This document shows positions 1-64,000 of a stretch of DNA of 64,000 nucleotides, piece by piece (within the stretch, counting starts at the first letter, position 1; each line of letters starts with the position of its first letter). The notes under the pieces are model-generated. The model had not been told where the DNA came from, made no database searches, and was given only the letters and a program-made list of their open reading frames with translations. Source of the DNA: Spirochaetia bacterium (GTDB lineage: Bacteria; Spirochaetota; Spirochaetia; WTKD01; G963693115); assembly GCA_965226055.1 (NCBI GenBank), contig CBDDCA010000006.1:258251-322250 (forward strand), written 5' to 3'. The position numbers and the translations under genes are program-made.

Positions 1-1611
1 TGCACCAAGCCGTTCATTATCATTATTTATCGAAGCAAAAATATTATTCGCCTGTAGCTTTTGCCTATACTCTTCAGCAACATCTCTATACTGTTCTACA
101 ATAGGAATAATAACTACCTGTTCAGGAGCAAGCCATACAGGAAAAGCTCCCGAGTAATGCTCTATCAATACACCAAAAAATCGTTCCAAAGATCCCAGCA
201 ACGCACGATGAATCATATAAGGACGCTTTTTTTCTCCATCTTTATCAATAAAACTCATGTTAAATCGCTCAGGCAAATTAAAATCAAATTGAATAGTCGT
301 CATTTGCCATTCTCTTCCTAGCGCATCCTTAATTTTAAAATCTATTTTAGGACCATAGAAGGCCCCTCCTCCTTCGTCTATCTCATATTCAATATGTTCT
401 TCTTCTACTGCTTTCTTTAATGCGTCTGTAACCCTTTGCCAGTCATCATCCTTGCCTACCGCTTTTTTTGGTTTTGTTGCCAAAAAAGCCTTAATATCAG
501 AGAATCCTAAATCTTTCCAAATAGAATAAGAAAATCGTAACACTTCTTTTATCTCATTTTCTACTTGATCGGGAGTACAAAAGATATGAGCATCATCCTG
601 TGTAAAACCACGAACACGTAATAATCCATGCAATACTCCTCCTTTCTCATATCGATATACAGTACCAAGCTCTGCCCAACGTAATGGAAGCTCACGATAC
701 GATCGCATCTTATTTTGATATATCAGTATATGAAAAGGACAGTTCATAGGTTTCGCATAATAATCGCTTGCATCTAACTCCATAGGAGAATACATATTCT
801 CTTTGTAAAATTCAAGATGTCCACTTTTTTCCCATAACCAGCTTTTTCCTACATGTGGCGTAAACAGTATATCATAACCATTGTGAAGATGTCTTTCACG
901 CCAATAATCCTCCACAGTCACACGAATGCGAGCTCCTTTTGGATGCCAATAAATCAACCCTGCTCCTGCCTCTTCATGAATACTAAATAAATCAAGCTCT
1001 TTACCAATCTTCCTATGATCTCTTTTTTCTACTTCTTTTAACCACTCTAAATGCTGACGTAGCTCTTTTGGTTGAGTCCATGCAGTAGCGTATATCCTTT
1101 GTAACATAGGACGCTTTTCATCTCCACGCCAATACGCTCCTGCTACAGAAAGTAACTTACACGCCTTTGCATTCAAATACTTAGTACTAGGAACATGAGG
1201 CCCCTTACATACATCAACAAAATCGTATACTGTATAGGTACTCAACTCAGCATCATCATGAAACCCACTGATAAGCTCTTGCTTATATGGTTGCTGTTCA
1301 TACAACTTCATAATATCATCACGAGTATGTACCTGTTTTGTAAATACAGATTCTTCTTTTAGTATCTCACCCATAGTATCTTCTATCCGTACTAAATCAG
1401 CTTCAGTAAGCGAATGAGGGAGATCAAAATCATAGTAAAAGCCATTTTCTATGGGCGGACCAATAGCAGTCTTTGCCTCTGGAAACAGCTGTAGCACTGC
1501 TTTTGCCATAACATGAGCAAAACTATGGCGTATACGATACAATTGTTCTTCTATAGATAATTTTTTATATTCTGATTCATTTATGTTTTCTTCCATAGTA
1601 ACCTCTTCCAT
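1..1611 (-). CDS. thrS: Threonyl-tRNA synthetase (3' partial; runs off window start). Begins directly with the editing (N2) domain
   Basis: Reverse-strand translation reads MEEVTMEEN...RHSFAHVMA (HxxxH), DVCKGPHVP (CxxxH), RDHRKIGKELDLF, then the class II catalytic core, then a C-terminal anticodon-binding region that continues past position 1. The ATG is at 1611 (alternative at 1596). This ORF is not in the supplied ORF track because it is edge-truncated. Confidence 0.85.
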   Translation of the reverse strand, partial: MEEVTMEENINESEYKKLSIEEQLYRIRHSFAHVMAKAVLQLFPEAKTAIGPPIENGFYYDFDLPHSLTEADLVRIEDTMGEILKEESVFTKQVHTRDDIMKLYEQQPYKQELISGFHDDAELSTYTVYDFVDVCKGPHVPSTKYLNAKACKLLSVAGAYWRGDEKRPMLQRIYATAWTQPKELRQHLEWLKEVEKRDHRKIGKELDLFSIHEEAGAGLIYWHPKGARIRVTVEDYWRERHLHNGYDILFTPHVGKSWLWEKSGHLEFYKENMYSPMELDASDYYAKPMNCPFHILIYQNKMRSYRELPLRWAELGTVYRYEKGGVLHGLLRVRGFTQDDAHIFCTPDQVENEIKEVLRFSYSIWKDLGFSDIKAFLATKPKKAVGKDDDWQRVTDALKKAVEEEHIEYEIDEGGGAFYGPKIDFKIKDALGREWQMTTIQFDFNLPERFNMSFIDKDGEKKRPYMIHRALLGSLERFFGVLIEHYSGAFPVWLAPEQVVIIPIVEQYRDVAEEYRQKLQANNIFASINNDNERLGA

Positions 1612-1675
1612 TCAATATATATTTATTGTATAGTACTCTTTACAATATTACCATACCCTACTGTTCTATATTGGA

Positions 1676-1767
1676 AATTATAGACTGATAGTAAATATGT
1701 ATAAAATGTTGTATAATTGAGTAAAGGAGGCTGGGCTAATCTAATTTTGCTTATCCTTGCCAACCCC
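1676..1767 (+). repeat. Copy A of a ~95-bp IS1595-like element terminal segment (about 85% identical to 4838-4930). It contains a 'taaaggagg' RBS-like motif and ends '...ccaacccc'
   Basis: Direct alignment of 1676-1767 with 4838-4930. The 5' part translates as the remnant of a transposase C-terminus (..NYRLIVN vs ..EFRFNYRPIAN). Confidence 0.5.
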
Positions 1768-1790
1768 TAAAATTATTAAAAGAGGTATAT

Positions 1791-4043
1791 ATGAAGTTAA
1801 ATATATTCTATTTATTTTTTATATTTCTTGTGTTTTCACTTTTTACTTGTGAAGATATAAAGGTTAATAGTAAGGAAAAAGCCACCGCACCAGCAGAGGC
1901 ACGCAGTGTTACAGCAAGCCACACCGATACAAGTATAACTATATCATGGCAAGCCCCTACCCTTACAAGCATACACACAAAAGCAAATGGAGAAAGGCTT
2001 ACAACGACAGATGTATCGTACAAAGTATACAGAGTAGCAAAAGGAAGTGATGCCCGAAGTATAGCCCAGATTAAAACAGCAGACACGAACCCGATAGCAG
2101 TAGCAAAAGGAACAACAAGCACAACTATAAGTAACCTTACTGAAAATACCACCTATGAAATAGTAGTACAATCAGTCAATGCAACAGATAGTACACAAGT
2201 CTCTACAGGCATGCGAATAGAAGTTACTACCCTTGCTACTAATCAAGCAACCGCACCAGCAGAGGCACGCAGTGTTACGGGAAGTCCTACCGATACCAGT
2301 ATAGGCATATCATGGCAAGCACCTGCCCTTACAAGCACACACAAAAAAGCAGATGGAGAAAGGCTCACAACAGCAGATGTATCGTACAAAGTATACAGAG
2401 TAGCAAAAGGAAGCAAAGCCCGCACAATAGCCCAGATTAAAACAGCAGACACAAACCCGATAGCAGTAGCAAAAGGAACAACAAGCACAACTATAAGTAA
2501 CCTTACTATAAATACTACCTATGAAATAGTAGTACAATCAGTCAATGCCACTGACCCAACAAAAATCTCTACAGGTACACTAATAGAAGTAACTACCAAT
2601 AGTCAAGCAACTGCACCAGCAGAGGCACGCAGTGTTACAGCAAACCACACCGATACCAGTACAACTATATCATGGCAACCCCCAATACTTACAAGCACAC
2701 ACAAAAAAGCAGATGGAGAAAGGCTCACAACGGCAGATGTATCGTATAAAGTATACAGAGTAGCAAAAGGAAAGAATGCCCGCACAATAGCCCAGATTAA
2801 AACAGCAGACACAAACCCAATAGCAGTTGCAAAAGGAATAACAAGCACAACTATAAGTAACCTTACTGGAAATACTCCCTATGAAATAGTAGTACAATCA
2901 GTCAATGCCACCGACCCAACAAAAACCTCTACAGGAGTACAAATAGAAATAACTACCAATAGTCAAGCAACTGCACCAGACGAGACACACAGTGTTACAG
3001 CAAGCCACACCGATACCAGTACAACTATATCATGGCAAGCCCCTACCCTTACAAGCAGTCACAAGAAAGCAGATGGAAGATGGCTCACAACAGCAGATGT
3101 ATCGTACAAAGTATACAGAGTAGCAAAAGGAAAGAATGCTCGCACAATAGCCCAAATTAAAACAGCAGACACGAACCCGATAGCAGTAGCAAAAGGAACA
3201 ACAAGCACAACTATAAGTAACCTTACTGGAAATACCACCTATGAAATAGTAGTACAATCAGTCAATGCTACCGACCCAACAAAAACCTCTACAGGAGTAC
3301 AAATAGAAATAACCACCCCAAGCCAAGCTACCATACCAGAAGAAATCCGCTTTTTAGGAAGAAGTCGAACCGATGACAGTATATCCCTATCATGGATATA
3401 TATTTATATTACTCCAGGCAAGAAAGCAACTGGACAAAAGCTTACAGCGGCAGATATATCGTATAAAATATATAGAGTAGCAAAAGGAAAGAATGCCCGC
3501 ACAGTAGCCCAGATTAAAACAGCAGACACAAACCCGATAACAGTAGCAAAAGGAATAACAAGCACAACTATAAGTAACCTTACTATAAATACTACCTATG
3601 AAATAGTAGTACAATCAGTCAATGAAACGGACACTACAAAAGTATCTACAGGAGTACGAATAGAAGCAAATACCGATAGTCAGGCAACCGCACCAGAAGA
3701 TACACAAAGTGTTGGAGTAGATACGACCACCGATGACAGTATAAGAATATCATGGGAAGCCCCTACCCTTACAAGCACACACAAAAAAGCAGATGGAGGA
3801 AGGCTCACAACAGCAGATGTATCATATAAAGTATACAGAGTAGCAAAAGGAAGGTATCCCCGCACAATAGCCCAGATTAAAACAGCAGACACGAACCCGA
3901 TAACAGTAGCAAAAGGAATAACCCACGCAACTATAAGTAACCTTAATGGAAATACTACCTATGAAATAGTAATACAATCAGTGAATGCAACGGACACTAC
4001 AAAAGTATCTACAGGAATACGATTAGAAGTAAATACCAAATAA
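1791..4043 (+). CDS. Surface lipoprotein with six tandem fibronectin type III-like repeats
   Basis: Signal peptide with lipobox (..FSLFTC). A ~120-aa unit repeats six times: 'ATAPAEARSVT..TDTSI.ISWQAP...ADGERLTTADVSYKVYRVAKG...TTYEIVVQSVNATD', which is FN3-like (SW..P, Y.V, TxYEfxVxavN). Confidence 0.8.
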   Translation: MKLNIFYLFFIFLVFSLFTCEDIKVNSKEKATAPAEARSVTASHTDTSITISWQAPTLTSIHTKANGERLTTTDVSYKVYRVAKGSDARSIAQIKTADTNPIAVAKGTTSTTISNLTENTTYEIVVQSVNATDSTQVSTGMRIEVTTLATNQATAPAEARSVTGSPTDTSIGISWQAPALTSTHKKADGERLTTADVSYKVYRVAKGSKARTIAQIKTADTNPIAVAKGTTSTTISNLTINTTYEIVVQSVNATDPTKISTGTLIEVTTNSQATAPAEARSVTANHTDTSTTISWQPPILTSTHKKADGERLTTADVSYKVYRVAKGKNARTIAQIKTADTNPIAVAKGITSTTISNLTGNTPYEIVVQSVNATDPTKTSTGVQIEITTNSQATAPDETHSVTASHTDTSTTISWQAPTLTSSHKKADGRWLTTADVSYKVYRVAKGKNARTIAQIKTADTNPIAVAKGTTSTTISNLTGNTTYEIVVQSVNATDPTKTSTGVQIEITTPSQATIPEEIRFLGRSRTDDSISLSWIYIYITPGKKATGQKLTAADISYKIYRVAKGKNARTVAQIKTADTNPITVAKGITSTTISNLTINTTYEIVVQSVNETDTTKVSTGVRIEANTDSQATAPEDTQSVGVDTTTDDSIRISWEAPTLTSTHKKADGGRLTTADVSYKVYRVAKGRYPRTIAQIKTADTNPITVAKGITHATISNLNGNTTYEIVIQSVNATDTTKVSTGIRLEVNTK
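1881..4040 (+). repeat. Six in-frame tandem repeats with a 360-bp period (366/360/360/360/357/357 bp), more than 90% nucleotide identity among units 1-4
   Basis: Unit starts ('gca(a/c)c(c/t)gcaccagcagaggcacgcagt') at 1881, 2247, 2607, 2967, 3327 and 3684. The reverse strand produces periodic spurious 75-aa ORFs. Confidence 0.9.
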
Positions 4044-4395
4044 GTAGGAATAATGAAAATACTAATAAGTAATTGCATAAAGGTAAAATATTCTAAACGA
4101 TATACAGAAAGAACACATCCCAAGAACCATATACCGAGAGTAATATAGTGCGACATTTCACCAGTAAAATATTGAAAGAGGTAGAGTATCAAGTAACCGA
4201 ATACTTAAAAAGTATAGGAGTAAAAAATGATAGAGAAAAAAGACAGTTTTAGAGATGGAATGAAAAAAGCAGATAAAAGCGAAGACACTAAAGTTATAGA
4301 ACAGATATTAAATGAAGTAGGTAACTATTTAGTACAATTCGTTATGTGAAGTAAGTTGAGAAACAGCAACAAAATGGTATCATATATTTCGAGTA

Positions 4396-4857
4396 ATGAT
4401 AGCAAAAAAACTCACAGTATATGAAGTATTGATAAAAAGAGAAATAGATGAAAGTTATTTCGGAGGAAAAAGAAAAGGAAAACGAGGAAGAGGAGCAACA
4501 GAAAAAACAATAGTGCTTAGATTGTATAAAAGGAGTGACCATGTGCATACACTCACAATAAGTAATACAACGACTTGCAACTCTATAGTATCATACAGAA
4601 AAAATAGCTCCTCAGAGTAGTATCTATACAGACACCTCTCCGAGTGATAATATACTTGCTGTATCAGACTTTCAGCACTATCGCATAAATCATGCAAAGG
4701 AATTTGCACACAAGCAAAATCATATAAACGAGATAGAGAATTTTTGGAATCCAATCAAAGAGACATCTGAGAAGATACAATGGAATACAAAAAAACCATT
4801 TTGAATTATACTTAAAAGAATATGAATTTCGGTTTAATTATAGACCGATAGCAAACA
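4396..4857 (+). pseudogene. IS1595/ISXO2-family transposase remnant (C-terminal DDE region only, with frameshifts and stops)
   Basis: The 74-aa ORF 'EIDESYFGGKRKGKRGRGATEKTIV' matches the ISXO2-like transposase signature. Downstream frames read '..HYRINHAKEFAHKQNHINEIENFWNPIKETSEKIQWNTKKPF*' and 'EFRFNYRPIAN', the hallmark C-terminus of IS1595 transposases, but these are split across three frames. Confidence 0.7.
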
Positions 4858-4930
4858 TGTATATATGTGTTGTAAAATTGGATAAAGGAGGCAGGGTTAG
4901 TCTAATTTTGCTTATATCCATGCCAACCCC
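4838..4930 (+). repeat. Copy B of the IS1595-like terminal segment (the native 3' end of the degraded element)
   Basis: About 85% identical to 1676-1767, and contiguous with the transposase pseudogene. Confidence 0.5.
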
Positions 4931-5033
4931 ATATTATATTTTCGCCTATACAGTTATAATTTTTAGCATTTCTGCTTATCTCTTAAAAGAGAAAAGCAGA
5001 AACATGTGTATATGCATTAACAATGCATGAGAA

Positions 5034-5993
5034 TTACTGTAATGGGTATAGTAGCTTTTGCACTTCGGGAGTATCGATATTTTCAAGGCTTACATACGTA
5101 GCACCTGTATCGATTCTTGGATTTACGCTTTTTCCTTGTAGAGCATCGTATACTGACATAACGCCTTTATATCCCATTTGAAATGGATTTTGTACAACAA
5201 AGCCATTAATAACTCCACTTTGAAGCAAAGCTATTTCTTGCTCACTAGAATCAAATCCAACAAGAATAATATCCTCTCTTCCAATTTCCTGCAATCCTAA
5301 TGCCGCTCCTACCGCAGAACCTTCGTTTGCTGCAAAAATAGCTTTAAGATCTGGATTAGCTCGTACCATATCAACGATAAGATTAGCAGATTTATCATGA
5401 TCTCCTGCACCGTACACTGGCTCAAGAACAGTTATACCAGAATACTTTTTTAATTCCTGTAAAGCTCCATCTCTTCTGTCTATCCCTGTAGAACTAGTTG
5501 CATCATGAACAATAACGCCTACTTTTCCTTCTTCACCAATAAGAGTAGCAAGCTCTTTTGCTCCTATCGCTGCAGCATTTGCATTATCAGTAGCAACAAA
5601 ACTCAATGGAATGTCACTATCTACTCCAGAATCAAACATAACTACTGGAATACCTGCTGTATTTGCTTTTTCCACATACGGAATAAGAGCTTCCTTATCT
5701 AAAGCAGCAAGCAACAGACCATCAACTCTTGATGTAATAGCATTTTCTACCATATTGATTTGTACATCAATCATTGATTCGGTAGCAGGCCCCTCAAAAG
5801 TAACTCTAATGCCAAGTTCTTCTGCCGCAGTATCAGCTCCCAGCTTTACTGTTTGCCAAAATTCATGCTGAAACCCTTTACTGATAACAGCAATATATGT
5901 GTCATCATCAGACACAGACTCTTGATTTCCACCAGCAAAAAGCATACCAGTGAACACCAACAATAAAATAGTTGAAATAATGATTTTTTTCAT
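5034..5993 (-). CDS. Sugar ABC transporter periplasmic binding protein (CUT2, ribose/monosaccharide type)
   Basis: Signal peptide and a periplasmic-binding-protein type I fold (..VISKGFQHEFWQ..GADTAAEELG..). It is the last gene of the ATPase-permease-SBP operon. Confidence 0.8.
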   Translation of the reverse strand: MKKIIISTILLLVFTGMLFAGGNQESVSDDDTYIAVISKGFQHEFWQTVKLGADTAAEELGIRVTFEGPATESMIDVQINMVENAITSRVDGLLLAALDKEALIPYVEKANTAGIPVVMFDSGVDSDIPLSFVATDNANAAAIGAKELATLIGEEGKVGVIVHDATSSTGIDRRDGALQELKKYSGITVLEPVYGAGDHDKSANLIVDMVRANPDLKAIFAANEGSAVGAALGLQEIGREDIILVGFDSSEQEIALLQSGVINGFVVQNPFQMGYKGVMSVYDALQGKSVNPRIDTGATYVSLENIDTPEVQKLLYPLQ

Positions 5994-6014
5994 TATAACC
6001 TCCTTATATTATTT

Positions 6015-6998
6015 TTATTTATTGTTCATCCCTCGTTTTATACGCTGATTATCAAGATAGACCGCTAGTATTACTACTAAGCCTATAATAATCTGCTGCC
6101 AAAATTGATTCACCTGCATAAGATTAAGCCCATTCCGTAACACACTCATAATCAAAGCTCCTATGACTGTCCCTAGTATAGTCCCTACTCCTCCCGATAA
6201 ACTTGCTCCTCCTATTACTGCAGCAGCAATTGCATCAAGCTCTAATCCTGTAGCAATAGATGGTTGCCCCGAATTCAAACGTGCAGCCATAATGATCCCT
6301 GCAAATCCACACATAGCTCCTGAGAAAGTATATACAAAAAACTTCACTAATTTTACAGAAATTCCCGAAAGCCTCGCTGCTTCTTCGTTGCTTCCAAGTG
6401 CGAAAATATATCTTCCTACTACCGTTTTTGATAATAGTAAATGAGCTATCACTGCAAACACAGCAAGATAAATAACAGGCATAGGTAATATACCGTACAT
6501 ATCATAATTATATAACAGCTTAAAATTCTGTTGTTGATTAAAATATATTGGTCTGCCACCACTCAACACTAAAGCAAACCCTCTCGCACTTATCATAACC
6601 CCAAGGGTAGCAATAAAAGGAGGCAATTCTAAATGTGCCACTACTACACCGCTAAAAGCACCACATAGTATACCAGATATAACTCCAATGACAAGTGCTG
6701 GAGCTATAGCCATGCCAGATCTTAAAAGAAGAGCTACAATGACCCCCGAAACAGCGACAATAGAACCAACAGAAAGATCAATACCTGCAGTAATAATAAC
6801 TATAGTAATACCAATAGCCACAATACCAGTTACTGCAGTTTGTTTAATTACTGTTATGATATTATCATATTTTAAGAAATAAGGACTTGCAAAAGAGAAA
6901 AATATTACAAGTAACAATAAACTTGCAAATATAGCTAATTTTTGAATAGTACTAGAATTTATCATCGATTTTTTACAGACAATTTCTTTTTGTGACAT
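6015..6998 (-). CDS. Sugar ABC transporter permease (RbsC/BPD_transp_2 family)
   Basis: A 327-aa polytopic membrane protein with a typical RbsC-like hydrophobic profile, placed between the ATPase and the SBP. Confidence 0.8.
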   Translation of the reverse strand: MSQKEIVCKKSMINSSTIQKLAIFASLLLLVIFFSFASPYFLKYDNIITVIKQTAVTGIVAIGITIVIITAGIDLSVGSIVAVSGVIVALLLRSGMAIAPALVIGVISGILCGAFSGVVVAHLELPPFIATLGVMISARGFALVLSGGRPIYFNQQQNFKLLYNYDMYGILPMPVIYLAVFAVIAHLLLSKTVVGRYIFALGSNEEAARLSGISVKLVKFFVYTFSGAMCGFAGIIMAARLNSGQPSIATGLELDAIAAAVIGGASLSGGVGTILGTVIGALIMSVLRNGLNLMQVNQFWQQIIIGLVVILAVYLDNQRIKRGMNNK

Positions 6999-7026
6999 TA
7001 TAATAACTCCTATTTATAATACATAT

Positions 7027-8547
7027 CTAATTTTCATGTTGCATATGACCAGTAGCATATAACATAATTTTTTCCTGTGTAATATCTTGTTTTTCTAATA
7101 TACCTGATACTTCTCCCGAACACATTACCAATACTCTATCACTCATCCCAACAATTTCACTTAAATCTGAAGATACCATTATGATAGAAAGCCCAGTATC
7201 AGTTAAAGAAGTAATAAGATCGTATATTTCACGTCTTGCTCCAACATCAATACCTCTTGTAGGCTCATCAAAAATCAAAACATCGCATTGCGTACACAAC
7301 CACCGAGCAATAATCACTTTTTGCTGATTTCCTCCACTTAAATAGCGTACAATCTGAGTTAAAGAAGGAGTTTTTATACGTAAAGAATCTACAAATTCTG
7401 TACAATGCTCTCTTGCAATATTTTTGTTAATGATCCCTATCTTTTTAGAATGTTCCTTTATGGTAGCAAGGATTATGTTTTCTTGTACATTGAGATTAAG
7501 AGCAAGTCCATTTTTTTTCCTATCTTCAGTCAGATATCCAATACCATGCCTTATTGCATCACGCGGAGTATTGATAGCAACTTCTTTAGAATGAACAAAT
7601 ACTTTACCACTATCCTTCGGATCTGCACCAAAGATAGCTCTCATTAACTCAGTACGACCAGCTCCCACTAAACCAGACACTCCTAGTATTTCTCCCTTAC
7701 ACAAAGAGAACGATATATTCTTTAAGTCAGGATTACGCTGTATATTTTCTACACGCAAAATTTCCTCTCCTCTATGAGGATGCCTCGTAGGAAACATATC
7801 AGTAAGCTCTCTTCCTACCATAAGATGTATAAGATGTTCAGTAGTAGTATCCGCATAGTGCAAAGTATCAATATACTGACCATCTCGAAATACAGTTACT
7901 CTGTCCGCAATTTCTTCCAGCTCCTTCAATTTATGAGAGATAAAAATAATTCCTTTTCCTTGCTCTTTTAGTCTACGTACTGTACTAAACAATACTTCTG
8001 TTTCTGCTTCACTTAATGTTGCTGTTGGCTCATCCATAATGAGAATATCACAAGACACTGAGATAGCTTTAGCAATCTCTACCATTTGCTGTTCTGCAAC
8101 ACTTAAAGTACTTACTTTTGCATATACATCAATACTATAATTAAGTAACTGCAATATTCTATTTGCTTCTTCATTTAATTTTTTCTCATTAAGCACATAC
8201 CGAGCATAGCGTGGTTCTCTCCCAATAAATATATTTTGTGCAACAGTAAGATGGGAGAAAAGATTGAATTCTTGATGAATAATACTAATACCAATTTCCT
8301 GTGCTACATGAGGATTAAGCACTTCAATTTTCTTACCACGATATATAATATCTCCTTTATCTGGTTGATATACTCCAGTAAGAATTTTCATAAGAGTAGA
8401 TTTGCCTGCCCCATTTTCACCTAAAATAGCATGTACTTCCCCTGCCTTTACATCTAAAGACACATTTTGCAACGCCTTTACTCCAGGAAAAAATTTAGAT
8501 ACATCTTGTACCTTCAACAGCATATCGCTTTTATTTTGTGCCATCAT
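7027..8547 (-). CDS. Sugar ABC transporter ATP-binding protein with two fused NBDs (RbsA/MglA type)
   Basis: Two Walker A motifs (GENGAGKST; GLVGAGRTE), two LSGG signatures (LSVAEQQ / LSGGNQQK), and a ~500-aa length. Confidence 0.85.
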   Translation of the reverse strand: MMAQNKSDMLLKVQDVSKFFPGVKALQNVSLDVKAGEVHAILGENGAGKSTLMKILTGVYQPDKGDIIYRGKKIEVLNPHVAQEIGISIIHQEFNLFSHLTVAQNIFIGREPRYARYVLNEKKLNEEANRILQLLNYSIDVYAKVSTLSVAEQQMVEIAKAISVSCDILIMDEPTATLSEAETEVLFSTVRRLKEQGKGIIFISHKLKELEEIADRVTVFRDGQYIDTLHYADTTTEHLIHLMVGRELTDMFPTRHPHRGEEILRVENIQRNPDLKNISFSLCKGEILGVSGLVGAGRTELMRAIFGADPKDSGKVFVHSKEVAINTPRDAIRHGIGYLTEDRKKNGLALNLNVQENIILATIKEHSKKIGIINKNIAREHCTEFVDSLRIKTPSLTQIVRYLSGGNQQKVIIARWLCTQCDVLIFDEPTRGIDVGARREIYDLITSLTDTGLSIIMVSSDLSEIVGMSDRVLVMCSGEVSGILEKQDITQEKIMLYATGHMQHEN

Positions 8548-8649
8548 TCATACCTACATACATTATCTCAAGAATACTAAATGAATTACTCTTTTTACAA
8601 TGTTTTAATATAAAAATGCACTGCAAAACAAAGAATATCCTTCCTAATA

Positions 8650-9642
8650 CTATTTACTTGTGTATTTTATAGAAACCCATATCCGAAACGAACTACTTTT
8701 TCCGTTATATTTACCACTTCCTTGAAAGCTAATTGTATACAATTTCTGTAATAGCTTCCCTTTTGCTTTACCACTTATTGTACCAGAGCTAGTATCAAAA
8801 CCTAATCCTGTCTCATCGTTAATATCAGGAGAAATAGCATAGCGACCAGATATATCACTGGGATTTGCATCAAAACTCACCGATATATCAGTATCTTTGT
8901 CAGCAATAGCCATAATGAACGGTAAGCCATTATACGGTTCTATGGTAACAGCATCATTCCCGCTTGGAGTAAATACATAGCTCCAGCCAGGAAGTTTTAC
9001 ACTCGTAACACCTGAATTATCAAATATACCTTCTACTCTAATAGTATCTTGTATATCCCATTCCTCTAAATCATGCTTAAACCCAGTGGCTCCCTTAAAC
9101 ATATTAATCATATTATTGATAGTATTGTTTACTTTCCACGTTGATATATCTTGATTAAACTGTGTCGCTCCTGCAAACATACTGTTCATATTTTTCACTT
9201 TCTCTACTTTCCACACTGATATGTCTTGATCAAACTGTGTTGCTCCTGCAAACATACCACTCATATCGGTAACATTACTGACATTCCAGCTTGATATATC
9301 TCCATTAAAATGAGTATTTCCCTTAAACATATTGCTCATATCGGTAACATTACTGACATTCCAGCTCGATATATCTCCATTAAAATTAGCTAAATCTCCA
9401 TCACTACTAAATAAACCACTCAAATCTGTCATATTACTTATATCTATATTTGAGAGATCTGTTTCCCATCCATGAAATGAAACTTCACGTTTTATATTAT
9501 TAGCTAGTACTTGTTTATCCGATGGATGATAGACAAAAGACAAGTCTGTAGATTCCTGACTACAACTAAAAAGCAGTAGCAATCCCATTCCTATCATCCA
9601 TAGAAAATAATACTTATATGCTTGAGCATTACATTGTCTCAT
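8650..9642 (-). CDS. DUF285-repeat lipoprotein with a C-terminal He_PIG-like Ig domain. A small paralog of the 2822-aa neighbour
   Basis: Lipobox (LLLFSC). Four repeats of '..F.G...FN.DIS.W.VS.VT.M..MF' (Mycoplasma-type DUF285), then 'SPDINDETGLGFDTSSGTISGKAKG' (the TGxISG signature). Confidence 0.7.
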   Translation of the reverse strand: MRQCNAQAYKYYFLWMIGMGLLLLFSCSQESTDLSFVYHPSDKQVLANNIKREVSFHGWETDLSNIDISNMTDLSGLFSSDGDLANFNGDISSWNVSNVTDMSNMFKGNTHFNGDISSWNVSNVTDMSGMFAGATQFDQDISVWKVEKVKNMNSMFAGATQFNQDISTWKVNNTINNMINMFKGATGFKHDLEEWDIQDTIRVEGIFDNSGVTSVKLPGWSYVFTPSGNDAVTIEPYNGLPFIMAIADKDTDISVSFDANPSDISGRYAISPDINDETGLGFDTSSGTISGKAKGKLLQKLYTISFQGSGKYNGKSSSFRIWVSIKYTSK

Positions 9643-9785
9643 AACTATTACACCAAATATACATTGATTACTACAGCTTGTACTTTAACTATAATTATTT
9701 TTACTAAATCTTACAGAGTAAAAAAACAATATGCTATTATTATACACTATATTAAAAAAATATGCAAAAATAGGTAATAAGTTGC

Positions 9786-9826
9786 CACGAGTTCAAGTAT
9801 TAAATGTGACAAAGGAGCAAAAAAAG
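9786..9826 (+). repeat. Solo IS30-family left-end (IRL) remnant, a degenerate copy
   Basis: 'cacgagttcaagtattaaatgtgacaaaggagcaaaaaaag' matches the left end of the intact IS at 54784 (cacgagttcaaggattaaatgcgacaaaggagcaaaaaaag) with three mismatches. Confidence 0.5.
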
Positions 9827-9930
9827 CGAAAATATAAAAAATACTGAATGTATCTCTTGCCTTTATTTCTTGAATTTGTAGCAGCTATCTTTTCTGTATA
9901 ACTGTGAGTAAGGTATTTTATAAGTGGCAA

Positions 9931-10536
9931 TTATATTCTACTGAATAAGATACTGAACAAAATACCAAATCCTGACAACATGATAGTCATTTGAATTCCA
10001 AAAAACCAGTACATAATAGTACTGTTTGTTTTTATCGATTCTTTCATAGATTTTATTTCTGTTGTCAAATTTTCCCGTACACTATTTATTTCTGTTGTCA
10101 AATTTTCCCGTACACTGCTTATCTCTGTTGTTAAGTTCTCCCGTATGCTGTTTATTTCTGTTGTTAAGTTCTCCCGTACACTGTTTATTTCTGTTGTTAA
10201 TTTCTTCTCTACACTGTTTATTTCTGTTGTCAAATTTTCCCGTACACTGCTTATCTCTGTTGTCAAATTCTCTCGTACGCTGTTTATTTCTGTTGTCAAA
10301 TTTTCCCGTACACTATTTATTTCTATTGTCAAATTTTCCCGTACACTGCTTATCTCTGCTGTTAAGTTCTCCCGTACACTGCTTATCTCTGCTGTTAAGT
10401 TCTCCCGTACGCTGTTTATTTCTGTTGTTAATTTCTTCTCTACACTGTTTATTTTTTCTAATAAAAAATCATATTGTGTAATTGGAGTTGCAAGCATTCC
10501 ATCTTCATTTGTAATTTTCTCTTGTACTGCTCTCAT
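9931..10536 (-). CDS. Bdr-like tail-anchored coiled-coil protein built on 11-aa (33-bp) tandem repeats
   Basis: Central '(T)EI(N/S)SVRENLT' repeated about 12 times and a C-terminal hydrophobic anchor (IMYWFFGIQMTIMLSGFGILFSILF). The architecture resembles Borrelia Bdr/DUF1640-type proteins. Confidence 0.6.
   Translation of the reverse strand: MRAVQEKITNEDGMLATPITQYDFLLEKINSVEKKLTTEINSVRENLTAEISSVRENLTAEISSVRENLTIEINSVRENLTTEINSVRENLTTEISSVRENLTTEINSVEKKLTTEINSVRENLTTEINSIRENLTTEISSVRENLTTEINSVRENLTTEIKSMKESIKTNSTIMYWFFGIQMTIMLSGFGILFSILFSRI
10050..10460 (-). repeat. About 12.5 contiguous 33-bp tandem repeats, coding and in frame
   Basis: Consensus unit 'ttatttctgttgtcaaattttcccgtacactg(c/t)' with alternating variants (gtcaaatt / gttaagttctc). 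Confidence 0.9.
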
Positions 10537-10604
10537 AATTTTATTATATCATATTATTATCATTGAGTAAGTATGTAATCATTTGTAAGGTTGCAAATAA
10601 ACAA

Positions 10605-13600
10605 CTAGCGACAATTCCCCGCTGGAAGACACCATCCAGGCAAGTTTTTTACAGCTGTACCCTTAAACATATCTGTTTTTATCACACTGTTTGCTACATT
10701 CCAGTTACTCAAATTCTGATTAAAAACACTAGCATCAGCAAACATACTGCTCATATCGGTAACATTACTTACATTCCAATTCCCTATATCTTGATTAAAA
10801 ACATCAGCATCATAAAACATATACCTCATATTGGCAACATTACTTACATTCCAATTCCCTATATCCTGATTAAAAGCTTCAGCATCATAAAACATACTGT
10901 TCATATTGGTAACTTTACCTACATTCCATTTTGATATATCTCCATTGAAAAATTCTGTTTGATTAAACATATTGCTCATATCGGTAACTTTACTTACATT
11001 CCATAACGATACATCTCCATTAAAGTATTGTTTATCATAAAATAGCCCTCCCATGTCTGTTATGTTACTTGTATCTATCATGTTTAAGTTAGGGGCAAAT
11101 CCTTGTGCTTTTATCTCTGCTTCTATGGCTTCCTCTAACTTTTTTTTGTTTTGAGGAGTGTACTTGTATTCTATCGTAACTGATATTGTTTTTGATCTAC
11201 TGGCATCAGTATATGTATGTATTGCTTTCCCATCGCTCTTTTTACTGGTAAACTCTATAGTATAGGTCTTTGAAGCTGCTTTGGTAGGAGTACCTGATAT
11301 CTTCCCAGTATCAGCATCAAAGCTCAACCCTGTATCTGCTGTTATATCCGGACTTATACTAAAAATTCCTGCTATAGCGGGTGTTTTAGTAAGTGTTACT
11401 TCTTTATCTTTCGTTAATGGTACTCCTACATATGCCTTTACACTACCTCCTATACTAGCTCTACTTGCACTTATATTAAAATACCATGTAGGGAGTATTA
11501 CTACAGCTGTATGCTCAAACATATTTGTTTTACTCACAGTTTTATCCACATTCCATGTTTCAAGTTCTTTATTAAATACACTTGCTCCCTTAAACATATT
11601 GCTCATATCGGTAACTTTACTGACATTCCACCCTGTTATATCTTGATTAAACTTACTTGCATTAATAAACATACTACGCATATCGGTAACTTTACTGACA
11701 TTCCACCCTGTTATATCTTGATTAAACTCACTTGCCTTAAAAAACATACTGCTCATATTGGTAACGCTACTGACATTCCATCTTGATATATTTCCATTAA
11801 AATTAACTTCACTGGAAAATAGACTACTCATATCTTTTATTTTACTTGTATCTATCATAGTGAGATCGGGGGTATTTCCTTGTACAGTTATCTCTGTATT
11901 TATAGCCTGCTGTAATTCTGCTTTATTATTAGGAATATGCTTATACTCTTTAATAGTAACTAACACTTTTATAGTCCGCCTATCATCAATATATTTATGT
12001 ATGAGTGTTTTATCAGCCTCTTCACTTCTAAACTGTATGGTATACTCAGTCTGTGAAGTTACTGTGGTGGGAGTACCTGATATTATGCCAGTACTAGTAT
12101 CAAAGTTCAACCCTGTATTTGTTGTTATATTTGGACTTATACTAAAACTCCCTGTTATAACGGGCGTTTTGGTAAGTATTATTTTTTGACTGTCTAGGAG
12201 TGATAAATCTCTATAGACACTTATAGTAGTACTATTTGCACTTATACTAAAATACCATGTAGGCAACTTTTTTACTGCTGAAGCAAGAAACATATCTGTT
12301 TTTGTCACACCGCTATCTACATTCCAACTTTCAAGATCTTGGTTAAATGCATTTGCGTTATTAAACATAAAAAACATATTCGTAACACTACTGACATTCC
12401 AATTTGATATATCCCCATTAAATTTTTGTGCTCCTGCAAATATACTGCTCATATTGGTAACTTTACTTACATCCCATTTCGATACATTTCCATTAAAATG
12501 ATCTTTACTGGAAAATATATTACTCATATCTGTTATAGCACTCGTATCTATTATGTTTAGATTAGCGGTATTTCCTTGTGCATTTATCTCATCATCTACA
12601 GCCTTCTGTAATTCTGTTTTATCACTGGGCGTATACTTATACTGACTTATAGTTACATGTATCTCTATTGTCCGATCAGTATATGTATGTATTGTTTTCC
12701 CATTCTTTTCACTGGTAAACTGTATAGTATACTTAGTTTGTGAAGCTAATATAGTGGGAGTACCCGATATTGAGCCAGTGTTAGTATCAAAGTTCAACCC
12801 TGTATTTGTTGTTATATTTGGACTTATACTAAAACTCCCTGTTACATTAGACGTTTTAGTGAGTGTTATTGTTTCAGTGTTACTTAGCGATAAATCTTTG
12901 TATCCAGTTATAGTAGTTCTGTTTGCATTTATACTAAAATACCATGTAGGCAACTTCTTTACTACTGTACTTTCAAACATATTTGTTTTTATTACACTGC
13001 TTTTTACATTCCAGTTTTCCAGATTTGCACTAAACTTTGATGCAAAATTGAACATAGTTTCCATATTTGTAACTTTACTTACAGTCCAATTTTTTATATC
13101 TTGGTTAAAGCTTTGTGCAGATAGAAACATAGCTCTCATATTTATAACTTTACTTACAGTCCAATTTTTTATATCTTGGTTAAAGGCATGTGCTCCAGCA
13201 AATAAACTCTCCATATTTGTAACAGCACTTACATTCCATCCTGATATATCTCCATTAAATTTATTCGCATTCAAAAACATATTGCTCATATTTGTAACTT
13301 TACTTACATTCCATTTTGATATATCTCCATTGAAATTAGCTTTATCCTCAAATAGATTACTCATATCTGTTATAACACTTGTGTCTATTATGTTGAGATT
13401 AGCAGTATCTCCTTGTGCAGCTATCTCATCATCTACAGCTTTCTGTAACTCTGTTTTATTACTAGGAGTATGCTTATAACTTGTGGTAACTGATATTTTT
13501 ATTGTTCTATCAGTATATTTATGTGTCGCTGGATTACCTTTACTATCAGTAAAGCTACTGGTAAACTCTATAGTATAATCAGTCTTTGAAGCTGCTTTAG

Positions 13601-16600
13601 TAGGAGTTCCTGATATTGTGCCAGTGCTAGTATTAAAATCTAACCCTGTATTTACTGTTATATCTGGACTTATACTAAAACTTCCTGTTATATCAGGCGT
13701 TTTGGTAAAAGTTATTTCTTTATTTTTTGCAAGTGGAACATTTACATATGTATTTATACTACGATTACTTGCACTTATATTAAAATACCATGTAGGCAAC
13801 TTTGCTACTGCGGTATTCTTAAACATATCTGTTTTTGTCACACCACTTGCTACATTCCAGCTTTCAAGATCTTTTTCAAATGCATTTGCTCCACTGAGCA
13901 TACTACTCATATTGGTGACAGCATTTACATCCCATTCGGATATATCTCCATTGAAAGTAATATTATCCTTAAATAGATCACTCATATCTGTTATTTTACT
14001 TGTATCTATTATGTTGAGATTAGCTTCGTTTCCTTGTACATTTATCTCTGTAGTTATAGCTTGCTTTAATTCTGTTTTATTATTAGGAGTATGCTTATAC
14101 CTACGTATCTCTACCGATATTTTTATTGTCCTATCAGTATCAATATATTTATGTATTACTGTTCCATCTGTCTTTTTACTTGTAAACTGTATGGTATATT
14201 CAGTCTTTGAGATTGCTGTAAGAGGAGTACCCGATATTTTACCAGTGCTAGGATCAAAATCTAAACCTGTATTTTTTGCTATATCTGGACTAACGCTAAA
14301 ACTTCCTGTTATATTAGGTGTTTTGGTAAGGGTTATTTCTTTATCTGTTGCTAATGGTATGTTTTTATATGCAATTATCTTATTATCACTTGCACTTATG
14401 CTAAAATACCATGTAGGCAACTTTGCTACTGCGGTATTCTTAAATATATCTGTTTTTGTCACAGTCCCATCGCTTGCTACATTCCAATCTTCCAGATCTT
14501 GGTTAAATTTTGTCGCTCCCAAGAACATCTTGCCTATATCGGTAACGCTACTTATATTCCAGCTTGATATATCTTGATTAAACGCTGCCGCTGACGAAAA
14601 CATCTGATGCATATTCGTAACTTTTCCTACCTTCCAATTTGATATATCTTTATTAAAAATGGTTGCTCCCGAAAACATAGCTGTCATATTTGTAACTTTT
14701 CTTACATCCCAGCCCGACATATTGCTATTAAAATTTGCTGCTCCTAAAAACATTCGATTCATATCCGTAACTGCCCCTACATTCCACCCCGATATATCTT
14801 TATTGAAACTGGTTGCTCCCGAAAACATATTCCCCATATCATTCACATTTTGTACCTTCCAATTTGATATATCTTGATTAAAACTTGTCGCATTCCAAAA
14901 CATACCATTCATGTTAGTAACACTTTGTACCTTCCAGTTTGATATATCTTGATTAAAACTACCTGCATAATAAAACATACTGCTCATATCAATAACATTA
15001 CTTACATTCCAACCAGAAATATCCCCATTAAATGCAGCAGCTTGATTAAACATATGACTCATATCAGTAACATTACTTACATCCCACTCAGATATTTTAC
15101 CATTAAAAGTAGTATTACTATTAAATAATCCACTCATATCATCAATCTTACTAGTATCAATTATATTTAAGTCAGCAGTATTTCCTTGTAATCCTATCTC
15201 AGTATTTATATTGTTTATTAATTCTAATTTACCAGTAGGAGTATACTTATGCCCTATAGTAACTGTTATCGTTATTGTCCTATCAGTATAGGCATATATT
15301 GTTTTCCCATTCTTTTCACTGGTAAACTGTATGGTGTAAGGAGTTTTTGAAGCTACCTTTGTAGGAGTACCCGATATTGTCCCAGAGCTAGAATCAAAAC
15401 TCAAGCCTGTATTTGTTGTGATACTTGGACTTATACTAAAACTTCCTGCTATACTAGGTGTTTTGGTAACTTTTATTTCTTCACTTGCTCCTAATTTTAT
15501 ACGTGCTTGCCCTGTCAGAGCAGACTTATTTGCACTTATACTAAAATACCATGTAGGTAACTTTGCTACTGCGGTATTCTTAAACATATCTGTTTTTGTC
15601 ACAGTCCCATCGCTTGCCACCTTCCAGCTTTCAAGATCTTTGTCAAATGCACTTGCTCCTAAAAACATGCTACTCATATCAGCAACCTTGCTTACATTCC
15701 ATCCCGATACATTTTGATTGAAACTTGTTGCTCCTGAAAACATATTACTCATATCGGTAACGCTACTTACATCCCATCCCGATATATCTCCATTGAAATT
15801 AGCTTTATTCTCAAATATATTACTCATATCTGTTATATTACTTGTATTTATTATGTTTAAGTTAGCAGTATTTCCTTGTACTTCTATCTCCTTTTTTATG
15901 TTTTCCAATAACTCTGTTTTGTTGTTAGGAGTATAAAGATAAGTATTTATTGCTACTGATAGAGTGATGGATCTAGTATCGACATAAGTATATGTCGCTG
16001 GATTACCTGAGCTATCAGTAAAGCTACTGGTAAACTGTATGGTGTAAGAAGTTTGTGAAGCTGCCTCGGTAGGAGTACCCGATATTGTGCCAGTTCTAGT
16101 ATCAAAATCTAACCCTGTATTTGCTTTGATATCTGGACTTATACTGAAACTTCCTGCTATAAGGGGTGTCCTTGTCAGTATTATATCTGTTATTGGTACT
16201 TTTACTCCCTCATGTATACTATTGCTGCTTGCGCTTATACTAAAATACCATGTAGGTAATTTTGCTACTGCAGTATTCGTAAACATATTTGTTTTTGTCT
16301 TAAGGCTTGCTATATTCCAGTTTTCAATATCTCCATTAAATTTTATCGCCCCACTCAACATATTTTCCATATCAGTGACTTTACTTACATTCCACTCGGA
16401 TATATTTCCATTGAAAGTAGTGTTATCCTTAAATAGATCACTCATATCTGTTATGTTACTTGTATCTATTATGTTGAGATTAGCAGTATTTCCTTGTGCA
16501 TTTATCTCTGTAGTTATAGCTTGCTTTAATTCTGCTATATTATTGGGAGTATGCTTATATTTATGTATCTCTACTGATATTGTTATTGTTCTATCAGTAT

Positions 16601-19073
16601 AGGTATGTGTTGCTAAAGCACCTGTACTACCAGTAAAGCTACTGGTAAACTGTATGGTGTAAGAAGTTTGTGAAACTGCTTTGGTAGGAGTGCCTGATAT
16701 TGTCCCAGTGCTAGTATTAAAACTCAACCCTGTATTTGCTGTTATATCTGGACTAATACTAAAATTTCCTGCTATATCAGGCGTTTTGCTAAGGGTTATT
16801 TCTTCATTTTTTGCTAGCGGTATTCCTCTATATACATCTATACTAGCACTATTTGACTTTATGCTAAAATACCATGTAGGTAATTTTGCTACTGCGGTAT
16901 TCTTAAATATATCTGTTTTTGTCACAGCGATTGCTACATTCCAGCCTTCAAGATCTTGTGTAAACTTAGAAGCACCAGAAAACATGCTACTCATATTGGT
17001 AACCTTGCTTACATTCCATCCCGACACATTTTGATTGAAACTTGTTGCTCCTAAAAACATACTGCTCATATCGGCAACTTTACTTACATTCCATCCCGAT
17101 ACATTTTGATTGAAACTTGTTGCTCCTAAAAACATACTGCTCATATCGGTAACTTTACTTACATTCCATTTCGATATGTCTCCATTAAAACTTGTTGCTC
17201 CTGAAAACATACTGCTCATATCGGTAACTTTACTTACATTCCATTTCGATATATCTCCATTGAAAGTAGTGTTATCCTTAAATAGCCTACTCATATCTGT
17301 TATAAGACTCGTATTTATTATGTTTAGATTAGCAGTATTTCCTTGCAATCCTACCTCTGTTTTTATAGCTTCCAATAATTCTGCTTTATTTTTTGGCTTA
17401 TACTCTATAGTGAGCAATATTTCTATTGTCCTATCAGTATCAGTATAGGTATGTATTTCTGTCCTATCAGAGGAGGTACTTGTAAATGTTATAATATACT
17501 CAGTCTCTGAGGCTACCTTTGTAGGAGTACCTGATATTGTGCCAGTACTAGTATCAAAACTCAACCCTATACTCGTTATATCTGGCTTTATACCAAATTT
17601 TCCTGTTATATCAGGCGTTTTGCTAAGAGTTATTTTTTCATTATCTGCTAGTGATACCCCTTTATATACAGTGAGCTCATCAACATTAGCACTTATGCTA
17701 AAATACCATGTAGGCAATTTTGCTACTGCGGTATTTGTAAACATATCTTTTTTTGTCACAGTGCTTGCTACATTCCAGCCTTCAAGATCTTTATCAAATG
17801 CACTTGCTCCTGAAAACATACCATCCATATCTGTAATATTACTTACCTTCCACTTTGATATGTCTCCATTGAAACTTGTTGCTCCTGCAAACATATTACT
17901 CATATCGGTAACATTGCTTACATCCCACAATGATATATCTCTATTAAAGGTAGTGTCATCCTTAAATAGATCATGCATATCTTTTACAGCACTTGTATTT
18001 ATATAGTTAAAATTATCTACATCAGTATTTTTAATTGCTTCTATTAATTCGTTACGTGTTTTTACTATAGCAGTAAACACCGATACATATATAGAGAACT
18101 GGCTAGACTTTCCTAAGTAACTTCCATCCCCTGTAAAACGAATTGTATATTTTCTTCGTATACCATTTTCTTTATCCTTCAATAACCTTATTGCAGTGCC
18201 ATATATTTCTCCATTATTGTCCTTCATCTCCAATCCTGTATCTTCCGTAAGAGTTGTCGTTTTTCCATCAGTACTATTAAATTCAATACTCCATGTACCA
18301 GTAATTCCTGGAGGGCTTGTTGCAATATTGATTGGCATTAAAGGAACATTCAAGCTCGACTTGATTAACTGTTCATTATCATACCTATCTGTGATAGAGT
18401 TTCCATCACGCACAAGAGTAAATACATAATGCCAACTAGGAATACTTGTTGCAGGTACATTAGCTCCCTTAAATATATCTTGTATATTTACTGAATCTGC
18501 TACCTGCCATTTCTCTAAATCATACTGAAACACTGTTGCTTTATTAAACATGTTACTCATATCGGTAACCTTGCTCACATTCCAGCCTGATATATCTTGA
18601 TTAAAACTTGCTGCGGCTTCAAACATGTTACTCATATCGGTAACCTTGCTCACATTCCAGCCTGATATATTTTGATTAAAACTCGTTGCTCCCTTAAACA
18701 GATTACTCATATTAGTAACATTACTTACATTCCAGCCTGATATATTTCCATTAAAGGTAGTATTTCCTTCAAACATACTGCTCATATCAGTAATATTGCT
18801 TACATCCCAACTTGATATATCACCTGAAAAATTGGAAAATTCACCATCACCTTTGAATAAGCCGCTTATATCTTTTACTTTACTTGTATCTATAGTAGAG
18901 AGATCTGCTGCATTTCCGCGGGAGGCAATTTCTCGCTTAATGTTTTCAATAAGCGATTCTCTACTATCAGGAGAGTAAATAAAGTCTAAACTTAAAGATT
19001 TTTCTGGATCACAACCAGATACCAAAAAAGCGAAACATAAAAATAGCCAAAATATAAAAAATTGATACTTCAT
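10605..19073 (-). CDS. Giant 2822-aa modular surface lipoprotein: about 10 modules, each a DUF285 repeat block plus a He_PIG-type Ig-like domain
   Basis: Lipobox (FLVSGC). Each module reads '..NTANLNIIDTS.ITDMS.LF', then 3-8 repeats of 'F.GATSFNQDIS.WNVS.VTDMS.MF', then 'AVAKLPTWYFSISA...ITLTKTP.I(A/T)GSFSISPDIT.NTGLSFDTSTGTISGTPT...YTIQFTS'. Confidence 0.85.
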   Translation of the reverse strand: MKYQFFIFWLFLCFAFLVSGCDPEKSLSLDFIYSPDSRESLIENIKREIASRGNAADLSTIDTSKVKDISGLFKGDGEFSNFSGDISSWDVSNITDMSSMFEGNTTFNGNISGWNVSNVTNMSNLFKGATSFNQNISGWNVSKVTDMSNMFEAAASFNQDISGWNVSKVTDMSNMFNKATVFQYDLEKWQVADSVNIQDIFKGANVPATSIPSWHYVFTLVRDGNSITDRYDNEQLIKSSLNVPLMPINIATSPPGITGTWSIEFNSTDGKTTTLTEDTGLEMKDNNGEIYGTAIRLLKDKENGIRRKYTIRFTGDGSYLGKSSQFSIYVSVFTAIVKTRNELIEAIKNTDVDNFNYINTSAVKDMHDLFKDDTTFNRDISLWDVSNVTDMSNMFAGATSFNGDISKWKVSNITDMDGMFSGASAFDKDLEGWNVASTVTKKDMFTNTAVAKLPTWYFSISANVDELTVYKGVSLADNEKITLSKTPDITGKFGIKPDITSIGLSFDTSTGTISGTPTKVASETEYIITFTSTSSDRTEIHTYTDTDRTIEILLTIEYKPKNKAELLEAIKTEVGLQGNTANLNIINTSLITDMSRLFKDNTTFNGDISKWNVSKVTDMSSMFSGATSFNGDISKWNVSKVTDMSSMFLGATSFNQNVSGWNVSKVADMSSMFLGATSFNQNVSGWNVSKVTNMSSMFSGASKFTQDLEGWNVAIAVTKTDIFKNTAVAKLPTWYFSIKSNSASIDVYRGIPLAKNEEITLSKTPDIAGNFSISPDITANTGLSFNTSTGTISGTPTKAVSQTSYTIQFTSSFTGSTGALATHTYTDRTITISVEIHKYKHTPNNIAELKQAITTEINAQGNTANLNIIDTSNITDMSDLFKDNTTFNGNISEWNVSKVTDMENMLSGAIKFNGDIENWNIASLKTKTNMFTNTAVAKLPTWYFSISASSNSIHEGVKVPITDIILTRTPLIAGSFSISPDIKANTGLDFDTRTGTISGTPTEAASQTSYTIQFTSSFTDSSGNPATYTYVDTRSITLSVAINTYLYTPNNKTELLENIKKEIEVQGNTANLNIINTSNITDMSNIFENKANFNGDISGWDVSSVTDMSNMFSGATSFNQNVSGWNVSKVADMSSMFLGASAFDKDLESWKVASDGTVTKTDMFKNTAVAKLPTWYFSISANKSALTGQARIKLGASEEIKVTKTPSIAGSFSISPSITTNTGLSFDSSSGTISGTPTKVASKTPYTIQFTSEKNGKTIYAYTDRTITITVTIGHKYTPTGKLELINNINTEIGLQGNTADLNIIDTSKIDDMSGLFNSNTTFNGKISEWDVSNVTDMSHMFNQAAAFNGDISGWNVSNVIDMSSMFYYAGSFNQDISNWKVQSVTNMNGMFWNATSFNQDISNWKVQNVNDMGNMFSGATSFNKDISGWNVGAVTDMNRMFLGAANFNSNMSGWDVRKVTNMTAMFSGATIFNKDISNWKVGKVTNMHQMFSSAAAFNQDISSWNISSVTDIGKMFLGATKFNQDLEDWNVASDGTVTKTDIFKNTAVAKLPTWYFSISASDNKIIAYKNIPLATDKEITLTKTPNITGSFSVSPDIAKNTGLDFDPSTGKISGTPLTAISKTEYTIQFTSKKTDGTVIHKYIDTDRTIKISVEIRRYKHTPNNKTELKQAITTEINVQGNEANLNIIDTSKITDMSDLFKDNITFNGDISEWDVNAVTNMSSMLSGANAFEKDLESWNVASGVTKTDMFKNTAVAKLPTWYFNISASNRSINTYVNVPLAKNKEITFTKTPDITGSFSISPDITVNTGLDFNTSTGTISGTPTKAASKTDYTIEFTSSFTDSKGNPATHKYTDRTIKISVTTSYKHTPSNKTELQKAVDDEIAAQGDTANLNIIDTSVITDMSNLFEDKANFNGDISKWNVSKVTNMSNMFLNANKFNGDISGWNVSAVTNMESLFAGAHAFNQDIKNWTVSKVINMRAMFLSAQSFNQDIKNWTVSKVTNMETMFNFASKFSANLENWNVKSSVIKTNMFESTVVKKLPTWYFSINANRTTITGYKDLSLSNTETITLTKTSNVTGSFSISPNITTNTGLNFDTNTGSISGTPTILASQTKYTIQFTSEKNGKTIHTYTDRTIEIHVTISQYKYTPSDKTELQKAVDDEINAQGNTANLNIIDTSAITDMSNIFSSKDHFNGNVSKWDVSKVTNMSSIFAGAQKFNGDISNWNVSSVTNMFFMFNNANAFNQDLESWNVDSGVTKTDMFLASAVKKLPTWYFSISANSTTISVYRDLSLLDSQKIILTKTPVITGSFSISPNITTNTGLNFDTSTGIISGTPTTVTSQTEYTIQFRSEEADKTLIHKYIDDRRTIKVLVTIKEYKHIPNNKAELQQAINTEITVQGNTPDLTMIDTSKIKDMSSLFSSEVNFNGNISRWNVSSVTNMSSMFFKASEFNQDITGWNVSKVTDMRSMFINASKFNQDITGWNVSKVTDMSNMFKGASVFNKELETWNVDKTVSKTNMFEHTAVVILPTWYFNISASRASIGGSVKAYVGVPLTKDKEVTLTKTPAIAGIFSISPDITADTGLSFDADTGKISGTPTKAASKTYTIEFTSKKSDGKAIHTYTDASRSKTISVTIEYKYTPQNKKKLEEAIEAEIKAQGFAPNLNMIDTSNITDMGGLFYDKQYFNGDVSLWNVSKVTDMSNMFNQTEFFNGDISKWNVGKVTNMNSMFYDAEAFNQDIGNWNVSNVANMRYMFYDADVFNQDIGNWNVSNVTDMSSMFADASVFNQNLSNWNVANSVIKTDMFKGTAVKNLPGWCLPAGNCR

Positions 19074-19219
19074 ATAAATATATTCAATAATACGTACAAA
19101 AAAATAAATTTACTTAATATAAATTTAGTACATTTATACGATTTTTCAACCTCTTATGTACATAATATATATTACTATATTTTATTGTCAATAATATCAT
19201 TTTCCAATACTCCCAATAT

Positions 19220-19675
19220 TTATTTCTTACGTTTTGCTCGCGTACTCTTGGGTGTATTCTTCTGTTGTGTATCATTCTCATCATTCACCATGATAGTATT
19301 AAAATTGATAGGAGGCAGTAGTATTGGGGAAATGCCAGATTTTGCTGTTAATGAAGAAATATATTCTCTTACATAAGGAAAAAGAACAGCAGGAGCATCT
19401 TTTTTTGAAAATTCTTTCAATAATGCTATATTTGGTTCTTCTGCATCTTCTTGAAACTGTCCTGCACAAATAATTTCAATATGTAACGAGTTTTCTTCAT
19501 TTTGAATTGTAACCTTTAGTTCTACATATAGCATATTATTATCTTCATCTATTGAAGATTTTGCTTCCATCTGCGGATCAATTTCAGATGATTGTATAGT
19601 AGCAGCTCTCTGGAATACTACATGAGGAAATATAATAGAATGTATTCTAATACCAAGTGATTTATTTTTTTGCAT
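19220..19675 (-). CDS. secB: Protein-export chaperone SecB
   Basis: '..APAVLFPYVREYISSLTAKSGISPILLPPINFNTIM' matches the conserved SecB core (FPYaRe.is.l...gfPpl.LaPvNFdal). It has an acidic and basic C-terminal tail. Confidence 0.7.
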   Translation of the reverse strand: MQKNKSLGIRIHSIIFPHVVFQRAATIQSSEIDPQMEAKSSIDEDNNMLYVELKVTIQNEENSLHIEIICAGQFQEDAEEPNIALLKEFSKKDAPAVLFPYVREYISSLTAKSGISPILLPPINFNTIMVNDENDTQQKNTPKSTRAKRKK

Positions 19676-19760
19676 AAAACTACCTACTCTCTACTTTACT
19701 ATAAAATGCAATTTATTATTGCATCATAATATACTATTATATATTATCGCAACTGCAGCA

Positions 19761-22289
19761 TTATAACTTTATAGTGAGAAAAAAACTAATTTCTAGCTGA
19801 CGTAGCCATTTGCTCGGACTAAAAGTGTATTCAATTTTTCTATTTGAAGGATCCTTATTACTTGAACCTGCTGTTTCTTTATCTTTTATTTCTTTGTCAT
19901 CTATTTGAAACCAAGCAAGAAAATCTCCTAAACTAAATCGGTATCCTAACACAACATTTTTATTATCAAGGAATTTGCCCGAGAAGGCAGGGACTAAACT
20001 CCATATTGGAGCATAACTACGTGCAGAATTGATCTCTGTTGTATCAAATCCTGTCCGAGGGTACACTGTAAGAGGAAACTCTGGTGATGGATGTTTTTCA
20101 TATACAGTGGGAGTAAATGGAGTATCTATAGTGTATACATTGGTGAGAGAAAAATTAAACGCGGGGTTTACTTTGTACAAATAGCTTAATTTAATGGTGT
20201 GCCGATAATCATTAGAGGCAGGAAGCCATATATCATCCTTTGTCTTAAAATATACAAACCCCAATGTGTATGAAATATCTAATATATGAAAATCGGTGGT
20301 ATACTGATAACGAAATGTTGCTCCTGTACCAAATCCATGTTTTACAGGTAAATACGAAAAGCCTCTTATGTTTGAGTTTGCATAGTCAGGATCTGAAAAA
20401 TCGGGAACGACATTATATTTGTATTGACTAAATATACCTTCAAAACCATAATACCATCCAAAGTAGGGAGATACAGAGAGCTGATGATCGCCAAGCTGTA
20501 TAAGATATTTCGCAAAAGACATTGTTCCATAGCTTGGATTGGTAAATGTTGTTTCATCGTACTGGTACTTAATAGTTTTTTCTAAAATTTTTCTATTGAC
20601 ATATTGTAATTCTTCTAAAAATGCAGGACTCCATCCTGTAAACAGGGAGAGTACATGTATATCGCTAAATGTTAGTGCATAGTCTGCTCGTACAGAAGGA
20701 TACACTTTGCTAGGGTCTTGTGCTATCCAAGATATGCCAGGACTTACAGAAAATGACATTTCTCCTCTATCGTATAGTTCCTCATAATCGTATTGGAAAA
20801 ATGCATAGGCTTTAAGATAGTCTTCGTTAATGGTGTACTTTGGCAGAGCAGCTTCTTTGTCTGTTTTATTCTCAGAATCGTTTGGATCTATATAATAAAA
20901 TATATCTTCGTAATTTGATCTTAAGGTAACATAGTCCACTATTGATCCTATGCTCATAACAACATTATCAAAAAACGACTGTGAATAGATATTTTTTATT
21001 CCTGTATTCCATACATTTGAATTTCCTTTATAGTAATATCCTGTATTATACAGTTCTTGATCGAGTTCTATAATGTTTCTACGCGTTTCTCCTATATTTT
21101 TTCTTCTAAATTCTGAATTAACATTTGCTACATAATAATAACTATAGATATCAAGCTCATTAAATGCACTTGCTCCAATTAATTTTGACCATTGTAGTCC
21201 TCCTCCAACAAAATAAGGGAAATTTTTAGATTCTAAAGTTACATCTTCATTTGAGGCACTTACATCAATAGTATCATAATACGCAAGCGTTAATAGTTTT
21301 ATTCTGTCTGCCCCTTTTGTGTATTCTAATGATAAAAAGAGATCTCCATATAAATAGCGCTCTATGTTTGTTTGTGTTTCTCCTGCAGATTCCGCAATTA
21401 ATTGTATAAGAGGAAACAGCGTATATTGAGAAATAGACTGCTTTGCCATAGTAAATAATGTTGTATGTTCATTTAAGTTAGTACGATAACTCAAAAAAGG
21501 ATCAGTAATGCCTACCCCTATATCTAATTGATGAGATGTTACTGTTTCGGGATACACAACAGTGGTTCCTCCAAGTGATTGTCCGTACCGTCCTGGAGGG
21601 GGACCTTTTAGTGTTTTTACTGAGCTAATTGATTCTTTTGAGAGTATTGGCTTTGTATTATCTGATAAATGAGTGTTTGAAGGAATGGGCAAAAAATCAA
21701 TATATGCTTGATTCCATGCAGAGTCTCCTCCAAATACCGAGAATAAAGAACCATAAGAAAAAAAGGTGCCATTTTGTGGATCAATTAAAAAAGGAGAAGT
21801 AGCATTTTCTTTTTCATTTATAAATACCCCTGCTTCTGTAGTGATAATATTAAATGGATCATTGTCTACTACAGGGAGATTGTCTATAAATTCAGCGTCA
21901 TACTCCTCTTTGTTCGGTTCAATTTGTATCTTTCTTTCTGCGGTAACAATAATCTCTTGTTCAAATTCTTCACTTATATCATCTAGTACAAATAGATACG
22001 GATCACGCTCCGAAGAAGAGACTGTTCCTATTTCAATGGTATAATCAAATTCTTTTTCCTCTATTGTGATGATCTTTACTGTATAGATTCCTGCATCAAT
22101 ATCTTTGAATACAAAGTTGCCTTCTGTATCACTCACTTCAATAGCGTCCAGTTCTATAATAATGATCGTTACATCAGAGAGAGATGCGTCATTTGATGAT
22201 GTACTGGAAACTACTTTTCCATAAAAATCTATTGCAAATACTGGCACACAAAGAAACAGAAACAAAATAGACACTATATACGGTTTCAT
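19761..22289 (-). CDS. Outer-membrane beta-barrel protein with an N-terminal carboxypeptidase-regulatory-like domain (TonB-dependent-receptor-like)
   Basis: Signal peptide MKPYIVSILFLFLCVPVFA, with an AAGGGG RBS upstream of the ATG at 22289. The track's earlier start at 22331 lacks an RBS. A 'GKVVS..DVTIIIIELDAIEV.DTEGNF.F' CarbopepD-like domain is followed by 'EIIVTAER' (plug/TonB-box-like) and a long region with alternating aromatic residues. Confidence 0.6.
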   Translation of the reverse strand: MKPYIVSILFLFLCVPVFAIDFYGKVVSSTSSNDASLSDVTIIIIELDAIEVSDTEGNFVFKDIDAGIYTVKIITIEEKEFDYTIEIGTVSSSERDPYLFVLDDISEEFEQEIIVTAERKIQIEPNKEEYDAEFIDNLPVVDNDPFNIITTEAGVFINEKENATSPFLIDPQNGTFFSYGSLFSVFGGDSAWNQAYIDFLPIPSNTHLSDNTKPILSKESISSVKTLKGPPPGRYGQSLGGTTVVYPETVTSHQLDIGVGITDPFLSYRTNLNEHTTLFTMAKQSISQYTLFPLIQLIAESAGETQTNIERYLYGDLFLSLEYTKGADRIKLLTLAYYDTIDVSASNEDVTLESKNFPYFVGGGLQWSKLIGASAFNELDIYSYYYVANVNSEFRRKNIGETRRNIIELDQELYNTGYYYKGNSNVWNTGIKNIYSQSFFDNVVMSIGSIVDYVTLRSNYEDIFYYIDPNDSENKTDKEAALPKYTINEDYLKAYAFFQYDYEELYDRGEMSFSVSPGISWIAQDPSKVYPSVRADYALTFSDIHVLSLFTGWSPAFLEELQYVNRKILEKTIKYQYDETTFTNPSYGTMSFAKYLIQLGDHQLSVSPYFGWYYGFEGIFSQYKYNVVPDFSDPDYANSNIRGFSYLPVKHGFGTGATFRYQYTTDFHILDISYTLGFVYFKTKDDIWLPASNDYRHTIKLSYLYKVNPAFNFSLTNVYTIDTPFTPTVYEKHPSPEFPLTVYPRTGFDTTEINSARSYAPIWSLVPAFSGKFLDNKNVVLGYRFSLGDFLAWFQIDDKEIKDKETAGSSNKDPSNRKIEYTFSPSKWLRQLEISFFLTIKL

Positions 22290-22364
22290 AAAAATACCCC
22301 TTAGTATTATATATACTATATCATAATACACTATATCATATTTATTTCATTTCCTATTTTATAT

Positions 22365-23216
22365 CTACTTAATTGCTCCGCCTATCATGCCTCTGATGAT
22401 ATATCTTTGTGCAAAAATAAATAAAATAACAATGGGGATAAGTGATAGTAATGCCGCAGTCAAAATGAGTTCCCATTGTTTGACATAGGCTCCTACAAAA
22501 TTAGCAACAGCAAGAGGAATTGTTTGTATTTGATTTCCTTTTCCTAGTACTAGAATAGGTAATAAAAAGTCATTCCATATCCATATACCATTTAATATCA
22601 ATACGGTAACATATACAGGTTTGAGAATAGGAAACACAATATAGAAAAAAGTTTGAAATGGATTGCATCCATCAACCCGTGCAGCGTCTTCTAATTCTAG
22701 TGGTATCGCTTTAATAAATCCATGAAATAAAAATATAGAAAGTGGTGCACCAAATCCAACATATGCAAATATAATGCCAGTATAAGAACGTAGCATCTTA
22801 ATGCCAACAGTAGATCCAAATATTCTAAACCATGATATTAAGGGTAACATCACTACTTGAAAAGGAATGACCATTGCACCAACAAAAATCAAAAATAATA
22901 CTGCAGATATTTTGTTCTTTGTGCGTACTAGTACCCATGCAGCCATAGAAGAACTGGTGGTTATCAATAACAGAGATACTGTGGTAATAATAGAAGAGCT
23001 TATAAAAGAAGATATATACCGTATATTTTTATCACTAAGAATAAAGGCAATATTATCAAAAATATTTGACCAATTTTCAGGAAATGATAAGGGGTTGTTT
23101 GTAATTTGAAAAGAAGATTTCGCTGAATTTATTATTACTAAGCCAAGAGGCAAGAAAACAGCAATACATAGCAGTAGGGTAATAGATTCTAATATACGTA
23201 ATATTACTTTATTCAT
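22365..23216 (-). CDS. Carbohydrate ABC transporter permease (CUT1, MalG-like)
   Basis: Six TM segments and an EAA-like loop (LEDAARVDGCNPFQTFFYIVFPILKP). Confidence 0.8.
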   Translation of the reverse strand: MNKVILRILESITLLLCIAVFLPLGLVIINSAKSSFQITNNPLSFPENWSNIFDNIAFILSDKNIRYISSFISSSIITTVSLLLITTSSSMAAWVLVRTKNKISAVLFLIFVGAMVIPFQVVMLPLISWFRIFGSTVGIKMLRSYTGIIFAYVGFGAPLSIFLFHGFIKAIPLELEDAARVDGCNPFQTFFYIVFPILKPVYVTVLILNGIWIWNDFLLPILVLGKGNQIQTIPLAVANFVGAYVKQWELILTAALLSLIPIVILFIFAQRYIIRGMIGGAIK

Positions 23217-24109
23217 TACATTTCTACCTCACGTTTTTTATTAAAATATACTTGAACAAGCGATATTACAAGTAATGCTACAAAAAATAGTACTGATTTA
23301 GATTGAGCTACTGCCATTTGACTTACTCCTTTTACTACTTTCTCTGATTCTTTTATGATATGCATTGATATTAGCTCAGTGCCTTGCATGGCTCTTCCCA
23401 TAAACATGGTGGAAGGCCCTCCGTAAGTGAGGGAATAGTTTACATCGTATTGCTTAAATGAATACAGGAGAGAGATAAATGTACATACTGTAAATGCAGG
23501 GGCTATCATAGGAATAGTAATTTTTCGAAATCTATCCCATGCACTTGCTCCATCAATCATGGCAGCTTCAAATAATGATTCAGGAATGCTCTGTAAGCCC
23601 GTGATATAAATTATCATAAGGTATCCTGCATATTGCCATACTCCCACTATTACCAGTGCTACTGTTGCATAATTTCTATCGGATAACATGAGAAAATCGG
23701 TATTAAAAAAACTAGGAAAAAATCTACTAAAAATAAATTGCCAAATATATCCTAGTATCAATCCTCCTATTAAATTAGGAAGAAAAAATCCTGCTCGATA
23801 AAAATTTCTAAATTTTAGTTTCTGTGTTACCAATAGTGCCAGTGATAAGGCACATACATTCATAAACACAATGTTAAGCGTACTGTATACTACAGTAATA
23901 ATAATTGAGTAAAGAAATCGCGGATCCTCAGAAAACATTTTTCGATAATTTTCAAAGCCAAGAAATTCTTTTACACGAATGCCGTTCCAATCAGTAAACG
24001 AATAAAAGACTCCCATAAAAAATGGGATGATCATAACCATAATAAATGCAATAAGAGCAGGGGCTAAAAATATCCAAAAATACATTGTATCGTTTTTTCT
24101 TCCTCTCAT
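23216..24109 (-). CDS. Carbohydrate ABC transporter permease (CUT1, MalF-like)
   Basis: EAA motif 'EAAMIDGASAWDRFRKITIPMIAP'. Its stop overlaps the start of the next permease. Confidence 0.8.
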   Translation of the reverse strand: MRGRKNDTMYFWIFLAPALIAFIMVMIIPFFMGVFYSFTDWNGIRVKEFLGFENYRKMFSEDPRFLYSIIITVVYSTLNIVFMNVCALSLALLVTQKLKFRNFYRAGFFLPNLIGGLILGYIWQFIFSRFFPSFFNTDFLMLSDRNYATVALVIVGVWQYAGYLMIIYITGLQSIPESLFEAAMIDGASAWDRFRKITIPMIAPAFTVCTFISLLYSFKQYDVNYSLTYGGPSTMFMGRAMQGTELISMHIIKESEKVVKGVSQMAVAQSKSVLFFVALLVISLVQVYFNKKREVEM

Positions 24110-24130
24110 AGTTTTTTCTCCTCACATATA

Positions 24131-25501
24131 TTATTGTAAATATTCTAAATACTCTTTTTGTACTTCTACCATCACCTCTACATATTCAGAGATATTTCTT
24201 GCTACATCTACTACTGGGTCTACAAGTAGTGCTTGTACTACTGATTGTTTTGATTTACTCATTATTGCATGAGCAGTCATGTCATGAATACCCACTTGAT
24301 TACGCAGTATTCCAGCATACGCAGGGGGTAACGGGGGGAGTGCTATGCCTTGTACTCCATTTTTATTGATACGAGCAGGAACTTCTACTGCAATACATTC
24401 TGGTAACTCGCTTATATATTTTCCTCCATTACCGTCACTATTAGGAATATTCACTGCTGCTTCTATGTAATCTACATCCTGTATGATACCATCGATAATA
24501 ATAGCAATGCGTTCACTTATACGTTTCTCAATTTTATGTTTCTTCTGTAACATATAGCGCTGATAGTACCGATAAAAATCAAGTATTCCACGATGATCGG
24601 CTACATCGTAGGCCCATCCAAGATATTCACCAAAATGACTATCGGAAGTAATGGGCAAAAGCCCAAACTGTTCAAGAATAAACAAAAAAAGCCTGCGTTC
24701 TCCCCAAAAACGTGATGCAGATATATCTGCCATTTCAGTAGCTCCTTCTGTTTCAATAAATTCACCATGTTCCATAAGGTGCATCATATAATCACTATAG
24801 GTAGGGACTGTCTTAAAAAACTCTTTTGCTTTTGCACGAATATCAGGATATACATCTTTTTTACTGTCTTTATAGTGTGCTTCCAGTAACACACTAAAGT
24901 GATTAAGTCCACCAGCTACAAGTTCTAAATTATCAAATGATGTATGAAGCATACTAGGAAGATACCGCTCTAAAGACGCTATTTCATGACACAGTCCAAT
25001 AAATTTTATATCAGGAAATTTTTTATGTACAGTGGTACATATTCTGCTCATAGGATTGCTATAATTAAACACAAACGCATCTGGACAAATACGCTGTATG
25101 TCTTCACACATAGCAAGTATAGGAGGAACAATACGCAAAGAGTGAAACAATCCTCCTGGTCCACCATTTTCTCCATATATTTGACGAATTCCATATTGTT
25201 GGGCAATAGTTCTATCTTGATCCCATAATACAAAACGGTCTCCTATTTCTATGGAAATAATAACAAAATCAGCACCTTGTAATGCTTCCTCTCTATTGGT
25301 AGTTGCTTTAATGGTGAACTGAAGCGAAGTATCTTGTTCAAGAAATGCAAGGGTATGATCGTGCACTTCTTTCAATTTCTTTGCGTTAATATCAAGGAGT
25401 GTAATAGTACTGCCTTGTAGAGAGGGAGTACAAAAAATATCTCCTAAAGTTCCATATCCAAATTGATGACTTCCTGCACCGATAAGCACTATATTAGCCA
25501 T
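24131..25501 (-). CDS. Glycoside hydrolase family 4 (NAD+/Mn2+-dependent alpha-galactosidase or 6-phospho-glucosidase type)
   Basis: N-terminal Rossmann 'IVLIGAGS', a 'GLCHEI' motif, and ~450 aa, all typical of GH4 (MelA/AglA/LplD). Confidence 0.8.
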   Translation of the reverse strand: MANIVLIGAGSHQFGYGTLGDIFCTPSLQGSTITLLDINAKKLKEVHDHTLAFLEQDTSLQFTIKATTNREEALQGADFVIISIEIGDRFVLWDQDRTIAQQYGIRQIYGENGGPGGLFHSLRIVPPILAMCEDIQRICPDAFVFNYSNPMSRICTTVHKKFPDIKFIGLCHEIASLERYLPSMLHTSFDNLELVAGGLNHFSVLLEAHYKDSKKDVYPDIRAKAKEFFKTVPTYSDYMMHLMEHGEFIETEGATEMADISASRFWGERRLFLFILEQFGLLPITSDSHFGEYLGWAYDVADHRGILDFYRYYQRYMLQKKHKIEKRISERIAIIIDGIIQDVDYIEAAVNIPNSDGNGGKYISELPECIAVEVPARINKNGVQGIALPPLPPAYAGILRNQVGIHDMTAHAIMSKSKQSVVQALLVDPVVDVARNISEYVEVMVEVQKEYLEYLQ

Positions 25502-25546
25502 AGTATATTGTTCCTTTCTTTTTATTTTTTCTTATTATATATATTG

Positions 25547-26797
25547 TTACTGTAATGTAGCAAAAGTTTCCGTAAGCTTTACAACAAACTGATCTTCGGT
25601 CAATTCTTTTTTTGCAAACTGTTCAAACAATGGGCCAAGTACATTGTCTCTAAAATCTCCGGGTAAATAGTATTGATTCCATGCATATGTTTTTCCTTCA
25701 TTCACCCATTCCAGTAAAGATGCAGATAATGGCGCTTTTGGAGTAAGACTAACATTAGTAAAGGCAGGTATAGCTTGAATTTTATTTACCATATAATCAT
25801 GGCCCTGTGGTGTTTCAGCCATAAATCGTAAGAACGCTTTTGCTTTACTTGCATTCCCGTACTTGTTGACTACATACCATGTTGGAGGATTCACAAACAC
25901 TCCATCTGTATCTTCAAACGAAGAACCATGTGGAGCATATGCACGAGGAAATGTCACGTTTGCATTTGCTAAGTTTGGTTCAATCCAATTTCCTTGATGA
26001 ATAAATGCTGCTTTCTGAGTAGCAAAGGCATTGACTTGTGCATCATAGTCTCCTGCCACTAGCACTCGTTGATCAGAGTAATCAAATAATAGCTTTACCC
26101 ACATTACATATTCTCTTAATCGTTCTTTTTCTACTTTTCCTTCAAGTGCTTTCTCTACAACAGAAAGATCATTTCTTGCTAAGCCATTCGAAAGGTACGA
26201 GTTTATATTATGATGAGATGTTACCCAATGCATACCAGAACCTGCAGTCATAGATACTACACTGTCAAGACCTAATACTTCTTTCATATCATCAAGCTCT
26301 TCAAACGCAGCCTTGTATGCATGATAATTAGTGAGTAATGCAGGATCAATGCCTGCCATATCAAGTATTTGTGCGTTATACCCCATGCCCCATCCCTCAA
26401 TGGCTATGGGAAAACCAACAATTTTATCATCAACTTCAAATCCTACATCAGTGTATTGAGTCCACGATTCATCAGAAAGATCATCTATGTATTCTGACCA
26501 TGTTTGGTATCCTTCTTTTCCATCAATGACAAATATATCTGGGGCTTCGCCTGCATTGATATCGGCTCGCAACTGAGTAGTGAGACTACAAGAATCACCT
26601 CCACATGTTTTGACCACTACTTTCATTCCTGTAGATTGCCTAAACACTTCAGCAAACTCTTTGAGCTGAGCATCAATTTCAACTTTGTTATGCATAATTA
26701 TAATAGGACGATCTTTAGTATCTTCATTTGATCCTCCTGCCCACGCTACAGTACTGATGTATACTATCAGTAAAAAATATATACCTATTTTCTTCAT
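25547..26797 (-). CDS. Extracellular solute-binding protein, family 1 (the sugar SBP of the CUT1 operon)
   Basis: A signal peptide and an SBP_bac_1-like profile. It is the first gene of the SBP-GH4-permease-permease operon. Confidence 0.8.
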   Translation of the reverse strand: MKKIGIYFLLIVYISTVAWAGGSNEDTKDRPIIIMHNKVEIDAQLKEFAEVFRQSTGMKVVVKTCGGDSCSLTTQLRADINAGEAPDIFVIDGKEGYQTWSEYIDDLSDESWTQYTDVGFEVDDKIVGFPIAIEGWGMGYNAQILDMAGIDPALLTNYHAYKAAFEELDDMKEVLGLDSVVSMTAGSGMHWVTSHHNINSYLSNGLARNDLSVVEKALEGKVEKERLREYVMWVKLLFDYSDQRVLVAGDYDAQVNAFATQKAAFIHQGNWIEPNLANANVTFPRAYAPHGSSFEDTDGVFVNPPTWYVVNKYGNASKAKAFLRFMAETPQGHDYMVNKIQAIPAFTNVSLTPKAPLSASLLEWVNEGKTYAWNQYYLPGDFRDNVLGPLFEQFAKKELTEDQFVVKLTETFATLQ

Positions 26798-26866
26798 AAA
26801 TTACTCCTTTAATTATTATTAGTATATCATATATGTACATATTATATTTTTATAACAAGAAAATAT

Positions 26867-26906
26867 CACGAGTTCAAGGATTAAATGCGACAAAGGAGCA
26901 AGAAAC
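26867..26906 (+). repeat. Solo IS30-family left-end (IRL) copy. It heads a ~410-bp cassette duplicated at 54278-54700
   Basis: 'cacgagttcaaggattaaatgcgacaaaggagcaagaaa' is followed by sequence that is more than 95% identical to 54325-54700. Confidence 0.55.
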
Positions 26907-27047
26907 ATAAAACAAGCATATTTTTTATTAGCTACTACATATAGTGTATATTTAGTATATAATTTTCAATTTAAGCACTAGAGAAATTTGCTTTATTTTT
27001 ATATTAATGCTATACTAAATGCAGAATAATAAGAGAACAATAACATT

Positions 27048-27281
27048 ATGAGTGTACAAGCAAAAACTGATACAAAAGAAACTACTTTAATTTTAAATAA
27101 TACCGATAAGGAAAATTTGGAAAGATGTTTCTCGGAATGGAAATTCAAAGATTATCAAAGCCTTATGAGGTTCGTATCATCTATTTTAATTGAGAGCGAA
27201 GATAAAATAACAATAGGCATTAAGAAAAGTGGAGTGCTAAAAGAATTTTCACCAGCAGATCATTTACTAAAAGATTCATAA
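27048..27281 (+). CDS. Small hypothetical protein (77 aa) carried on the duplicated IRL cassette. Its paralog is at 54474-54731
   Basis: An ORF is conserved in both cassette copies (MSVQ(A/V)KTDTKETTLILNNTDKENLERCFSEWKFKDYQSLMRFVSSILIESEDKITIGIKKSGVLKEFSPADHL). I recognise no known domain in it. Confidence 0.45.
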   Translation: MSVQAKTDTKETTLILNNTDKENLERCFSEWKFKDYQSLMRFVSSILIESEDKITIGIKKSGVLKEFSPADHLLKDS

Positions 27282-27626
27282 ATGGCAGATAATCAAAACA
27301 ATAAACCTAATGCTGAGTATAGCATTGAACATCAATTAAAGGAGTTAAAGCAAGATATAATTACCCCTCATAAATTTGCAAAGATATTTTCTGATGCTAT
27401 GCGTGAATCAAAAGGTTTAGATGAAAGTATACAAAAATGCTTAAAAGAGCTTATAGCTAAAGATGATGATATTAAAAAGGAAATTTTTGAGAGAATAAAA
27501 GATTACATCAAAGAAGAAAGAAAGTTATTTAATACATCAGTATGGAAAACATCTAAAGACATTATTCTTTTAATTGTAGGTGCTGGAATATCGTTTTTAT
27601 TTACATGGCTAGCAAAGTTTCTTTAA
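27282..27626 (+). CDS. Hypothetical coiled-coil protein with a C-terminal transmembrane anchor (114 aa)
   Basis: Its start abuts the stop of the 77-aa ORF (taaATG). A charged helical N-terminal region is followed by 'IILLIVGAGISFLFTWLAKFL'. Confidence 0.45.
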   Translation: MADNQNNKPNAEYSIEHQLKELKQDIITPHKFAKIFSDAMRESKGLDESIQKCLKELIAKDDDIKKEIFERIKDYIKEERKLFNTSVWKTSKDIILLIVGAGISFLFTWLAKFL

Positions 27627-27673
27627 GTAGCTAAAAAGAAGCTATACATTTGATACCGCACTTGATACCACGA

Positions 27674-28360
27674 CTACTCTCTCTGTAAGTGCTCTATAAT
27701 CATTTCTTTTGCTTCTGAAATCTCTAATAACGATGTTATAAAATAGTGCATATTCTCTTTTTGATGGAATTTTCTCTCATTGACTATCTCATCATAGTTA
27801 ATACACAGTAAACTACACAGCTCTTCTCCTGTATATGCCTCATACTCATTTATCTTATTCTTGAAGCCTGTCACTATCTGTTTTTTGTCTGTTACATTAA
27901 AAGAACACATCACAGGAGTAACGGTAAACTGTATTTCTCGTGATATAAAATTAATATATTCGTGTAAATGCCGTCTCTCTCCCGCTGATTTTTTAGTATC
28001 AAATTGATCTCCATCTTTTACTTCTATGACATAACAATTCTGCACATTCTGTTTTGTTTTTTGGAATGCTACAAAATCAGGCTCAAAAGATTTCTGAGCT
28101 ATTAAGGATTTTTTTATTTGTTGTTTGTTCGCTACCCATATTCCTTCTGGATAGGAATCTGACTTTAGATAAGAGTCAATATCTGTTATTTGATTACAAC
28201 GCTCCCATATAATCTTTTCTAGTTCATTCCCTGCTGATATTACTGTAGCTTGTAACTTACTTATCAAGTTACCTAGCTTTTCATTCCCTACTATTCTTGT
28301 ATAACCACTTGGAGACTGTTTCGTATCTCTTCCTTTTGCTTCACTGAGAAGAGCATTCAT
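27674..28360 (-). CDS. Putative Type II restriction endonuclease (PD-(D/E)xK fold)
   Basis: '..[26 protein letters not shown]' fits a PD...(D/E)xK motif. The start overlaps the upstream methyltransferase stop by 4 nt. I see no other recognisable family. Confidence 0.55.
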
Positions 28361-29070
28361 GTTTCTATTATATCACATCCTAAAAAATTTCTGTTTGATT
28401 TTTTACATGCTTCAAATACAGAAAAACTACCGCTTGCAGGGTCTATTACTATATCATCCTCATTTGTTACTGCTTCAATCAATGCTTTTTGTAGCTCTAT
28501 TGGCTTGTTATGAGCATGATTTCTCTCTACTTTCTCATCCCATACATCTCTTATAGTATGAACAGTCCATACTCCCTTTGCTCTTTTAGGAGCTTTCTGA
28601 ATAACATATACATATTCTGATACTCGCCTTGTTCTATACCCCATCCCTATTCTTTGTTTATTCCATGTTATAAGATCCACTATTTCTAAATGAGTTTCTA
28701 CTAACCACTTACTAATACCATTACACAAAATAAATTTGTCTACCCATAAAAAACAATGCCCCATAGGATGCAATACTCTATCTATCTCTTTTATAAACTT
28801 GTCTATTATTTTATCTGTCATCTGTGGCAAAATAGCTCTCGCTTTTTGCCGCTCCCCTTCATTTCCATATCCTTGCTTATCTAAGATTCCTCTATACTGA
28901 GGATCAAAAAATACTACTGGGAATGTATTACTATCCAACTTAGAAAGAAGATCTAAGCCATCCATCTGCATTTTTGTGTTTAGTGTTAGTCCTTTCGCTA
29001 ATGTTATATCTCCTTGCTTAATATCTCGCTTACTCGAATATACATTATTGGGATTATACTGTGCTTTCAT
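28357..29070 (-). CDS. DNA methyltransferase, beta class (N6-adenine/N4-cytosine; N6_N4_Mtase family)
   Basis: Motif IV 'VVFFDPQY' near the N-terminus and motif I '[15 protein letters not shown]' near the C-terminus. The IV-then-I order marks a beta-class amino-MTase. Confidence 0.75.
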
Positions 29071-30632
29071 GATAAGAGAGAATAGTAGCTTTGTAACACT
29101 GGATGAGGATCTCCTTTCAACAAAGTATGTGTTAGTACTTTTCCTAACTGCACCCCTTCTTGATCAAAAGAATTGATGTTCCATAAGAACCCTTGAAACA
29201 TTACTTTATTTTCAAAGTGTGAAAGTAACGCACCAAGTGTGTACGGAGTTGCCATATCAGCATACAATACACTGGAAGGACGATTTCCTATAAACAGCTT
29301 ATGTGCATTATCATTATCCTTTCCCATTGAAAACGCCACTATCTGTGCTGCTAAGTTTGCCAACAGCTTTTGTTGACTTGTAGAGCCTTCATAGGATATA
29401 TCATGTTGCATCTGAGAATGAGTAAACGCTATAAACTGTAATGGTACAATATCAGTTCCCTGATGTAATAGCTGATAAAAACTATGCTGTCCGTTTGTCC
29501 CTGGTTCTCCAAACACTACCGGTCCAGTAGTATAGTCAATACGTTCCCCAAAACGATTTACTTGTTTTCCATTACTCTCCATATCAAGCTGTTGTAAATG
29601 AGCAGGAAAACGAGATAACGCCTGACTATACGGAAGCACTGCAGTGTAAGGATACTTAAGAACATTACGTTCGTACACACCAATAAGAGCATCTATCATT
29701 GCAGGATTTTGCATAACAGGAGCAGTATACGCTATCTTATCACTCTCATGTGTACCACGTAAAAACTCCCGTGTTATATCGCTTCCATAGGCAAGATTTA
29801 AGAGACATACTCCCACCGCACTACTTACCGAATAGCGTCCACCAATATAATCATCAATAAAAAAAGAATCGAGGTAATCTTTTGATTGTGCTAAAGGACT
29901 TGTTTCAGAGGTTACACATACCATATGCTTTTTGGGATGTTTAATACCTGCTTGTTGTAACCATTCTAACGCAAACTGAGCATTGGTAAGCGTTTCTTGT
30001 GTTGTCCCACTCTTTGAAACTAAAATAAACAATGTTGTTTCTGGATTAGCAAACAATAATTGTTCTCCCGTATCATCAGGGTCAACATTACTTATAAACC
30101 CTACTTTTCGTATAGGAATATCTTTTCTTTTTGCGTATACATAGGAACGCAAAGCAAGATATACAGCACGAGGGCCAAGATCTGAACCTCCTATTCCTAT
30201 TTGAATAAAAGTATCAAAAGGTTTTCCTGTTTCTCCTACTATTTCTTGGGCATGTACTTTTTTTGCAAAATTTTCACAAAGGCGTATCTGTTCGGCATAA
30301 AATTCATTATAATTTCTCCCTTCTTTTTGGACTACAGTGTCTAACTGTCCACGAAGAGCATGGTGTAATACCATACGCTGTTCGCCAGTGTTTACTATTT
30401 CCCCATTTACAAGCTGAGAAAACATTTCTTTGAGTTGTTGTTCTTCTGACAGAGCATAGAGTTGCTGAAGTATCTCATCGTTTACTCTTTTTGCAGAAAA
30501 ATTATAGCGGTATCCAGCTCCTGCTACATCATATTGTTGAATACGTTTTGCATCAAATTGTTCATAACTAAACAATGGCATATCACTTAACTTCTTAAAA
30601 TTAGTACAATCATTTAAGTTCTTATTACTCAT
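29067..30632 (-). CDS. pgi: Glucose-6-phosphate isomerase
   Basis: A 521-aa PGI-family protein (..[11 protein letters not shown].., ..ESNGK..) with typical length. Its stop overlaps the start of the MTase gene. Confidence 0.85.
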
Positions 30633-30829
30633 ATATTCAGTATAATAGAATTACTATATTTTATTTCAAATATCCTTTCGCATACCTAGTAACAATACTC
30701 CTATACCAGCTTAACCTATTAAAAAGTAAAAGGCACAGCACTAATACCGTAAACTTAATACTATCTTAACAATTTTTTAATTATTATCTCATATAGATAC
30801 TCTATACTGTAAGAAAAAAAGGAGATACT

Positions 30830-31816
30830 ATGAAAAAATTTAGTTTCATATTACTAATAGTGATAAGTACAATCACTATTGTACCCGTTTTTGCCAATGG
30901 CAATAAAGAAGAAGCAGATAGCTCTAATAATTGGGCAATAAAAAGAGAAGCACAGATCCCCGAAGTGAATGCAAGTAATGTACAAGGAAGCATCATTATT
31001 GCAGGAAGTTCTACTGTATTTCCTGTTGCTGAAAAACTTGCAGATATTTTTCGTGAAGACGGATATACAGGAAATATAAAAGTAGACAGTATTGGAAGTG
31101 GTGCTGGGTTTGAACGCTGGACAAAAGGAGAAACAGATATTGCTAATGCAAGTCGCCCTATTAAAGAAAAAGAAATAAACACTGCACAATCAATAGGAAG
31201 AGATCCTATTGGGTTTCTGATAGGAATTGACGCATTAGTAGTGATAGTAAATCCTGAAAACGACTGGCTTAATGATGTGAGCATTGAAATGCTTGCAAAA
31301 ATTTTTAGCTCTGATAAATGGAGTGATGTAAATCCAAGCTGGCCAAATGCTATGATTGAAAAATTTTCACCAGGAACTGATAGCGGTACATTTGATTACT
31401 TCGTAGAAGCTGTATTTGACAAAGATAAAGAACCACTACTCTCTGCAAACTCACTCCAGCTTTCCGAAGATGACAATATTCTCTCAAGGGGGGTACAAAG
31501 CTCTAAATACGGTATTGGGTACTTTGGATATGCATACTACAATGAAGCAAAAGATACACTCAAAGCTATTAGTATTTCAGGAAGCGTGCCTTCCGAAAAA
31601 AGTGTATACGACAATACATACCCATTAGCACGCCCATTGTACATGTATTCTTCTGCTTCAATTATGCAAGAAAAACAACAAATAGCTGCATTTTTAGCGT
31701 ATACATTGAATAATATAGAAAGCGTTATCACAGAAGTAGGATATTTTCCTGCACGTCAGGCTGATTATACTAACAGTAACAAAGCATGGATGCAAGCAAT
31801 GGAAGGAAACTATTAA
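30830..31816 (+). CDS. pstS: Phosphate ABC transporter substrate-binding protein
   Basis: Signal peptide and 'IIIAGSSTVFPVAEKLADIF..GSGAGFERW', the PstS signature. It is the first gene of the pst operon. Confidence 0.85.
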   Translation: MKKFSFILLIVISTITIVPVFANGNKEEADSSNNWAIKREAQIPEVNASNVQGSIIIAGSSTVFPVAEKLADIFREDGYTGNIKVDSIGSGAGFERWTKGETDIANASRPIKEKEINTAQSIGRDPIGFLIGIDALVVIVNPENDWLNDVSIEMLAKIFSSDKWSDVNPSWPNAMIEKFSPGTDSGTFDYFVEAVFDKDKEPLLSANSLQLSEDDNILSRGVQSSKYGIGYFGYAYYNEAKDTLKAISISGSVPSEKSVYDNTYPLARPLYMYSSASIMQEKQQIAAFLAYTLNNIESVITEVGYFPARQADYTNSNKAWMQAMEGNY

Positions 31817-31837
31817 AATAGTAACTATCGTATAACT

Positions 31838-32764
31838 ATGAAAATGCCACGATTACAAGATAAAAATAAGTACCGTCATATCCCAAGAATACATGAACGA
31901 GGTATTGAATGGGTTCTTACCATATGTGGAGTACTCTCTATAATAATAACAATAGCCATCGTGCTCTTTCTTGGCAAAGACGCTCTCCCGTTCTTTCAAG
32001 ACGAAGAAGTTTCATTATGGGAATTTTTTACTTCGACATCGTGGCAACCTGCATTAGGACAGTTAGGCATACTTCCTTTGTTTAATGCAACATTACTTAC
32101 TAGTTTTATAGCCTTACTTTTTGCTACGCCCATTGGTGTTTTTACTGCTATATACTTAAGCGAGTTTGCCAGTACAAGAATACGAAACATACTAAAACCT
32201 ATATTAGAAATGCTTGCAGGCATTCCTTCAATAGTATACGGGTTTTTTGCAGTAGTATTTGTTACCCCTTTACTTCGAACAATTATTGGAAGTGATGTAG
32301 TGAACATTTATAATAATCTTTCTGCAGGTTTAATGATGGGGGTACTCATACTTCCAATTATTACTTCTATGGTAGAAGATTCTCTTCATGCCATACCAAA
32401 CACATTACGGAGTGGAGCCTACGCCTTAGGAGCAACGAAATTTCAGACTGCAACACAGATCGTACTTCCTGCAGCATTTTCTGGAGTATCAGCAAGTATT
32501 ATTATTGGATTATCGCGTGCCATAGGAGAAACTACTATAGCAGCCTTAGCTGCAGGAGCAGGAGCTAATTTCACCTTTAATCCATTTGAATCTGCCGAAA
32601 CTATGACAGGCTATATTCTACGTATTAGCGGTGGAGATGTAAGCTATAATACTATAGACTATACCAGCATTTTTGCTATTGGCATTACATTATTTTTTAT
32701 TACCCTTGGACTAAATATGTTAGGGCAGTATATCAGTAACAAATATAGAGAGGTATACGATTGA
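31838..32764 (+). CDS. pstC: Phosphate ABC transporter permease PstC
   Basis: A polytopic protein with an EAA-like loop 'AIPNTLRSGAYALGATKFQT', placed immediately after pstS. Confidence 0.85.
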   Translation: MKMPRLQDKNKYRHIPRIHERGIEWVLTICGVLSIIITIAIVLFLGKDALPFFQDEEVSLWEFFTSTSWQPALGQLGILPLFNATLLTSFIALLFATPIGVFTAIYLSEFASTRIRNILKPILEMLAGIPSIVYGFFAVVFVTPLLRTIIGSDVVNIYNNLSAGLMMGVLILPIITSMVEDSLHAIPNTLRSGAYALGATKFQTATQIVLPAAFSGVSASIIIGLSRAIGETTIAALAAGAGANFTFNPFESAETMTGYILRISGGDVSYNTIDYTSIFAIGITLFFITLGLNMLGQYISNKYREVYD

Positions 32765-33921
32765 TGAATCTTAAAACAGTAAAAGAAAAATTTCAAATAC
32801 TCTGCTTATTTGCATCATCACTTTTTTCCATACTCATACTCATTACGCTTTTATTCCAAATTCTCAATGAGAATTTTGGATATGTAATGTACGAATACTC
32901 AATAGAAGAAAAAGAGCTTCTCAGCACACCATTGGAACAAGCCAGCAAAGAAGAGATGATTGTTCTCTTAAAAGAAACATTACGCCCTTCTTTACAACGA
33001 AATTTAACAGAAGACACAGCATTTGAAAACCAAACTATTGACACTTTACGCAACCATGTTCGTCAGTACATTCTGAAAGAAAAAATTGTCAAATCATGGT
33101 CACTCTATGATTCTATTACAAAAAAAGATGAAATCTTTGCACAAGCTACCAGTACTAAAAACCGAATAGTATTTCATTCTTGGCTAAACCCTAACTTCAT
33201 AATTTCAAAACAAAGTACCGAAGCAAGTACAACAGGAATTCGAACTGCTATACTTGGTACATTATGGGTTATTACGATTGCTGCTTTATTTTCTATTCCG
33301 TTTGGTGTTGCAACTGCAATATATCTGGAAGAATACGCAAAAAAAAATATGCTCACAAACATTATTACCACCAATATTTATAATCTTGCAGGAGTTCCCT
33401 CTGTTATATATGGATTACTTGGACTAGCACTCTTTGTTCGTATTTTTGAACCTATCACACAAGGAAGAACAATACTATCTGCTGGACTTACCTTAGGGCT
33501 TATGTGTTTACCTATGATAATCATCAACTCTCAAGAAGCCATTAAAGCTGTCCCTAACACCTTACGTTATTCTAGTTATGCACTTGGAGCAACAAAATGG
33601 CAAACCATCCTGTACCATGTACTTCCCTACTCTTTAGAACGCATTATTACAGGCATTATACTTGCTCTTTCTCGAGCAATAGGAGAAACCGCTCCTCTTG
33701 TTATCATAGGGGCAGCAACATTTATCAGTGTAGATCCCAACAACATCTTTGCCAGCTTTACTGCATTACCCATTCAAATATATCAATGGGCATCACGCCC
33801 TCAACACATTTATTACAACACAAGCTCAGCAGCAATTATCGTATTACTTATTCTCATTTTAATAGTAAACATTATTCCTATTAGTATACGAAATAGGCTG
33901 TCAAAAAAAGTAAAAATATAA
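32761..33921 (+). CDS. pstA: Phosphate ABC transporter permease PstA (with an N-terminal extension)
   Basis: 'AVPNTLRYSSYALGATKWQT' with six C-terminal TM segments. It overlaps pstC by 4 nt. Confidence 0.8.
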   Translation: MMNLKTVKEKFQILCLFASSLFSILILITLLFQILNENFGYVMYEYSIEEKELLSTPLEQASKEEMIVLLKETLRPSLQRNLTEDTAFENQTIDTLRNHVRQYILKEKIVKSWSLYDSITKKDEIFAQATSTKNRIVFHSWLNPNFIISKQSTEASTTGIRTAILGTLWVITIAALFSIPFGVATAIYLEEYAKKNMLTNIITTNIYNLAGVPSVIYGLLGLALFVRIFEPITQGRTILSAGLTLGLMCLPMIIINSQEAIKAVPNTLRYSSYALGATKWQTILYHVLPYSLERIITGIILALSRAIGETAPLVIIGAATFISVDPNNIFASFTALPIQIYQWASRPQHIYYNTSSAAIIVLLILILIVNIIPISIRNRLSKKVKI

Positions 33922-33941
33922 GAGAATGAAAGTAGGACATT

Positions 33942-34727
33942 ATGAACACAAAAAATAACACCCTCTTACAAACAAAAAAACTCAATTTTTATTATAACTA
34001 CGATAAAAAGAAACCTTCAAGTATGATACATGCACTTACAGATATTTCTCTTGAAATAGAGCACAACACAATCTGTGCACTTATAGGACCTTCTGGGTGT
34101 GGAAAGAGTACTTTCTTACGTTGTATAAACCGTATGAACGATCTCATCCCTCATACAAAAGCGGAAGGGGAAATTCTTGTAAAAGGAAAAAATATCTTTG
34201 ATTCTGAAGTAGATCCAGTAGAAGTACGAAAAGAGATAGGAATGGTATTTCAAAAGCCCAATCCTTTTCCTAAAAGTATTTATGAAAATATAGCATGGGG
34301 GGCACGTATCAATGGTATCACTAAAAACCTTGATGAACTGGTAGAAAAAAACCTTGTGAATGCTGGACTATGGGATGAAGTAAAAGATAAACTAAAATCA
34401 AGTGCACTCTCTCTATCAGGAGGACAACAACAACGACTTTGCATTGCTCGTACATTAGCAATAAATCCGCAAATAATTCTTATGGATGAACCAACATCGG
34501 CACTTGATCCCATATCAACGTCTGTAATTGAGAACTTGATTATTGAGCTAAGAAAATCTTATACTATAATTATAGTAACTCATAATATGCAACAGGCAGG
34601 AAGAATATCAGACGATACCGCATTTTTCCTTAATGGTGTCCTCATAGAATGCGACAAAACAGCAGACATGTTTGTAAAACCCAAAAACATAAAAACAGAA
34701 GAATATATTACTGGCAAATTCGGATAA
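33942..34727 (+). CDS. pstB: Phosphate ABC transporter ATP-binding protein
   Basis: Walker [19 protein letters not shown], and a PstB-like C-terminus. Confidence 0.9.
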
Positions 34728-34743
34728 ATTTATAGGAGATAAT

Positions 34744-35403
34744 ATGACATTAATAAGAGAACATTTTAATCAAGCACAAAATGAAATAGAGAAACGCATC
34801 ATTCGTTTTTCTTCAATGATATCAGATACATTACACAAAGCATTTAATACAGTGCTAGCATTAGATTTATCAGAAGCGAAACAGATTATTGAACACGATA
34901 AACTAATTGATGAAGAACAACGTAAAATTGAAGAAGCATGTGTAAAAATACTTGCAACGGAACAACCAGTGGCATCAGATTTACGGAGTTTAGTAGCATA
35001 CATAAAAGAGCTTTCTCTGTATGAAAAAATTGGAGATTATGCAAAAAGTATGTGCTTAAATACCGAGATGGTAACAAAACAGCTTATTGAAGAATATTCT
35101 CCTCATATCATTGCTCAACGAAAGGTAGTATTTGAAATGCTTGAAAGTACTATTGAAGCTTTAGTAAAAAAAGACGCAAACTTAGCACGCGATACTGCTC
35201 AAAAAGATAATCAACTTGACAAAAATTACCGTGCCACACAAAGAGAGCTCCTTAAAAAACTTGATAACAATGATATACATCATGAAAGTATAGTTGCATT
35301 TATCAATATTATTAAATGTTTTGAAAGAATTGGAGACATGATAAGCATCATTGACGAATTGATAGTATATGCTGTTAATGGCATACATGAAGACCTAAAC
35401 TAA
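34744..35403 (+). CDS. phoU: Phosphate uptake regulator PhoU
   Basis: 219 aa with two PhoU-repeat helical halves (..DxxxxE..IGD...I), placed directly after pstB. Confidence 0.8.
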   Translation: MTLIREHFNQAQNEIEKRIIRFSSMISDTLHKAFNTVLALDLSEAKQIIEHDKLIDEEQRKIEEACVKILATEQPVASDLRSLVAYIKELSLYEKIGDYAKSMCLNTEMVTKQLIEEYSPHIIAQRKVVFEMLESTIEALVKKDANLARDTAQKDNQLDKNYRATQRELLKKLDNNDIHHESIVAFINIIKCFERIGDMISIIDELIVYAVNGIHEDLN

Positions 35404-35417
35404 AAAGCTATTGTTGT

Positions 35418-36128
35418 ATGTCAGTGTCATCCCTGCCATCTGTTCTTATTGCTGATGATGATAAAGAAATATGTAAGCTTATTGAAATACTTATAAAGCC
35501 CATAAGTAGCACTACCACAATAACAAATACTGGAAAACAAACCTTACAATGTATTGAAACATCTATACCAGATGTTATTATACTTGATCTCAGTTTTCCT
35601 GATCTTGACGGATTTTCAATTTGCTCATGGATTCGCAAGAATGAAACAATACCACAACCTATCATTATAGTACTTACCGCAAGAAATTCGGACAAAGATA
35701 AAATAAACAGCTTTGATATTGGTGCAGATGAATACATAAGCAAACCGTTTAGTCCAGCATTTCTTAGTAAAAGAATACATATGCTATGGCAACAAAAAAA
35801 TAGTAGCAACAGTGCCACAACCAACACTACAAAGATTCAGTTTAATGAAATCGTGCTTGATATAGAACAAAAAAGAGCATTTATCGAAGAGAGTGAAATA
35901 TATCTTACCTTTATGGAATGGCAGATACTTTTATTATTTATGAAACATCCCGGAAAAGTATTATCACGTTCTTTCATTATCCAACATGTAAAAGGAGATA
36001 ACTTTATTATATATGATAGAGTAATTGATGTTCATATTGTAGCATTACGAAAAAAATTAGGACACTTAAAATCATATATCTGCACAAAACGAAGTATGGG
36101 ATATTATCTTGATAATACAAAAAAATAA
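35418..36128 (+). CDS. OmpR/PhoB-family response regulator
   Basis: A receiver domain (LIADDDKEI..DLSFPDLDG) plus a winged-helix trans_reg_C domain (..LTFMEWQILLLFMKHPGKVLSR..). Confidence 0.8.
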   Translation: MSVSSLPSVLIADDDKEICKLIEILIKPISSTTTITNTGKQTLQCIETSIPDVIILDLSFPDLDGFSICSWIRKNETIPQPIIIVLTARNSDKDKINSFDIGADEYISKPFSPAFLSKRIHMLWQQKNSSNSATTNTTKIQFNEIVLDIEQKRAFIEESEIYLTFMEWQILLLFMKHPGKVLSRSFIIQHVKGDNFIIYDRVIDVHIVALRKKLGHLKSYICTKRSMGYYLDNTKK

Positions 36129-37161
36129 TAACAATACCCTCGATTATACAAACTATCTCAGCTTATTAAAAGCATCAAACTTTTTATCACCTTGGTGTAT
36201 AATAAATAAAAATCTCACTATTGTAGAAGCACATCAAAAAATAACATCATTTTCAAAGTTTGATACTGTAGTAGGACTTCATATTCTTCAAGCGTTTCTC
36301 AGTCATATATTAGAAGAACATCTTGAACAATTTCTTCTCACTGAAGAAAGAAGCAACACTATCGTAGTTCCAATCCATGAACAGCAATATCATATTGAAA
36401 TATCAAAAATACAAAATAGCCCCTATATATTGCTTATATTTATGAAGCTACAAGACAGTACACTTGATAAGAATGAAAAAACAGAGGAAATATTTATTCA
36501 AAATATATCACATGAATTACGTACTCCCCTTACTATTATATTAGGCTATATTGAACACATTACCACCAATCAAACTACTGATACATTTAAGGAAGAACTG
36601 TACTGTATTCAACAACAAGGACATCGACTGCACAATATTATTGATGCTCTTACATACCTATACTTTCCTAAACATTTTCAACAACAAACACCTGACACAT
36701 ATGAAAACATTAACAATATCATTACAGAATTCTTAGGCACACAAATTACCAAAAAAAAGAAATCATATATTTCCTTTATTCAGTGTCAAAAAAACACACA
36801 CATAAACATAAACAAAGTACTCTTATATATCGTTCTCTACAACCTTATTGATAATGCTATAAAATTTTCTTCAAACGAACCGCATATCATCATTACTGCC
36901 AAAGATAAAAAAGATACCATAGTAGTATCAATACAAGACCAAGGAATGGGCATTCCAGAACATCTTCACGAAAAAATATTTGAACGATTTTATCGTGTTA
37001 CTAGCACCGATCACCAAACAACACAAGGCTCAGGACTTGGACTGACAATAACAAAAAAAATCATACAGACAATGAACAGTAGCATACAGCTACAGAGTGC
37101 TGTACACAAAGGAACTACTGTAATACTCACCTTTCCGAAAGACACTCATAAAAATGTATAG
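36109..37161 (+). CDS. Sensor histidine kinase (PhoR-like by context). No predicted TM segment
   Basis: H-box 'NISHELRTPLTII', then N/G boxes (LIDNAIKFS; GSGLGLTI). It overlaps the response-regulator gene by 20 nt. Confidence 0.8.
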   Translation: MIIQKNNNNTLDYTNYLSLLKASNFLSPWCIINKNLTIVEAHQKITSFSKFDTVVGLHILQAFLSHILEEHLEQFLLTEERSNTIVVPIHEQQYHIEISKIQNSPYILLIFMKLQDSTLDKNEKTEEIFIQNISHELRTPLTIILGYIEHITTNQTTDTFKEELYCIQQQGHRLHNIIDALTYLYFPKHFQQQTPDTYENINNIITEFLGTQITKKKKSYISFIQCQKNTHININKVLLYIVLYNLIDNAIKFSSNEPHIIITAKDKKDTIVVSIQDQGMGIPEHLHEKIFERFYRVTSTDHQTTQGSGLGLTITKKIIQTMNSSIQLQSAVHKGTTVILTFPKDTHKNV

Positions 37162-37179
37162 CTATCATTTTCTGTAGTG

Positions 37180-38484
37180 CTAAGGAATAATGTTACTTAC
37201 AAGATAGTCTCTATTATACATGATAACTCTACCCAACTTATACTCTCTCCATTTCACAAGAATAGGTTGAGGAACAATATTCTTTTCTTGCTCCAACTGT
37301 GTTACAGTGAACATCGTACTATCATATATAGTAGCTATTTCTAAACGCTCTTTGAGCATTGTTACTAAATTACCATCAACAGACCATAATTTTATTCTTG
37401 CATCCTTTCCTGCACTTGCAATACTATTGCTCTTTCCATTAAAAGCAACTGTCCATATACGATCATTATTATCCTTAATACTTCGTTCTAAAGTAGCATT
37501 TTTTACATTCCATATATTTATACTCTCATCAGCACTACTACTAATAATATACTTTGAATCAGCACTAAACCCAACAGCATATATATTTGAAGCATGTCCT
37601 TTTAGTACACGACTTGCTCGCAGTCCTTCTTTAGACGACTTTGCCTGTGCTAAGTCATCCAACGAGTATACTATTATCGTACAATCATCACTAGCACTTG
37701 CAAGATATTTTCCATCTGCACTAAACGCCAACGCATTGACATCTCCGTAATGTCTTCTAAAGCTCTGTAAAGCAGTTATGTTTCTGTCTTGCTTTGCCAT
37801 TTCTGTATTAAAAGGAACATTCCAAAATCGTACAATATTATCTGTACCACCACTTGCAAGATATGTTCCGTCAGAACTATATGCTATAACATGTATCTCC
37901 TGTTGTGTCTGTAGCTCATCTATAAGCTGTGCATTCTCTACATCCCATATACGAATACTTCCATCTTTTCCCGCACTTGCAAGAGTATTTTCACTAGGAT
38001 GAAATGCTATAGTATACCCCTCGTTCTGTGAGATAGTATGATTTTGTGACTTATCCTGAAATTGAGCTTGAATTTGAGTAAGGATATTCCCTTTATTTGT
38101 TAGATCCCAAATAGTAATAGTACCATCAACACTCACACTTGCTACCAACGTTCCACTAGGACTATATAGTACTTGAGAAATAGCAGAGCTATGTCCTTCT
38201 AAACTACGAATAATCTGATAACTGTTTAGGTCCCATAGTTTGACTGTATTATCTTTTGATCCACTCACAAGAAAATTACCACTAGGAGAAAATGCAATGC
38301 TAACAACATCATCACTATGAATGGGCTGTGGCTCTAACCTTTCTAAGCCTACTTGTTGCATAAAATCAAGGGCTGACCCCTTCGCTACTTCCTGCTCTTC
38401 CTTATATGATGTACAGCTTGTTGCTACCAAGAGAACATAAAAAAAAGAGATTATAAATATACACTGTAATAATTGCTGTTTCAT
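37180..38484 (-). CDS. WD40-repeat beta-propeller lipoprotein
   Basis: Lipobox (LLVATSC). There are at least seven WD-like units (..GH...I..V.FSP.G..L.SGS.D.T.K.WD..). Confidence 0.7.
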   Translation of the reverse strand: MKQQLLQCIFIISFFYVLLVATSCTSYKEEQEVAKGSALDFMQQVGLERLEPQPIHSDDVVSIAFSPSGNFLVSGSKDNTVKLWDLNSYQIIRSLEGHSSAISQVLYSPSGTLVASVSVDGTITIWDLTNKGNILTQIQAQFQDKSQNHTISQNEGYTIAFHPSENTLASAGKDGSIRIWDVENAQLIDELQTQQEIHVIAYSSDGTYLASGGTDNIVRFWNVPFNTEMAKQDRNITALQSFRRHYGDVNALAFSADGKYLASASDDCTIIVYSLDDLAQAKSSKEGLRASRVLKGHASNIYAVGFSADSKYIISSSADESINIWNVKNATLERSIKDNNDRIWTVAFNGKSNSIASAGKDARIKLWSVDGNLVTMLKERLEIATIYDSTMFTVTQLEQEKNIVPQPILVKWREYKLGRVIMYNRDYLVSNIIP

Positions 38485-38668
38485 GTAAATACACTATGAG
38501 TGTATTCTTATTATCTGCAATTTTAATCAAAAATTTTACTACTTTGATAAATATATTAGTATTTATTTTCCTGCATGTATACAACATAAGTACTAGATAC
38601 TCCTCTATAGCAGATACTTGCACCAATAATACAGATTTTATCAAATGTTCATTATAAAACTCCTATTA

Positions 38669-41116
38669 TCAAATTCCCAGTGCATTCAACCTCAGTCTCT
38701 CTGTTGTAGTTTGTACAGTCTTTGCTTGATACCCCTTAAGCGGAATAAGATTTTGGTGAATAGCATCCAATATAGTATGTTTAGTAGGAAAATACTCCAA
38801 TTCCAAATCAGCAGGAGGCGTAATAAGATTTTTTGCACCAACAACAAAAGGAGGAGCATCTAAATAATCAAATACCACTGTACTAAGATTACTTGCTACA
38901 GTATGCATAAATGAACCTCTTTCCACTGCATCACTTACTAATAGTACCTTTCCTGTTTTTTTTACCGATTCTATAAGAATATCATATTGTAATGGATTTA
39001 TAAAACGAAGATCAATAACATCTGATTCTATACCATGTTTTGTCGAGAGATACTGTGATGCTTCCAATGCTGGATACAGAGTTGGCCCTACTGTAATAAT
39101 ACTAAGATGCTTTCCGTTTCTCCGCTGTACAGGAACACCCAATTCTACTGTATAATGCTCCTGTGGTACTCCCTGTGAATAAAACAGCTCTCCTTTACTA
39201 TACAATTTTTGACTTTCAAAAAATATCACAGGGTTACTTGCACTCAATGCTGTAGCAAGCATCCCTTTTGCATCATAGGGAGTGACAGGATACATGACTT
39301 GTAACCCAGGTATGTGTGCCACAAGAGATGTCCAATCTTGTGAATGCTGTGGCCCATACTTAGTTCCCACTGATACACGCAGCACTAATGGCATTTGTAA
39401 TGCTAACGCACTCATGCCTTGCCACTTTGACATCTGATTAAATACTTCATCTCCAGCCCTCCCAAGAAAATCACAATACATAAGCTCCACTAATGCCCGT
39501 CCTCCACTGAGAGCATACCCTATAGCTGTACCAACAATAGCACTTTCTGCAATAGGAGGGTTAAACAATCTATGATATGGCAACGACTCAGTTAAGCCAC
39601 GATAACACGCAAACGCTCCTCCCCAATCTCTATTTTCTTCTCCATATAATATCAACTTTGAATCAGTATATGCACTATGTAGCACAGCTTCAAATATCCC
39701 ATCACGCAATGTATACACCTGAGATTCTGGATATGGTTTTTTTTGTTCATCAAAAGCATAGCGTTTTTTACTTAATAGCTGTTTTACACGAGAATTTTCC
39801 TCTTGTGGAATACGTACTTCTGGTATATCATTTGTAGTGTATGCTTTTTGAGAAAACATTCTATTCTCAATAGCAGCAACAGTAACAAAAGGATTTTCCT
39901 CTGTACGAATAACAAGCTCAAGTGTCTTCTTTATTTTTATCATAACATCTTCATGAAAAGAAGAACATGCTTCTTCACTTACAATAGCATGAGATAGCAA
40001 ATAATTAGCATACTCTATAATTGGATCTTTTTCCTTAAAGCTATCAATTTCCTCTTTTGTTCTATATGAAGAAACATCAGAAGAAGAATGACCTGAAATT
40101 CTATATGTAATCGTATCAAGCAAAACAGGCCCACGCCCTTGTAATAGAATTTCTTTTTTTCTCCGCGTAGCATCAGCCACCGCTAATGGATTAAAGCCAT
40201 CGACTCTTTCTGCATACATAGCATTTGCATTCACCCCCGATGCAATACGAGCCATAACCCCTATCCCCATAGTTTCCCCAACAGTTTGCCCTCCCATACC
40301 ATAAAAATTATTAAAGATATTCATCAGATATGGCGGAGCTCCCTCTTTATCCCAAAGACTATAGTACTGTTCCATTGAAGAAAACATAAGAGCTTCCCAT
40401 ACTGCTCCACATGCCATAGCAGCATCCCCTATATTTGCAATTACTATGCCCGGTGTATTATGTATTTTTTTATACAAAGCAGCCCCCAATGCAATAGTAG
40501 CACTGCCTCCCACTATAGCATTATTTGGCATACTTCCCAACGGAAAAAAGAATGCATGCATTGATCCTCCGATCCCTGCATTAAATCCATTTTCTCTTGC
40601 AAAAATTTCCGAAAGCAACCCATACAATACACAATATTCCGCAACATCATACATATTTTTTGCGAGCTTATGCTTTTCAACAATATGTAGCAGAGTACCT
40701 TCTCTATAATTCAAGAACAATGTATATAAATCATTTTCATTTAAGCCTCGAATAGCCGAAAAACATTTTGCTATAATCTCACCATGACTACGATGAGAAC
40801 CAAAAATAATATCATTTTTTTCTAAAGCAAGACATTGTCCTACAGCAGCTGATTCCTGTCCAATAGATAAATGTACTGCCCCTCTATGAGTGTAGCGTAT
40901 GTTCTGATATTCTCCCTTTGTTTTTATAGCACTAAGCATTTGCTCAAATTCTCGAATTATGAGCATATCATAATATACTCTTCTTAACCTTTCTCTCCCG
41001 TACCGTTCCAGTTCTCTATAAAAATGAGGTTGATACGCATTTATTGGAATAGACGCAGACTCTAACACATCTGCTTTGCGTATTTCATCTTTTTGTAACA
41101 ATATACTCTTTGGCAT
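38669..41116 (-). CDS. Fused E1 alpha+beta component of a TPP-dependent 2-oxoacid (pyruvate/acetoin-type) dehydrogenase
   Basis: 815 aa. The N-terminal E1-alpha TPP-binding region is followed by an E1-beta transketolase-like pyrimidine-binding region and C-terminal domains. Confidence 0.8.
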   Translation of the reverse strand: MPKSILLQKDEIRKADVLESASIPINAYQPHFYRELERYGRERLRRVYYDMLIIREFEQMLSAIKTKGEYQNIRYTHRGAVHLSIGQESAAVGQCLALEKNDIIFGSHRSHGEIIAKCFSAIRGLNENDLYTLFLNYREGTLLHIVEKHKLAKNMYDVAEYCVLYGLLSEIFARENGFNAGIGGSMHAFFFPLGSMPNNAIVGGSATIALGAALYKKIHNTPGIVIANIGDAAMACGAVWEALMFSSMEQYYSLWDKEGAPPYLMNIFNNFYGMGGQTVGETMGIGVMARIASGVNANAMYAERVDGFNPLAVADATRRKKEILLQGRGPVLLDTITYRISGHSSSDVSSYRTKEEIDSFKEKDPIIEYANYLLSHAIVSEEACSSFHEDVMIKIKKTLELVIRTEENPFVTVAAIENRMFSQKAYTTNDIPEVRIPQEENSRVKQLLSKKRYAFDEQKKPYPESQVYTLRDGIFEAVLHSAYTDSKLILYGEENRDWGGAFACYRGLTESLPYHRLFNPPIAESAIVGTAIGYALSGGRALVELMYCDFLGRAGDEVFNQMSKWQGMSALALQMPLVLRVSVGTKYGPQHSQDWTSLVAHIPGLQVMYPVTPYDAKGMLATALSASNPVIFFESQKLYSKGELFYSQGVPQEHYTVELGVPVQRRNGKHLSIITVGPTLYPALEASQYLSTKHGIESDVIDLRFINPLQYDILIESVKKTGKVLLVSDAVERGSFMHTVASNLSTVVFDYLDAPPFVVGAKNLITPPADLELEYFPTKHTILDAIHQNLIPLKGYQAKTVQTTTERLRLNALGI

Positions 41117-41222
41117 ACTTATTTATAGTGTATCATGTATTTTTATTGAAAAAAACTACTACTTGCACTCAATCTTCAATATTGTTAGGATACATACATT
41201 TTCACTTTCTTTTTGGCATCTC

Positions 41223-42032
41223 TCATACTACAGATGAAGGCGAAAAGTGAGCTATGGCTAACGATACTTTGTGTAAAAATCCAGCTGCTTGTACTTCATT
41301 ATATGCTCTACTATCAAAAGAAAATGATAATGTCACATACGGCTTAAAAGATACTCCCCCATCAGCTGTATATCTTGCCTGTGGCACAATAGGACTTATT
41401 CCTAATATGCCCGTCTGTGGAATAGTGAGAACAGGAGTATAGTGTTCTATCCCATATGATCCAAAATTACTTATAGTAAATGTAGCTCCTTTAAGGGACT
41501 GTGCATCTATACTATTGTTTCTACACTTATGTATAAGAATTTTTGCATTCTGTGATATTTCGTTAAGAGACTGTGTATGTGCATTTCGTAACACTGGCAT
41601 TAGTACCCCAGAAGGACTATTTACCATAAAAGAAAGATGTACCGAACTATGCTCAACAATTTGGTTTCCATCTTCTCGCAAAGAATTTATAAAAGTACAC
41701 TCTGCAAGCACACGAGAACAAATATACAAAAACATATCATTTAGAGTAATAGTTTTATTCTGTGTTTTATATTGCTTATGGGATCGCTGAACAGATCTTG
41801 CATCTGCTGACATTGTTATTGTGCGCTGCTCAATGCTCCTTACCTGTTCTTGTTGCAATAAAAACGAACGAATAGTAGCTTCTTCTATCCTTAACAAAGA
41901 GTTCTGTTCAATATACAAGTGAAACAATGGGTAAAGGGAAACAAACTGTTCAAAACTCCACCCTCTTTGTGTAAGATAGCGTTTTGCTCGGGGACTTAGA
42001 TGCACAGAAGGAAGAGTAGCTATTTCTGTCAT
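41223..42032 (-). CDS. E2-like 2-oxoacid dehydrogenase acyltransferase catalytic domain. It has no lipoyl domain and an atypical active-site motif
   Basis: A PSBD-like N-terminal segment (SPRAKRYLTQRGWSFEQF) plus a 2-oxoacid_dh catalytic fold ending '..LSFSFDSRAYNEVQAAGFL', where the canonical motif is DHRxxDG. Confidence 0.65.
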   Translation of the reverse strand: MTEIATLPSVHLSPRAKRYLTQRGWSFEQFVSLYPLFHLYIEQNSLLRIEEATIRSFLLQQEQVRSIEQRTITMSADARSVQRSHKQYKTQNKTITLNDMFLYICSRVLAECTFINSLREDGNQIVEHSSVHLSFMVNSPSGVLMPVLRNAHTQSLNEISQNAKILIHKCRNNSIDAQSLKGATFTISNFGSYGIEHYTPVLTIPQTGILGISPIVPQARYTADGGVSFKPYVTLSFSFDSRAYNEVQAAGFLHKVSLAIAHFSPSSVV

Positions 42033-42087
42033 ATATATTTGCTATTATACATTACTTTCACTTTCATATGTCTCTCTCCATTTATTA

Positions 42088-43044
42088 TCATATTGGTATC
42101 TTAATCCATGCTTGAGGCACATCTGTATCATTGATACTGTATCCTTCTTTTTCTTTAGAACTAATATACGGTAAAATTACTATCTTATCTTTATTTGTAT
42201 TAAGCCATGCTCCCCACCAACTAAATGTACTACTTGCAATTATTTGATGCTTACATTTACTTAGCAAATATAAATCTTCATGTCCTTTTGAAAGTGAATT
42301 TCCGTCCATAATAGTAAAGGATATATGAGAGAAACGATGAGCTTGCCTTTTAACCCATGCAGGATCATCACTAAAGAAAAAATAATGTGGATGCTGTAAT
42401 TTTTTCTGCATAATATGTATTGCAGCAAGATAATAATCTATACCTACCAAATTGCCTATAGTAACAACATCTGTCCTACGAATATGAACTCCCACTGATT
42501 GCTTTTTACTCAATATGATGTTTTCGTATTTTAAAGAATAGCTGCCAAGTGGATTACGAAGGGTACATTGCTGAAGAATATCACTTCGATACTCTTCAAA
42601 AAATGTATGACATTGAAACCAACCATCAAGGTACACATTATTCCCCAGACGAAATAAAGATTGTACATACTCATCTGGATACCCATATTTAACATGATGA
42701 TTATTAAACGTTTTCAAACAATATATCTTTGTAAGATACCGTTTAAGAAATAATGCTACTTTCATAGGAACATTCATTTTCCTTATAAGAGATAATAAAG
42801 CATGCACTCTCCTATAATATTTGTAAGAAGGTATTAGTAAGCAACCATATTGAGCAATAATATTATATTCATCAAGAAAAAGAATACGAGCTTTTATACT
42901 GTTACCAGCAGAATCTTTCACAAAATAATCATAATCTAAAAAATCAAGAACAACATAGGTATTATTTTTTCTTGCTAAGGCATAGGCTGTAGCGTATTGA
43001 AATAACTGATTACCAAGTCTCCCTTGTACTTTAACAGCTATCAT
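42088..43044 (-). CDS. Glycosyltransferase family 11 (alpha-1,2-fucosyltransferase-like)
   Basis: N-terminal 'MIAVKVQGRLGNQLFQYATAYALA' is the GT11 hallmark (FutC/WbsJ-like). Its start lies inside the 3' end of the upstream HtrL-like gene. Confidence 0.75.
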   Translation of the reverse strand: MIAVKVQGRLGNQLFQYATAYALARKNNTYVVLDFLDYDYFVKDSAGNSIKARILFLDEYNIIAQYGCLLIPSYKYYRRVHALLSLIRKMNVPMKVALFLKRYLTKIYCLKTFNNHHVKYGYPDEYVQSLFRLGNNVYLDGWFQCHTFFEEYRSDILQQCTLRNPLGSYSLKYENIILSKKQSVGVHIRRTDVVTIGNLVGIDYYLAAIHIMQKKLQHPHYFFFSDDPAWVKRQAHRFSHISFTIMDGNSLSKGHEDLYLLSKCKHQIIASSTFSWWGAWLNTNKDKIVILPYISSKEKEGYSINDTDVPQAWIKIPI

Positions 43045-43990
43045 ATCTTATACCATATTTATCCCTTCCATTGAGGACGTACCCCCCCCCCCCCAATTTC
43101 CACAGCATGCCTTTTACAATATTCTTAAAAGATTGATATAACGAAGGTTTCATTTTTTTCTGTAATAATTTCTCTGGTAAAAAATATTGATGAAAATAAA
43201 ACCATACATCAAAAGGATGAGGAGGATCAATCATATGAAAATATTCGGGATATCCAATGGCAAGACGAGCATATATATTTTGTTCTACTCCAATAAATGT
43301 ACCATGAGAAGACATGTTATCCTTCAATGTATAGTAAAGATTATGTATTTTTAAGAGAATAGAGCTATGAATAAGAAATAAGCCTCCAACATGTTCTCTT
43401 GTTCGCAAGGTCAATGTAGCTATATTTTCTTTCTCCTTCGCATATTGTTGAACATCAAACCTTTGTTCTGTTTTTGTCATTACTACTTTATGGGGAGACA
43501 TAGTAGTTACTTTTTCTACATCAGGCCACTGTCTAATTTCTCTTGGTTTCAAATCGTAATCATACCTACGCTTTCTTCCTCTAAACGCTCCAATATCCAT
43601 CCACATAAACCACTGCGACCGAAACACATTTAACTCATACGCTTCTTTTACAAAATGTAATTTTTCGTTCCATATAATATACAGCTCAGGATCATGTATA
43701 TCTTTTTCTTTATTTTTTGCATGATGTTCTTGATACAATGCATAATGAGCATACTCATGAAGCTGATGAAATTCTTTTATAATAACAACAGTATTTTCTT
43801 GATACTTTTTCCTTAATCGTAAAAAATAGGGAGCATGCTCTTTATCAGTAAATATAACGAGCGGGAGTTTCATATTACAGAGAAAATTTTTTATCCACTG
43901 TTTATACATATCATCACTATGTTTTGATTTCTTAAGACGATAATATGCAGTCACTATTGTGAGACTATTCTTAACAATACTTTCCTCCAA
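43031..43990 (-). CDS. HtrL/YibB-family putative glycosyltransferase, copy 1. It has a poly-G tract near its 3' end
   Basis: 'SLTIVTAYYRLKKS...' has HtrL_YibB-like N-terminal topology. It is about 96% identical to the 44115-45119 protein up to '...MLWKLGGGG', after which the tails differ. Confidence 0.6.
   Translation of the reverse strand: MEESIVKNSLTIVTAYYRLKKSKHSDDMYKQWIKNFLCNMKLPLVIFTDKEHAPYFLRLRKKYQENTVVIIKEFHQLHEYAHYALYQEHHAKNKEKDIHDPELYIIWNEKLHFVKEAYELNVFRSQWFMWMDIGAFRGRKRRYDYDLKPREIRQWPDVEKVTTMSPHKVVMTKTEQRFDVQQYAKEKENIATLTLRTREHVGGLFLIHSSILLKIHNLYYTLKDNMSSHGTFIGVEQNIYARLAIGYPEYFHMIDPPHPFDVWFYFHQYFLPEKLLQKKMKPSLYQSFKNIVKGMLWKLGGGGYVLNGRDKYGIRYDSC
43082..43094 (-). repeat. Homopolymeric tract C13 on the + strand (G13 on the coding strand). 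It lies ~17 codons before the stop of HtrL copy 1
   Basis: Counted directly: 43081 'a', then 13 c, then 'aatttcc'. Confidence 0.95.
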
Positions 43991-44046
43991 ACACTAGTAC
44001 AAGTATATCATACTAGTACTATTTTTATTTAAGTCAACAATAACGA

Positions 44047-44085
44047 TCACGAGTTCAAGGAGTAACTGCGACAAAGGAGCAAAAA
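44047..44085 (+). repeat. Solo IS30-family left-end (IRL) remnant at the junction of the tandem HtrL duplication
   Basis: 'cacgagttcaaggagtaactgcgacaaaggagcaaaaaa' matches the IS30 left end at 54784 with four mismatches. Confidence 0.5.
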
Positions 44086-44114
44086 ACATACTGTTACCTA
44101 ATTTATGTGATCTA

Positions 44115-45119
44115 TCAAAAATAAGACAAGATGCCATTAGTATACAACAAAAATTCTATTTTATAAGCAAACTCTCTTTCCTTCCTTATTATTATTCCAT
44201 TGGGGTGTACCCCCCCCCCCCCCAATTTCCACAGCATGCCTTTTACAATATTCTTAAAAGATTGATACAACGAAGGCTTTATTTTTTTCTGTAATAATTT
44301 CTCTGGTAAAAAATATTGATGAAAATAAAACCATACATCAAAAGCATGAGAAGGATCAATCATATGAAAATATTCAGGATATCCAATGGCAAGACGAGCA
44401 TATATATTTTGGTCTACTCCAATAAATGTACCATGAGAAAACATATTATCCTTCAATGTATAATAAAGATTATGTATTTTTAAGAGAATAGAGCTATGAA
44501 TAAGAAATAAGCCTCCAACATGTTCTCTTGTTCGCAAGGTCAATGTAGCTATATTTTCTTTCTCTTTCGCATATTGTTGAACATCAAACTCTTCCTCTGT
44601 TTTTATCATTACTGCTTTATGGGGAGACATAGTAGTTACTTTTTCTACATCAGGCCACTGTCTAATTTCTCTTGGTTTCAAATCGTAATCATACCTACGC
44701 TTTCTTCCTCTAAACGCTCCAATATCCATCCACATAAACCACTGCGACCGAAACACATTTAACTCATACGCTTCTTTTACAAAATGTAATTTTTCGTTCC
44801 ATATAATATACAGCTCAGGATCATGTATATCTTTTTGTATATCTTTTGCATGATGTTCTTGATACAATGCATAATGAGCATACTCATGAAGCTGATGAAA
44901 TTCTTTTATAATAACAACAGTATTTTCTTGATACTTTTTCCTTAATCGTAAAAAATAGGGAGCATGCTCTTTATCAGTAAATATAACGAGCGGGAGTTTC
45001 ATATTACAGAGAAAATTTTTTATCCACTGTTTATACATATCATCACTATGTTTTGATTTCTTAAGACGATAATATGCAGTCACTATTGTGAGACTATTCT
45101 TAGCAATACTTTCCTCCAA
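44115..45119 (-). CDS. HtrL/YibB-family putative glycosyltransferase, copy 2. It has a poly-G tract near its 3' end
   Basis: Tandem paralog of 43031-43990. It is identical over most of its length and diverges at only a few residues (e.g. KDIQKD vs KNKEKD; MIKTEEEFD vs MTKTEQRFD). Confidence 0.6.
   Translation of the reverse strand: MEESIAKNSLTIVTAYYRLKKSKHSDDMYKQWIKNFLCNMKLPLVIFTDKEHAPYFLRLRKKYQENTVVIIKEFHQLHEYAHYALYQEHHAKDIQKDIHDPELYIIWNEKLHFVKEAYELNVFRSQWFMWMDIGAFRGRKRRYDYDLKPREIRQWPDVEKVTTMSPHKAVMIKTEEEFDVQQYAKEKENIATLTLRTREHVGGLFLIHSSILLKIHNLYYTLKDNMFSHGTFIGVDQNIYARLAIGYPEYFHMIDPSHAFDVWFYFHQYFLPEKLLQKKIKPSLYQSFKNIVKGMLWKLGGGGVHPNGIIIRKEREFAYKIEFLLYTNGILSYF
44210..44223 (-). repeat. Homopolymeric tract C14 on the + strand (G14 on the coding strand) in HtrL copy 2
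   Basis: Counted directly: '...tggggtgta' then 14 c (44210-44223) then 'aatttcc'. This is one nucleotide longer than the tract in copy 1. Confidence 0.95.
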
Positions 45120-45224
45120 ACACTAGTACAAGTATATCATACTAGTACTATTTTTATTTAAGTCAACAATAACGATACTATACCAATAGCCCAAAATTAT
45201 AAGGGCTATTGATATATGCAAGTA

Positions 45225-46250
45225 TTACTCTTCCACTAATACAGGAGGTGGTGTTTGTTCTGAGTCTTGAAACATAGCTTCTTCATTTTCTTCAGGTTCT
45301 TGAGCAAAAAAGTGATCATCATCAACAAGGAAACGATCTTCTACTGTCGAGTTATTAAGAATAAATGCAACAGTATCGCGTCCTCCTTTTGTTTTTGCAT
45401 AATAGGTATCAGCAAAAAAGTATATATCTAATTCAAGAGCATCTCCTGATTTTTGAGTTACTTTTATACTGATACTTTTTGTTTCTTCTTGCAATGCTAC
45501 AGATGTAAGATCTTTCGCTTCTAAGAAAAACATATCTGTGAGATACTTTTCTGCAAGCACAGCATCAATCTTTTTATCAGAACCTACTAAACTCCATCCC
45601 TCATCGTTTCTTTCTAGTAGCATAGTACTTGACAACACTTTTGTCTTATCATCATATCGTTGTATTTGATACTGAGATACATTTTCTACAGCATTATTAC
45701 TAGGAAACAAACGAAGGTCTGCCCAATCCAGATAATCATACTGTAGGTAAGACACCATAGTATCATCTATTTGATATACAGAGGGACTATCATCAATTTG
45801 AGCAAAACTATTTGCTCCTGAAGCATCGCTCACTCGCAATGAAATCAGCTGGGATCCATCCTCTGCTGAAAGAACTAAGGAATACGCAGTATCGCCTAAC
45901 TGATACTGTGATACATCTTTTGGATCTTTCGATACGAGCCTTCCTTTTTTTACCTTTGCTACTGTATTGAGGAACGATTGCACTATATCTTGATTTACAG
46001 GATAATTTTTTACATCCACATCCTCTTCTTCTCTTGTGAGCGTCCATATATTGTTCAATTTTTTGAGAACAAATTTTTCGCTCGTACCAATTCCTTCTAC
46101 ATTAGCTATATCAACAGTACCAATAAGTGGCTGTGATACTTTTTTTCTCTGCTGTGATTGAGGCTTTGTTACTGTAGCTATGGTATACACTAGCACTAAT
46201 ATCACAAATATCACAGTGAGTATTACAATATTTTTTGTATTTTTAGTCAC
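45225..46250 (-). CDS. Secreted/anchored accessory protein of the GldG-type ABC system (DUF4340-like)
   Basis: An N-terminal TM anchor and an acidic C-terminal tail. It sits immediately downstream of the gldA/F/G-like genes. Confidence 0.5.
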   Translation of the reverse strand: MTKNTKNIVILTVIFVILVLVYTIATVTKPQSQQRKKVSQPLIGTVDIANVEGIGTSEKFVLKKLNNIWTLTREEEDVDVKNYPVNQDIVQSFLNTVAKVKKGRLVSKDPKDVSQYQLGDTAYSLVLSAEDGSQLISLRVSDASGANSFAQIDDSPSVYQIDDTMVSYLQYDYLDWADLRLFPSNNAVENVSQYQIQRYDDKTKVLSSTMLLERNDEGWSLVGSDKKIDAVLAEKYLTDMFFLEAKDLTSVALQEETKSISIKVTQKSGDALELDIYFFADTYYAKTKGGRDTVAFILNNSTVEDRFLVDDDHFFAQEPEENEEAMFQDSEQTPPPVLVEE

Positions 46251-46267
46251 AATTATTCTCCTTTATT

Positions 46268-48013
46268 TTAATATCGTCTCCGAGAAAGATTTCTTCTCAT
46301 AAAAAGTACTACTGCCCCAACAATAACTATAAGTAAAGGGACAAAAAAGTTATTGATCAACTGAACAACAAACATATACCCTTCTTTTTTTGCTTCGTCT
46401 TGAATCTTATTTAACTGAAGATTACGTACATTCTTTGACTTTATCTGTAATAACTCTACATCAGCACTTAACCATTCTGTTGAGTTAGATACAAAAGAAA
46501 TATTATACTGTGCATTAGAAAATTGATAGAGAGGACTTATAAAATAATGACTTCCCGCAGCAAGAAACCTTGCCTGTTCGGTACTTGATATATACTCTTC
46601 TATACTCTCCTCTGGGGTACTTATAATCCCTGCTTCTACTGCACTTGATAATGGGCCATTAAATACAGAGATAAGATTATATTGTTTTGTATTCTCTTCA
46701 TTTTTAGAAGTAAAAAATCCAGTGTTATCAGGAACTACATTAAAGCCGTTTCCTTGTGCATTAGGCCCTACTGTCCATCCATCTTCTGTAGTTTTCACTA
46801 TATTTGTTACATAGTCTGCAACATCATCGCGAACAACTATTGGGCTTGTCCAATACATATCCAAGCCTGCAAAACGGTTTGTAATAGGATGATCTAAGGC
46901 AACATTTTGCTGAGCAATGGTAGGCCACATTGGATAACTTTGAAAAATACTTACTCCTGCACCACCACTTAAAGGAATCTGCTTATTAAGAGAATCAAGT
47001 GCTATTTCATCTTTTATAGTAAGCCCATAACTCTCTATCATTTTATTAAGGACTGTGTCATTGGCTGTTGCAAATAAGCCTCTTTGTAAATCAACATTCG
47101 CTCTATCAACTGCAAAAAACACTCCTTTTCCTTGCATAACAAATTGGTCTATACGATATGCTAACTCATTGGACACATCCTGATTTCCTAAAATATACAA
47201 CACATCCACATCATCAGGAAACGGAGCATCATCTTTTTCTATTATTTTGACTTCAAAATCTTGCTCAAGTATTTGTTGTATCACTTGCCTATTCTGTTGA
47301 TCATCATAGTATGTATCAAGAAACAACACTCCAACAACACGTGCATCATCATTATATGTTTCTACTATTTTTGATACTACTTGATACTCAATAATGGATG
47401 GTTCTAATGTAAAAGGGATAACACTGTTTCGTTCTTGATAAGAAATAACAATGCCTGAATATACCACCGCAAAAGATGCCTCGTTCTTTTCAACAAACTG
47501 TATCTGTCTTGGTTCTAAGCCTTTTCCACGTAATTCTTCTTCGCTCAATGTTTCTGGATCAATCTCCTCTACAATAATACTCCCAGAACTCCGTGCTGCT
47601 ATTTCTTGTAATGTATCAAGAATTTGCTGTGTTCCTTGTGCTTGCAGTTTTAATTTAGGACTAATATAATAATCTATGTATACAATATCCTCAAGGTCTC
47701 TTAGTATATCAATGGTCACCTGAGAGATTGAATATACTTTATTTTCTGTAGTATCAATACGAAAGGGAAATACCAACGAGTTTATTAGCACTAACACGAT
47801 TACTGCAAAGAATACAATAGAAACAAACTGTTCCTTTGCTTTTTTCTGCCATATCCCCCCTCCCTTAGCTCCTTTCTTTACTTTCTTCTGAGATACAGTA
47901 GAACTTTCTCCTTGAGATGCTGTATCTTTCTGAGTATCATCCTGTTGTGCTGGCACAGATGATACATTTTTTATATCTTCATTTCTTTCATCATTACTCA
48001 TGTCTACCTCCAT
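46268..48013 (-). CDS. GldG-like ABC-transport auxiliary protein (ABC-type uncharacterized transport system)
   Basis: 581 aa with one N-terminal and one C-terminal TM segment flanking a large periplasmic region. The position after the ABC-2 permease resembles gldG. Confidence 0.65.
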   Translation of the reverse strand: MEVDMSNDERNEDIKNVSSVPAQQDDTQKDTASQGESSTVSQKKVKKGAKGGGIWQKKAKEQFVSIVFFAVIVLVLINSLVFPFRIDTTENKVYSISQVTIDILRDLEDIVYIDYYISPKLKLQAQGTQQILDTLQEIAARSSGSIIVEEIDPETLSEEELRGKGLEPRQIQFVEKNEASFAVVYSGIVISYQERNSVIPFTLEPSIIEYQVVSKIVETYNDDARVVGVLFLDTYYDDQQNRQVIQQILEQDFEVKIIEKDDAPFPDDVDVLYILGNQDVSNELAYRIDQFVMQGKGVFFAVDRANVDLQRGLFATANDTVLNKMIESYGLTIKDEIALDSLNKQIPLSGGAGVSIFQSYPMWPTIAQQNVALDHPITNRFAGLDMYWTSPIVVRDDVADYVTNIVKTTEDGWTVGPNAQGNGFNVVPDNTGFFTSKNEENTKQYNLISVFNGPLSSAVEAGIISTPEESIEEYISSTEQARFLAAGSHYFISPLYQFSNAQYNISFVSNSTEWLSADVELLQIKSKNVRNLQLNKIQDEAKKEGYMFVVQLINNFFVPLLIVIVGAVVLFMRRNLSRRRY

Positions 48014-48765
48014 TTTCTGTTAATAAGTACTTGTCTATTTAAAAATAAGAATAGAGCCGATACTGCAAGATAATATATAACATCTCTCGTATCAATAAGC
48101 CCTTTTACAAAACTGTCAAGATGTGTGGGCAAAGCAATATAGTCTATAAGCTGTGCTAAAAAACGTGGCAAGGCAGGCAAATTTGGAAGATATGCTATAA
48201 GGGTAAGCAAAAAAAGCACAAGTGCAGTTAAAAGGAAATTAGATATTTGATTTTTCGAAAGCGATGAGAGAAAACACCCAAGACTCACTTCGGTAGTAGT
48301 AAGCAGTATAATACCCAGATAGTTTGCAAAAAGTACGCCTAGCTCAAAATCACCAAACGGCAACAACGATAGCGTAAGAATAGTATTTATTACAATCATC
48401 ACAAGAAACAAGCTCAATGCCCCTAAAAACTTTCCTAACACTAACTGCCATTCAGTAAAAGGAAGGGTAAGTAGTAATTCATCTGAACCCGTTTTTTTCT
48501 CTTCTGACCATGTACGCATCGTTACCGCTGGTACTACTATAATAAAAAATATAGGAATAATACTAAAAATAGTGCGAAAATCTGCCCTATTTTGCACAAA
48601 AAATGCTTGAAATTGAAATGTCCATAAAGAGACAATCAATGTAAAAAAGAAAATAAGAATATATGCAATGGGAGAGCTAAAATATTGTTTTAACTCTTTT
48701 TTTACTAATATAAATGTCATGCTACTCTCCTGATTGTTTAGTAATTTTTTCAAAAATGGATTCAA
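48004..48765 (-). CDS. ABC-2 family permease (GldF-like)
   Basis: Six TM segments. The probable true start is the internal M (MTFILVKKEL..) at about 48720, abutting the ATPase stop. Confidence 0.7.
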   Translation of the reverse strand: MNPFLKKLLNNQESSMTFILVKKELKQYFSSPIAYILIFFFTLIVSLWTFQFQAFFVQNRADFRTIFSIIPIFFIIVVPAVTMRTWSEEKKTGSDELLLTLPFTEWQLVLGKFLGALSLFLVMIVINTILTLSLLPFGDFELGVLFANYLGIILLTTTEVSLGCFLSSLSKNQISNFLLTALVLFLLTLIAYLPNLPALPRFLAQLIDYIALPTHLDSFVKGLIDTRDVIYYLAVSALFLFLNRQVLINRKWR

Positions 48766-49663
48766 GGCTGGTACTTTTTTGACTTAATTCCCGTAATCGG
48801 ATACGCTCTTTACTTGCCCAATCAAAAAATATCTCACCTTTCATATACTCAGATAAACCAGTGATAATAACCTTCGTGGAATCATCTTTTTCTTCAACAA
48901 TGTCTACTTTATTCACTCCCTCAACATTTCCTAGAGAAAGCACTGTTTCTTTAGGAACATTGCCTACCAACTCTAAGGAAAATATATCTTCTCCTTTTAG
49001 CTGATGAGATATTTCCTCACTTGTTCCTTCTGCTACAATTTTTCCTTCATTTACAATAAGCACACGCTTACATAACACTTCAACTTCTTGTAGTATGTGA
49101 GTAGAGAGAATAACTGTTTTTGTTTCTCCTAGTTCTTGAATAACTTTCCGTATTTCTTTAATCTGATTTGGGTCTAGTCCTGATGTAGGTTCATCTAAAA
49201 TAACTACTGCAGGATCATGGATAATAGCCTGTGCAAGCCCTACCCTTTGCCTCATTCCTTTTGAAAGACTGGAAATAGGTTTGTACACAAAATCACTAAT
49301 ACCACAACGCTGTATTCCCTTATCTATTGCAGCACCTAAGTCTACCGAACTAATGCCTCTCGCTCTTCCAATAAACTGCAAGTACTCATACACGAGAAGA
49401 TCTTCGTACAGTGGAGTAGTTTCGGGCAAATATCCGACTTGCGATTTTGTAAAAACAGTGTCTTCCACCACACTTTTTCCTGCTATCTTTACTGTTCCAC
49501 TATGTGGATTATGATAGCCTGTTATCATTTTCATAATAGTAGTTTTTCCTGCCCCATTAGGACCAAGGAGACCCACTATTTCTCCTTCAGGTACAAAAAA
49601 ACTTACATCTCTTACTGCTGTAAATGTATCATACCTTTTTGTTACATTTTTTAATTCAATCAT
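48722..49663 (-). CDS. ABC transporter ATP-binding protein (GldA-like)
   Basis: Walker A GPNGAGKTT, LSKGMRQRVGLA, and Walker B ILDEPTSGLD. Confidence 0.85.
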   Translation of the reverse strand: MIELKNVTKRYDTFTAVRDVSFFVPEGEIVGLLGPNGAGKTTIMKMITGYHNPHSGTVKIAGKSVVEDTVFTKSQVGYLPETTPLYEDLLVYEYLQFIGRARGISSVDLGAAIDKGIQRCGISDFVYKPISSLSKGMRQRVGLAQAIIHDPAVVILDEPTSGLDPNQIKEIRKVIQELGETKTVILSTHILQEVEVLCKRVLIVNEGKIVAEGTSEEISHQLKGEDIFSLELVGNVPKETVLSLGNVEGVNKVDIVEEKDDSTKVIITGLSEYMKGEIFFDWASKERIRLRELSQKSTSLESIFEKITKQSGE

Positions 49664-49835
49664 ATGATAGAAATCCTCCTAGTCAATAGAGTTAATATTG
49701 TGTAATGATCAACTATTTATTTAAACTTTACTCCAGTATACAAATATACTAAACACTATGCAAGAGTTACGGGGAATAATTTTTGGGGAAATTAGAGGGT
49801 ACATTAGATAGTAGAACCATAAGTTTGTACTGTTT

Positions 49836-50699
49836 TTAATGAGAGATACTATTAACTTTTAAACTATCTTTGAAAAATAATATTTCTTTTCCATTCTTAG
49901 TTTTATTAGCAAAATGTTTTAGAATAAAAGGTTTTCTATTTTTTACCCAAGAAAAATTTTCATTTATTTCCTCTTTATCATCATAAGAAACAATCCAAGA
50001 AAATTTTTTAATATTTTTAATTTTTTCACTTAAGATTTTATGCTGATCTTGTTTATAAAAGTTTAAGTATAAATCTTTTCCTTTATTAAAATAGGGAGGA
50101 TCAAAATAAAATATTGTCTGCTTATTTTTTTCTTCTTTTTGAATTTTATCAATTAGTTCTAAAACATCTAGATTATGCAGAGTTATTTGTTCTTTATACC
50201 TTGCTATTAATTTGATTTTTTTTATTATTGTATCTTTATTGAATCTACAATTTAATTTATATTTTCCTTTTTGTTTTAAGCCTCCAATAGGACCTCCTTT
50301 TAAAATTCCTGAAAAATTTGCCCTATTTAAAAATAATGTAGAAAAGCCTACCTCTAATGATGAAAAATTTTGTATCTCTTTTTGTATTTCTTTTTGTTTT
50401 TTCCAATTTTCTATACTTATTTCTGTATCATGTATGAGTGTGCATAACTCATCAGTTTTATTCAAAACACAATACCAAAAAGAATAAATAGATTTGTCTA
50501 AATCATTTAAAGTTATTTTTTTAAATTTATTTTCTAATAAAAGATATAAACCAACTGAAGCTCCTCCACAAAAAGGCTCTACATAATGATCATTTATTTT
50601 ATTATCAGTGCAAATTTGAGAAATAAATTTTGAAAGCCTATTCTTTCCTCCTGGATATCTTAATGGTGAATAAAATTTATTTTTAATCATTTTTACCAT
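49836..50699 (-). CDS. Dam-family (D12, alpha-class) N6-adenine DNA methyltransferase
   Basis: 'YPGGKNRL' , then motif I 'EPFCGGASV', then 'NDLDKSIY', then motif IV 'FYFDPPYF'. The gene is very AT-rich compared with its neighbours. Confidence 0.8.
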   Translation of the reverse strand: MVKMIKNKFYSPLRYPGGKNRLSKFISQICTDNKINDHYVEPFCGGASVGLYLLLENKFKKITLNDLDKSIYSFWYCVLNKTDELCTLIHDTEISIENWKKQKEIQKEIQNFSSLEVGFSTLFLNRANFSGILKGGPIGGLKQKGKYKLNCRFNKDTIIKKIKLIARYKEQITLHNLDVLELIDKIQKEEKNKQTIFYFDPPYFNKGKDLYLNFYKQDQHKILSEKIKNIKKFSWIVSYDDKEEINENFSWVKNRKPFILKHFANKTKNGKEILFFKDSLKVNSISH

Positions 50700-51969
50700 A
50701 GTAATGCTTTAATATTTTCCCTACAATTTTAGAACACTGTAAAATATTTGTTTTATCATATTCAATATTTGCGTGAGCATATTTTGCTAATAACGATTCA
50801 AAATCAGAATTTTTTTTCAAAATGTCTGTGCCAATACTATTGAAATTTAATTCTTTTTGATCTAACATATCAGATGCTTTAATTTCTTTCATAAATTCTC
50901 CAAAAACAGCATCATCACTTGCTCGTTTATCTCCCTCATTTTCAAAATATTTTCTTCCAGCAGCCTCCATTATTAGTCTCAAAGACATACCTATAATAGG
51001 TAAGATATTTTTATCTCTTTTAAATGTTTCATAAATTTCATCTAGTATACTATACAAATCATTAACTTTTCCTTTTTTTAGTTCTAATTTTTCTCCAAAT
51101 AAAGTATCTACGATTGCTTTATCTCTAGGAGTTTTTCTTAGTTTTTTTTGTAAATTATTATCTTTTATCACATTCTTGCTACTCTGTTCTGTAAAATTTC
51201 TAATATTTAATTCTTTATCATCAATTAAAGGTTTTATTGATCCTCTATTTTTTCTTGTACTTATTTGTTTACTTTGAATCAATTGTATTAATTTTTCAAA
51301 AATTAATTGTAATTTTTCATCCTTTTCATATGAAGGATAAACACTCTCTAATTTATTATTTGAATCAAAATAAAAACCTAATTTGTAAAAATTATCTACA
51401 GTCAAAATTTCTGTTTTAATAAAATTTTGATCTAGTGCTTTATAATTCTCACTTATTAAATGTGTTGCTTCTTCAATTTTTAAAAATAAACTTTTTTCCT
51501 TTTTCAAATGATAATGATCAAAATAATCTTGTTGTAAAGCAGACCAAGTATTATTTCTTATATTATCTGCTTGTATAATTGTTAATGCTGTTTTCTCATT
51601 ACATAAAACACAAGAAATTTCTTTTAAGTTTACTAAATTTTTTGGTGGACTAGATGGAAATAATTTTTTTTCTATTACAACAGACCATTGTGGATTTTGT
51701 AAATATTTTAATACTACTATTCTTTTATTACCATCATAAACAATATGTTTTTTATTTTTAAAAACAACAATTGGTAATTTATTAAGATGATAGAAATCTC
51801 CCATTTCTTCAATTAGCTTTGGAATATTCCATTTATCTCTATCATCCTTTATGGCTTTTTTTATTATTTCTAAATCTCCAATATCTTCTCCAATTGGATC
51901 TCTTGGATTTTCAGTCCATAAATGTAATTCCGATATTTTTATCTCTTTGATTTTTTGATCATCACCCAT
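50683..51969 (-). CDS. ParB/Srx-like (DUF262-like) nuclease-domain protein, 428 aa. Its gene overlaps the start of the Dam-family MTase gene
   Basis: N-terminal 'ISELHLWTENPRDP ... LPIVVFKNKKHIVYDGNKRIVVLKYL' fits the ParB N-terminal/DUF262 pattern (NPR...DG.xR). I recognise no domain in the C-terminal half. Confidence 0.6.
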   Translation of the reverse strand: MGDDQKIKEIKISELHLWTENPRDPIGEDIGDLEIIKKAIKDDRDKWNIPKLIEEMGDFYHLNKLPIVVFKNKKHIVYDGNKRIVVLKYLQNPQWSVVIEKKLFPSSPPKNLVNLKEISCVLCNEKTALTIIQADNIRNNTWSALQQDYFDHYHLKKEKSLFLKIEEATHLISENYKALDQNFIKTEILTVDNFYKLGFYFDSNNKLESVYPSYEKDEKLQLIFEKLIQLIQSKQISTRKNRGSIKPLIDDKELNIRNFTEQSSKNVIKDNNLQKKLRKTPRDKAIVDTLFGEKLELKKGKVNDLYSILDEIYETFKRDKNILPIIGMSLRLIMEAAGRKYFENEGDKRASDDAVFGEFMKEIKASDMLDQKELNFNSIGTDILKKNSDFESLLAKYAHANIEYDKTNILQCSKIVGKILKHYYGKND

Positions 51970-52016
51970 ATATTTAATTCCTCCACCTCTCTTGCTTAAT
52001 CTACTTAATAAGTATA

Positions 52017-52958
52017 CTAATCTTTCAATGGAATTGTAAACACTTGCCTTTCTCTACAACATACGAGTGAGTCGAATATATTTTTTGCTTCTTTTTCAAT
52101 TTCTCCAATATCATTTAATGTATAACGAGGGCTAAAATGCAATAATGCAGCTTGGGTAACACCTCCACTTTCTTTCACCATTTGTGCAGCTTCCACCCCT
52201 GTTAAGTGTAATTTTTCTTTTGCTGCCTCCAAGTGTTCTTGCTTAAACATTCCTTCAATAAACACTAAGTCTGAACCTGCCATTTCTTGCACAATATCGG
52301 GCGTTGGACGTGTATCGGTAACATATACAATTTTTCTTCCGCTCCGTGAAGCCCCTAATACTTGATGAGGATAGTATGTTTTTTCGTCAATGGTAATTGT
52401 TTCTCCTCGCTGTAATGTTGCCCAGTGGGGACCTCGCGGTATGTTCAGCTGCACTGCCTTTTCTACATCAAATCGGCCTGGCCTCTCATGTTCAATAAAA
52501 GAAAAACCCCATACTTTACGGGTATGTTTTCCGAGAAATGTTTTGATATGAAATTCATTTTTTTTGTGACAATATACTACAGACTGATTATCCAGTTCTT
52601 CTAAAATAACATACTCTATATCAAAGTTAATGTACATACCAAGACTACGCCTTGTAGCTTCAATAAACTCTCTCACTGCTGCAGGACATACAATAGTAAG
52701 AGGAATATCACGCCCTACCTGTGAAGAGAGCATCAACAGACCAGGCAATCCCGTAACATGATCAGCATGAGAATGACTAATACATACTACATTGATTTTT
52801 TTCCAGCTTACAGAAGCCTTACGTAAACTCAACTGCAAGCCTTCACCACAATCAAACAATATCTCATCAGATCCACGTCTCAGCAATACAGACGACAAAT
52901 GCCTTCGAGGAAGAGGCAGAGACCCACTTGTTCCCATTACAATAGCTTCGAGAATCAT
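52017..52958 (-). CDS. rnz: Ribonuclease Z (tRNA 3' endonuclease, MBL fold)
   Basis: 'CISHSHADHVTGLPGLL' is the HxHxDH motif, with an N-terminal 'MGTSGSLP' and a length of ~310 aa. Confidence 0.85.
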   Translation of the reverse strand: MILEAIVMGTSGSLPLPRRHLSSVLLRRGSDEILFDCGEGLQLSLRKASVSWKKINVVCISHSHADHVTGLPGLLMLSSQVGRDIPLTIVCPAAVREFIEATRRSLGMYINFDIEYVILEELDNQSVVYCHKKNEFHIKTFLGKHTRKVWGFSFIEHERPGRFDVEKAVQLNIPRGPHWATLQRGETITIDEKTYYPHQVLGASRSGRKIVYVTDTRPTPDIVQEMAGSDLVFIEGMFKQEHLEAAKEKLHLTGVEAAQMVKESGGVTQAALLHFSPRYTLNDIGEIEKEAKNIFDSLVCCRERQVFTIPLKD

Positions 52959-52974
52959 ATATATGTAACTATGA

Positions 52975-54195
52975 CTATACTTCTACTTCTTTTGAATAGT
53001 CTACAGAGTCCCACATAAAACCATGAATAGTATAAAATTCCTTGCGAAATCCATGTATGTCTGTTTTTTCTTCAAGGTTAGTTTCATCTATTTGATTCCA
53101 AATATCCGCTACTTTCTTCTGAATATCGTCTCGCATTTCCCAATCATCCATACGAATACGCTGATGTTCATCAGTACGAATACCTACATTAGTCGCATGC
53201 TCACTTCCGTATATTCTTTCACTAAAGAGTCTCCCCATTTGTTCTATGCATCCTTCATGAATGCCTTCTTCTTTCATCACCTTATATAATATAGCAAGAT
53301 ACAAGGGAACGACAGGAATGACACTACTAGCTCGCGTTACTAACGCTTTATTTACCGAAACATATGCTCGACCGAGTCCTGCTGACTGCATTGCAGTATC
53401 AAGCTCATGTGCAGTAGCTTCTAAATCTTCTTTTGCTTTGCCTATTGTTCCGCTTCTATATAGCTCCTTTGTTAGTTCAGGACCGATATATGAAAACGCA
53501 ATATTGAAGGAATTTTCAGCCAATACCCCAGCTTTCATCAATGCCTCTGTCCATAGCTTCCAATCTTCTCCTCCCATCACTTTCACAGTGTGAGCAATCT
53601 CTTCCTCACTTGCAGGAGCAACATCAATATCATATAAAGAAGAATCAACTATATTGATTGACTTTCCTACAAAATTGTTTCCTATCGGTTTTAATACCGA
53701 ATTATATACTTCCCCTGTAGTAGGATCAATACGCTTTGGTGAAGCAAGGCTATAAATAACAAGATCTATCTTTCCCATTTCTTGCTGTATTACATCAATA
53801 CACTGCTGTTTTATTTCATTACTAAATGCGTCACCATAAATGGAGTTACACCAGAGCCCTGCTTGTTTTGCTTCCGCTTCAAAGGCATGCGTGTTATACC
53901 AGCCTACAGTAGCAGTTCGCTTTTTTGCAGGATTAGCAGGAGCTTCAAAGGCAACACTCAGTGTCTTTGCTCCATATCCAAATGCAGCAACAATACGCGA
54001 GGCTAAGCCATATCCTGCAGATCCTCCAAGAATCAGTACATTTTTCGGAGCATTACTGCTCTTATCTTGAATACTTTGTATGTGTTTTTTGACATACTCA
54101 ATTTGTGATTGCACTAATTTTGTACACCCAGTTGGATGTGCATTTATACAGACATTTTTCATTATTTTTGGTGATACTATCATACTTTCTGCCAT
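52975..54195 (-). CDS. fabV: Trans-2-enoyl-CoA/ACP reductase (FabV/Ter family)
   Basis: 'CINAHPTGC', 'GGSAGYGLASRI' and ~400 aa match the Ter/FabV pattern. The true start may be the internal M (MIVSPKIM) a few codons in. Confidence 0.8.
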   Translation of the reverse strand: MAESMIVSPKIMKNVCINAHPTGCTKLVQSQIEYVKKHIQSIQDKSSNAPKNVLILGGSAGYGLASRIVAAFGYGAKTLSVAFEAPANPAKKRTATVGWYNTHAFEAEAKQAGLWCNSIYGDAFSNEIKQQCIDVIQQEMGKIDLVIYSLASPKRIDPTTGEVYNSVLKPIGNNFVGKSINIVDSSLYDIDVAPASEEEIAHTVKVMGGEDWKLWTEALMKAGVLAENSFNIAFSYIGPELTKELYRSGTIGKAKEDLEATAHELDTAMQSAGLGRAYVSVNKALVTRASSVIPVVPLYLAILYKVMKEEGIHEGCIEQMGRLFSERIYGSEHATNVGIRTDEHQRIRMDDWEMRDDIQKKVADIWNQIDETNLEEKTDIHGFRKEFYTIHGFMWDSVDYSKEVEV

Positions 54196-54283
54196 ACTTA
54201 CTCCTATTGATTAAAATATATTACATGGTATTTTACATTATATTAAAACAATGGTATTGTTGCAGTAACTTATTATTGGGGAT

Positions 54284-54324
54284 CACGAGTTCAAGGATTA
54301 AATGCGACAAAGGAGCAAAAAAAG
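54284..54324 (+). repeat. Solo IS30-family left-end copy heading the second duplicated cassette
   Basis: The 58 bp from 54281 are identical to 54781-54838, the left end of the intact IS. Confidence 0.6.
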
Positions 54325-54473
54325 TAAGAAAAATAAAACAAAGCATATTTTTATTAGCTACTACATATAGTGTATATTTAGTATATAATTTTCAATTTAA
54401 GCACTAGAGAAATTTGCTTTATTTTTATATTAATGTTATACTAAATGCAGAATAATAAGAGAACAATAACATT

Positions 54474-54731
54474 ATGAGTGTACAAGTAAAAACTGATACA
54501 AAAGAAACTACTTTAATTTTAAATAATACCGATAAGGAAAATTTGGAAAGATGTTTCTCGGAATGGAAATTCAAAGATTATCAAAGTCTTATGAGGTTCG
54601 TATCATCTATTTTAATTGAGAGCGAAGATAAAATAACAATAGGCATTAAGAAAAGTGGAGTGCTAAAAGAATTTTCACCAGCAGACCATTTAGTAAACGA
54701 TGTCAGAACCTCAGAACAACCAAAAAAGTAG
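54474..54731 (+). CDS. Small hypothetical protein (85 aa), paralog of 27048-27281 with a divergent C-terminal tail
   Basis: Identical over the first ~72 residues apart from one substitution (A5V), then '..HLVNDVRTSEQPKK' where the other copy reads '..HLLKDS'. Confidence 0.45.
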   Translation: MSVQVKTDTKETTLILNNTDKENLERCFSEWKFKDYQSLMRFVSSILIESEDKITIGIKKSGVLKEFSPADHLVNDVRTSEQPKK

Positions 54732-54785
54732 TGATAATTATATCACCGATCAACAGTTAAAGGAATTTAATTATGTCACCGATCA

Positions 54786-55864
54786 CGAGTTCAAGGATTA
54801 AATGCGACAAAGGAGCAAAAAAAGTAAGAAAAAATAAAAAAAGGAGACACTCTATAATTGTATAAACGAAACAAATTAGGAGGTCTCCTTTATGAGTATA
54901 CCAAAAAACTCATTTCGTCATCTGACAGAGAAAGATCGTACTATTATCGCTACGCTCCGTCATGCAAAGTACAGTGTCAATGCTATAGCCAAACGCCTCA
55001 GTGTCCATCGCAGCACTGTCTATCGTGAAATACAACGCAATGGGGGCAAACGTGTCTATAATGAAGTCATTGCTCACAGACGGGCAAGAAAACGATGGGA
55101 ACAGAGTCATACAAAACACTCTGTTCTTTCTCATACTATTCGTACCTATATCGTTTTTCACCTTATTTTCGATGGCTGGTCGCCCGAACAAATAGCAGGA
55201 AGGCTCAGTATTGATATGCCTCAGTATGCTATCAGTCATGAGACGATATATCACTTTATTTACCGTTTCGCTCCTCATTTGACACAGTATCTGCGAAAAC
55301 AGCACCAAACACGCAAAAAAAGAACCATATCTCACTCTTTTTCTGTTTCTCGTATCCCTCATCGTGTCTCAGTACACGAACGAGGCGATGTTTCTAATGA
55401 ATATGGCCACTGGGAAGTAGATCTTGTTGGCTCTTCTTCAAAAGCTACTGTGCTTGCTTTAGTGGAAAAACATACCCGTTATGTTCTTTTTCATAAGATA
55501 CCTGACAAAACTGCTCATACCGTACAGTATGGCATGCTCTTTGCTCTAAGGAACATACCACGCCATTTATGTAACAGTTTCACTTATGATAATGGGAGTG
55601 AATTTATGCTCCATACTGAAATAAATACACGCTTGAATGCTCGTTCTTATTTTTGTACTCCTTACTGTGCTTGGGAAAAAGGATTAGTCGAACATTCTAT
55701 TGGATTATTACGTCAGTACTTTCCTAAGAAGACTTTGTTTCATAGAGTCAAGCAAAGTGATATACTACAAGTACAAACGCTTATCAATCATAGACCACGA
55801 AAATGTCTTCATTTTTTGACCCCTGCTGAAGCCTTTTCTGTCGCATTTAGTCCTTGAATCCGCA
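54786..55864 (+). mobile_element. Intact IS30-family insertion sequence (~1.08 kb) with terminal inverted repeats of ~23-25 bp
   Basis: IRL 'cgagttcaaggattaaatgcgaca' (54787-54810). The reverse complement of the right end (55839-55863) reads 'gcggattcaaggactaaatgcgaca'. A single transposase ORF is present and its stop lies inside the IRR. Confidence 0.8.
54892..55857 (+). CDS. IS30-family DDE transposase
   Basis: An N-terminal HTH ('..NAIAKRLSVHRSTVYREIQRNGG', cf. IS30 '..RSTISRELKRN') and a C-terminal DDE region (HWEVDLV ... YDNGSEF ... CLHF). An RBS 'aggagg' lies 8 nt upstream. Confidence 0.85.
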   Translation: MSIPKNSFRHLTEKDRTIIATLRHAKYSVNAIAKRLSVHRSTVYREIQRNGGKRVYNEVIAHRRARKRWEQSHTKHSVLSHTIRTYIVFHLIFDGWSPEQIAGRLSIDMPQYAISHETIYHFIYRFAPHLTQYLRKQHQTRKKRTISHSFSVSRIPHRVSVHERGDVSNEYGHWEVDLVGSSSKATVLALVEKHTRYVLFHKIPDKTAHTVQYGMLFALRNIPRHLCNSFTYDNGSEFMLHTEINTRLNARSYFCTPYCAWEKGLVEHSIGLLRQYFPKKTLFHRVKQSDILQVQTLINHRPRKCLHFLTPAEAFSVAFSP

Positions 55865-56137
55865 CTTAGTACAGAAAATAATAAGGAAATGATAATTACT
55901 CTTATGGCTGATAAATTTGAAATTGCTAAAGACGCAATGACTTATCGTCTGGGATTACAAAATAAATAGCTTTTTTATGATAGCCTAAAAAACTCTCTGT
56001 AATTGCCCATCATAGCAATACTACAAAAATTTTAATTTTTTACTATAATACTAGTGTATGATGATAACATACAATAATGAAACAAAAGGAGTATTTCTAT
56101 GAATGAAAATAGAGAGCTACAAAGTATGAAAAAAATC

Positions 56138-56152
56138 GGGGGGGGGGGGGGG
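56138..56152 (+). repeat. Homopolymeric G15 tract inside the 5' end of the lipoprotein reading frame (a candidate slipped-strand phase-variation switch)
   Basis: Counted directly: 'aaaaaatc' + 15 g + 'tacactc'. The upstream ATG at 56099 (with a GGAG RBS 8 nt upstream) reads MNENRELQSMKKIGGGGG and terminates at the TAA at 56177 in the current frame. Confidence 0.95.
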
Positions 56153-56190
56153 TACACTCTCGATATAAGCAAAACCTAACTATACTAGTA

Positions 56191-59100
56191 GTGCTAGCAA
56201 TGACTACCCTCGTACTTGTAGGATGTGCAGAGAGTAGCAACAATTCCTCATCAGGCGGAGGGGGAAAACAGGTAACCCCGACACTCGCATCAGTGTCCAA
56301 TGTGCAGATACAAGCAGCAAGCAACGATGGGACGCTCTCGTTACGCTGGCAAGCTCCCAGCGAAGCCACGCATGTAGTAGTAAAAGCTACATCAACTGCG
56401 CCAGCACAATCTATACAGGTGCGTGTTCCTGCAATAGAATATCGTGCATTGTTTCAACAAAACAGACCCTACACCCTCAGAGGCTTGCATGCCACTACCG
56501 ATTATACAGTAGAGATAGAAGCACAAAAATCAGACTCAGAAGTATCACCAAAAACAACACGCTCTGTGACAACACTGATCGATGAAACTGCACCACAGGA
56601 CACTTTTACACGGGTAGCAGTAGAGAAAGCACAAAACGATAGTATAAAGCTAACATGGGACAAAGCACTGCTATCGTCAGGCAAGACAGACATAGCCGAA
56701 GCCACAATACAGGTGATAGAAAGAACTACTAATGTAAGGGCAGAAGTATCAGTACAAGATGTAACACAAGGAGAGGTGAGCATTGCTGTCCCCACTATAG
56801 ACGGCATAAGCTATGATATAGTAGTAGTATACAAAGATAGCAACGGTAACGAAAGCACAGCAAAGCAAGCACTCAGAGGCATAGTGCCATCAGCACTCTC
56901 ACAAACAGTAACGCCACTTTCCGCATCAGACCTTACAGTAACAGCAAACGATAAAAGCAATAGCCCAGCCGATGAAAGCCTGCTTATTATGTGGGATGAT
57001 AAAGATGACAGCTTTGACTTTTCAAACAAAAGCCTCCAAGTACGCGTTATAGCAACCGCAACAAATACAGTAGTAGCAGAGGAGACAATAGACAAAGATA
57101 CAAGTGCAACAAATGTCAGCGGAGCAAGTGCAGACAACCAAGAGTACGCCACTGTGTATGTAGCAAAAGATGGCATAGCACTCACAAAACTCTATGGCAC
57201 GCTTACCTACAAAGTAGAAGTGTATGTTTCTCAAAACGGAAAGTACTCCACTGCAGTGTCAAAAGAACAAGCAACAACAGACAAAAGCACAGAGCCTGTA
57301 AGCAATGTAAGTGCCGTAGGAGGAGCAACAAGCATAGTAGTAGGCTGGCAAGCCCCCGATGTACGAGATTATGCAGGAGTGACTATAACAGTAACAGAAA
57401 AGGACAGCACAACAGCAGCAAAGACAGTGACAATAACAGAGAGAACAGTACGCAACACACAGATAACAGACCTCAAAGCAACCACCGAGTATACAGTGGC
57501 AGTCGTATCAATGGACAGTGCAGGCAACAAAGGAACAGAAGCAACAGCCACAGTCAGCACATCAGCAGATAGCACCGCCCCCGATGCAGTAACAAGCATA
57601 CAAGCAAGCTATCCTTTTGTATCAGCAGCAAAGATAGGCACACAGATAACATGGACAGCACCCGATGCAGCAAAAGCAAAGAACAAAGACATAAAAGAAT
57701 ACAGCGTAAGCATAGCAGAAAAAGGCACAAGCACCACAGTACTGAGCGAGAAGAAAATACCCTATCCCACAAAGTCACTCTCTGTAGAAGAACTTGTGCA
57801 AGGCAAAACATATACCATAACAATACTCACGCTTGATTACTCAGAAAACAAAAGTAGCCAAGCCACAAAAGACATAACAACCCCCAACTCACTCACAGCT
57901 CCCTCAGAAGATCTCTTTCAAAGCAAGCCTACCCTTGACAAAACAGGAGCTATACAGATAAAAGCAACTTTTAAGAATGCTCCAAGCATAGGACGATACT
58001 ACACCTTGCGTATGAAAGAGGGAGCTACCTTAATAGCAGAAAAAAGCATAACAAACACAGCAATCACCATTAGCTTTGGGATAGCAGATGGCTTAGAAGT
58101 ACCTAAGAGCCAAGCAAATGCCAAGAATTATCGCTTTGATTTTCTGCAAATAGCAAATAACAGAGTAAGTCCAGTAACCGCACTGAGTGATGCAGTAGCA
58201 GTATACGATAGCACCTCGACAGCACCGCCCGCTCCCAAAGATGCAAAGCTCTCCGTAGAGTCAGTAACCCAAACAACTGCAAAAGCAGTCTATACATTTA
58301 GTGCAGGAGACATTACTGATACCAACAAAGCACCCAGCGGAAGCAAACTCACACAGGCACAAATACAATACAAAGTATACATAGCAGCAGGAGACCACAG
58401 CACAAAAACACTAGACGAAATAAAAGCCCTTGCAGGAGTACAAACAAGAGAGCTAGCAGGAAACAGCACTCCATTAAAAGCAACATTTATAGGAACGAAA
58501 GGAGCAGACTATACCGCAGGGGTAGAAGCAATAAACAGCCTCAATCCATCATATAGTACAGGAGCATCAGTAACAATAAAGAAAGCAACACTTACTGCTC
58601 CCCCAAGCACACCAAAAGTAACAACCTACACTAACAGTAATGCAGTGGTATTTGCAGTGCCTACCACAGGAAGTAACAGCGGGAAAAAAGTCATAACAGT
58701 ACAACTCAATGCCTCAGACATAGCAGGAGTGAGCAAGGCAAATGGCAATGCCCTTGAAGCGACAGACCTTGCCTACTATGTGCTATACCTCAAGAAAGAA
58801 GATAGCACAGGAAAGCCTGCCAGCGTATCAGCACTATGGGCAACAGAAAAGAGCAGTACAAGAGTGGCAAAATACACAAAAGCAACAGGAACAACTCAAG
58901 ACACAATATCCATAGCAATAGTAGACAGCACCAGTGGAAGCAATGCAGGAGCCACACCCATAGAAACAGCAAAAGACTACTACATAGGAGTAAGGATAGT
59001 CAACACAACATCCCCCAATTACGATGCAACAAATAGCGACAAGCTCTTTCCTGCAGGCTTTTACACCGATGTAACAGAAATAAAGGAAATCTATACTTCC

Positions 59101-60906
59101 AAAGCAGTAGCACCCAGCCAGTCATTACTCACAGGAAAGCTGGTAGTATCACAGTCAACAAATACTACAGGCACAATAAAGCTGGTACTTACCGAGCTAA
59201 ATACATTTACAGGAGCAAAAGACTACGATGGCACAAACATAACAGCAAATGACAAGCTAGTATACACAGTGTATGGCTTACAGAAAGACACCACTCCTAC
59301 AGTAGCAGAAGTACTTGCAGGCAGAAAAGTAAACCTAGGCAGTGCAAGTAGCGGAGTGTACACAGTACCAGCTCTTGCCAGTTTAGGCTTATCTTCAGAC
59401 ACAGCACCAGTAGTAGCAATAAAAGGAGCGACAAAGTATTACTTTGTGGTAGAGGTAGCAATAAAAACAGACCCTAGCAAGAAAGTAGCATCCTCAACAG
59501 TAGCAAGCGTAACAACCGCATCGCAGGCGACCGCCCCCGCAGAAGTAAGCAGTATACAGACAAGAGTAGCCCAGACAGGCATGAGAGTATCGTGGACAGC
59601 CCCCAGCCTCAGTGCAAGCCACAAAGCAAATACAGGCGATGCCCTAACAGTAGCACAAGTATCGTACAAGGTATACAAAGTAGCTAAGGGAGGCAGTGCA
59701 AAAAGTGTAGCAGCAATAAAACAAGCAGACTCAAGTCCTACAACAGTAGCAGCAGGAACAACAAACACTACCCTGACAGGATTGACAAACGGAACGACCT
59801 ACGAAATAGTAGTGCAAGCAGTAAACAGCACCGATGATACAAAAGCATCCACTGGACTACGCCACGAGTTTGAAGCAAGAGGAATAGCTATAGGAAACAC
59901 TAGCATAGTCTCAGCAGAAGTAGGCAAAACGCCAGCAATAAATATTACAAGAGTACTTACCAGTAACTCTGCCTTTACCTGTGATGCAAACATACTAGAG
60001 GCAGATGCAAAGAAGATAAAACAAGAAACAGGGCTAGCAGTATCGTTTGATCAGAGTAGCAAAACAGTTACTATAACAGGCATAGCAAATAAGTCTAATA
60101 TACGAGATACAGCCATTACTGAGTATAACTATGCTGTAGCACAGTGTACAATAACCGCTTCAAAGAAAAAAGTGCCAGCCACCATCGTGATACAGACAGA
60201 GCTAAGAACAGCACCATCAGGAAAAGCAGAAGCCTATTACAGACCAACAACAAAGGCACAGCTTCAAACTATTATCAGTGAAGAAAAGACAAGGCAAGGT
60301 TCAGGAGGAAACAGTAACCCTAGCCCCAACCTCAACATGATAGACACCAGTGCTATTACTGATATGAGCCAATTATTTCAGAATGATACTACTTTTAATG
60401 GAGATCTAACACAGTGGAATACCAGTAATGTAACGAGAATGAATGGTATGTTTACTGATGCAAGTGTTTTTAATCAAAATATAGGAGATTGGGATACAGG
60501 AGAAGTTATACATATAGGTAGTATGTTTTTTAGAGCAAGTGTTTTTAATCAAAATATAGGAAGCTGGAATATAAGTAAAGTTAAAAATATTGATAGTATG
60601 TTTGCTAGTGCCAGTGCTTTTAATCAAGACATAGGAAATTGGGACACAAGCAATGTTATTAATATGAGTACTACATTTTTGAGTGCAAGTGCCTTTAATC
60701 AAGACATAGGAAACTGGAATGTAAAGAATGTCGATTCTATAACTGGTATGTTTAACGGAGCTTCTACATTTGATCAAGATTTATCATCATGGATATTGTG
60801 TAAAGCAAGTCTCACTTTTTTGGAGTTCGAAAATTCGGCTATGGATGGAAAAACAGCAAAGTACCCGACAGTAAAGCGTCAAAGTGATCCAGCATGTACA
60901 TCGTAA
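56191..60906 (+). CDS. Large chimeric surface lipoprotein (1571 aa): Ig/FN3-like domains plus a C-terminal DUF285 repeat module
   Basis: Lipobox (..LVLVGC). Several 'S(L/I)..W.AP' FN3-like domains. One FN3 unit (about 59520-59880) is homologous to the 1791-4043 repeats. The C-terminal 'NLNMIDTSAITDMSQLF..FNQNIGDWDT..' carries six DUF285 repeats. The frame is open from 56113, but the strong start at 56099 is out of frame. Confidence 0.75.
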   Translation: MLAMTTLVLVGCAESSNNSSSGGGGKQVTPTLASVSNVQIQAASNDGTLSLRWQAPSEATHVVVKATSTAPAQSIQVRVPAIEYRALFQQNRPYTLRGLHATTDYTVEIEAQKSDSEVSPKTTRSVTTLIDETAPQDTFTRVAVEKAQNDSIKLTWDKALLSSGKTDIAEATIQVIERTTNVRAEVSVQDVTQGEVSIAVPTIDGISYDIVVVYKDSNGNESTAKQALRGIVPSALSQTVTPLSASDLTVTANDKSNSPADESLLIMWDDKDDSFDFSNKSLQVRVIATATNTVVAEETIDKDTSATNVSGASADNQEYATVYVAKDGIALTKLYGTLTYKVEVYVSQNGKYSTAVSKEQATTDKSTEPVSNVSAVGGATSIVVGWQAPDVRDYAGVTITVTEKDSTTAAKTVTITERTVRNTQITDLKATTEYTVAVVSMDSAGNKGTEATATVSTSADSTAPDAVTSIQASYPFVSAAKIGTQITWTAPDAAKAKNKDIKEYSVSIAEKGTSTTVLSEKKIPYPTKSLSVEELVQGKTYTITILTLDYSENKSSQATKDITTPNSLTAPSEDLFQSKPTLDKTGAIQIKATFKNAPSIGRYYTLRMKEGATLIAEKSITNTAITISFGIADGLEVPKSQANAKNYRFDFLQIANNRVSPVTALSDAVAVYDSTSTAPPAPKDAKLSVESVTQTTAKAVYTFSAGDITDTNKAPSGSKLTQAQIQYKVYIAAGDHSTKTLDEIKALAGVQTRELAGNSTPLKATFIGTKGADYTAGVEAINSLNPSYSTGASVTIKKATLTAPPSTPKVTTYTNSNAVVFAVPTTGSNSGKKVITVQLNASDIAGVSKANGNALEATDLAYYVLYLKKEDSTGKPASVSALWATEKSSTRVAKYTKATGTTQDTISIAIVDSTSGSNAGATPIETAKDYYIGVRIVNTTSPNYDATNSDKLFPAGFYTDVTEIKEIYTSKAVAPSQSLLTGKLVVSQSTNTTGTIKLVLTELNTFTGAKDYDGTNITANDKLVYTVYGLQKDTTPTVAEVLAGRKVNLGSASSGVYTVPALASLGLSSDTAPVVAIKGATKYYFVVEVAIKTDPSKKVASSTVASVTTASQATAPAEVSSIQTRVAQTGMRVSWTAPSLSASHKANTGDALTVAQVSYKVYKVAKGGSAKSVAAIKQADSSPTTVAAGTTNTTLTGLTNGTTYEIVVQAVNSTDDTKASTGLRHEFEARGIAIGNTSIVSAEVGKTPAINITRVLTSNSAFTCDANILEADAKKIKQETGLAVSFDQSSKTVTITGIANKSNIRDTAITEYNYAVAQCTITASKKKVPATIVIQTELRTAPSGKAEAYYRPTTKAQLQTIISEEKTRQGSGGNSNPSPNLNMIDTSAITDMSQLFQNDTTFNGDLTQWNTSNVTRMNGMFTDASVFNQNIGDWDTGEVIHIGSMFFRASVFNQNIGSWNISKVKNIDSMFASASAFNQDIGNWDTSNVINMSTTFLSASAFNQDIGNWNVKNVDSITGMFNGASTFDQDLSSWILCKASLTFLEFENSAMDGKTAKYPTVKRQSDPACTS

Positions 60907-60927
60907 CATAGAGAGAGATACATACTT

Positions 60928-60960
60928 ATGGCAAGAAAGGAAATACTCTTTTCTTGCCAT
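60928..60960 (+). terminator. Hairpin downstream of the lipoprotein stop (11-bp perfect stem, 10-nt loop). A weak terminator candidate with no U-tract
   Basis: 'atggcaagaaa-ggaaatactc-tttcttgccat'. Confidence 0.3.
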
Positions 60961-61084
60961 AAGAGTATAAAATTCATAAAAACAAGCATCATCAATTTCT
61001 CCATACATGAAATTATAGACAATAATAAGGAATTATATGGTATACTAAAAAATATACACTGCAATTAGTTTATACCTATTATTT

Positions 61085-61657
61085 ATGCAACAGAAAGCAT
61101 CTGCCACAGACACACAAGAACTACAGGACATTATCTCAGCATTAGATAACGAACAATATAGAAATAGCTTTGGTCGTATAGTACGTAATCTTGAAGACAT
61201 TAAAACATACACAAAAAAACTATATCTCAAAAATATGCTACAGATAGCACTTTCACAAAACTATACATGCATAGATGAAGAAACATTTGCTCTTGCAGAA
61301 ACACAAGAACACGATACACTGTCTTTAGCAATACGTTCTGGATCAGAATGTGGTGGCGTATACTATGCCCTGTTTCTAAAAAGCAAAAACTATACTCTCC
61401 CTGCATATCTTACACTAAAATCTTTCTGTGATACGACTATTCCTCGTATTATTGGCTGTCATAGTCCCGAACAAATACCTTTCTTTTGGAATTACTTTAA
61501 TCCCGCCATTAACTTTCTGTTCTTCTCCGATAACAACACTCTCTCCCTTCTTCATACACAATCACGACAAAAAATAGTTACGCAGCACTGGAAACAGTTA
61601 CATCAGTTCTTACACACTATTACCGATGAAGTAAAGAAACATTTCACTCTATTGTAA
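61085..61657 (+). CDS. Hypothetical protein (190 aa)
   Basis: A long ORF with no recognisable motif. Confidence 0.4.
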   Translation: MQQKASATDTQELQDIISALDNEQYRNSFGRIVRNLEDIKTYTKKLYLKNMLQIALSQNYTCIDEETFALAETQEHDTLSLAIRSGSECGGVYYALFLKSKNYTLPAYLTLKSFCDTTIPRIIGCHSPEQIPFFWNYFNPAINFLFFSDNNTLSLLHTQSRQKIVTQHWKQLHQFLHTITDEVKKHFTLL

Positions 61658-61690
61658 GATTGTAAGCATAGCCTCTTATTATTCCTCATA

Positions 61691-62458
61691 TTAGTTATTA
61701 TTAAACTCACGAAAAGAATCTATTTCTTTTTGAGTATATAATTCAGACAGAGGAGATATTTCTTCAATTTCAATAAAAGGGACTTTATATTGTAATTGCT
61801 CACGCCATACTCTCATATCCTTTACTGTTTCAAAATCTATGGTACGAACAATCTTCATATGCTTTTTTTTATTTTGCTGTTCAAACTCCACCACTGCAAA
61901 TTTTCCGCCCCCTATATACTGTATTTCTTGTCCTTCCTGTATGTCTTCACAGGCTTGTACATATGCTATTGCCTCATCAAAACTCACATACTCATCGCTT
62001 GCTCCCTTGTTAAAGGCAGTCAATACTTCAGATATGGGCTTACCACTATCACTAGACACTAGCTGTAAAGAAGTATCAGGAGACACAACATGAGGCACAG
62101 CTCCCTTAGGATAACTACGCGACTGAGGCACAGAAACAGGATTATCTTTTTGATACATTGTTTCGCTTGATATATGAGTAGCTTTTATCTTTGTCATACG
62201 TAACCCTGTTTGTACACCAGCAAGAACAATAGTAGTTTCCTTATTATGAGATTGATTGCCGTGTGTACTTTTTGAATCTATCTTTTTATCTCCCTTTTTT
62301 GCTTTTTTTGTCAGCGACTGAGAAGACTGTTTGTTATATGCCGTAGCATTACTATGCTGTTGCTTTGTATCATCATGTTTAGCAACATGCTTGCCTACAC
62401 TTTTTTGGGTATTCTTCTTTTTTCCAAAAAAGCTATTGCGTATATGCTTTTTTTCCAT
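61691..62458 (-). CDS. Hypothetical basic protein (255 aa) with a low-complexity, lysine-rich N-terminus
   Basis: An ORF of good coding quality. The conserved-looking C-terminal half (..IQYIGGGKFAVVEFEQQ..) belongs to no family I can name. Confidence 0.45.
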   Translation of the reverse strand: MEKKHIRNSFFGKKKNTQKSVGKHVAKHDDTKQQHSNATAYNKQSSQSLTKKAKKGDKKIDSKSTHGNQSHNKETTIVLAGVQTGLRMTKIKATHISSETMYQKDNPVSVPQSRSYPKGAVPHVVSPDTSLQLVSSDSGKPISEVLTAFNKGASDEYVSFDEAIAYVQACEDIQEGQEIQYIGGGKFAVVEFEQQNKKKHMKIVRTIDFETVKDMRVWREQLQYKVPFIEIEEISPLSELYTQKEIDSFREFNNN

Positions 62459-62483
62459 GTATATAGTATAATTAAAATATACA

Positions 62484-64000
62484 ATGAGTACAACTCTATT
62501 TTTAGTTGATGGACATGGGCTTATTTTTCGTTCCTATTATGCTCATATTAAAAATCCATTACGAAATTCACAGGGACATAACACTTCAGCTATTTATGGT
62601 TTTTTTCAAAGCATAAAAAAAATCTTTACTGACTATGCTCCTTCAGATATCGTAATTGCATTGGATTCACATGAGGCAGAACTTGAACGTAAAAAAGTAT
62701 ATCCAAACTACAAAGCAAATCGACAAAAAACTCCCGAAGATCTTAAAACACAAATCGCTATTATCATAGACATCATTAAAGCTATGGAAATTCCTCATTT
62801 AAGCGTACTTGGACATGAAGCCGATGATATTATAGCTACCTTATCAAGAAAAAAGAGCAAAGACAACATAGCAAGTACCATAGTAAGCTCTGATAAAGAT
62901 CTCTTTCAATTACTTGGAGATAATGTTTCTATATTACGTCCTACAAGTAAAAGCAGCGATTGGATACCGATAACTCCAGCATGGATTCAAGAAAACTATA
63001 ATATTGAATATTCCCAAATTCATGACTATCTTGCTATTATTGGAGATAGTAGCGACAATATTCCGGGTGTTGCAGGATTAGGACCAAAAACAGCAGCAGC
63101 ATTATTACAAAATTACAAAAATCTCGATGAAATATTTGCTAACATTAGCAACTTAAAAGAAAGCTGGCGAAAAAAACTCGTGGATGCCAAAGAAATAGCA
63201 CAATTAAGCTATGCACTTATTGCCTTACACTATGATGTTCCTATCCCTGACAATTTTACTACCGCATATCCCGAATTATTATGGCATAAAGCTCATAGTA
63301 TTTTTGAAAATAATGATATATCCAGTTTTCCCACAAAAAACCCACACGGTAGCACTTCCACACAAAACACCACTACTGCTTCGCCTAACGATACCGAAAC
63401 ACATAGTTCCACAGCATCATGTTCCGTTAGCATTATTGAAAAAACTGAACAATTACAAGCAATAGTAAACACTGCGTTAGACAAAAACATCATAAGCATA
63501 TATCCTGTGTATACAGGACATACCCCACATACTACCCTTACTGGACTTGCTCTTGCTTGTAGTGAACATCAAGCCTACTATCTTCCTTTCTCTTCATCAA
63601 CAGGAGATAACGATACCAAGAAAGAGGAGCATGTTTCATATAACACATTGATGGAAGATAGCACATCAAGAAAAACATGTATAGACCTATTACAATCGTT
63701 ATTCAAAAGTAAGAAATGCGTACTTCTATTTCATGATGCAAAGCAAGCACTCAATATACTGTACAGAGAAGGCTTTGAAAAAGCACATAATTACTTTCAT
63801 CCAAAAAAGCACAGTTTTGCTATAGTAGATTGCATCATTGCAGCATGGCTTATTTCACCCGAAAATAATCAGTACGATATAGCATCATTATGTAACAAAT
63901 ACCTCCCTCAGCATCCTCTTACGAACTCTATACATACACTGTCTTTTCTGACAGACAATACAGACGCTTCATCACTCGTACATAGTGCTGGCATTCATAG
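62484..64000 (+). CDS. polA: DNA polymerase I (5' partial; 5'-3' exonuclease domain plus the start of the 3'-5' exonuclease region), running off the window end
   Basis: 'LFLVDGHGLIFRSYYA', '..DSHEAELERKKVYPNYKANR', 'GEHEADDIIATL' and 'IPGVAGLGPKTAAALL' are the 5'-nuclease/H3TH motifs of Pol I. This ORF is absent from the ORF track because it is edge-truncated. Confidence 0.85.
   Translation, partial: MSTTLFLVDGHGLIFRSYYAHIKNPLRNSQGHNTSAIYGFFQSIKKIFTDYAPSDIVIALDSHEAELERKKVYPNYKANRQKTPEDLKTQIAIIIDIIKAMEIPHLSVLGHEADDIIATLSRKKSKDNIASTIVSSDKDLFQLLGDNVSILRPTSKSSDWIPITPAWIQENYNIEYSQIHDYLAIIGDSSDNIPGVAGLGPKTAAALLQNYKNLDEIFANISNLKESWRKKLVDAKEIAQLSYALIALHYDVPIPDNFTTAYPELLWHKAHSIFENNDISSFPTKNPHGSTSTQNTTTASPNDTETHSSTASCSVSIIEKTEQLQAIVNTALDKNIISIYPVYTGHTPHTTLTGLALACSEHQAYYLPFSSSTGDNDTKKEEHVSYNTLMEDSTSRKTCIDLLQSLFKSKKCVLLFHDAKQALNILYREGFEKAHNYFHPKKHSFAIVDCIIAAWLISPENNQYDIASLCNKYLPQHPLTNSIHTLSFLTDNTDASSLVHSAGIH

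Follow-up and report, generated by a model that had tools for sequence, protein, structure and literature searches.

Gene A, an intact ORF of 1571 aa at positions 56191-60906 of the plus strand, lies in the 64-kb stretch of DNA analysed here (the window) together with genes B, C, and D. Gene B (1791-4043, plus strand) encodes a lipoprotein with six tandem B-type FN3 units that are mutually 72-90% identical and is assigned by Pfam to fn3 only; its ortholog P0073 (80% identical) has nine such units. Pfam assignments describe gene C (8650-9642, minus strand) as a 330-aa DUF285 protein and gene D (10605-19073, minus strand) as a protein of 2822 aa in which DUF285 blocks alternate with He_PIG Ig-like domains (18 and 8 stretches, respectively).

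The true extent of gene A is about 56126-60906. The probable true start codon and an A7 run (ATGAAAAAAATC, 56126-56137) encode MKKI, and a homopolymer of 15 G (G15, 56138-56152), which starts 9 nt past the ATG at 56126, lies within the coding region of the signal peptide as a contingency tract and is out of frame as assembled. The rest of the lipoprotein signal peptide (56153-56226), which is kept across the family, ends in a lipobox L-V-G-C (..LTILVVLAMTTLVLVGC, followed by AESS) that was read from the sequence, with the Cys codon at 56224-56226. A tract of G13 or G16 gives an ORF of 1592 or 1593 aa with the lipobox LVLVGC, whereas the frame is lost with G15. At these two lengths the leader reads MKKIGGGG(G)VHSRYKQNLTILVVLAMTTLVLVGC followed by AESS and possesses, in a pattern check, the basic n-region, hydrophobic h-region, and lipobox ([LVI][ASTVI][GAS]C) of a bacterial lipoprotein; paralogs that are in frame begin with MKKIGGGG(G)VHSRYKQN.... 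As in simple-sequence contingency loci, a long homopolymer inside the ORF thus sets the reading frame by its length.

The leader context aaaaaaatc[Gn]tacactctcgatataagc is common to 20 of the 24 paralogous loci of the related genome OZ244590.1, and in most copies of that genome the A(n)TCG(n) tract lies inside the signal-peptide coding region. The tract is polymorphic (G12-G18, A6-A8) within near-identical flanks, a comparison between copies rather than of one locus in a population. At these loci the A run and the G run must sum to 20 or 23 for the frame to be kept; the commonest tracts are G14 or G15, and four loci are in frame, three of them with an intact ORF. Tract length therefore varies from copy to copy and leaves the majority out of frame, with the homopolymer lengths taken from one consensus assembly per genome, to which sequencing error may contribute. 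On the contig of the window, 7 of 13 family members possess a leader free of the G tract, and so not every copy is switchable by this element.

Downstream of the leader, gene A scores 93.7 bits against fn3 (PF00041, four stretches) and 192.4 bits against DUF285 (PF03382), each with a cut-off of 25. Pfam and AlphaFold delimit a stalk of about nine FN3-like beta-sandwich domains (aa ~35-1110, 56293-59520); aa 25-1113 were modelled as successive all-beta sandwiches with a mean pLDDT of 70, aa ~805-930 being poorly predicted. The last FN3 unit (aa 1113-1231, 59527-59883), which is gene B-like by alignment, HMM, and tree, was modelled as FN3 with a pLDDT of ~90. It is followed by a second, Ig-like beta-sandwich (aa ~1235-1340, 59893-60210; model residues 136-240, pLDDT 46-77), which is 82-92% identical to the nearest paralogs and resembles tandem FN3/Ig-like pairs in Foldseek, and for which no significant match to gene C or D was found. 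Tandem FN3 structures, 6xay and 3l5j among them, ranked highest in Foldseek. The kept cap helix and DUF285 entry (aa 1346-1400, 60226-60390; the helix at model residues 256-270) show up to 91% identity with the nearest paralogs and resemble the linker ('Y.P..K.EL...I......NLN.IDTS.ITDMS.LF') found ahead of every DUF285 block in gene D. The tip is a hypervariable PARCEL/DUF285 solenoid of six 25-residue repeats (aa ~1397-1545, 60379-60825; PF03382, and TIGR02167 at 39.5 bits, above the cut-off of 30), modelled with a pLDDT above 90. A conserved Trp recurs in it every 25 residues (aa 1409, 1434, 1459, 1484, 1509, and 1534), a tandem period of 75 nt is found at 60459-60717, and, as expected of DUF285/PARCEL arrays, the hydrophobic framework is fixed while the hydrophilic positions are variable. 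The ORF sequence and repeat entropy analysis place a C-terminal cap with the stop codon at 60826-60906. A repeat search for dyad symmetry in the coding DNA of gene A turned up only two inverted pairs, both weak, with lengths of 12-13 nt and 77-83% complementarity.

Full-length relatives of gene A number 67 and are 52-91% identical to it, all with FN3 and DUF285 domains. They span at least two related genomes: at least 13 are on the 957,439-bp contig that also carries the window protein, and 33 records are on OZ244590.1, a MAG that is the closest sequenced relative of the lineage of gene A and in which a genome scan found at least 24 family loci; within the 64-kb window no paralog was found. 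The proteins are roughly 1500-1600 aa long and share one plan, in which a lipoprotein signal peptide precedes ~ten FN3-like domains, the last of them a gene B-like FN3 unit in every member, then the sandwich, the cap helix, and a C-terminal solenoid of three to eight PARCEL/DUF285 repeats of 25 residues each. This domain plan is ancestral to the family. Homology between paralogs extends beyond the ORF by only ~70 nt on the upstream and ~55 nt on the downstream side. Nearly all recovered members are full-length, each having its own leader and lipobox; interruption or truncation affects a few of the 24 loci of the relative. Variation of the cassette type (vlsE, tprK, pilE/pilS, vlhA), with one expression site and promoter-less partial donors, does not fit, the members recovered being almost all complete genes.

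The stalks of the paralogs swap sequence by gene conversion or recombination and are thereby homogenised, as indicated by protein alignments for the genome of the window and at the DNA level for OZ244590.1. The best-matching paralog shifts along gene A, with windows of 95-100% identity although the nearest paralogs are about 86-90% identical overall, and identical runs of 171 aa (P0003, aa 616-786), 120 aa (P0015), and 96 aa (P0009/P0011) compare with about 35-46 aa expected under uniform divergence. In a four-gamete (PHI-type) test, in which the incompatibility of adjacent informative sites was compared with that in 300 permutations, the protein alignment of nine paralogs on the contig of the window gave 0.382 against 0.546 +/- 0.006, and the DNA of 16 paralogs of OZ244590.1 gave 0.514 against 0.595 +/- 0.002, with none of the 300 permutations as low in either case. 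Paralog pairs with an overall identity of 87-93% share identical DNA tracts of 250-487 nt.

Part of the patchwork could stem from constraint that varies along the stalk. That the whole patchwork reflects uneven purifying selection in a family diverging without recombination is improbable: some of the long identical runs do lie in segments conserved across the family (e.g. aa 301-400, median identity 87-93%), but the 171-aa run shared with P0003 sits where the family median is ~77%, the best partner switches repeatedly, compatible sites cluster beyond all permutations in both data sets, and the four-gamete test finds over half of all site pairs incompatible among the 16 closest OZ244590.1 paralogs. 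Equally doubtful is an origin of both the mosaicism and the off state in assembly, through metagenomic chimeras of near-identical 4.7-kb paralogs and miscalled homopolymers. The sources are MAGs, some sequencing platforms are prone to errors in homopolymers of 12-18 G, and the majority of the tracts are G14 or G15; however, the relative is a single chromosome-level contig of 2.36 Mb and the contig of the window spans 957 kb, which would be hard to obtain if more than 20 repeats of 4.7 kb had been misassembled. Moreover, tip and flanks are unique to each copy, and the frame rule holds over loci whose A and G runs both vary in length.

The preliminary description had regarded gene A as a mosaic of modules from other loci of the window, with one FN3 unit, 'ATAPAEVSS...STGLRHEFEARG', homologous to the gene B repeat. 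This homology was confirmed, with 49-53% identity to the six gene B units in a multiple alignment and 48.7-54.8% in BLASTP (E 2e-34 to 3e-41), and the position of the unit, given as 59520-59880, was only a few bases off. An HMM built from the gene B units alone matched aa 1113-1231 of gene A with an E-value of 9e-41 (125 bits) and aa 679-800 weakly (E 6e-8), and no further stretch of gene A scored better than E 0.007; with a strong match at 1113-1231 alone, the count of a single B-like unit is correct. In an exhaustive search of 1.84 billion representatives, full-length matches to the unit (50-57% identity) were limited to a few proteins with tandem units, and ordinary FN3 proteins aligned to its residues ~65-110 only. 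The likeness between the units of genes A and B thus clearly exceeds the generic FN3 background and does not fall to it on proper alignment.

The identification of the C-terminus of gene A as DUF285 repeats like those of genes C and D likewise agrees with Pfam and alignment, the tail being 51% identical to the best module of gene D (152 bits) and 38% identical to gene C (106 bits). This homology is real but, judged from alignment scores, no closer than that to the DUF285 family at large. The genome scan returned 55 DUF285 loci of other organisms, most of which, with few exceptions, belong to other phyla; every one of them outscores gene C against the gene A tail, and 43 outscore the best gene D module.

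It had further been proposed that the loci form a shared recombination pool for surface variation; an active exchange of FN3 and DUF285 modules among the four genes is very improbable. Domain types are common to the four genes, the FN3 units are specifically alike (49-55% identity), and the same modules occur in several combinations across the lineage: B-type FN3 only (gene B, P0073, P0075, P0076, and P0078), B-type FN3 with DUF285 (P0077 and P0079-P0084), DUF285 with He_PIG (gene D), and an FN3 array with beta-sandwich and DUF285 (the gene A family). However, DNA identity is only 65-73%, and in codon alignment the units of genes A and B agree at 41-45% of third positions, which is near saturation, compared with 86% between units B3 and B4; exact matches of gene A reach no more than 11 nt with gene B and 17 nt with any sequence in positions 1-54000 of the window, and, as noted above, genes C and D are no nearer the tail than DUF285 proteins of other phyla. 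All 67 family members carry the B-like unit in the corresponding place (63-96% identity), and a tree of the units, a check of the kind that had been suggested, places the B-type units in a separate clade outside the entire gene A family clade, so that the split between the A and B units is older than the radiation of the family. What stands of the mosaic is thus the sharing of domain types; gene A looks like genes B, C, and D because these types share an old ancestry, not because they were exchanged recently, and the recombining pool consists of the full-length gene A paralogs elsewhere in the genome. Since the same domain types occur in many architectures across the spirochete lineage, module shuffling over evolutionary time is real, and it has already been proposed for PARCEL/DUF285 genes in general (PMC2996958).

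In contrast to the stalks, the tips are unique to each copy, with diversity at about five positions per repeat and non-synonymous changes exceeding synonymous ones. The 67 tails fall into 63 clusters at 85% identity, with a median pairwise identity of 55%, and the tail of gene A is unique among them. Stalk and tail identity are uncorrelated (r = 0.09), and in 278 pairs the stalks are at least 88% identical while the tails are below 60%. Column entropy reaches 2.9-3.3 bits at positions -12, -11, +7, +9, and +10 from the invariant Trp and is about 0 bits at the framework positions F, N, I, W, V, and F; the 267 repeats examined carry 263 distinct five-residue signatures. The NG86 dN/dS ratio is about 1.8 for the hypervariable codons, a value that is indicative only given about 15 codons per pair, picked for their variability, and a dN near saturation, as against 0.28 for framework codons and 0.37 for the stalk, and the codon is identical at 78% of conserved residues in the tail and 84% in the stalk. 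Targeted mutagenesis, for example by a diversity-generating retroelement, in place of selection on ordinary mutation is very improbable. The diversity is confined to a few positions in the C-terminal domain of a putative surface lipoprotein, and dN exceeds dS at those positions, but it lies among dozens of separate genes rather than between a variable region and its template. Such elements pair the variable region with a template repeat ~90% identical to it near a reverse transcriptase, and the 64-kb window holds no template-like second copy of the tip (longest exact match 17 nt).

Gene A is likely to belong to a large family of putative surface lipoproteins, encoded at dispersed loci in an uncultured Spirochaetia lineage, that would switch on and off and that combine a shared, recombining stalk with a unique hypervariable tip. 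Slipped-strand mispairing at the tract could flip each copy on or off independently, and the subset of tips displayed by a cell on the shared stalk would therefore change. Such a changing display may vary the binding specificity of the tips, their antigenicity, or both. The copy in the window, with G15, would be off as assembled.

The gene A family is a variant of the known phase-variable PARCEL lipoproteins. Like those of Mollicutes, its members possess lipoprotein signal peptides and 25-residue repeats in tandem, in which the hydrophobic framework is conserved and the hydrophilic positions vary, and occur in 12-27 scattered copies per genome, of which the silent ones have been proposed as a sequence reservoir. 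Unlike them, the family resides in Spirochaetota, places a stalk of ~ten FN3 domains and a further sandwich ahead of the repeats, and has one homogenised stalk in nearly all copies and one switch sequence in most copies of the relative genome. A text search of the literature found no paper tying DUF285 to spirochete surface proteins. Gene A scored 127.3 bits against the Mbov_0838 family model (NF045896), below the cut-off of 500, and is therefore not a member of that family.

The Opa proteins of Neisseria are small beta-barrel outer-membrane proteins. Their full-length genes, roughly a dozen scattered paralogs, switch independently of one another through a CTCTT pentamer tract in the signal-peptide coding region, and the proteins combine a conserved framework with hypervariable surface regions and mosaics that arise by recombination between paralogs. 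The gene A family follows the same logic of dispersed switched paralogs, conserved framework, hypervariable regions, and mosaics, but gene A encodes a 1570-aa lipoprotein with an FN3 stalk, a repeat solenoid, and a putative homopolymer switch, and no relationship in sequence or fold is known between the two. A homopolymeric G tract inside the ORF is shared with the meningococcal haemoglobin receptors HmbR and HpuAB, in which a poly-G tract within the reading frame switches translation on and off by frameshift (PMC3786947); these are single nutrient receptor genes, in contrast to a multi-copy family with variable tips. In Treponema pallidum, the expression of the Tpr family and other poly-G genes depends on poly-G length (PMC7864442), and the Tpr proteins resemble the gene A family as paralogous putative surface proteins of a spirochete with poly-G control and inter-paralog recombination. 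However, the tracts described in T. pallidum lie in promoters and modulate transcription, whereas that of gene A lies inside the ORF; Tpr proteins are of the beta-barrel or MOSP type, unlike the gene A family; and TprK varies by means of donor cassettes, whereas each copy in the gene A family is a complete gene.

Gene A (56191-60906, plus strand), the lipoprotein gene under study, is an intact ORF of 1571 aa whose C-terminal part matches Pfam DUF285 (PF03382, 192 bits) and whose body matches fn3 (PF00041, 94 bits). The preliminary description related it to three other genes. Of these, gene B (1791-4043) contains fn3 only, gene C (8650-9642, minus strand) encodes a DUF285 protein, and gene D (10605-19073, minus strand) combines DUF285 with He_PIG Ig-like domains. 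The gene D product, of 2822 aa, is built from about ten repeated modules, in each of which a helical linker is combined with 2-10 DUF285 repeats and an Ig-like domain (He_PIG). No other copy of gene A was found inside the 64-kb window. The homologies described previously were confirmed. The FN3 unit at aa 1113-1231 of gene A (nt 59527-59883) shows 49-55% identity to each of the six tandem units of gene B (BLASTP E-values down to 3e-41), and an HMM built from the B units alone matches gene A strongly only at this unit (E 9e-41); elsewhere it reaches 6e-8 at aa 679-800 and is otherwise no better than 0.007. This similarity is above background: when 1.84 billion representative proteins were searched exhaustively, a few proteins built of tandem units were the only ones to match the unit over its full length (50-57% identity), and generic FN3 proteins cover only its last third. 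The C-terminal tail shares homology with the DUF285 blocks of gene C (38% identity) and gene D (up to 51%), and the homology with gene D begins ahead of the repeats, taking in the helical linker that precedes every DUF285 block of that protein. Neither gene C nor gene D gave a significant match to the sandwich domain that precedes the linker and tail in gene A.

The preliminary description had further proposed that these loci form a shared recombination pool for surface variation. This interpretation is partly supported, in that old module sharing is real; an active pool among the loci is not supported. The DNA identity of gene A to genes B, C, and D is 65-73%. In codon-based alignment, the A unit and units B1-B4 are 64-66%, 68-71%, and 41-45% identical at codon positions 1, 2, and 3, respectively, and the third-position value indicates that synonymous sites are near saturation; units B3 and B4 are 95%, 93%, and 86% identical at the same positions. 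The longest exact DNA match is 11 nt between the A unit and gene B, and 17 nt between gene A and either strand of window positions 1-54000. A protein search retrieved 67 full-length relatives of gene A, all with FN3 and DUF285; every one of them has a B-like unit (63-96% identical to that of gene A) in the homologous place, where it is the final FN3 ahead of the tail. In neighbour-joining trees of the units, those of the gene A family form a single clade, the B units group separately with those of the gene B ortholog P0073 from a relative genome (OZ244590.1) and of other B-type lipoproteins, and P0083 and P0085-P0089, a third group of lipoproteins, make up a further clade. The conserved position of the unit together with the separate B clade indicates that the A/B split is older than the radiation of the family, which argues against recent exchange between genes A and B; derivation of the B repeats from the unit of a family member, or the reverse, within the lifetime of the family is ruled out by the same trees. 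For the tail, 43 of the 55 DUF285 loci that a genome scan found in other organisms, including Flavobacteriia, Campylobacterota, and Gammaproteobacteria, outscore the best module of gene D, and all 55 outscore gene C; genes C and D are therefore not special relatives of the tail.

Module types recur in several combinations across the lineage as a whole, and shuffling of modules in the distant past is real; such shuffling was proposed earlier for PARCEL/DUF285 genes (PMC2996958). Domain types held in common by neighbouring surface-protein genes are not evidence of ongoing exchange, and synonymous-site saturation and unit phylogeny cleanly distinguish old domain sharing from it. Gene B itself evolves by internal amplification: it has six units against nine in P0073, which is 80% identical; internal units are homogenised and group by gene, and the two terminal units each group with their ortholog.

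Several features of the surrounding sequence were also recorded. An IS30-like transposase gene (HTH_38 and rve; 54892-55857, plus strand) lies directly upstream of gene A, and a related transposase occurs within the 2-kb flanks of only one (L016) of the 24 gene A-family loci retrieved from OZ244590.1. The FN3-rich genes (2001-4000 and 56001-60000) have a GC content of 41-44%, compared with 31-36% in most of the remaining window, and their AT skew of +0.38 to +0.44 indicates A-rich coding strands. The segment 50001-52000, amid a run of minus-strand genes, has an unusually low GC content (23.4% over 2 kb). Promoter and terminator scans around gene A gave nothing above shuffled expectation.

Recombination is seen within the gene A family itself. 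Its members are 52-91% identical and about 1400-2600 aa long, mostly 1500-1600 aa, and they sit on a small number of long contigs: the contig of 957,439 bp on which the window protein itself lies has 13, a 726,939-bp contig has 14, and the 2,360,799-bp contig OZ244590.1 ("MAG: Spirochaetia bacterium") has 33. The closest paralogs of gene A are only about 86-90% identical over the whole protein. Along gene A, the best-matching paralog switches repeatedly, with windows of 95-100% identity. Identical runs extend to 171 residues with P0003 (aa 616-786), 120 with P0015, 96 with P0009 and P0011, and 87 with P0010; about 35-46 residues would be expected under uniform divergence. Nine paralogs from the window's contig, tested on amino-acid sites only, gave 0.382 in a four-gamete (PHI-type) incompatibility test, against a permuted 0.546 ± 0.006; with the DNA of 16 OZ244590.1 paralogs the test gave 0.514 against 0.595 ± 0.002, and in neither set was a value as low obtained in any of 300 permutations. 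Identical DNA tracts of 250-487 nt also occur between paralogs with an overall identity of 87-93%, and inter-paralog homology stops approximately 70 nt upstream and 55 nt downstream of the ORF.

The C-terminal solenoid, or tip, behaves differently from this FN3-like stalk. The nearest family tail to that of gene A is only 62-65% identical, the tails of the 67 members fall into 63 clusters at 85% identity (median pairwise identity 55%), and tail and stalk identities are uncorrelated (r = 0.09), with 278 pairs combining stalks at least 88% identical with tails below 60%. Tips contain 3 to 8 repeats, most commonly 5, and that of gene A has one more than most members. Variation is periodic in the 25-residue repeat: positions -12, -11, +7, +9, and +10 from the invariant Trp carry 2.9-3.3 bits of entropy, and the framework F, N, I, W, V, and F positions carry about 0 bits. 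Combinatorial re-use of repeat cassettes among paralogs was rejected, since 44 of 46 close matches share the repeat index and the five-residue hypervariable signatures are distinct in 263 of 267 repeats. At conserved residues, the codon is identical in 78% of cases in the tail versus 84% in the stalk. By NG86, dS is 0.53-0.57 for the tail versus 0.32 for the stalk, and dN/dS is about 1.8 for hypervariable codons, a crude value given that these codons are few, were picked for variability, and have dN near saturation, compared with 0.28 for framework codons and 0.37 for the stalk. This pattern fits diversifying selection on one structural set of positions in the tip.

In a predicted model of aa 1100-1571 (mean pLDDT 82), the FN3 unit is followed by another sandwich of lower confidence, then by a helix and the solenoid, where pLDDT exceeds 90. 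For aa 25-1113, the model (mean pLDDT 70) is all-beta with about nine successive sandwiches, of which aa ~805-930 are poorly predicted. Foldseek against the PDB returned tandem FN3 structures only, which outcompeted any solenoid match, and a sequence search of the PDB found no solved structure for the tail.

A G15 run (56138-56152) lies nine bases after an upstream ATG (56126) and is out of frame as assembled; with G13 or G16, an ORF of 1592 or 1593 aa would start MKKIGGGG(G)VHSRYKQNLTILVVLAMTTLVLVGC followed by AESS, a lipoprotein signal peptide. Tracts of G12-G18 occur at 20 of the 24 OZ244590.1 loci, set in the context aaaaaaatc[Gn]tacactctcgatataagc. The preceding A run also varies between paralogs as A6, A7, or A8 (L007, L010, and L016 at ~1925-1945), so that the switch would be a compound A(n)TCG(n) tract, the frame of which is set by the sum of both runs. 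The in-frame sum is 20 or 23, found in four OZ244590.1 loci, three with an intact ORF. In-frame family proteins read ..KKIGGGG(G)VHSRYKQN..., and for copies out of frame, gene callers chose a downstream start (MLAI.. or MTTL...). Some proteins of the set have another, tract-less leader type (MKKSNEKLNYQLNGKLNIF..). Leaders lacking the G tract, such as MKKSNEKLNYQLNGKLNIF.., MKKLNYQLNG.., and MKKYHLNSK..., are found in 7 of the 13 members on the 957,439-bp contig (P0007, P0011, P0013, P0015, P0020, P0022, and P0029), so that switching by the G tract may be limited to some members. Two loci without it, L009 and L012, have a poly-T run, translated in frame as FFFFFF, at the ORF start or shortly before it (~1850-2000). 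Family members that carry the G tract would be switched on and off by changes in its length. Elsewhere in the window, G13 (43082-43094) and G14 (44210-44223) runs on the minus strand sit in a duplicated segment encoding ..LLQKKMKPSLYQSFKNIVKGMLWKLGGGG.., which is located terminally in each of two HtrL_YibB-like paralogs (43031-43990 and 44115-45119, both on the minus strand) adjoining a GT11 fucosyltransferase-like gene (42088-43044, minus strand); these look like phase-variable glycan-modification genes.

Taken together, the gene A family is a spirochete family of PARCEL-tipped FN3 lipoproteins, apparently phase-variable, in which the stalk recombines and each hypervariable tip is unique. A fuller reading, which we put forward tentatively and consider somewhat short of probable, is a variable repeat-solenoid "receptor" repertoire. 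Dozens of genes would have one recombining FN3 stalk in common and a unique PARCEL tip on each; diversifying selection would act on the exposed positions of the tip, four or five in every turn; a homopolymer in the leader would switch every gene stochastically; and conversion tracts would be actively kept out of the tip. In such a repertoire, Opa-like logic would be combined with a leucine-rich-repeat-like binding surface, in an uncultured and possibly host-associated spirochete. From the division between stalk and tip, PARCEL/DUF285 is a candidate variable binding module, with defined tip positions available for ligand-binding or immune-escape testing.

Gene A matches the NCBIfam model TIGR02167 ("PARCEL repeat-containing surface protein") and falls below the cut-off of the Mbov_0838 family model (127 bits against 500). 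Roske et al. 2010 (PMC2996958) described PARCEL repeats of 25 residues, in which a hydrophobic framework is conserved and hydrophilic residues vary, and Nouvel et al. 2010 (PMC2824730) reported a 12-13-member "drp" family, the mostly silent copies of which were proposed as a reservoir. Phase-variable PARCEL lipoproteins have so far been known from mycoplasmas; the large spirochete family is a new example, with a clear division of labour between homogenised stalk and hypervariable tip. In the literature searched, neither the family, its size, nor the sharp stalk/tip division was found, nor any relevant paper on DUF285 in spirochetes. Diversity-generating retroelements (DGRs) are excluded as a model by their defining features, no DGR-like template for the tip having been found within the window (longest exact match 17 nt), and cassette systems such as vlsE and tprK are excluded likewise, the homology ending near the ORF limits. 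The underlying principle of the gene A family is already established. The Neisseria Opa family consists of dispersed full-length paralogs with a leader repeat tract, hypervariable regions, and recombination mosaics, and is, to our knowledge, the closest system in logic.
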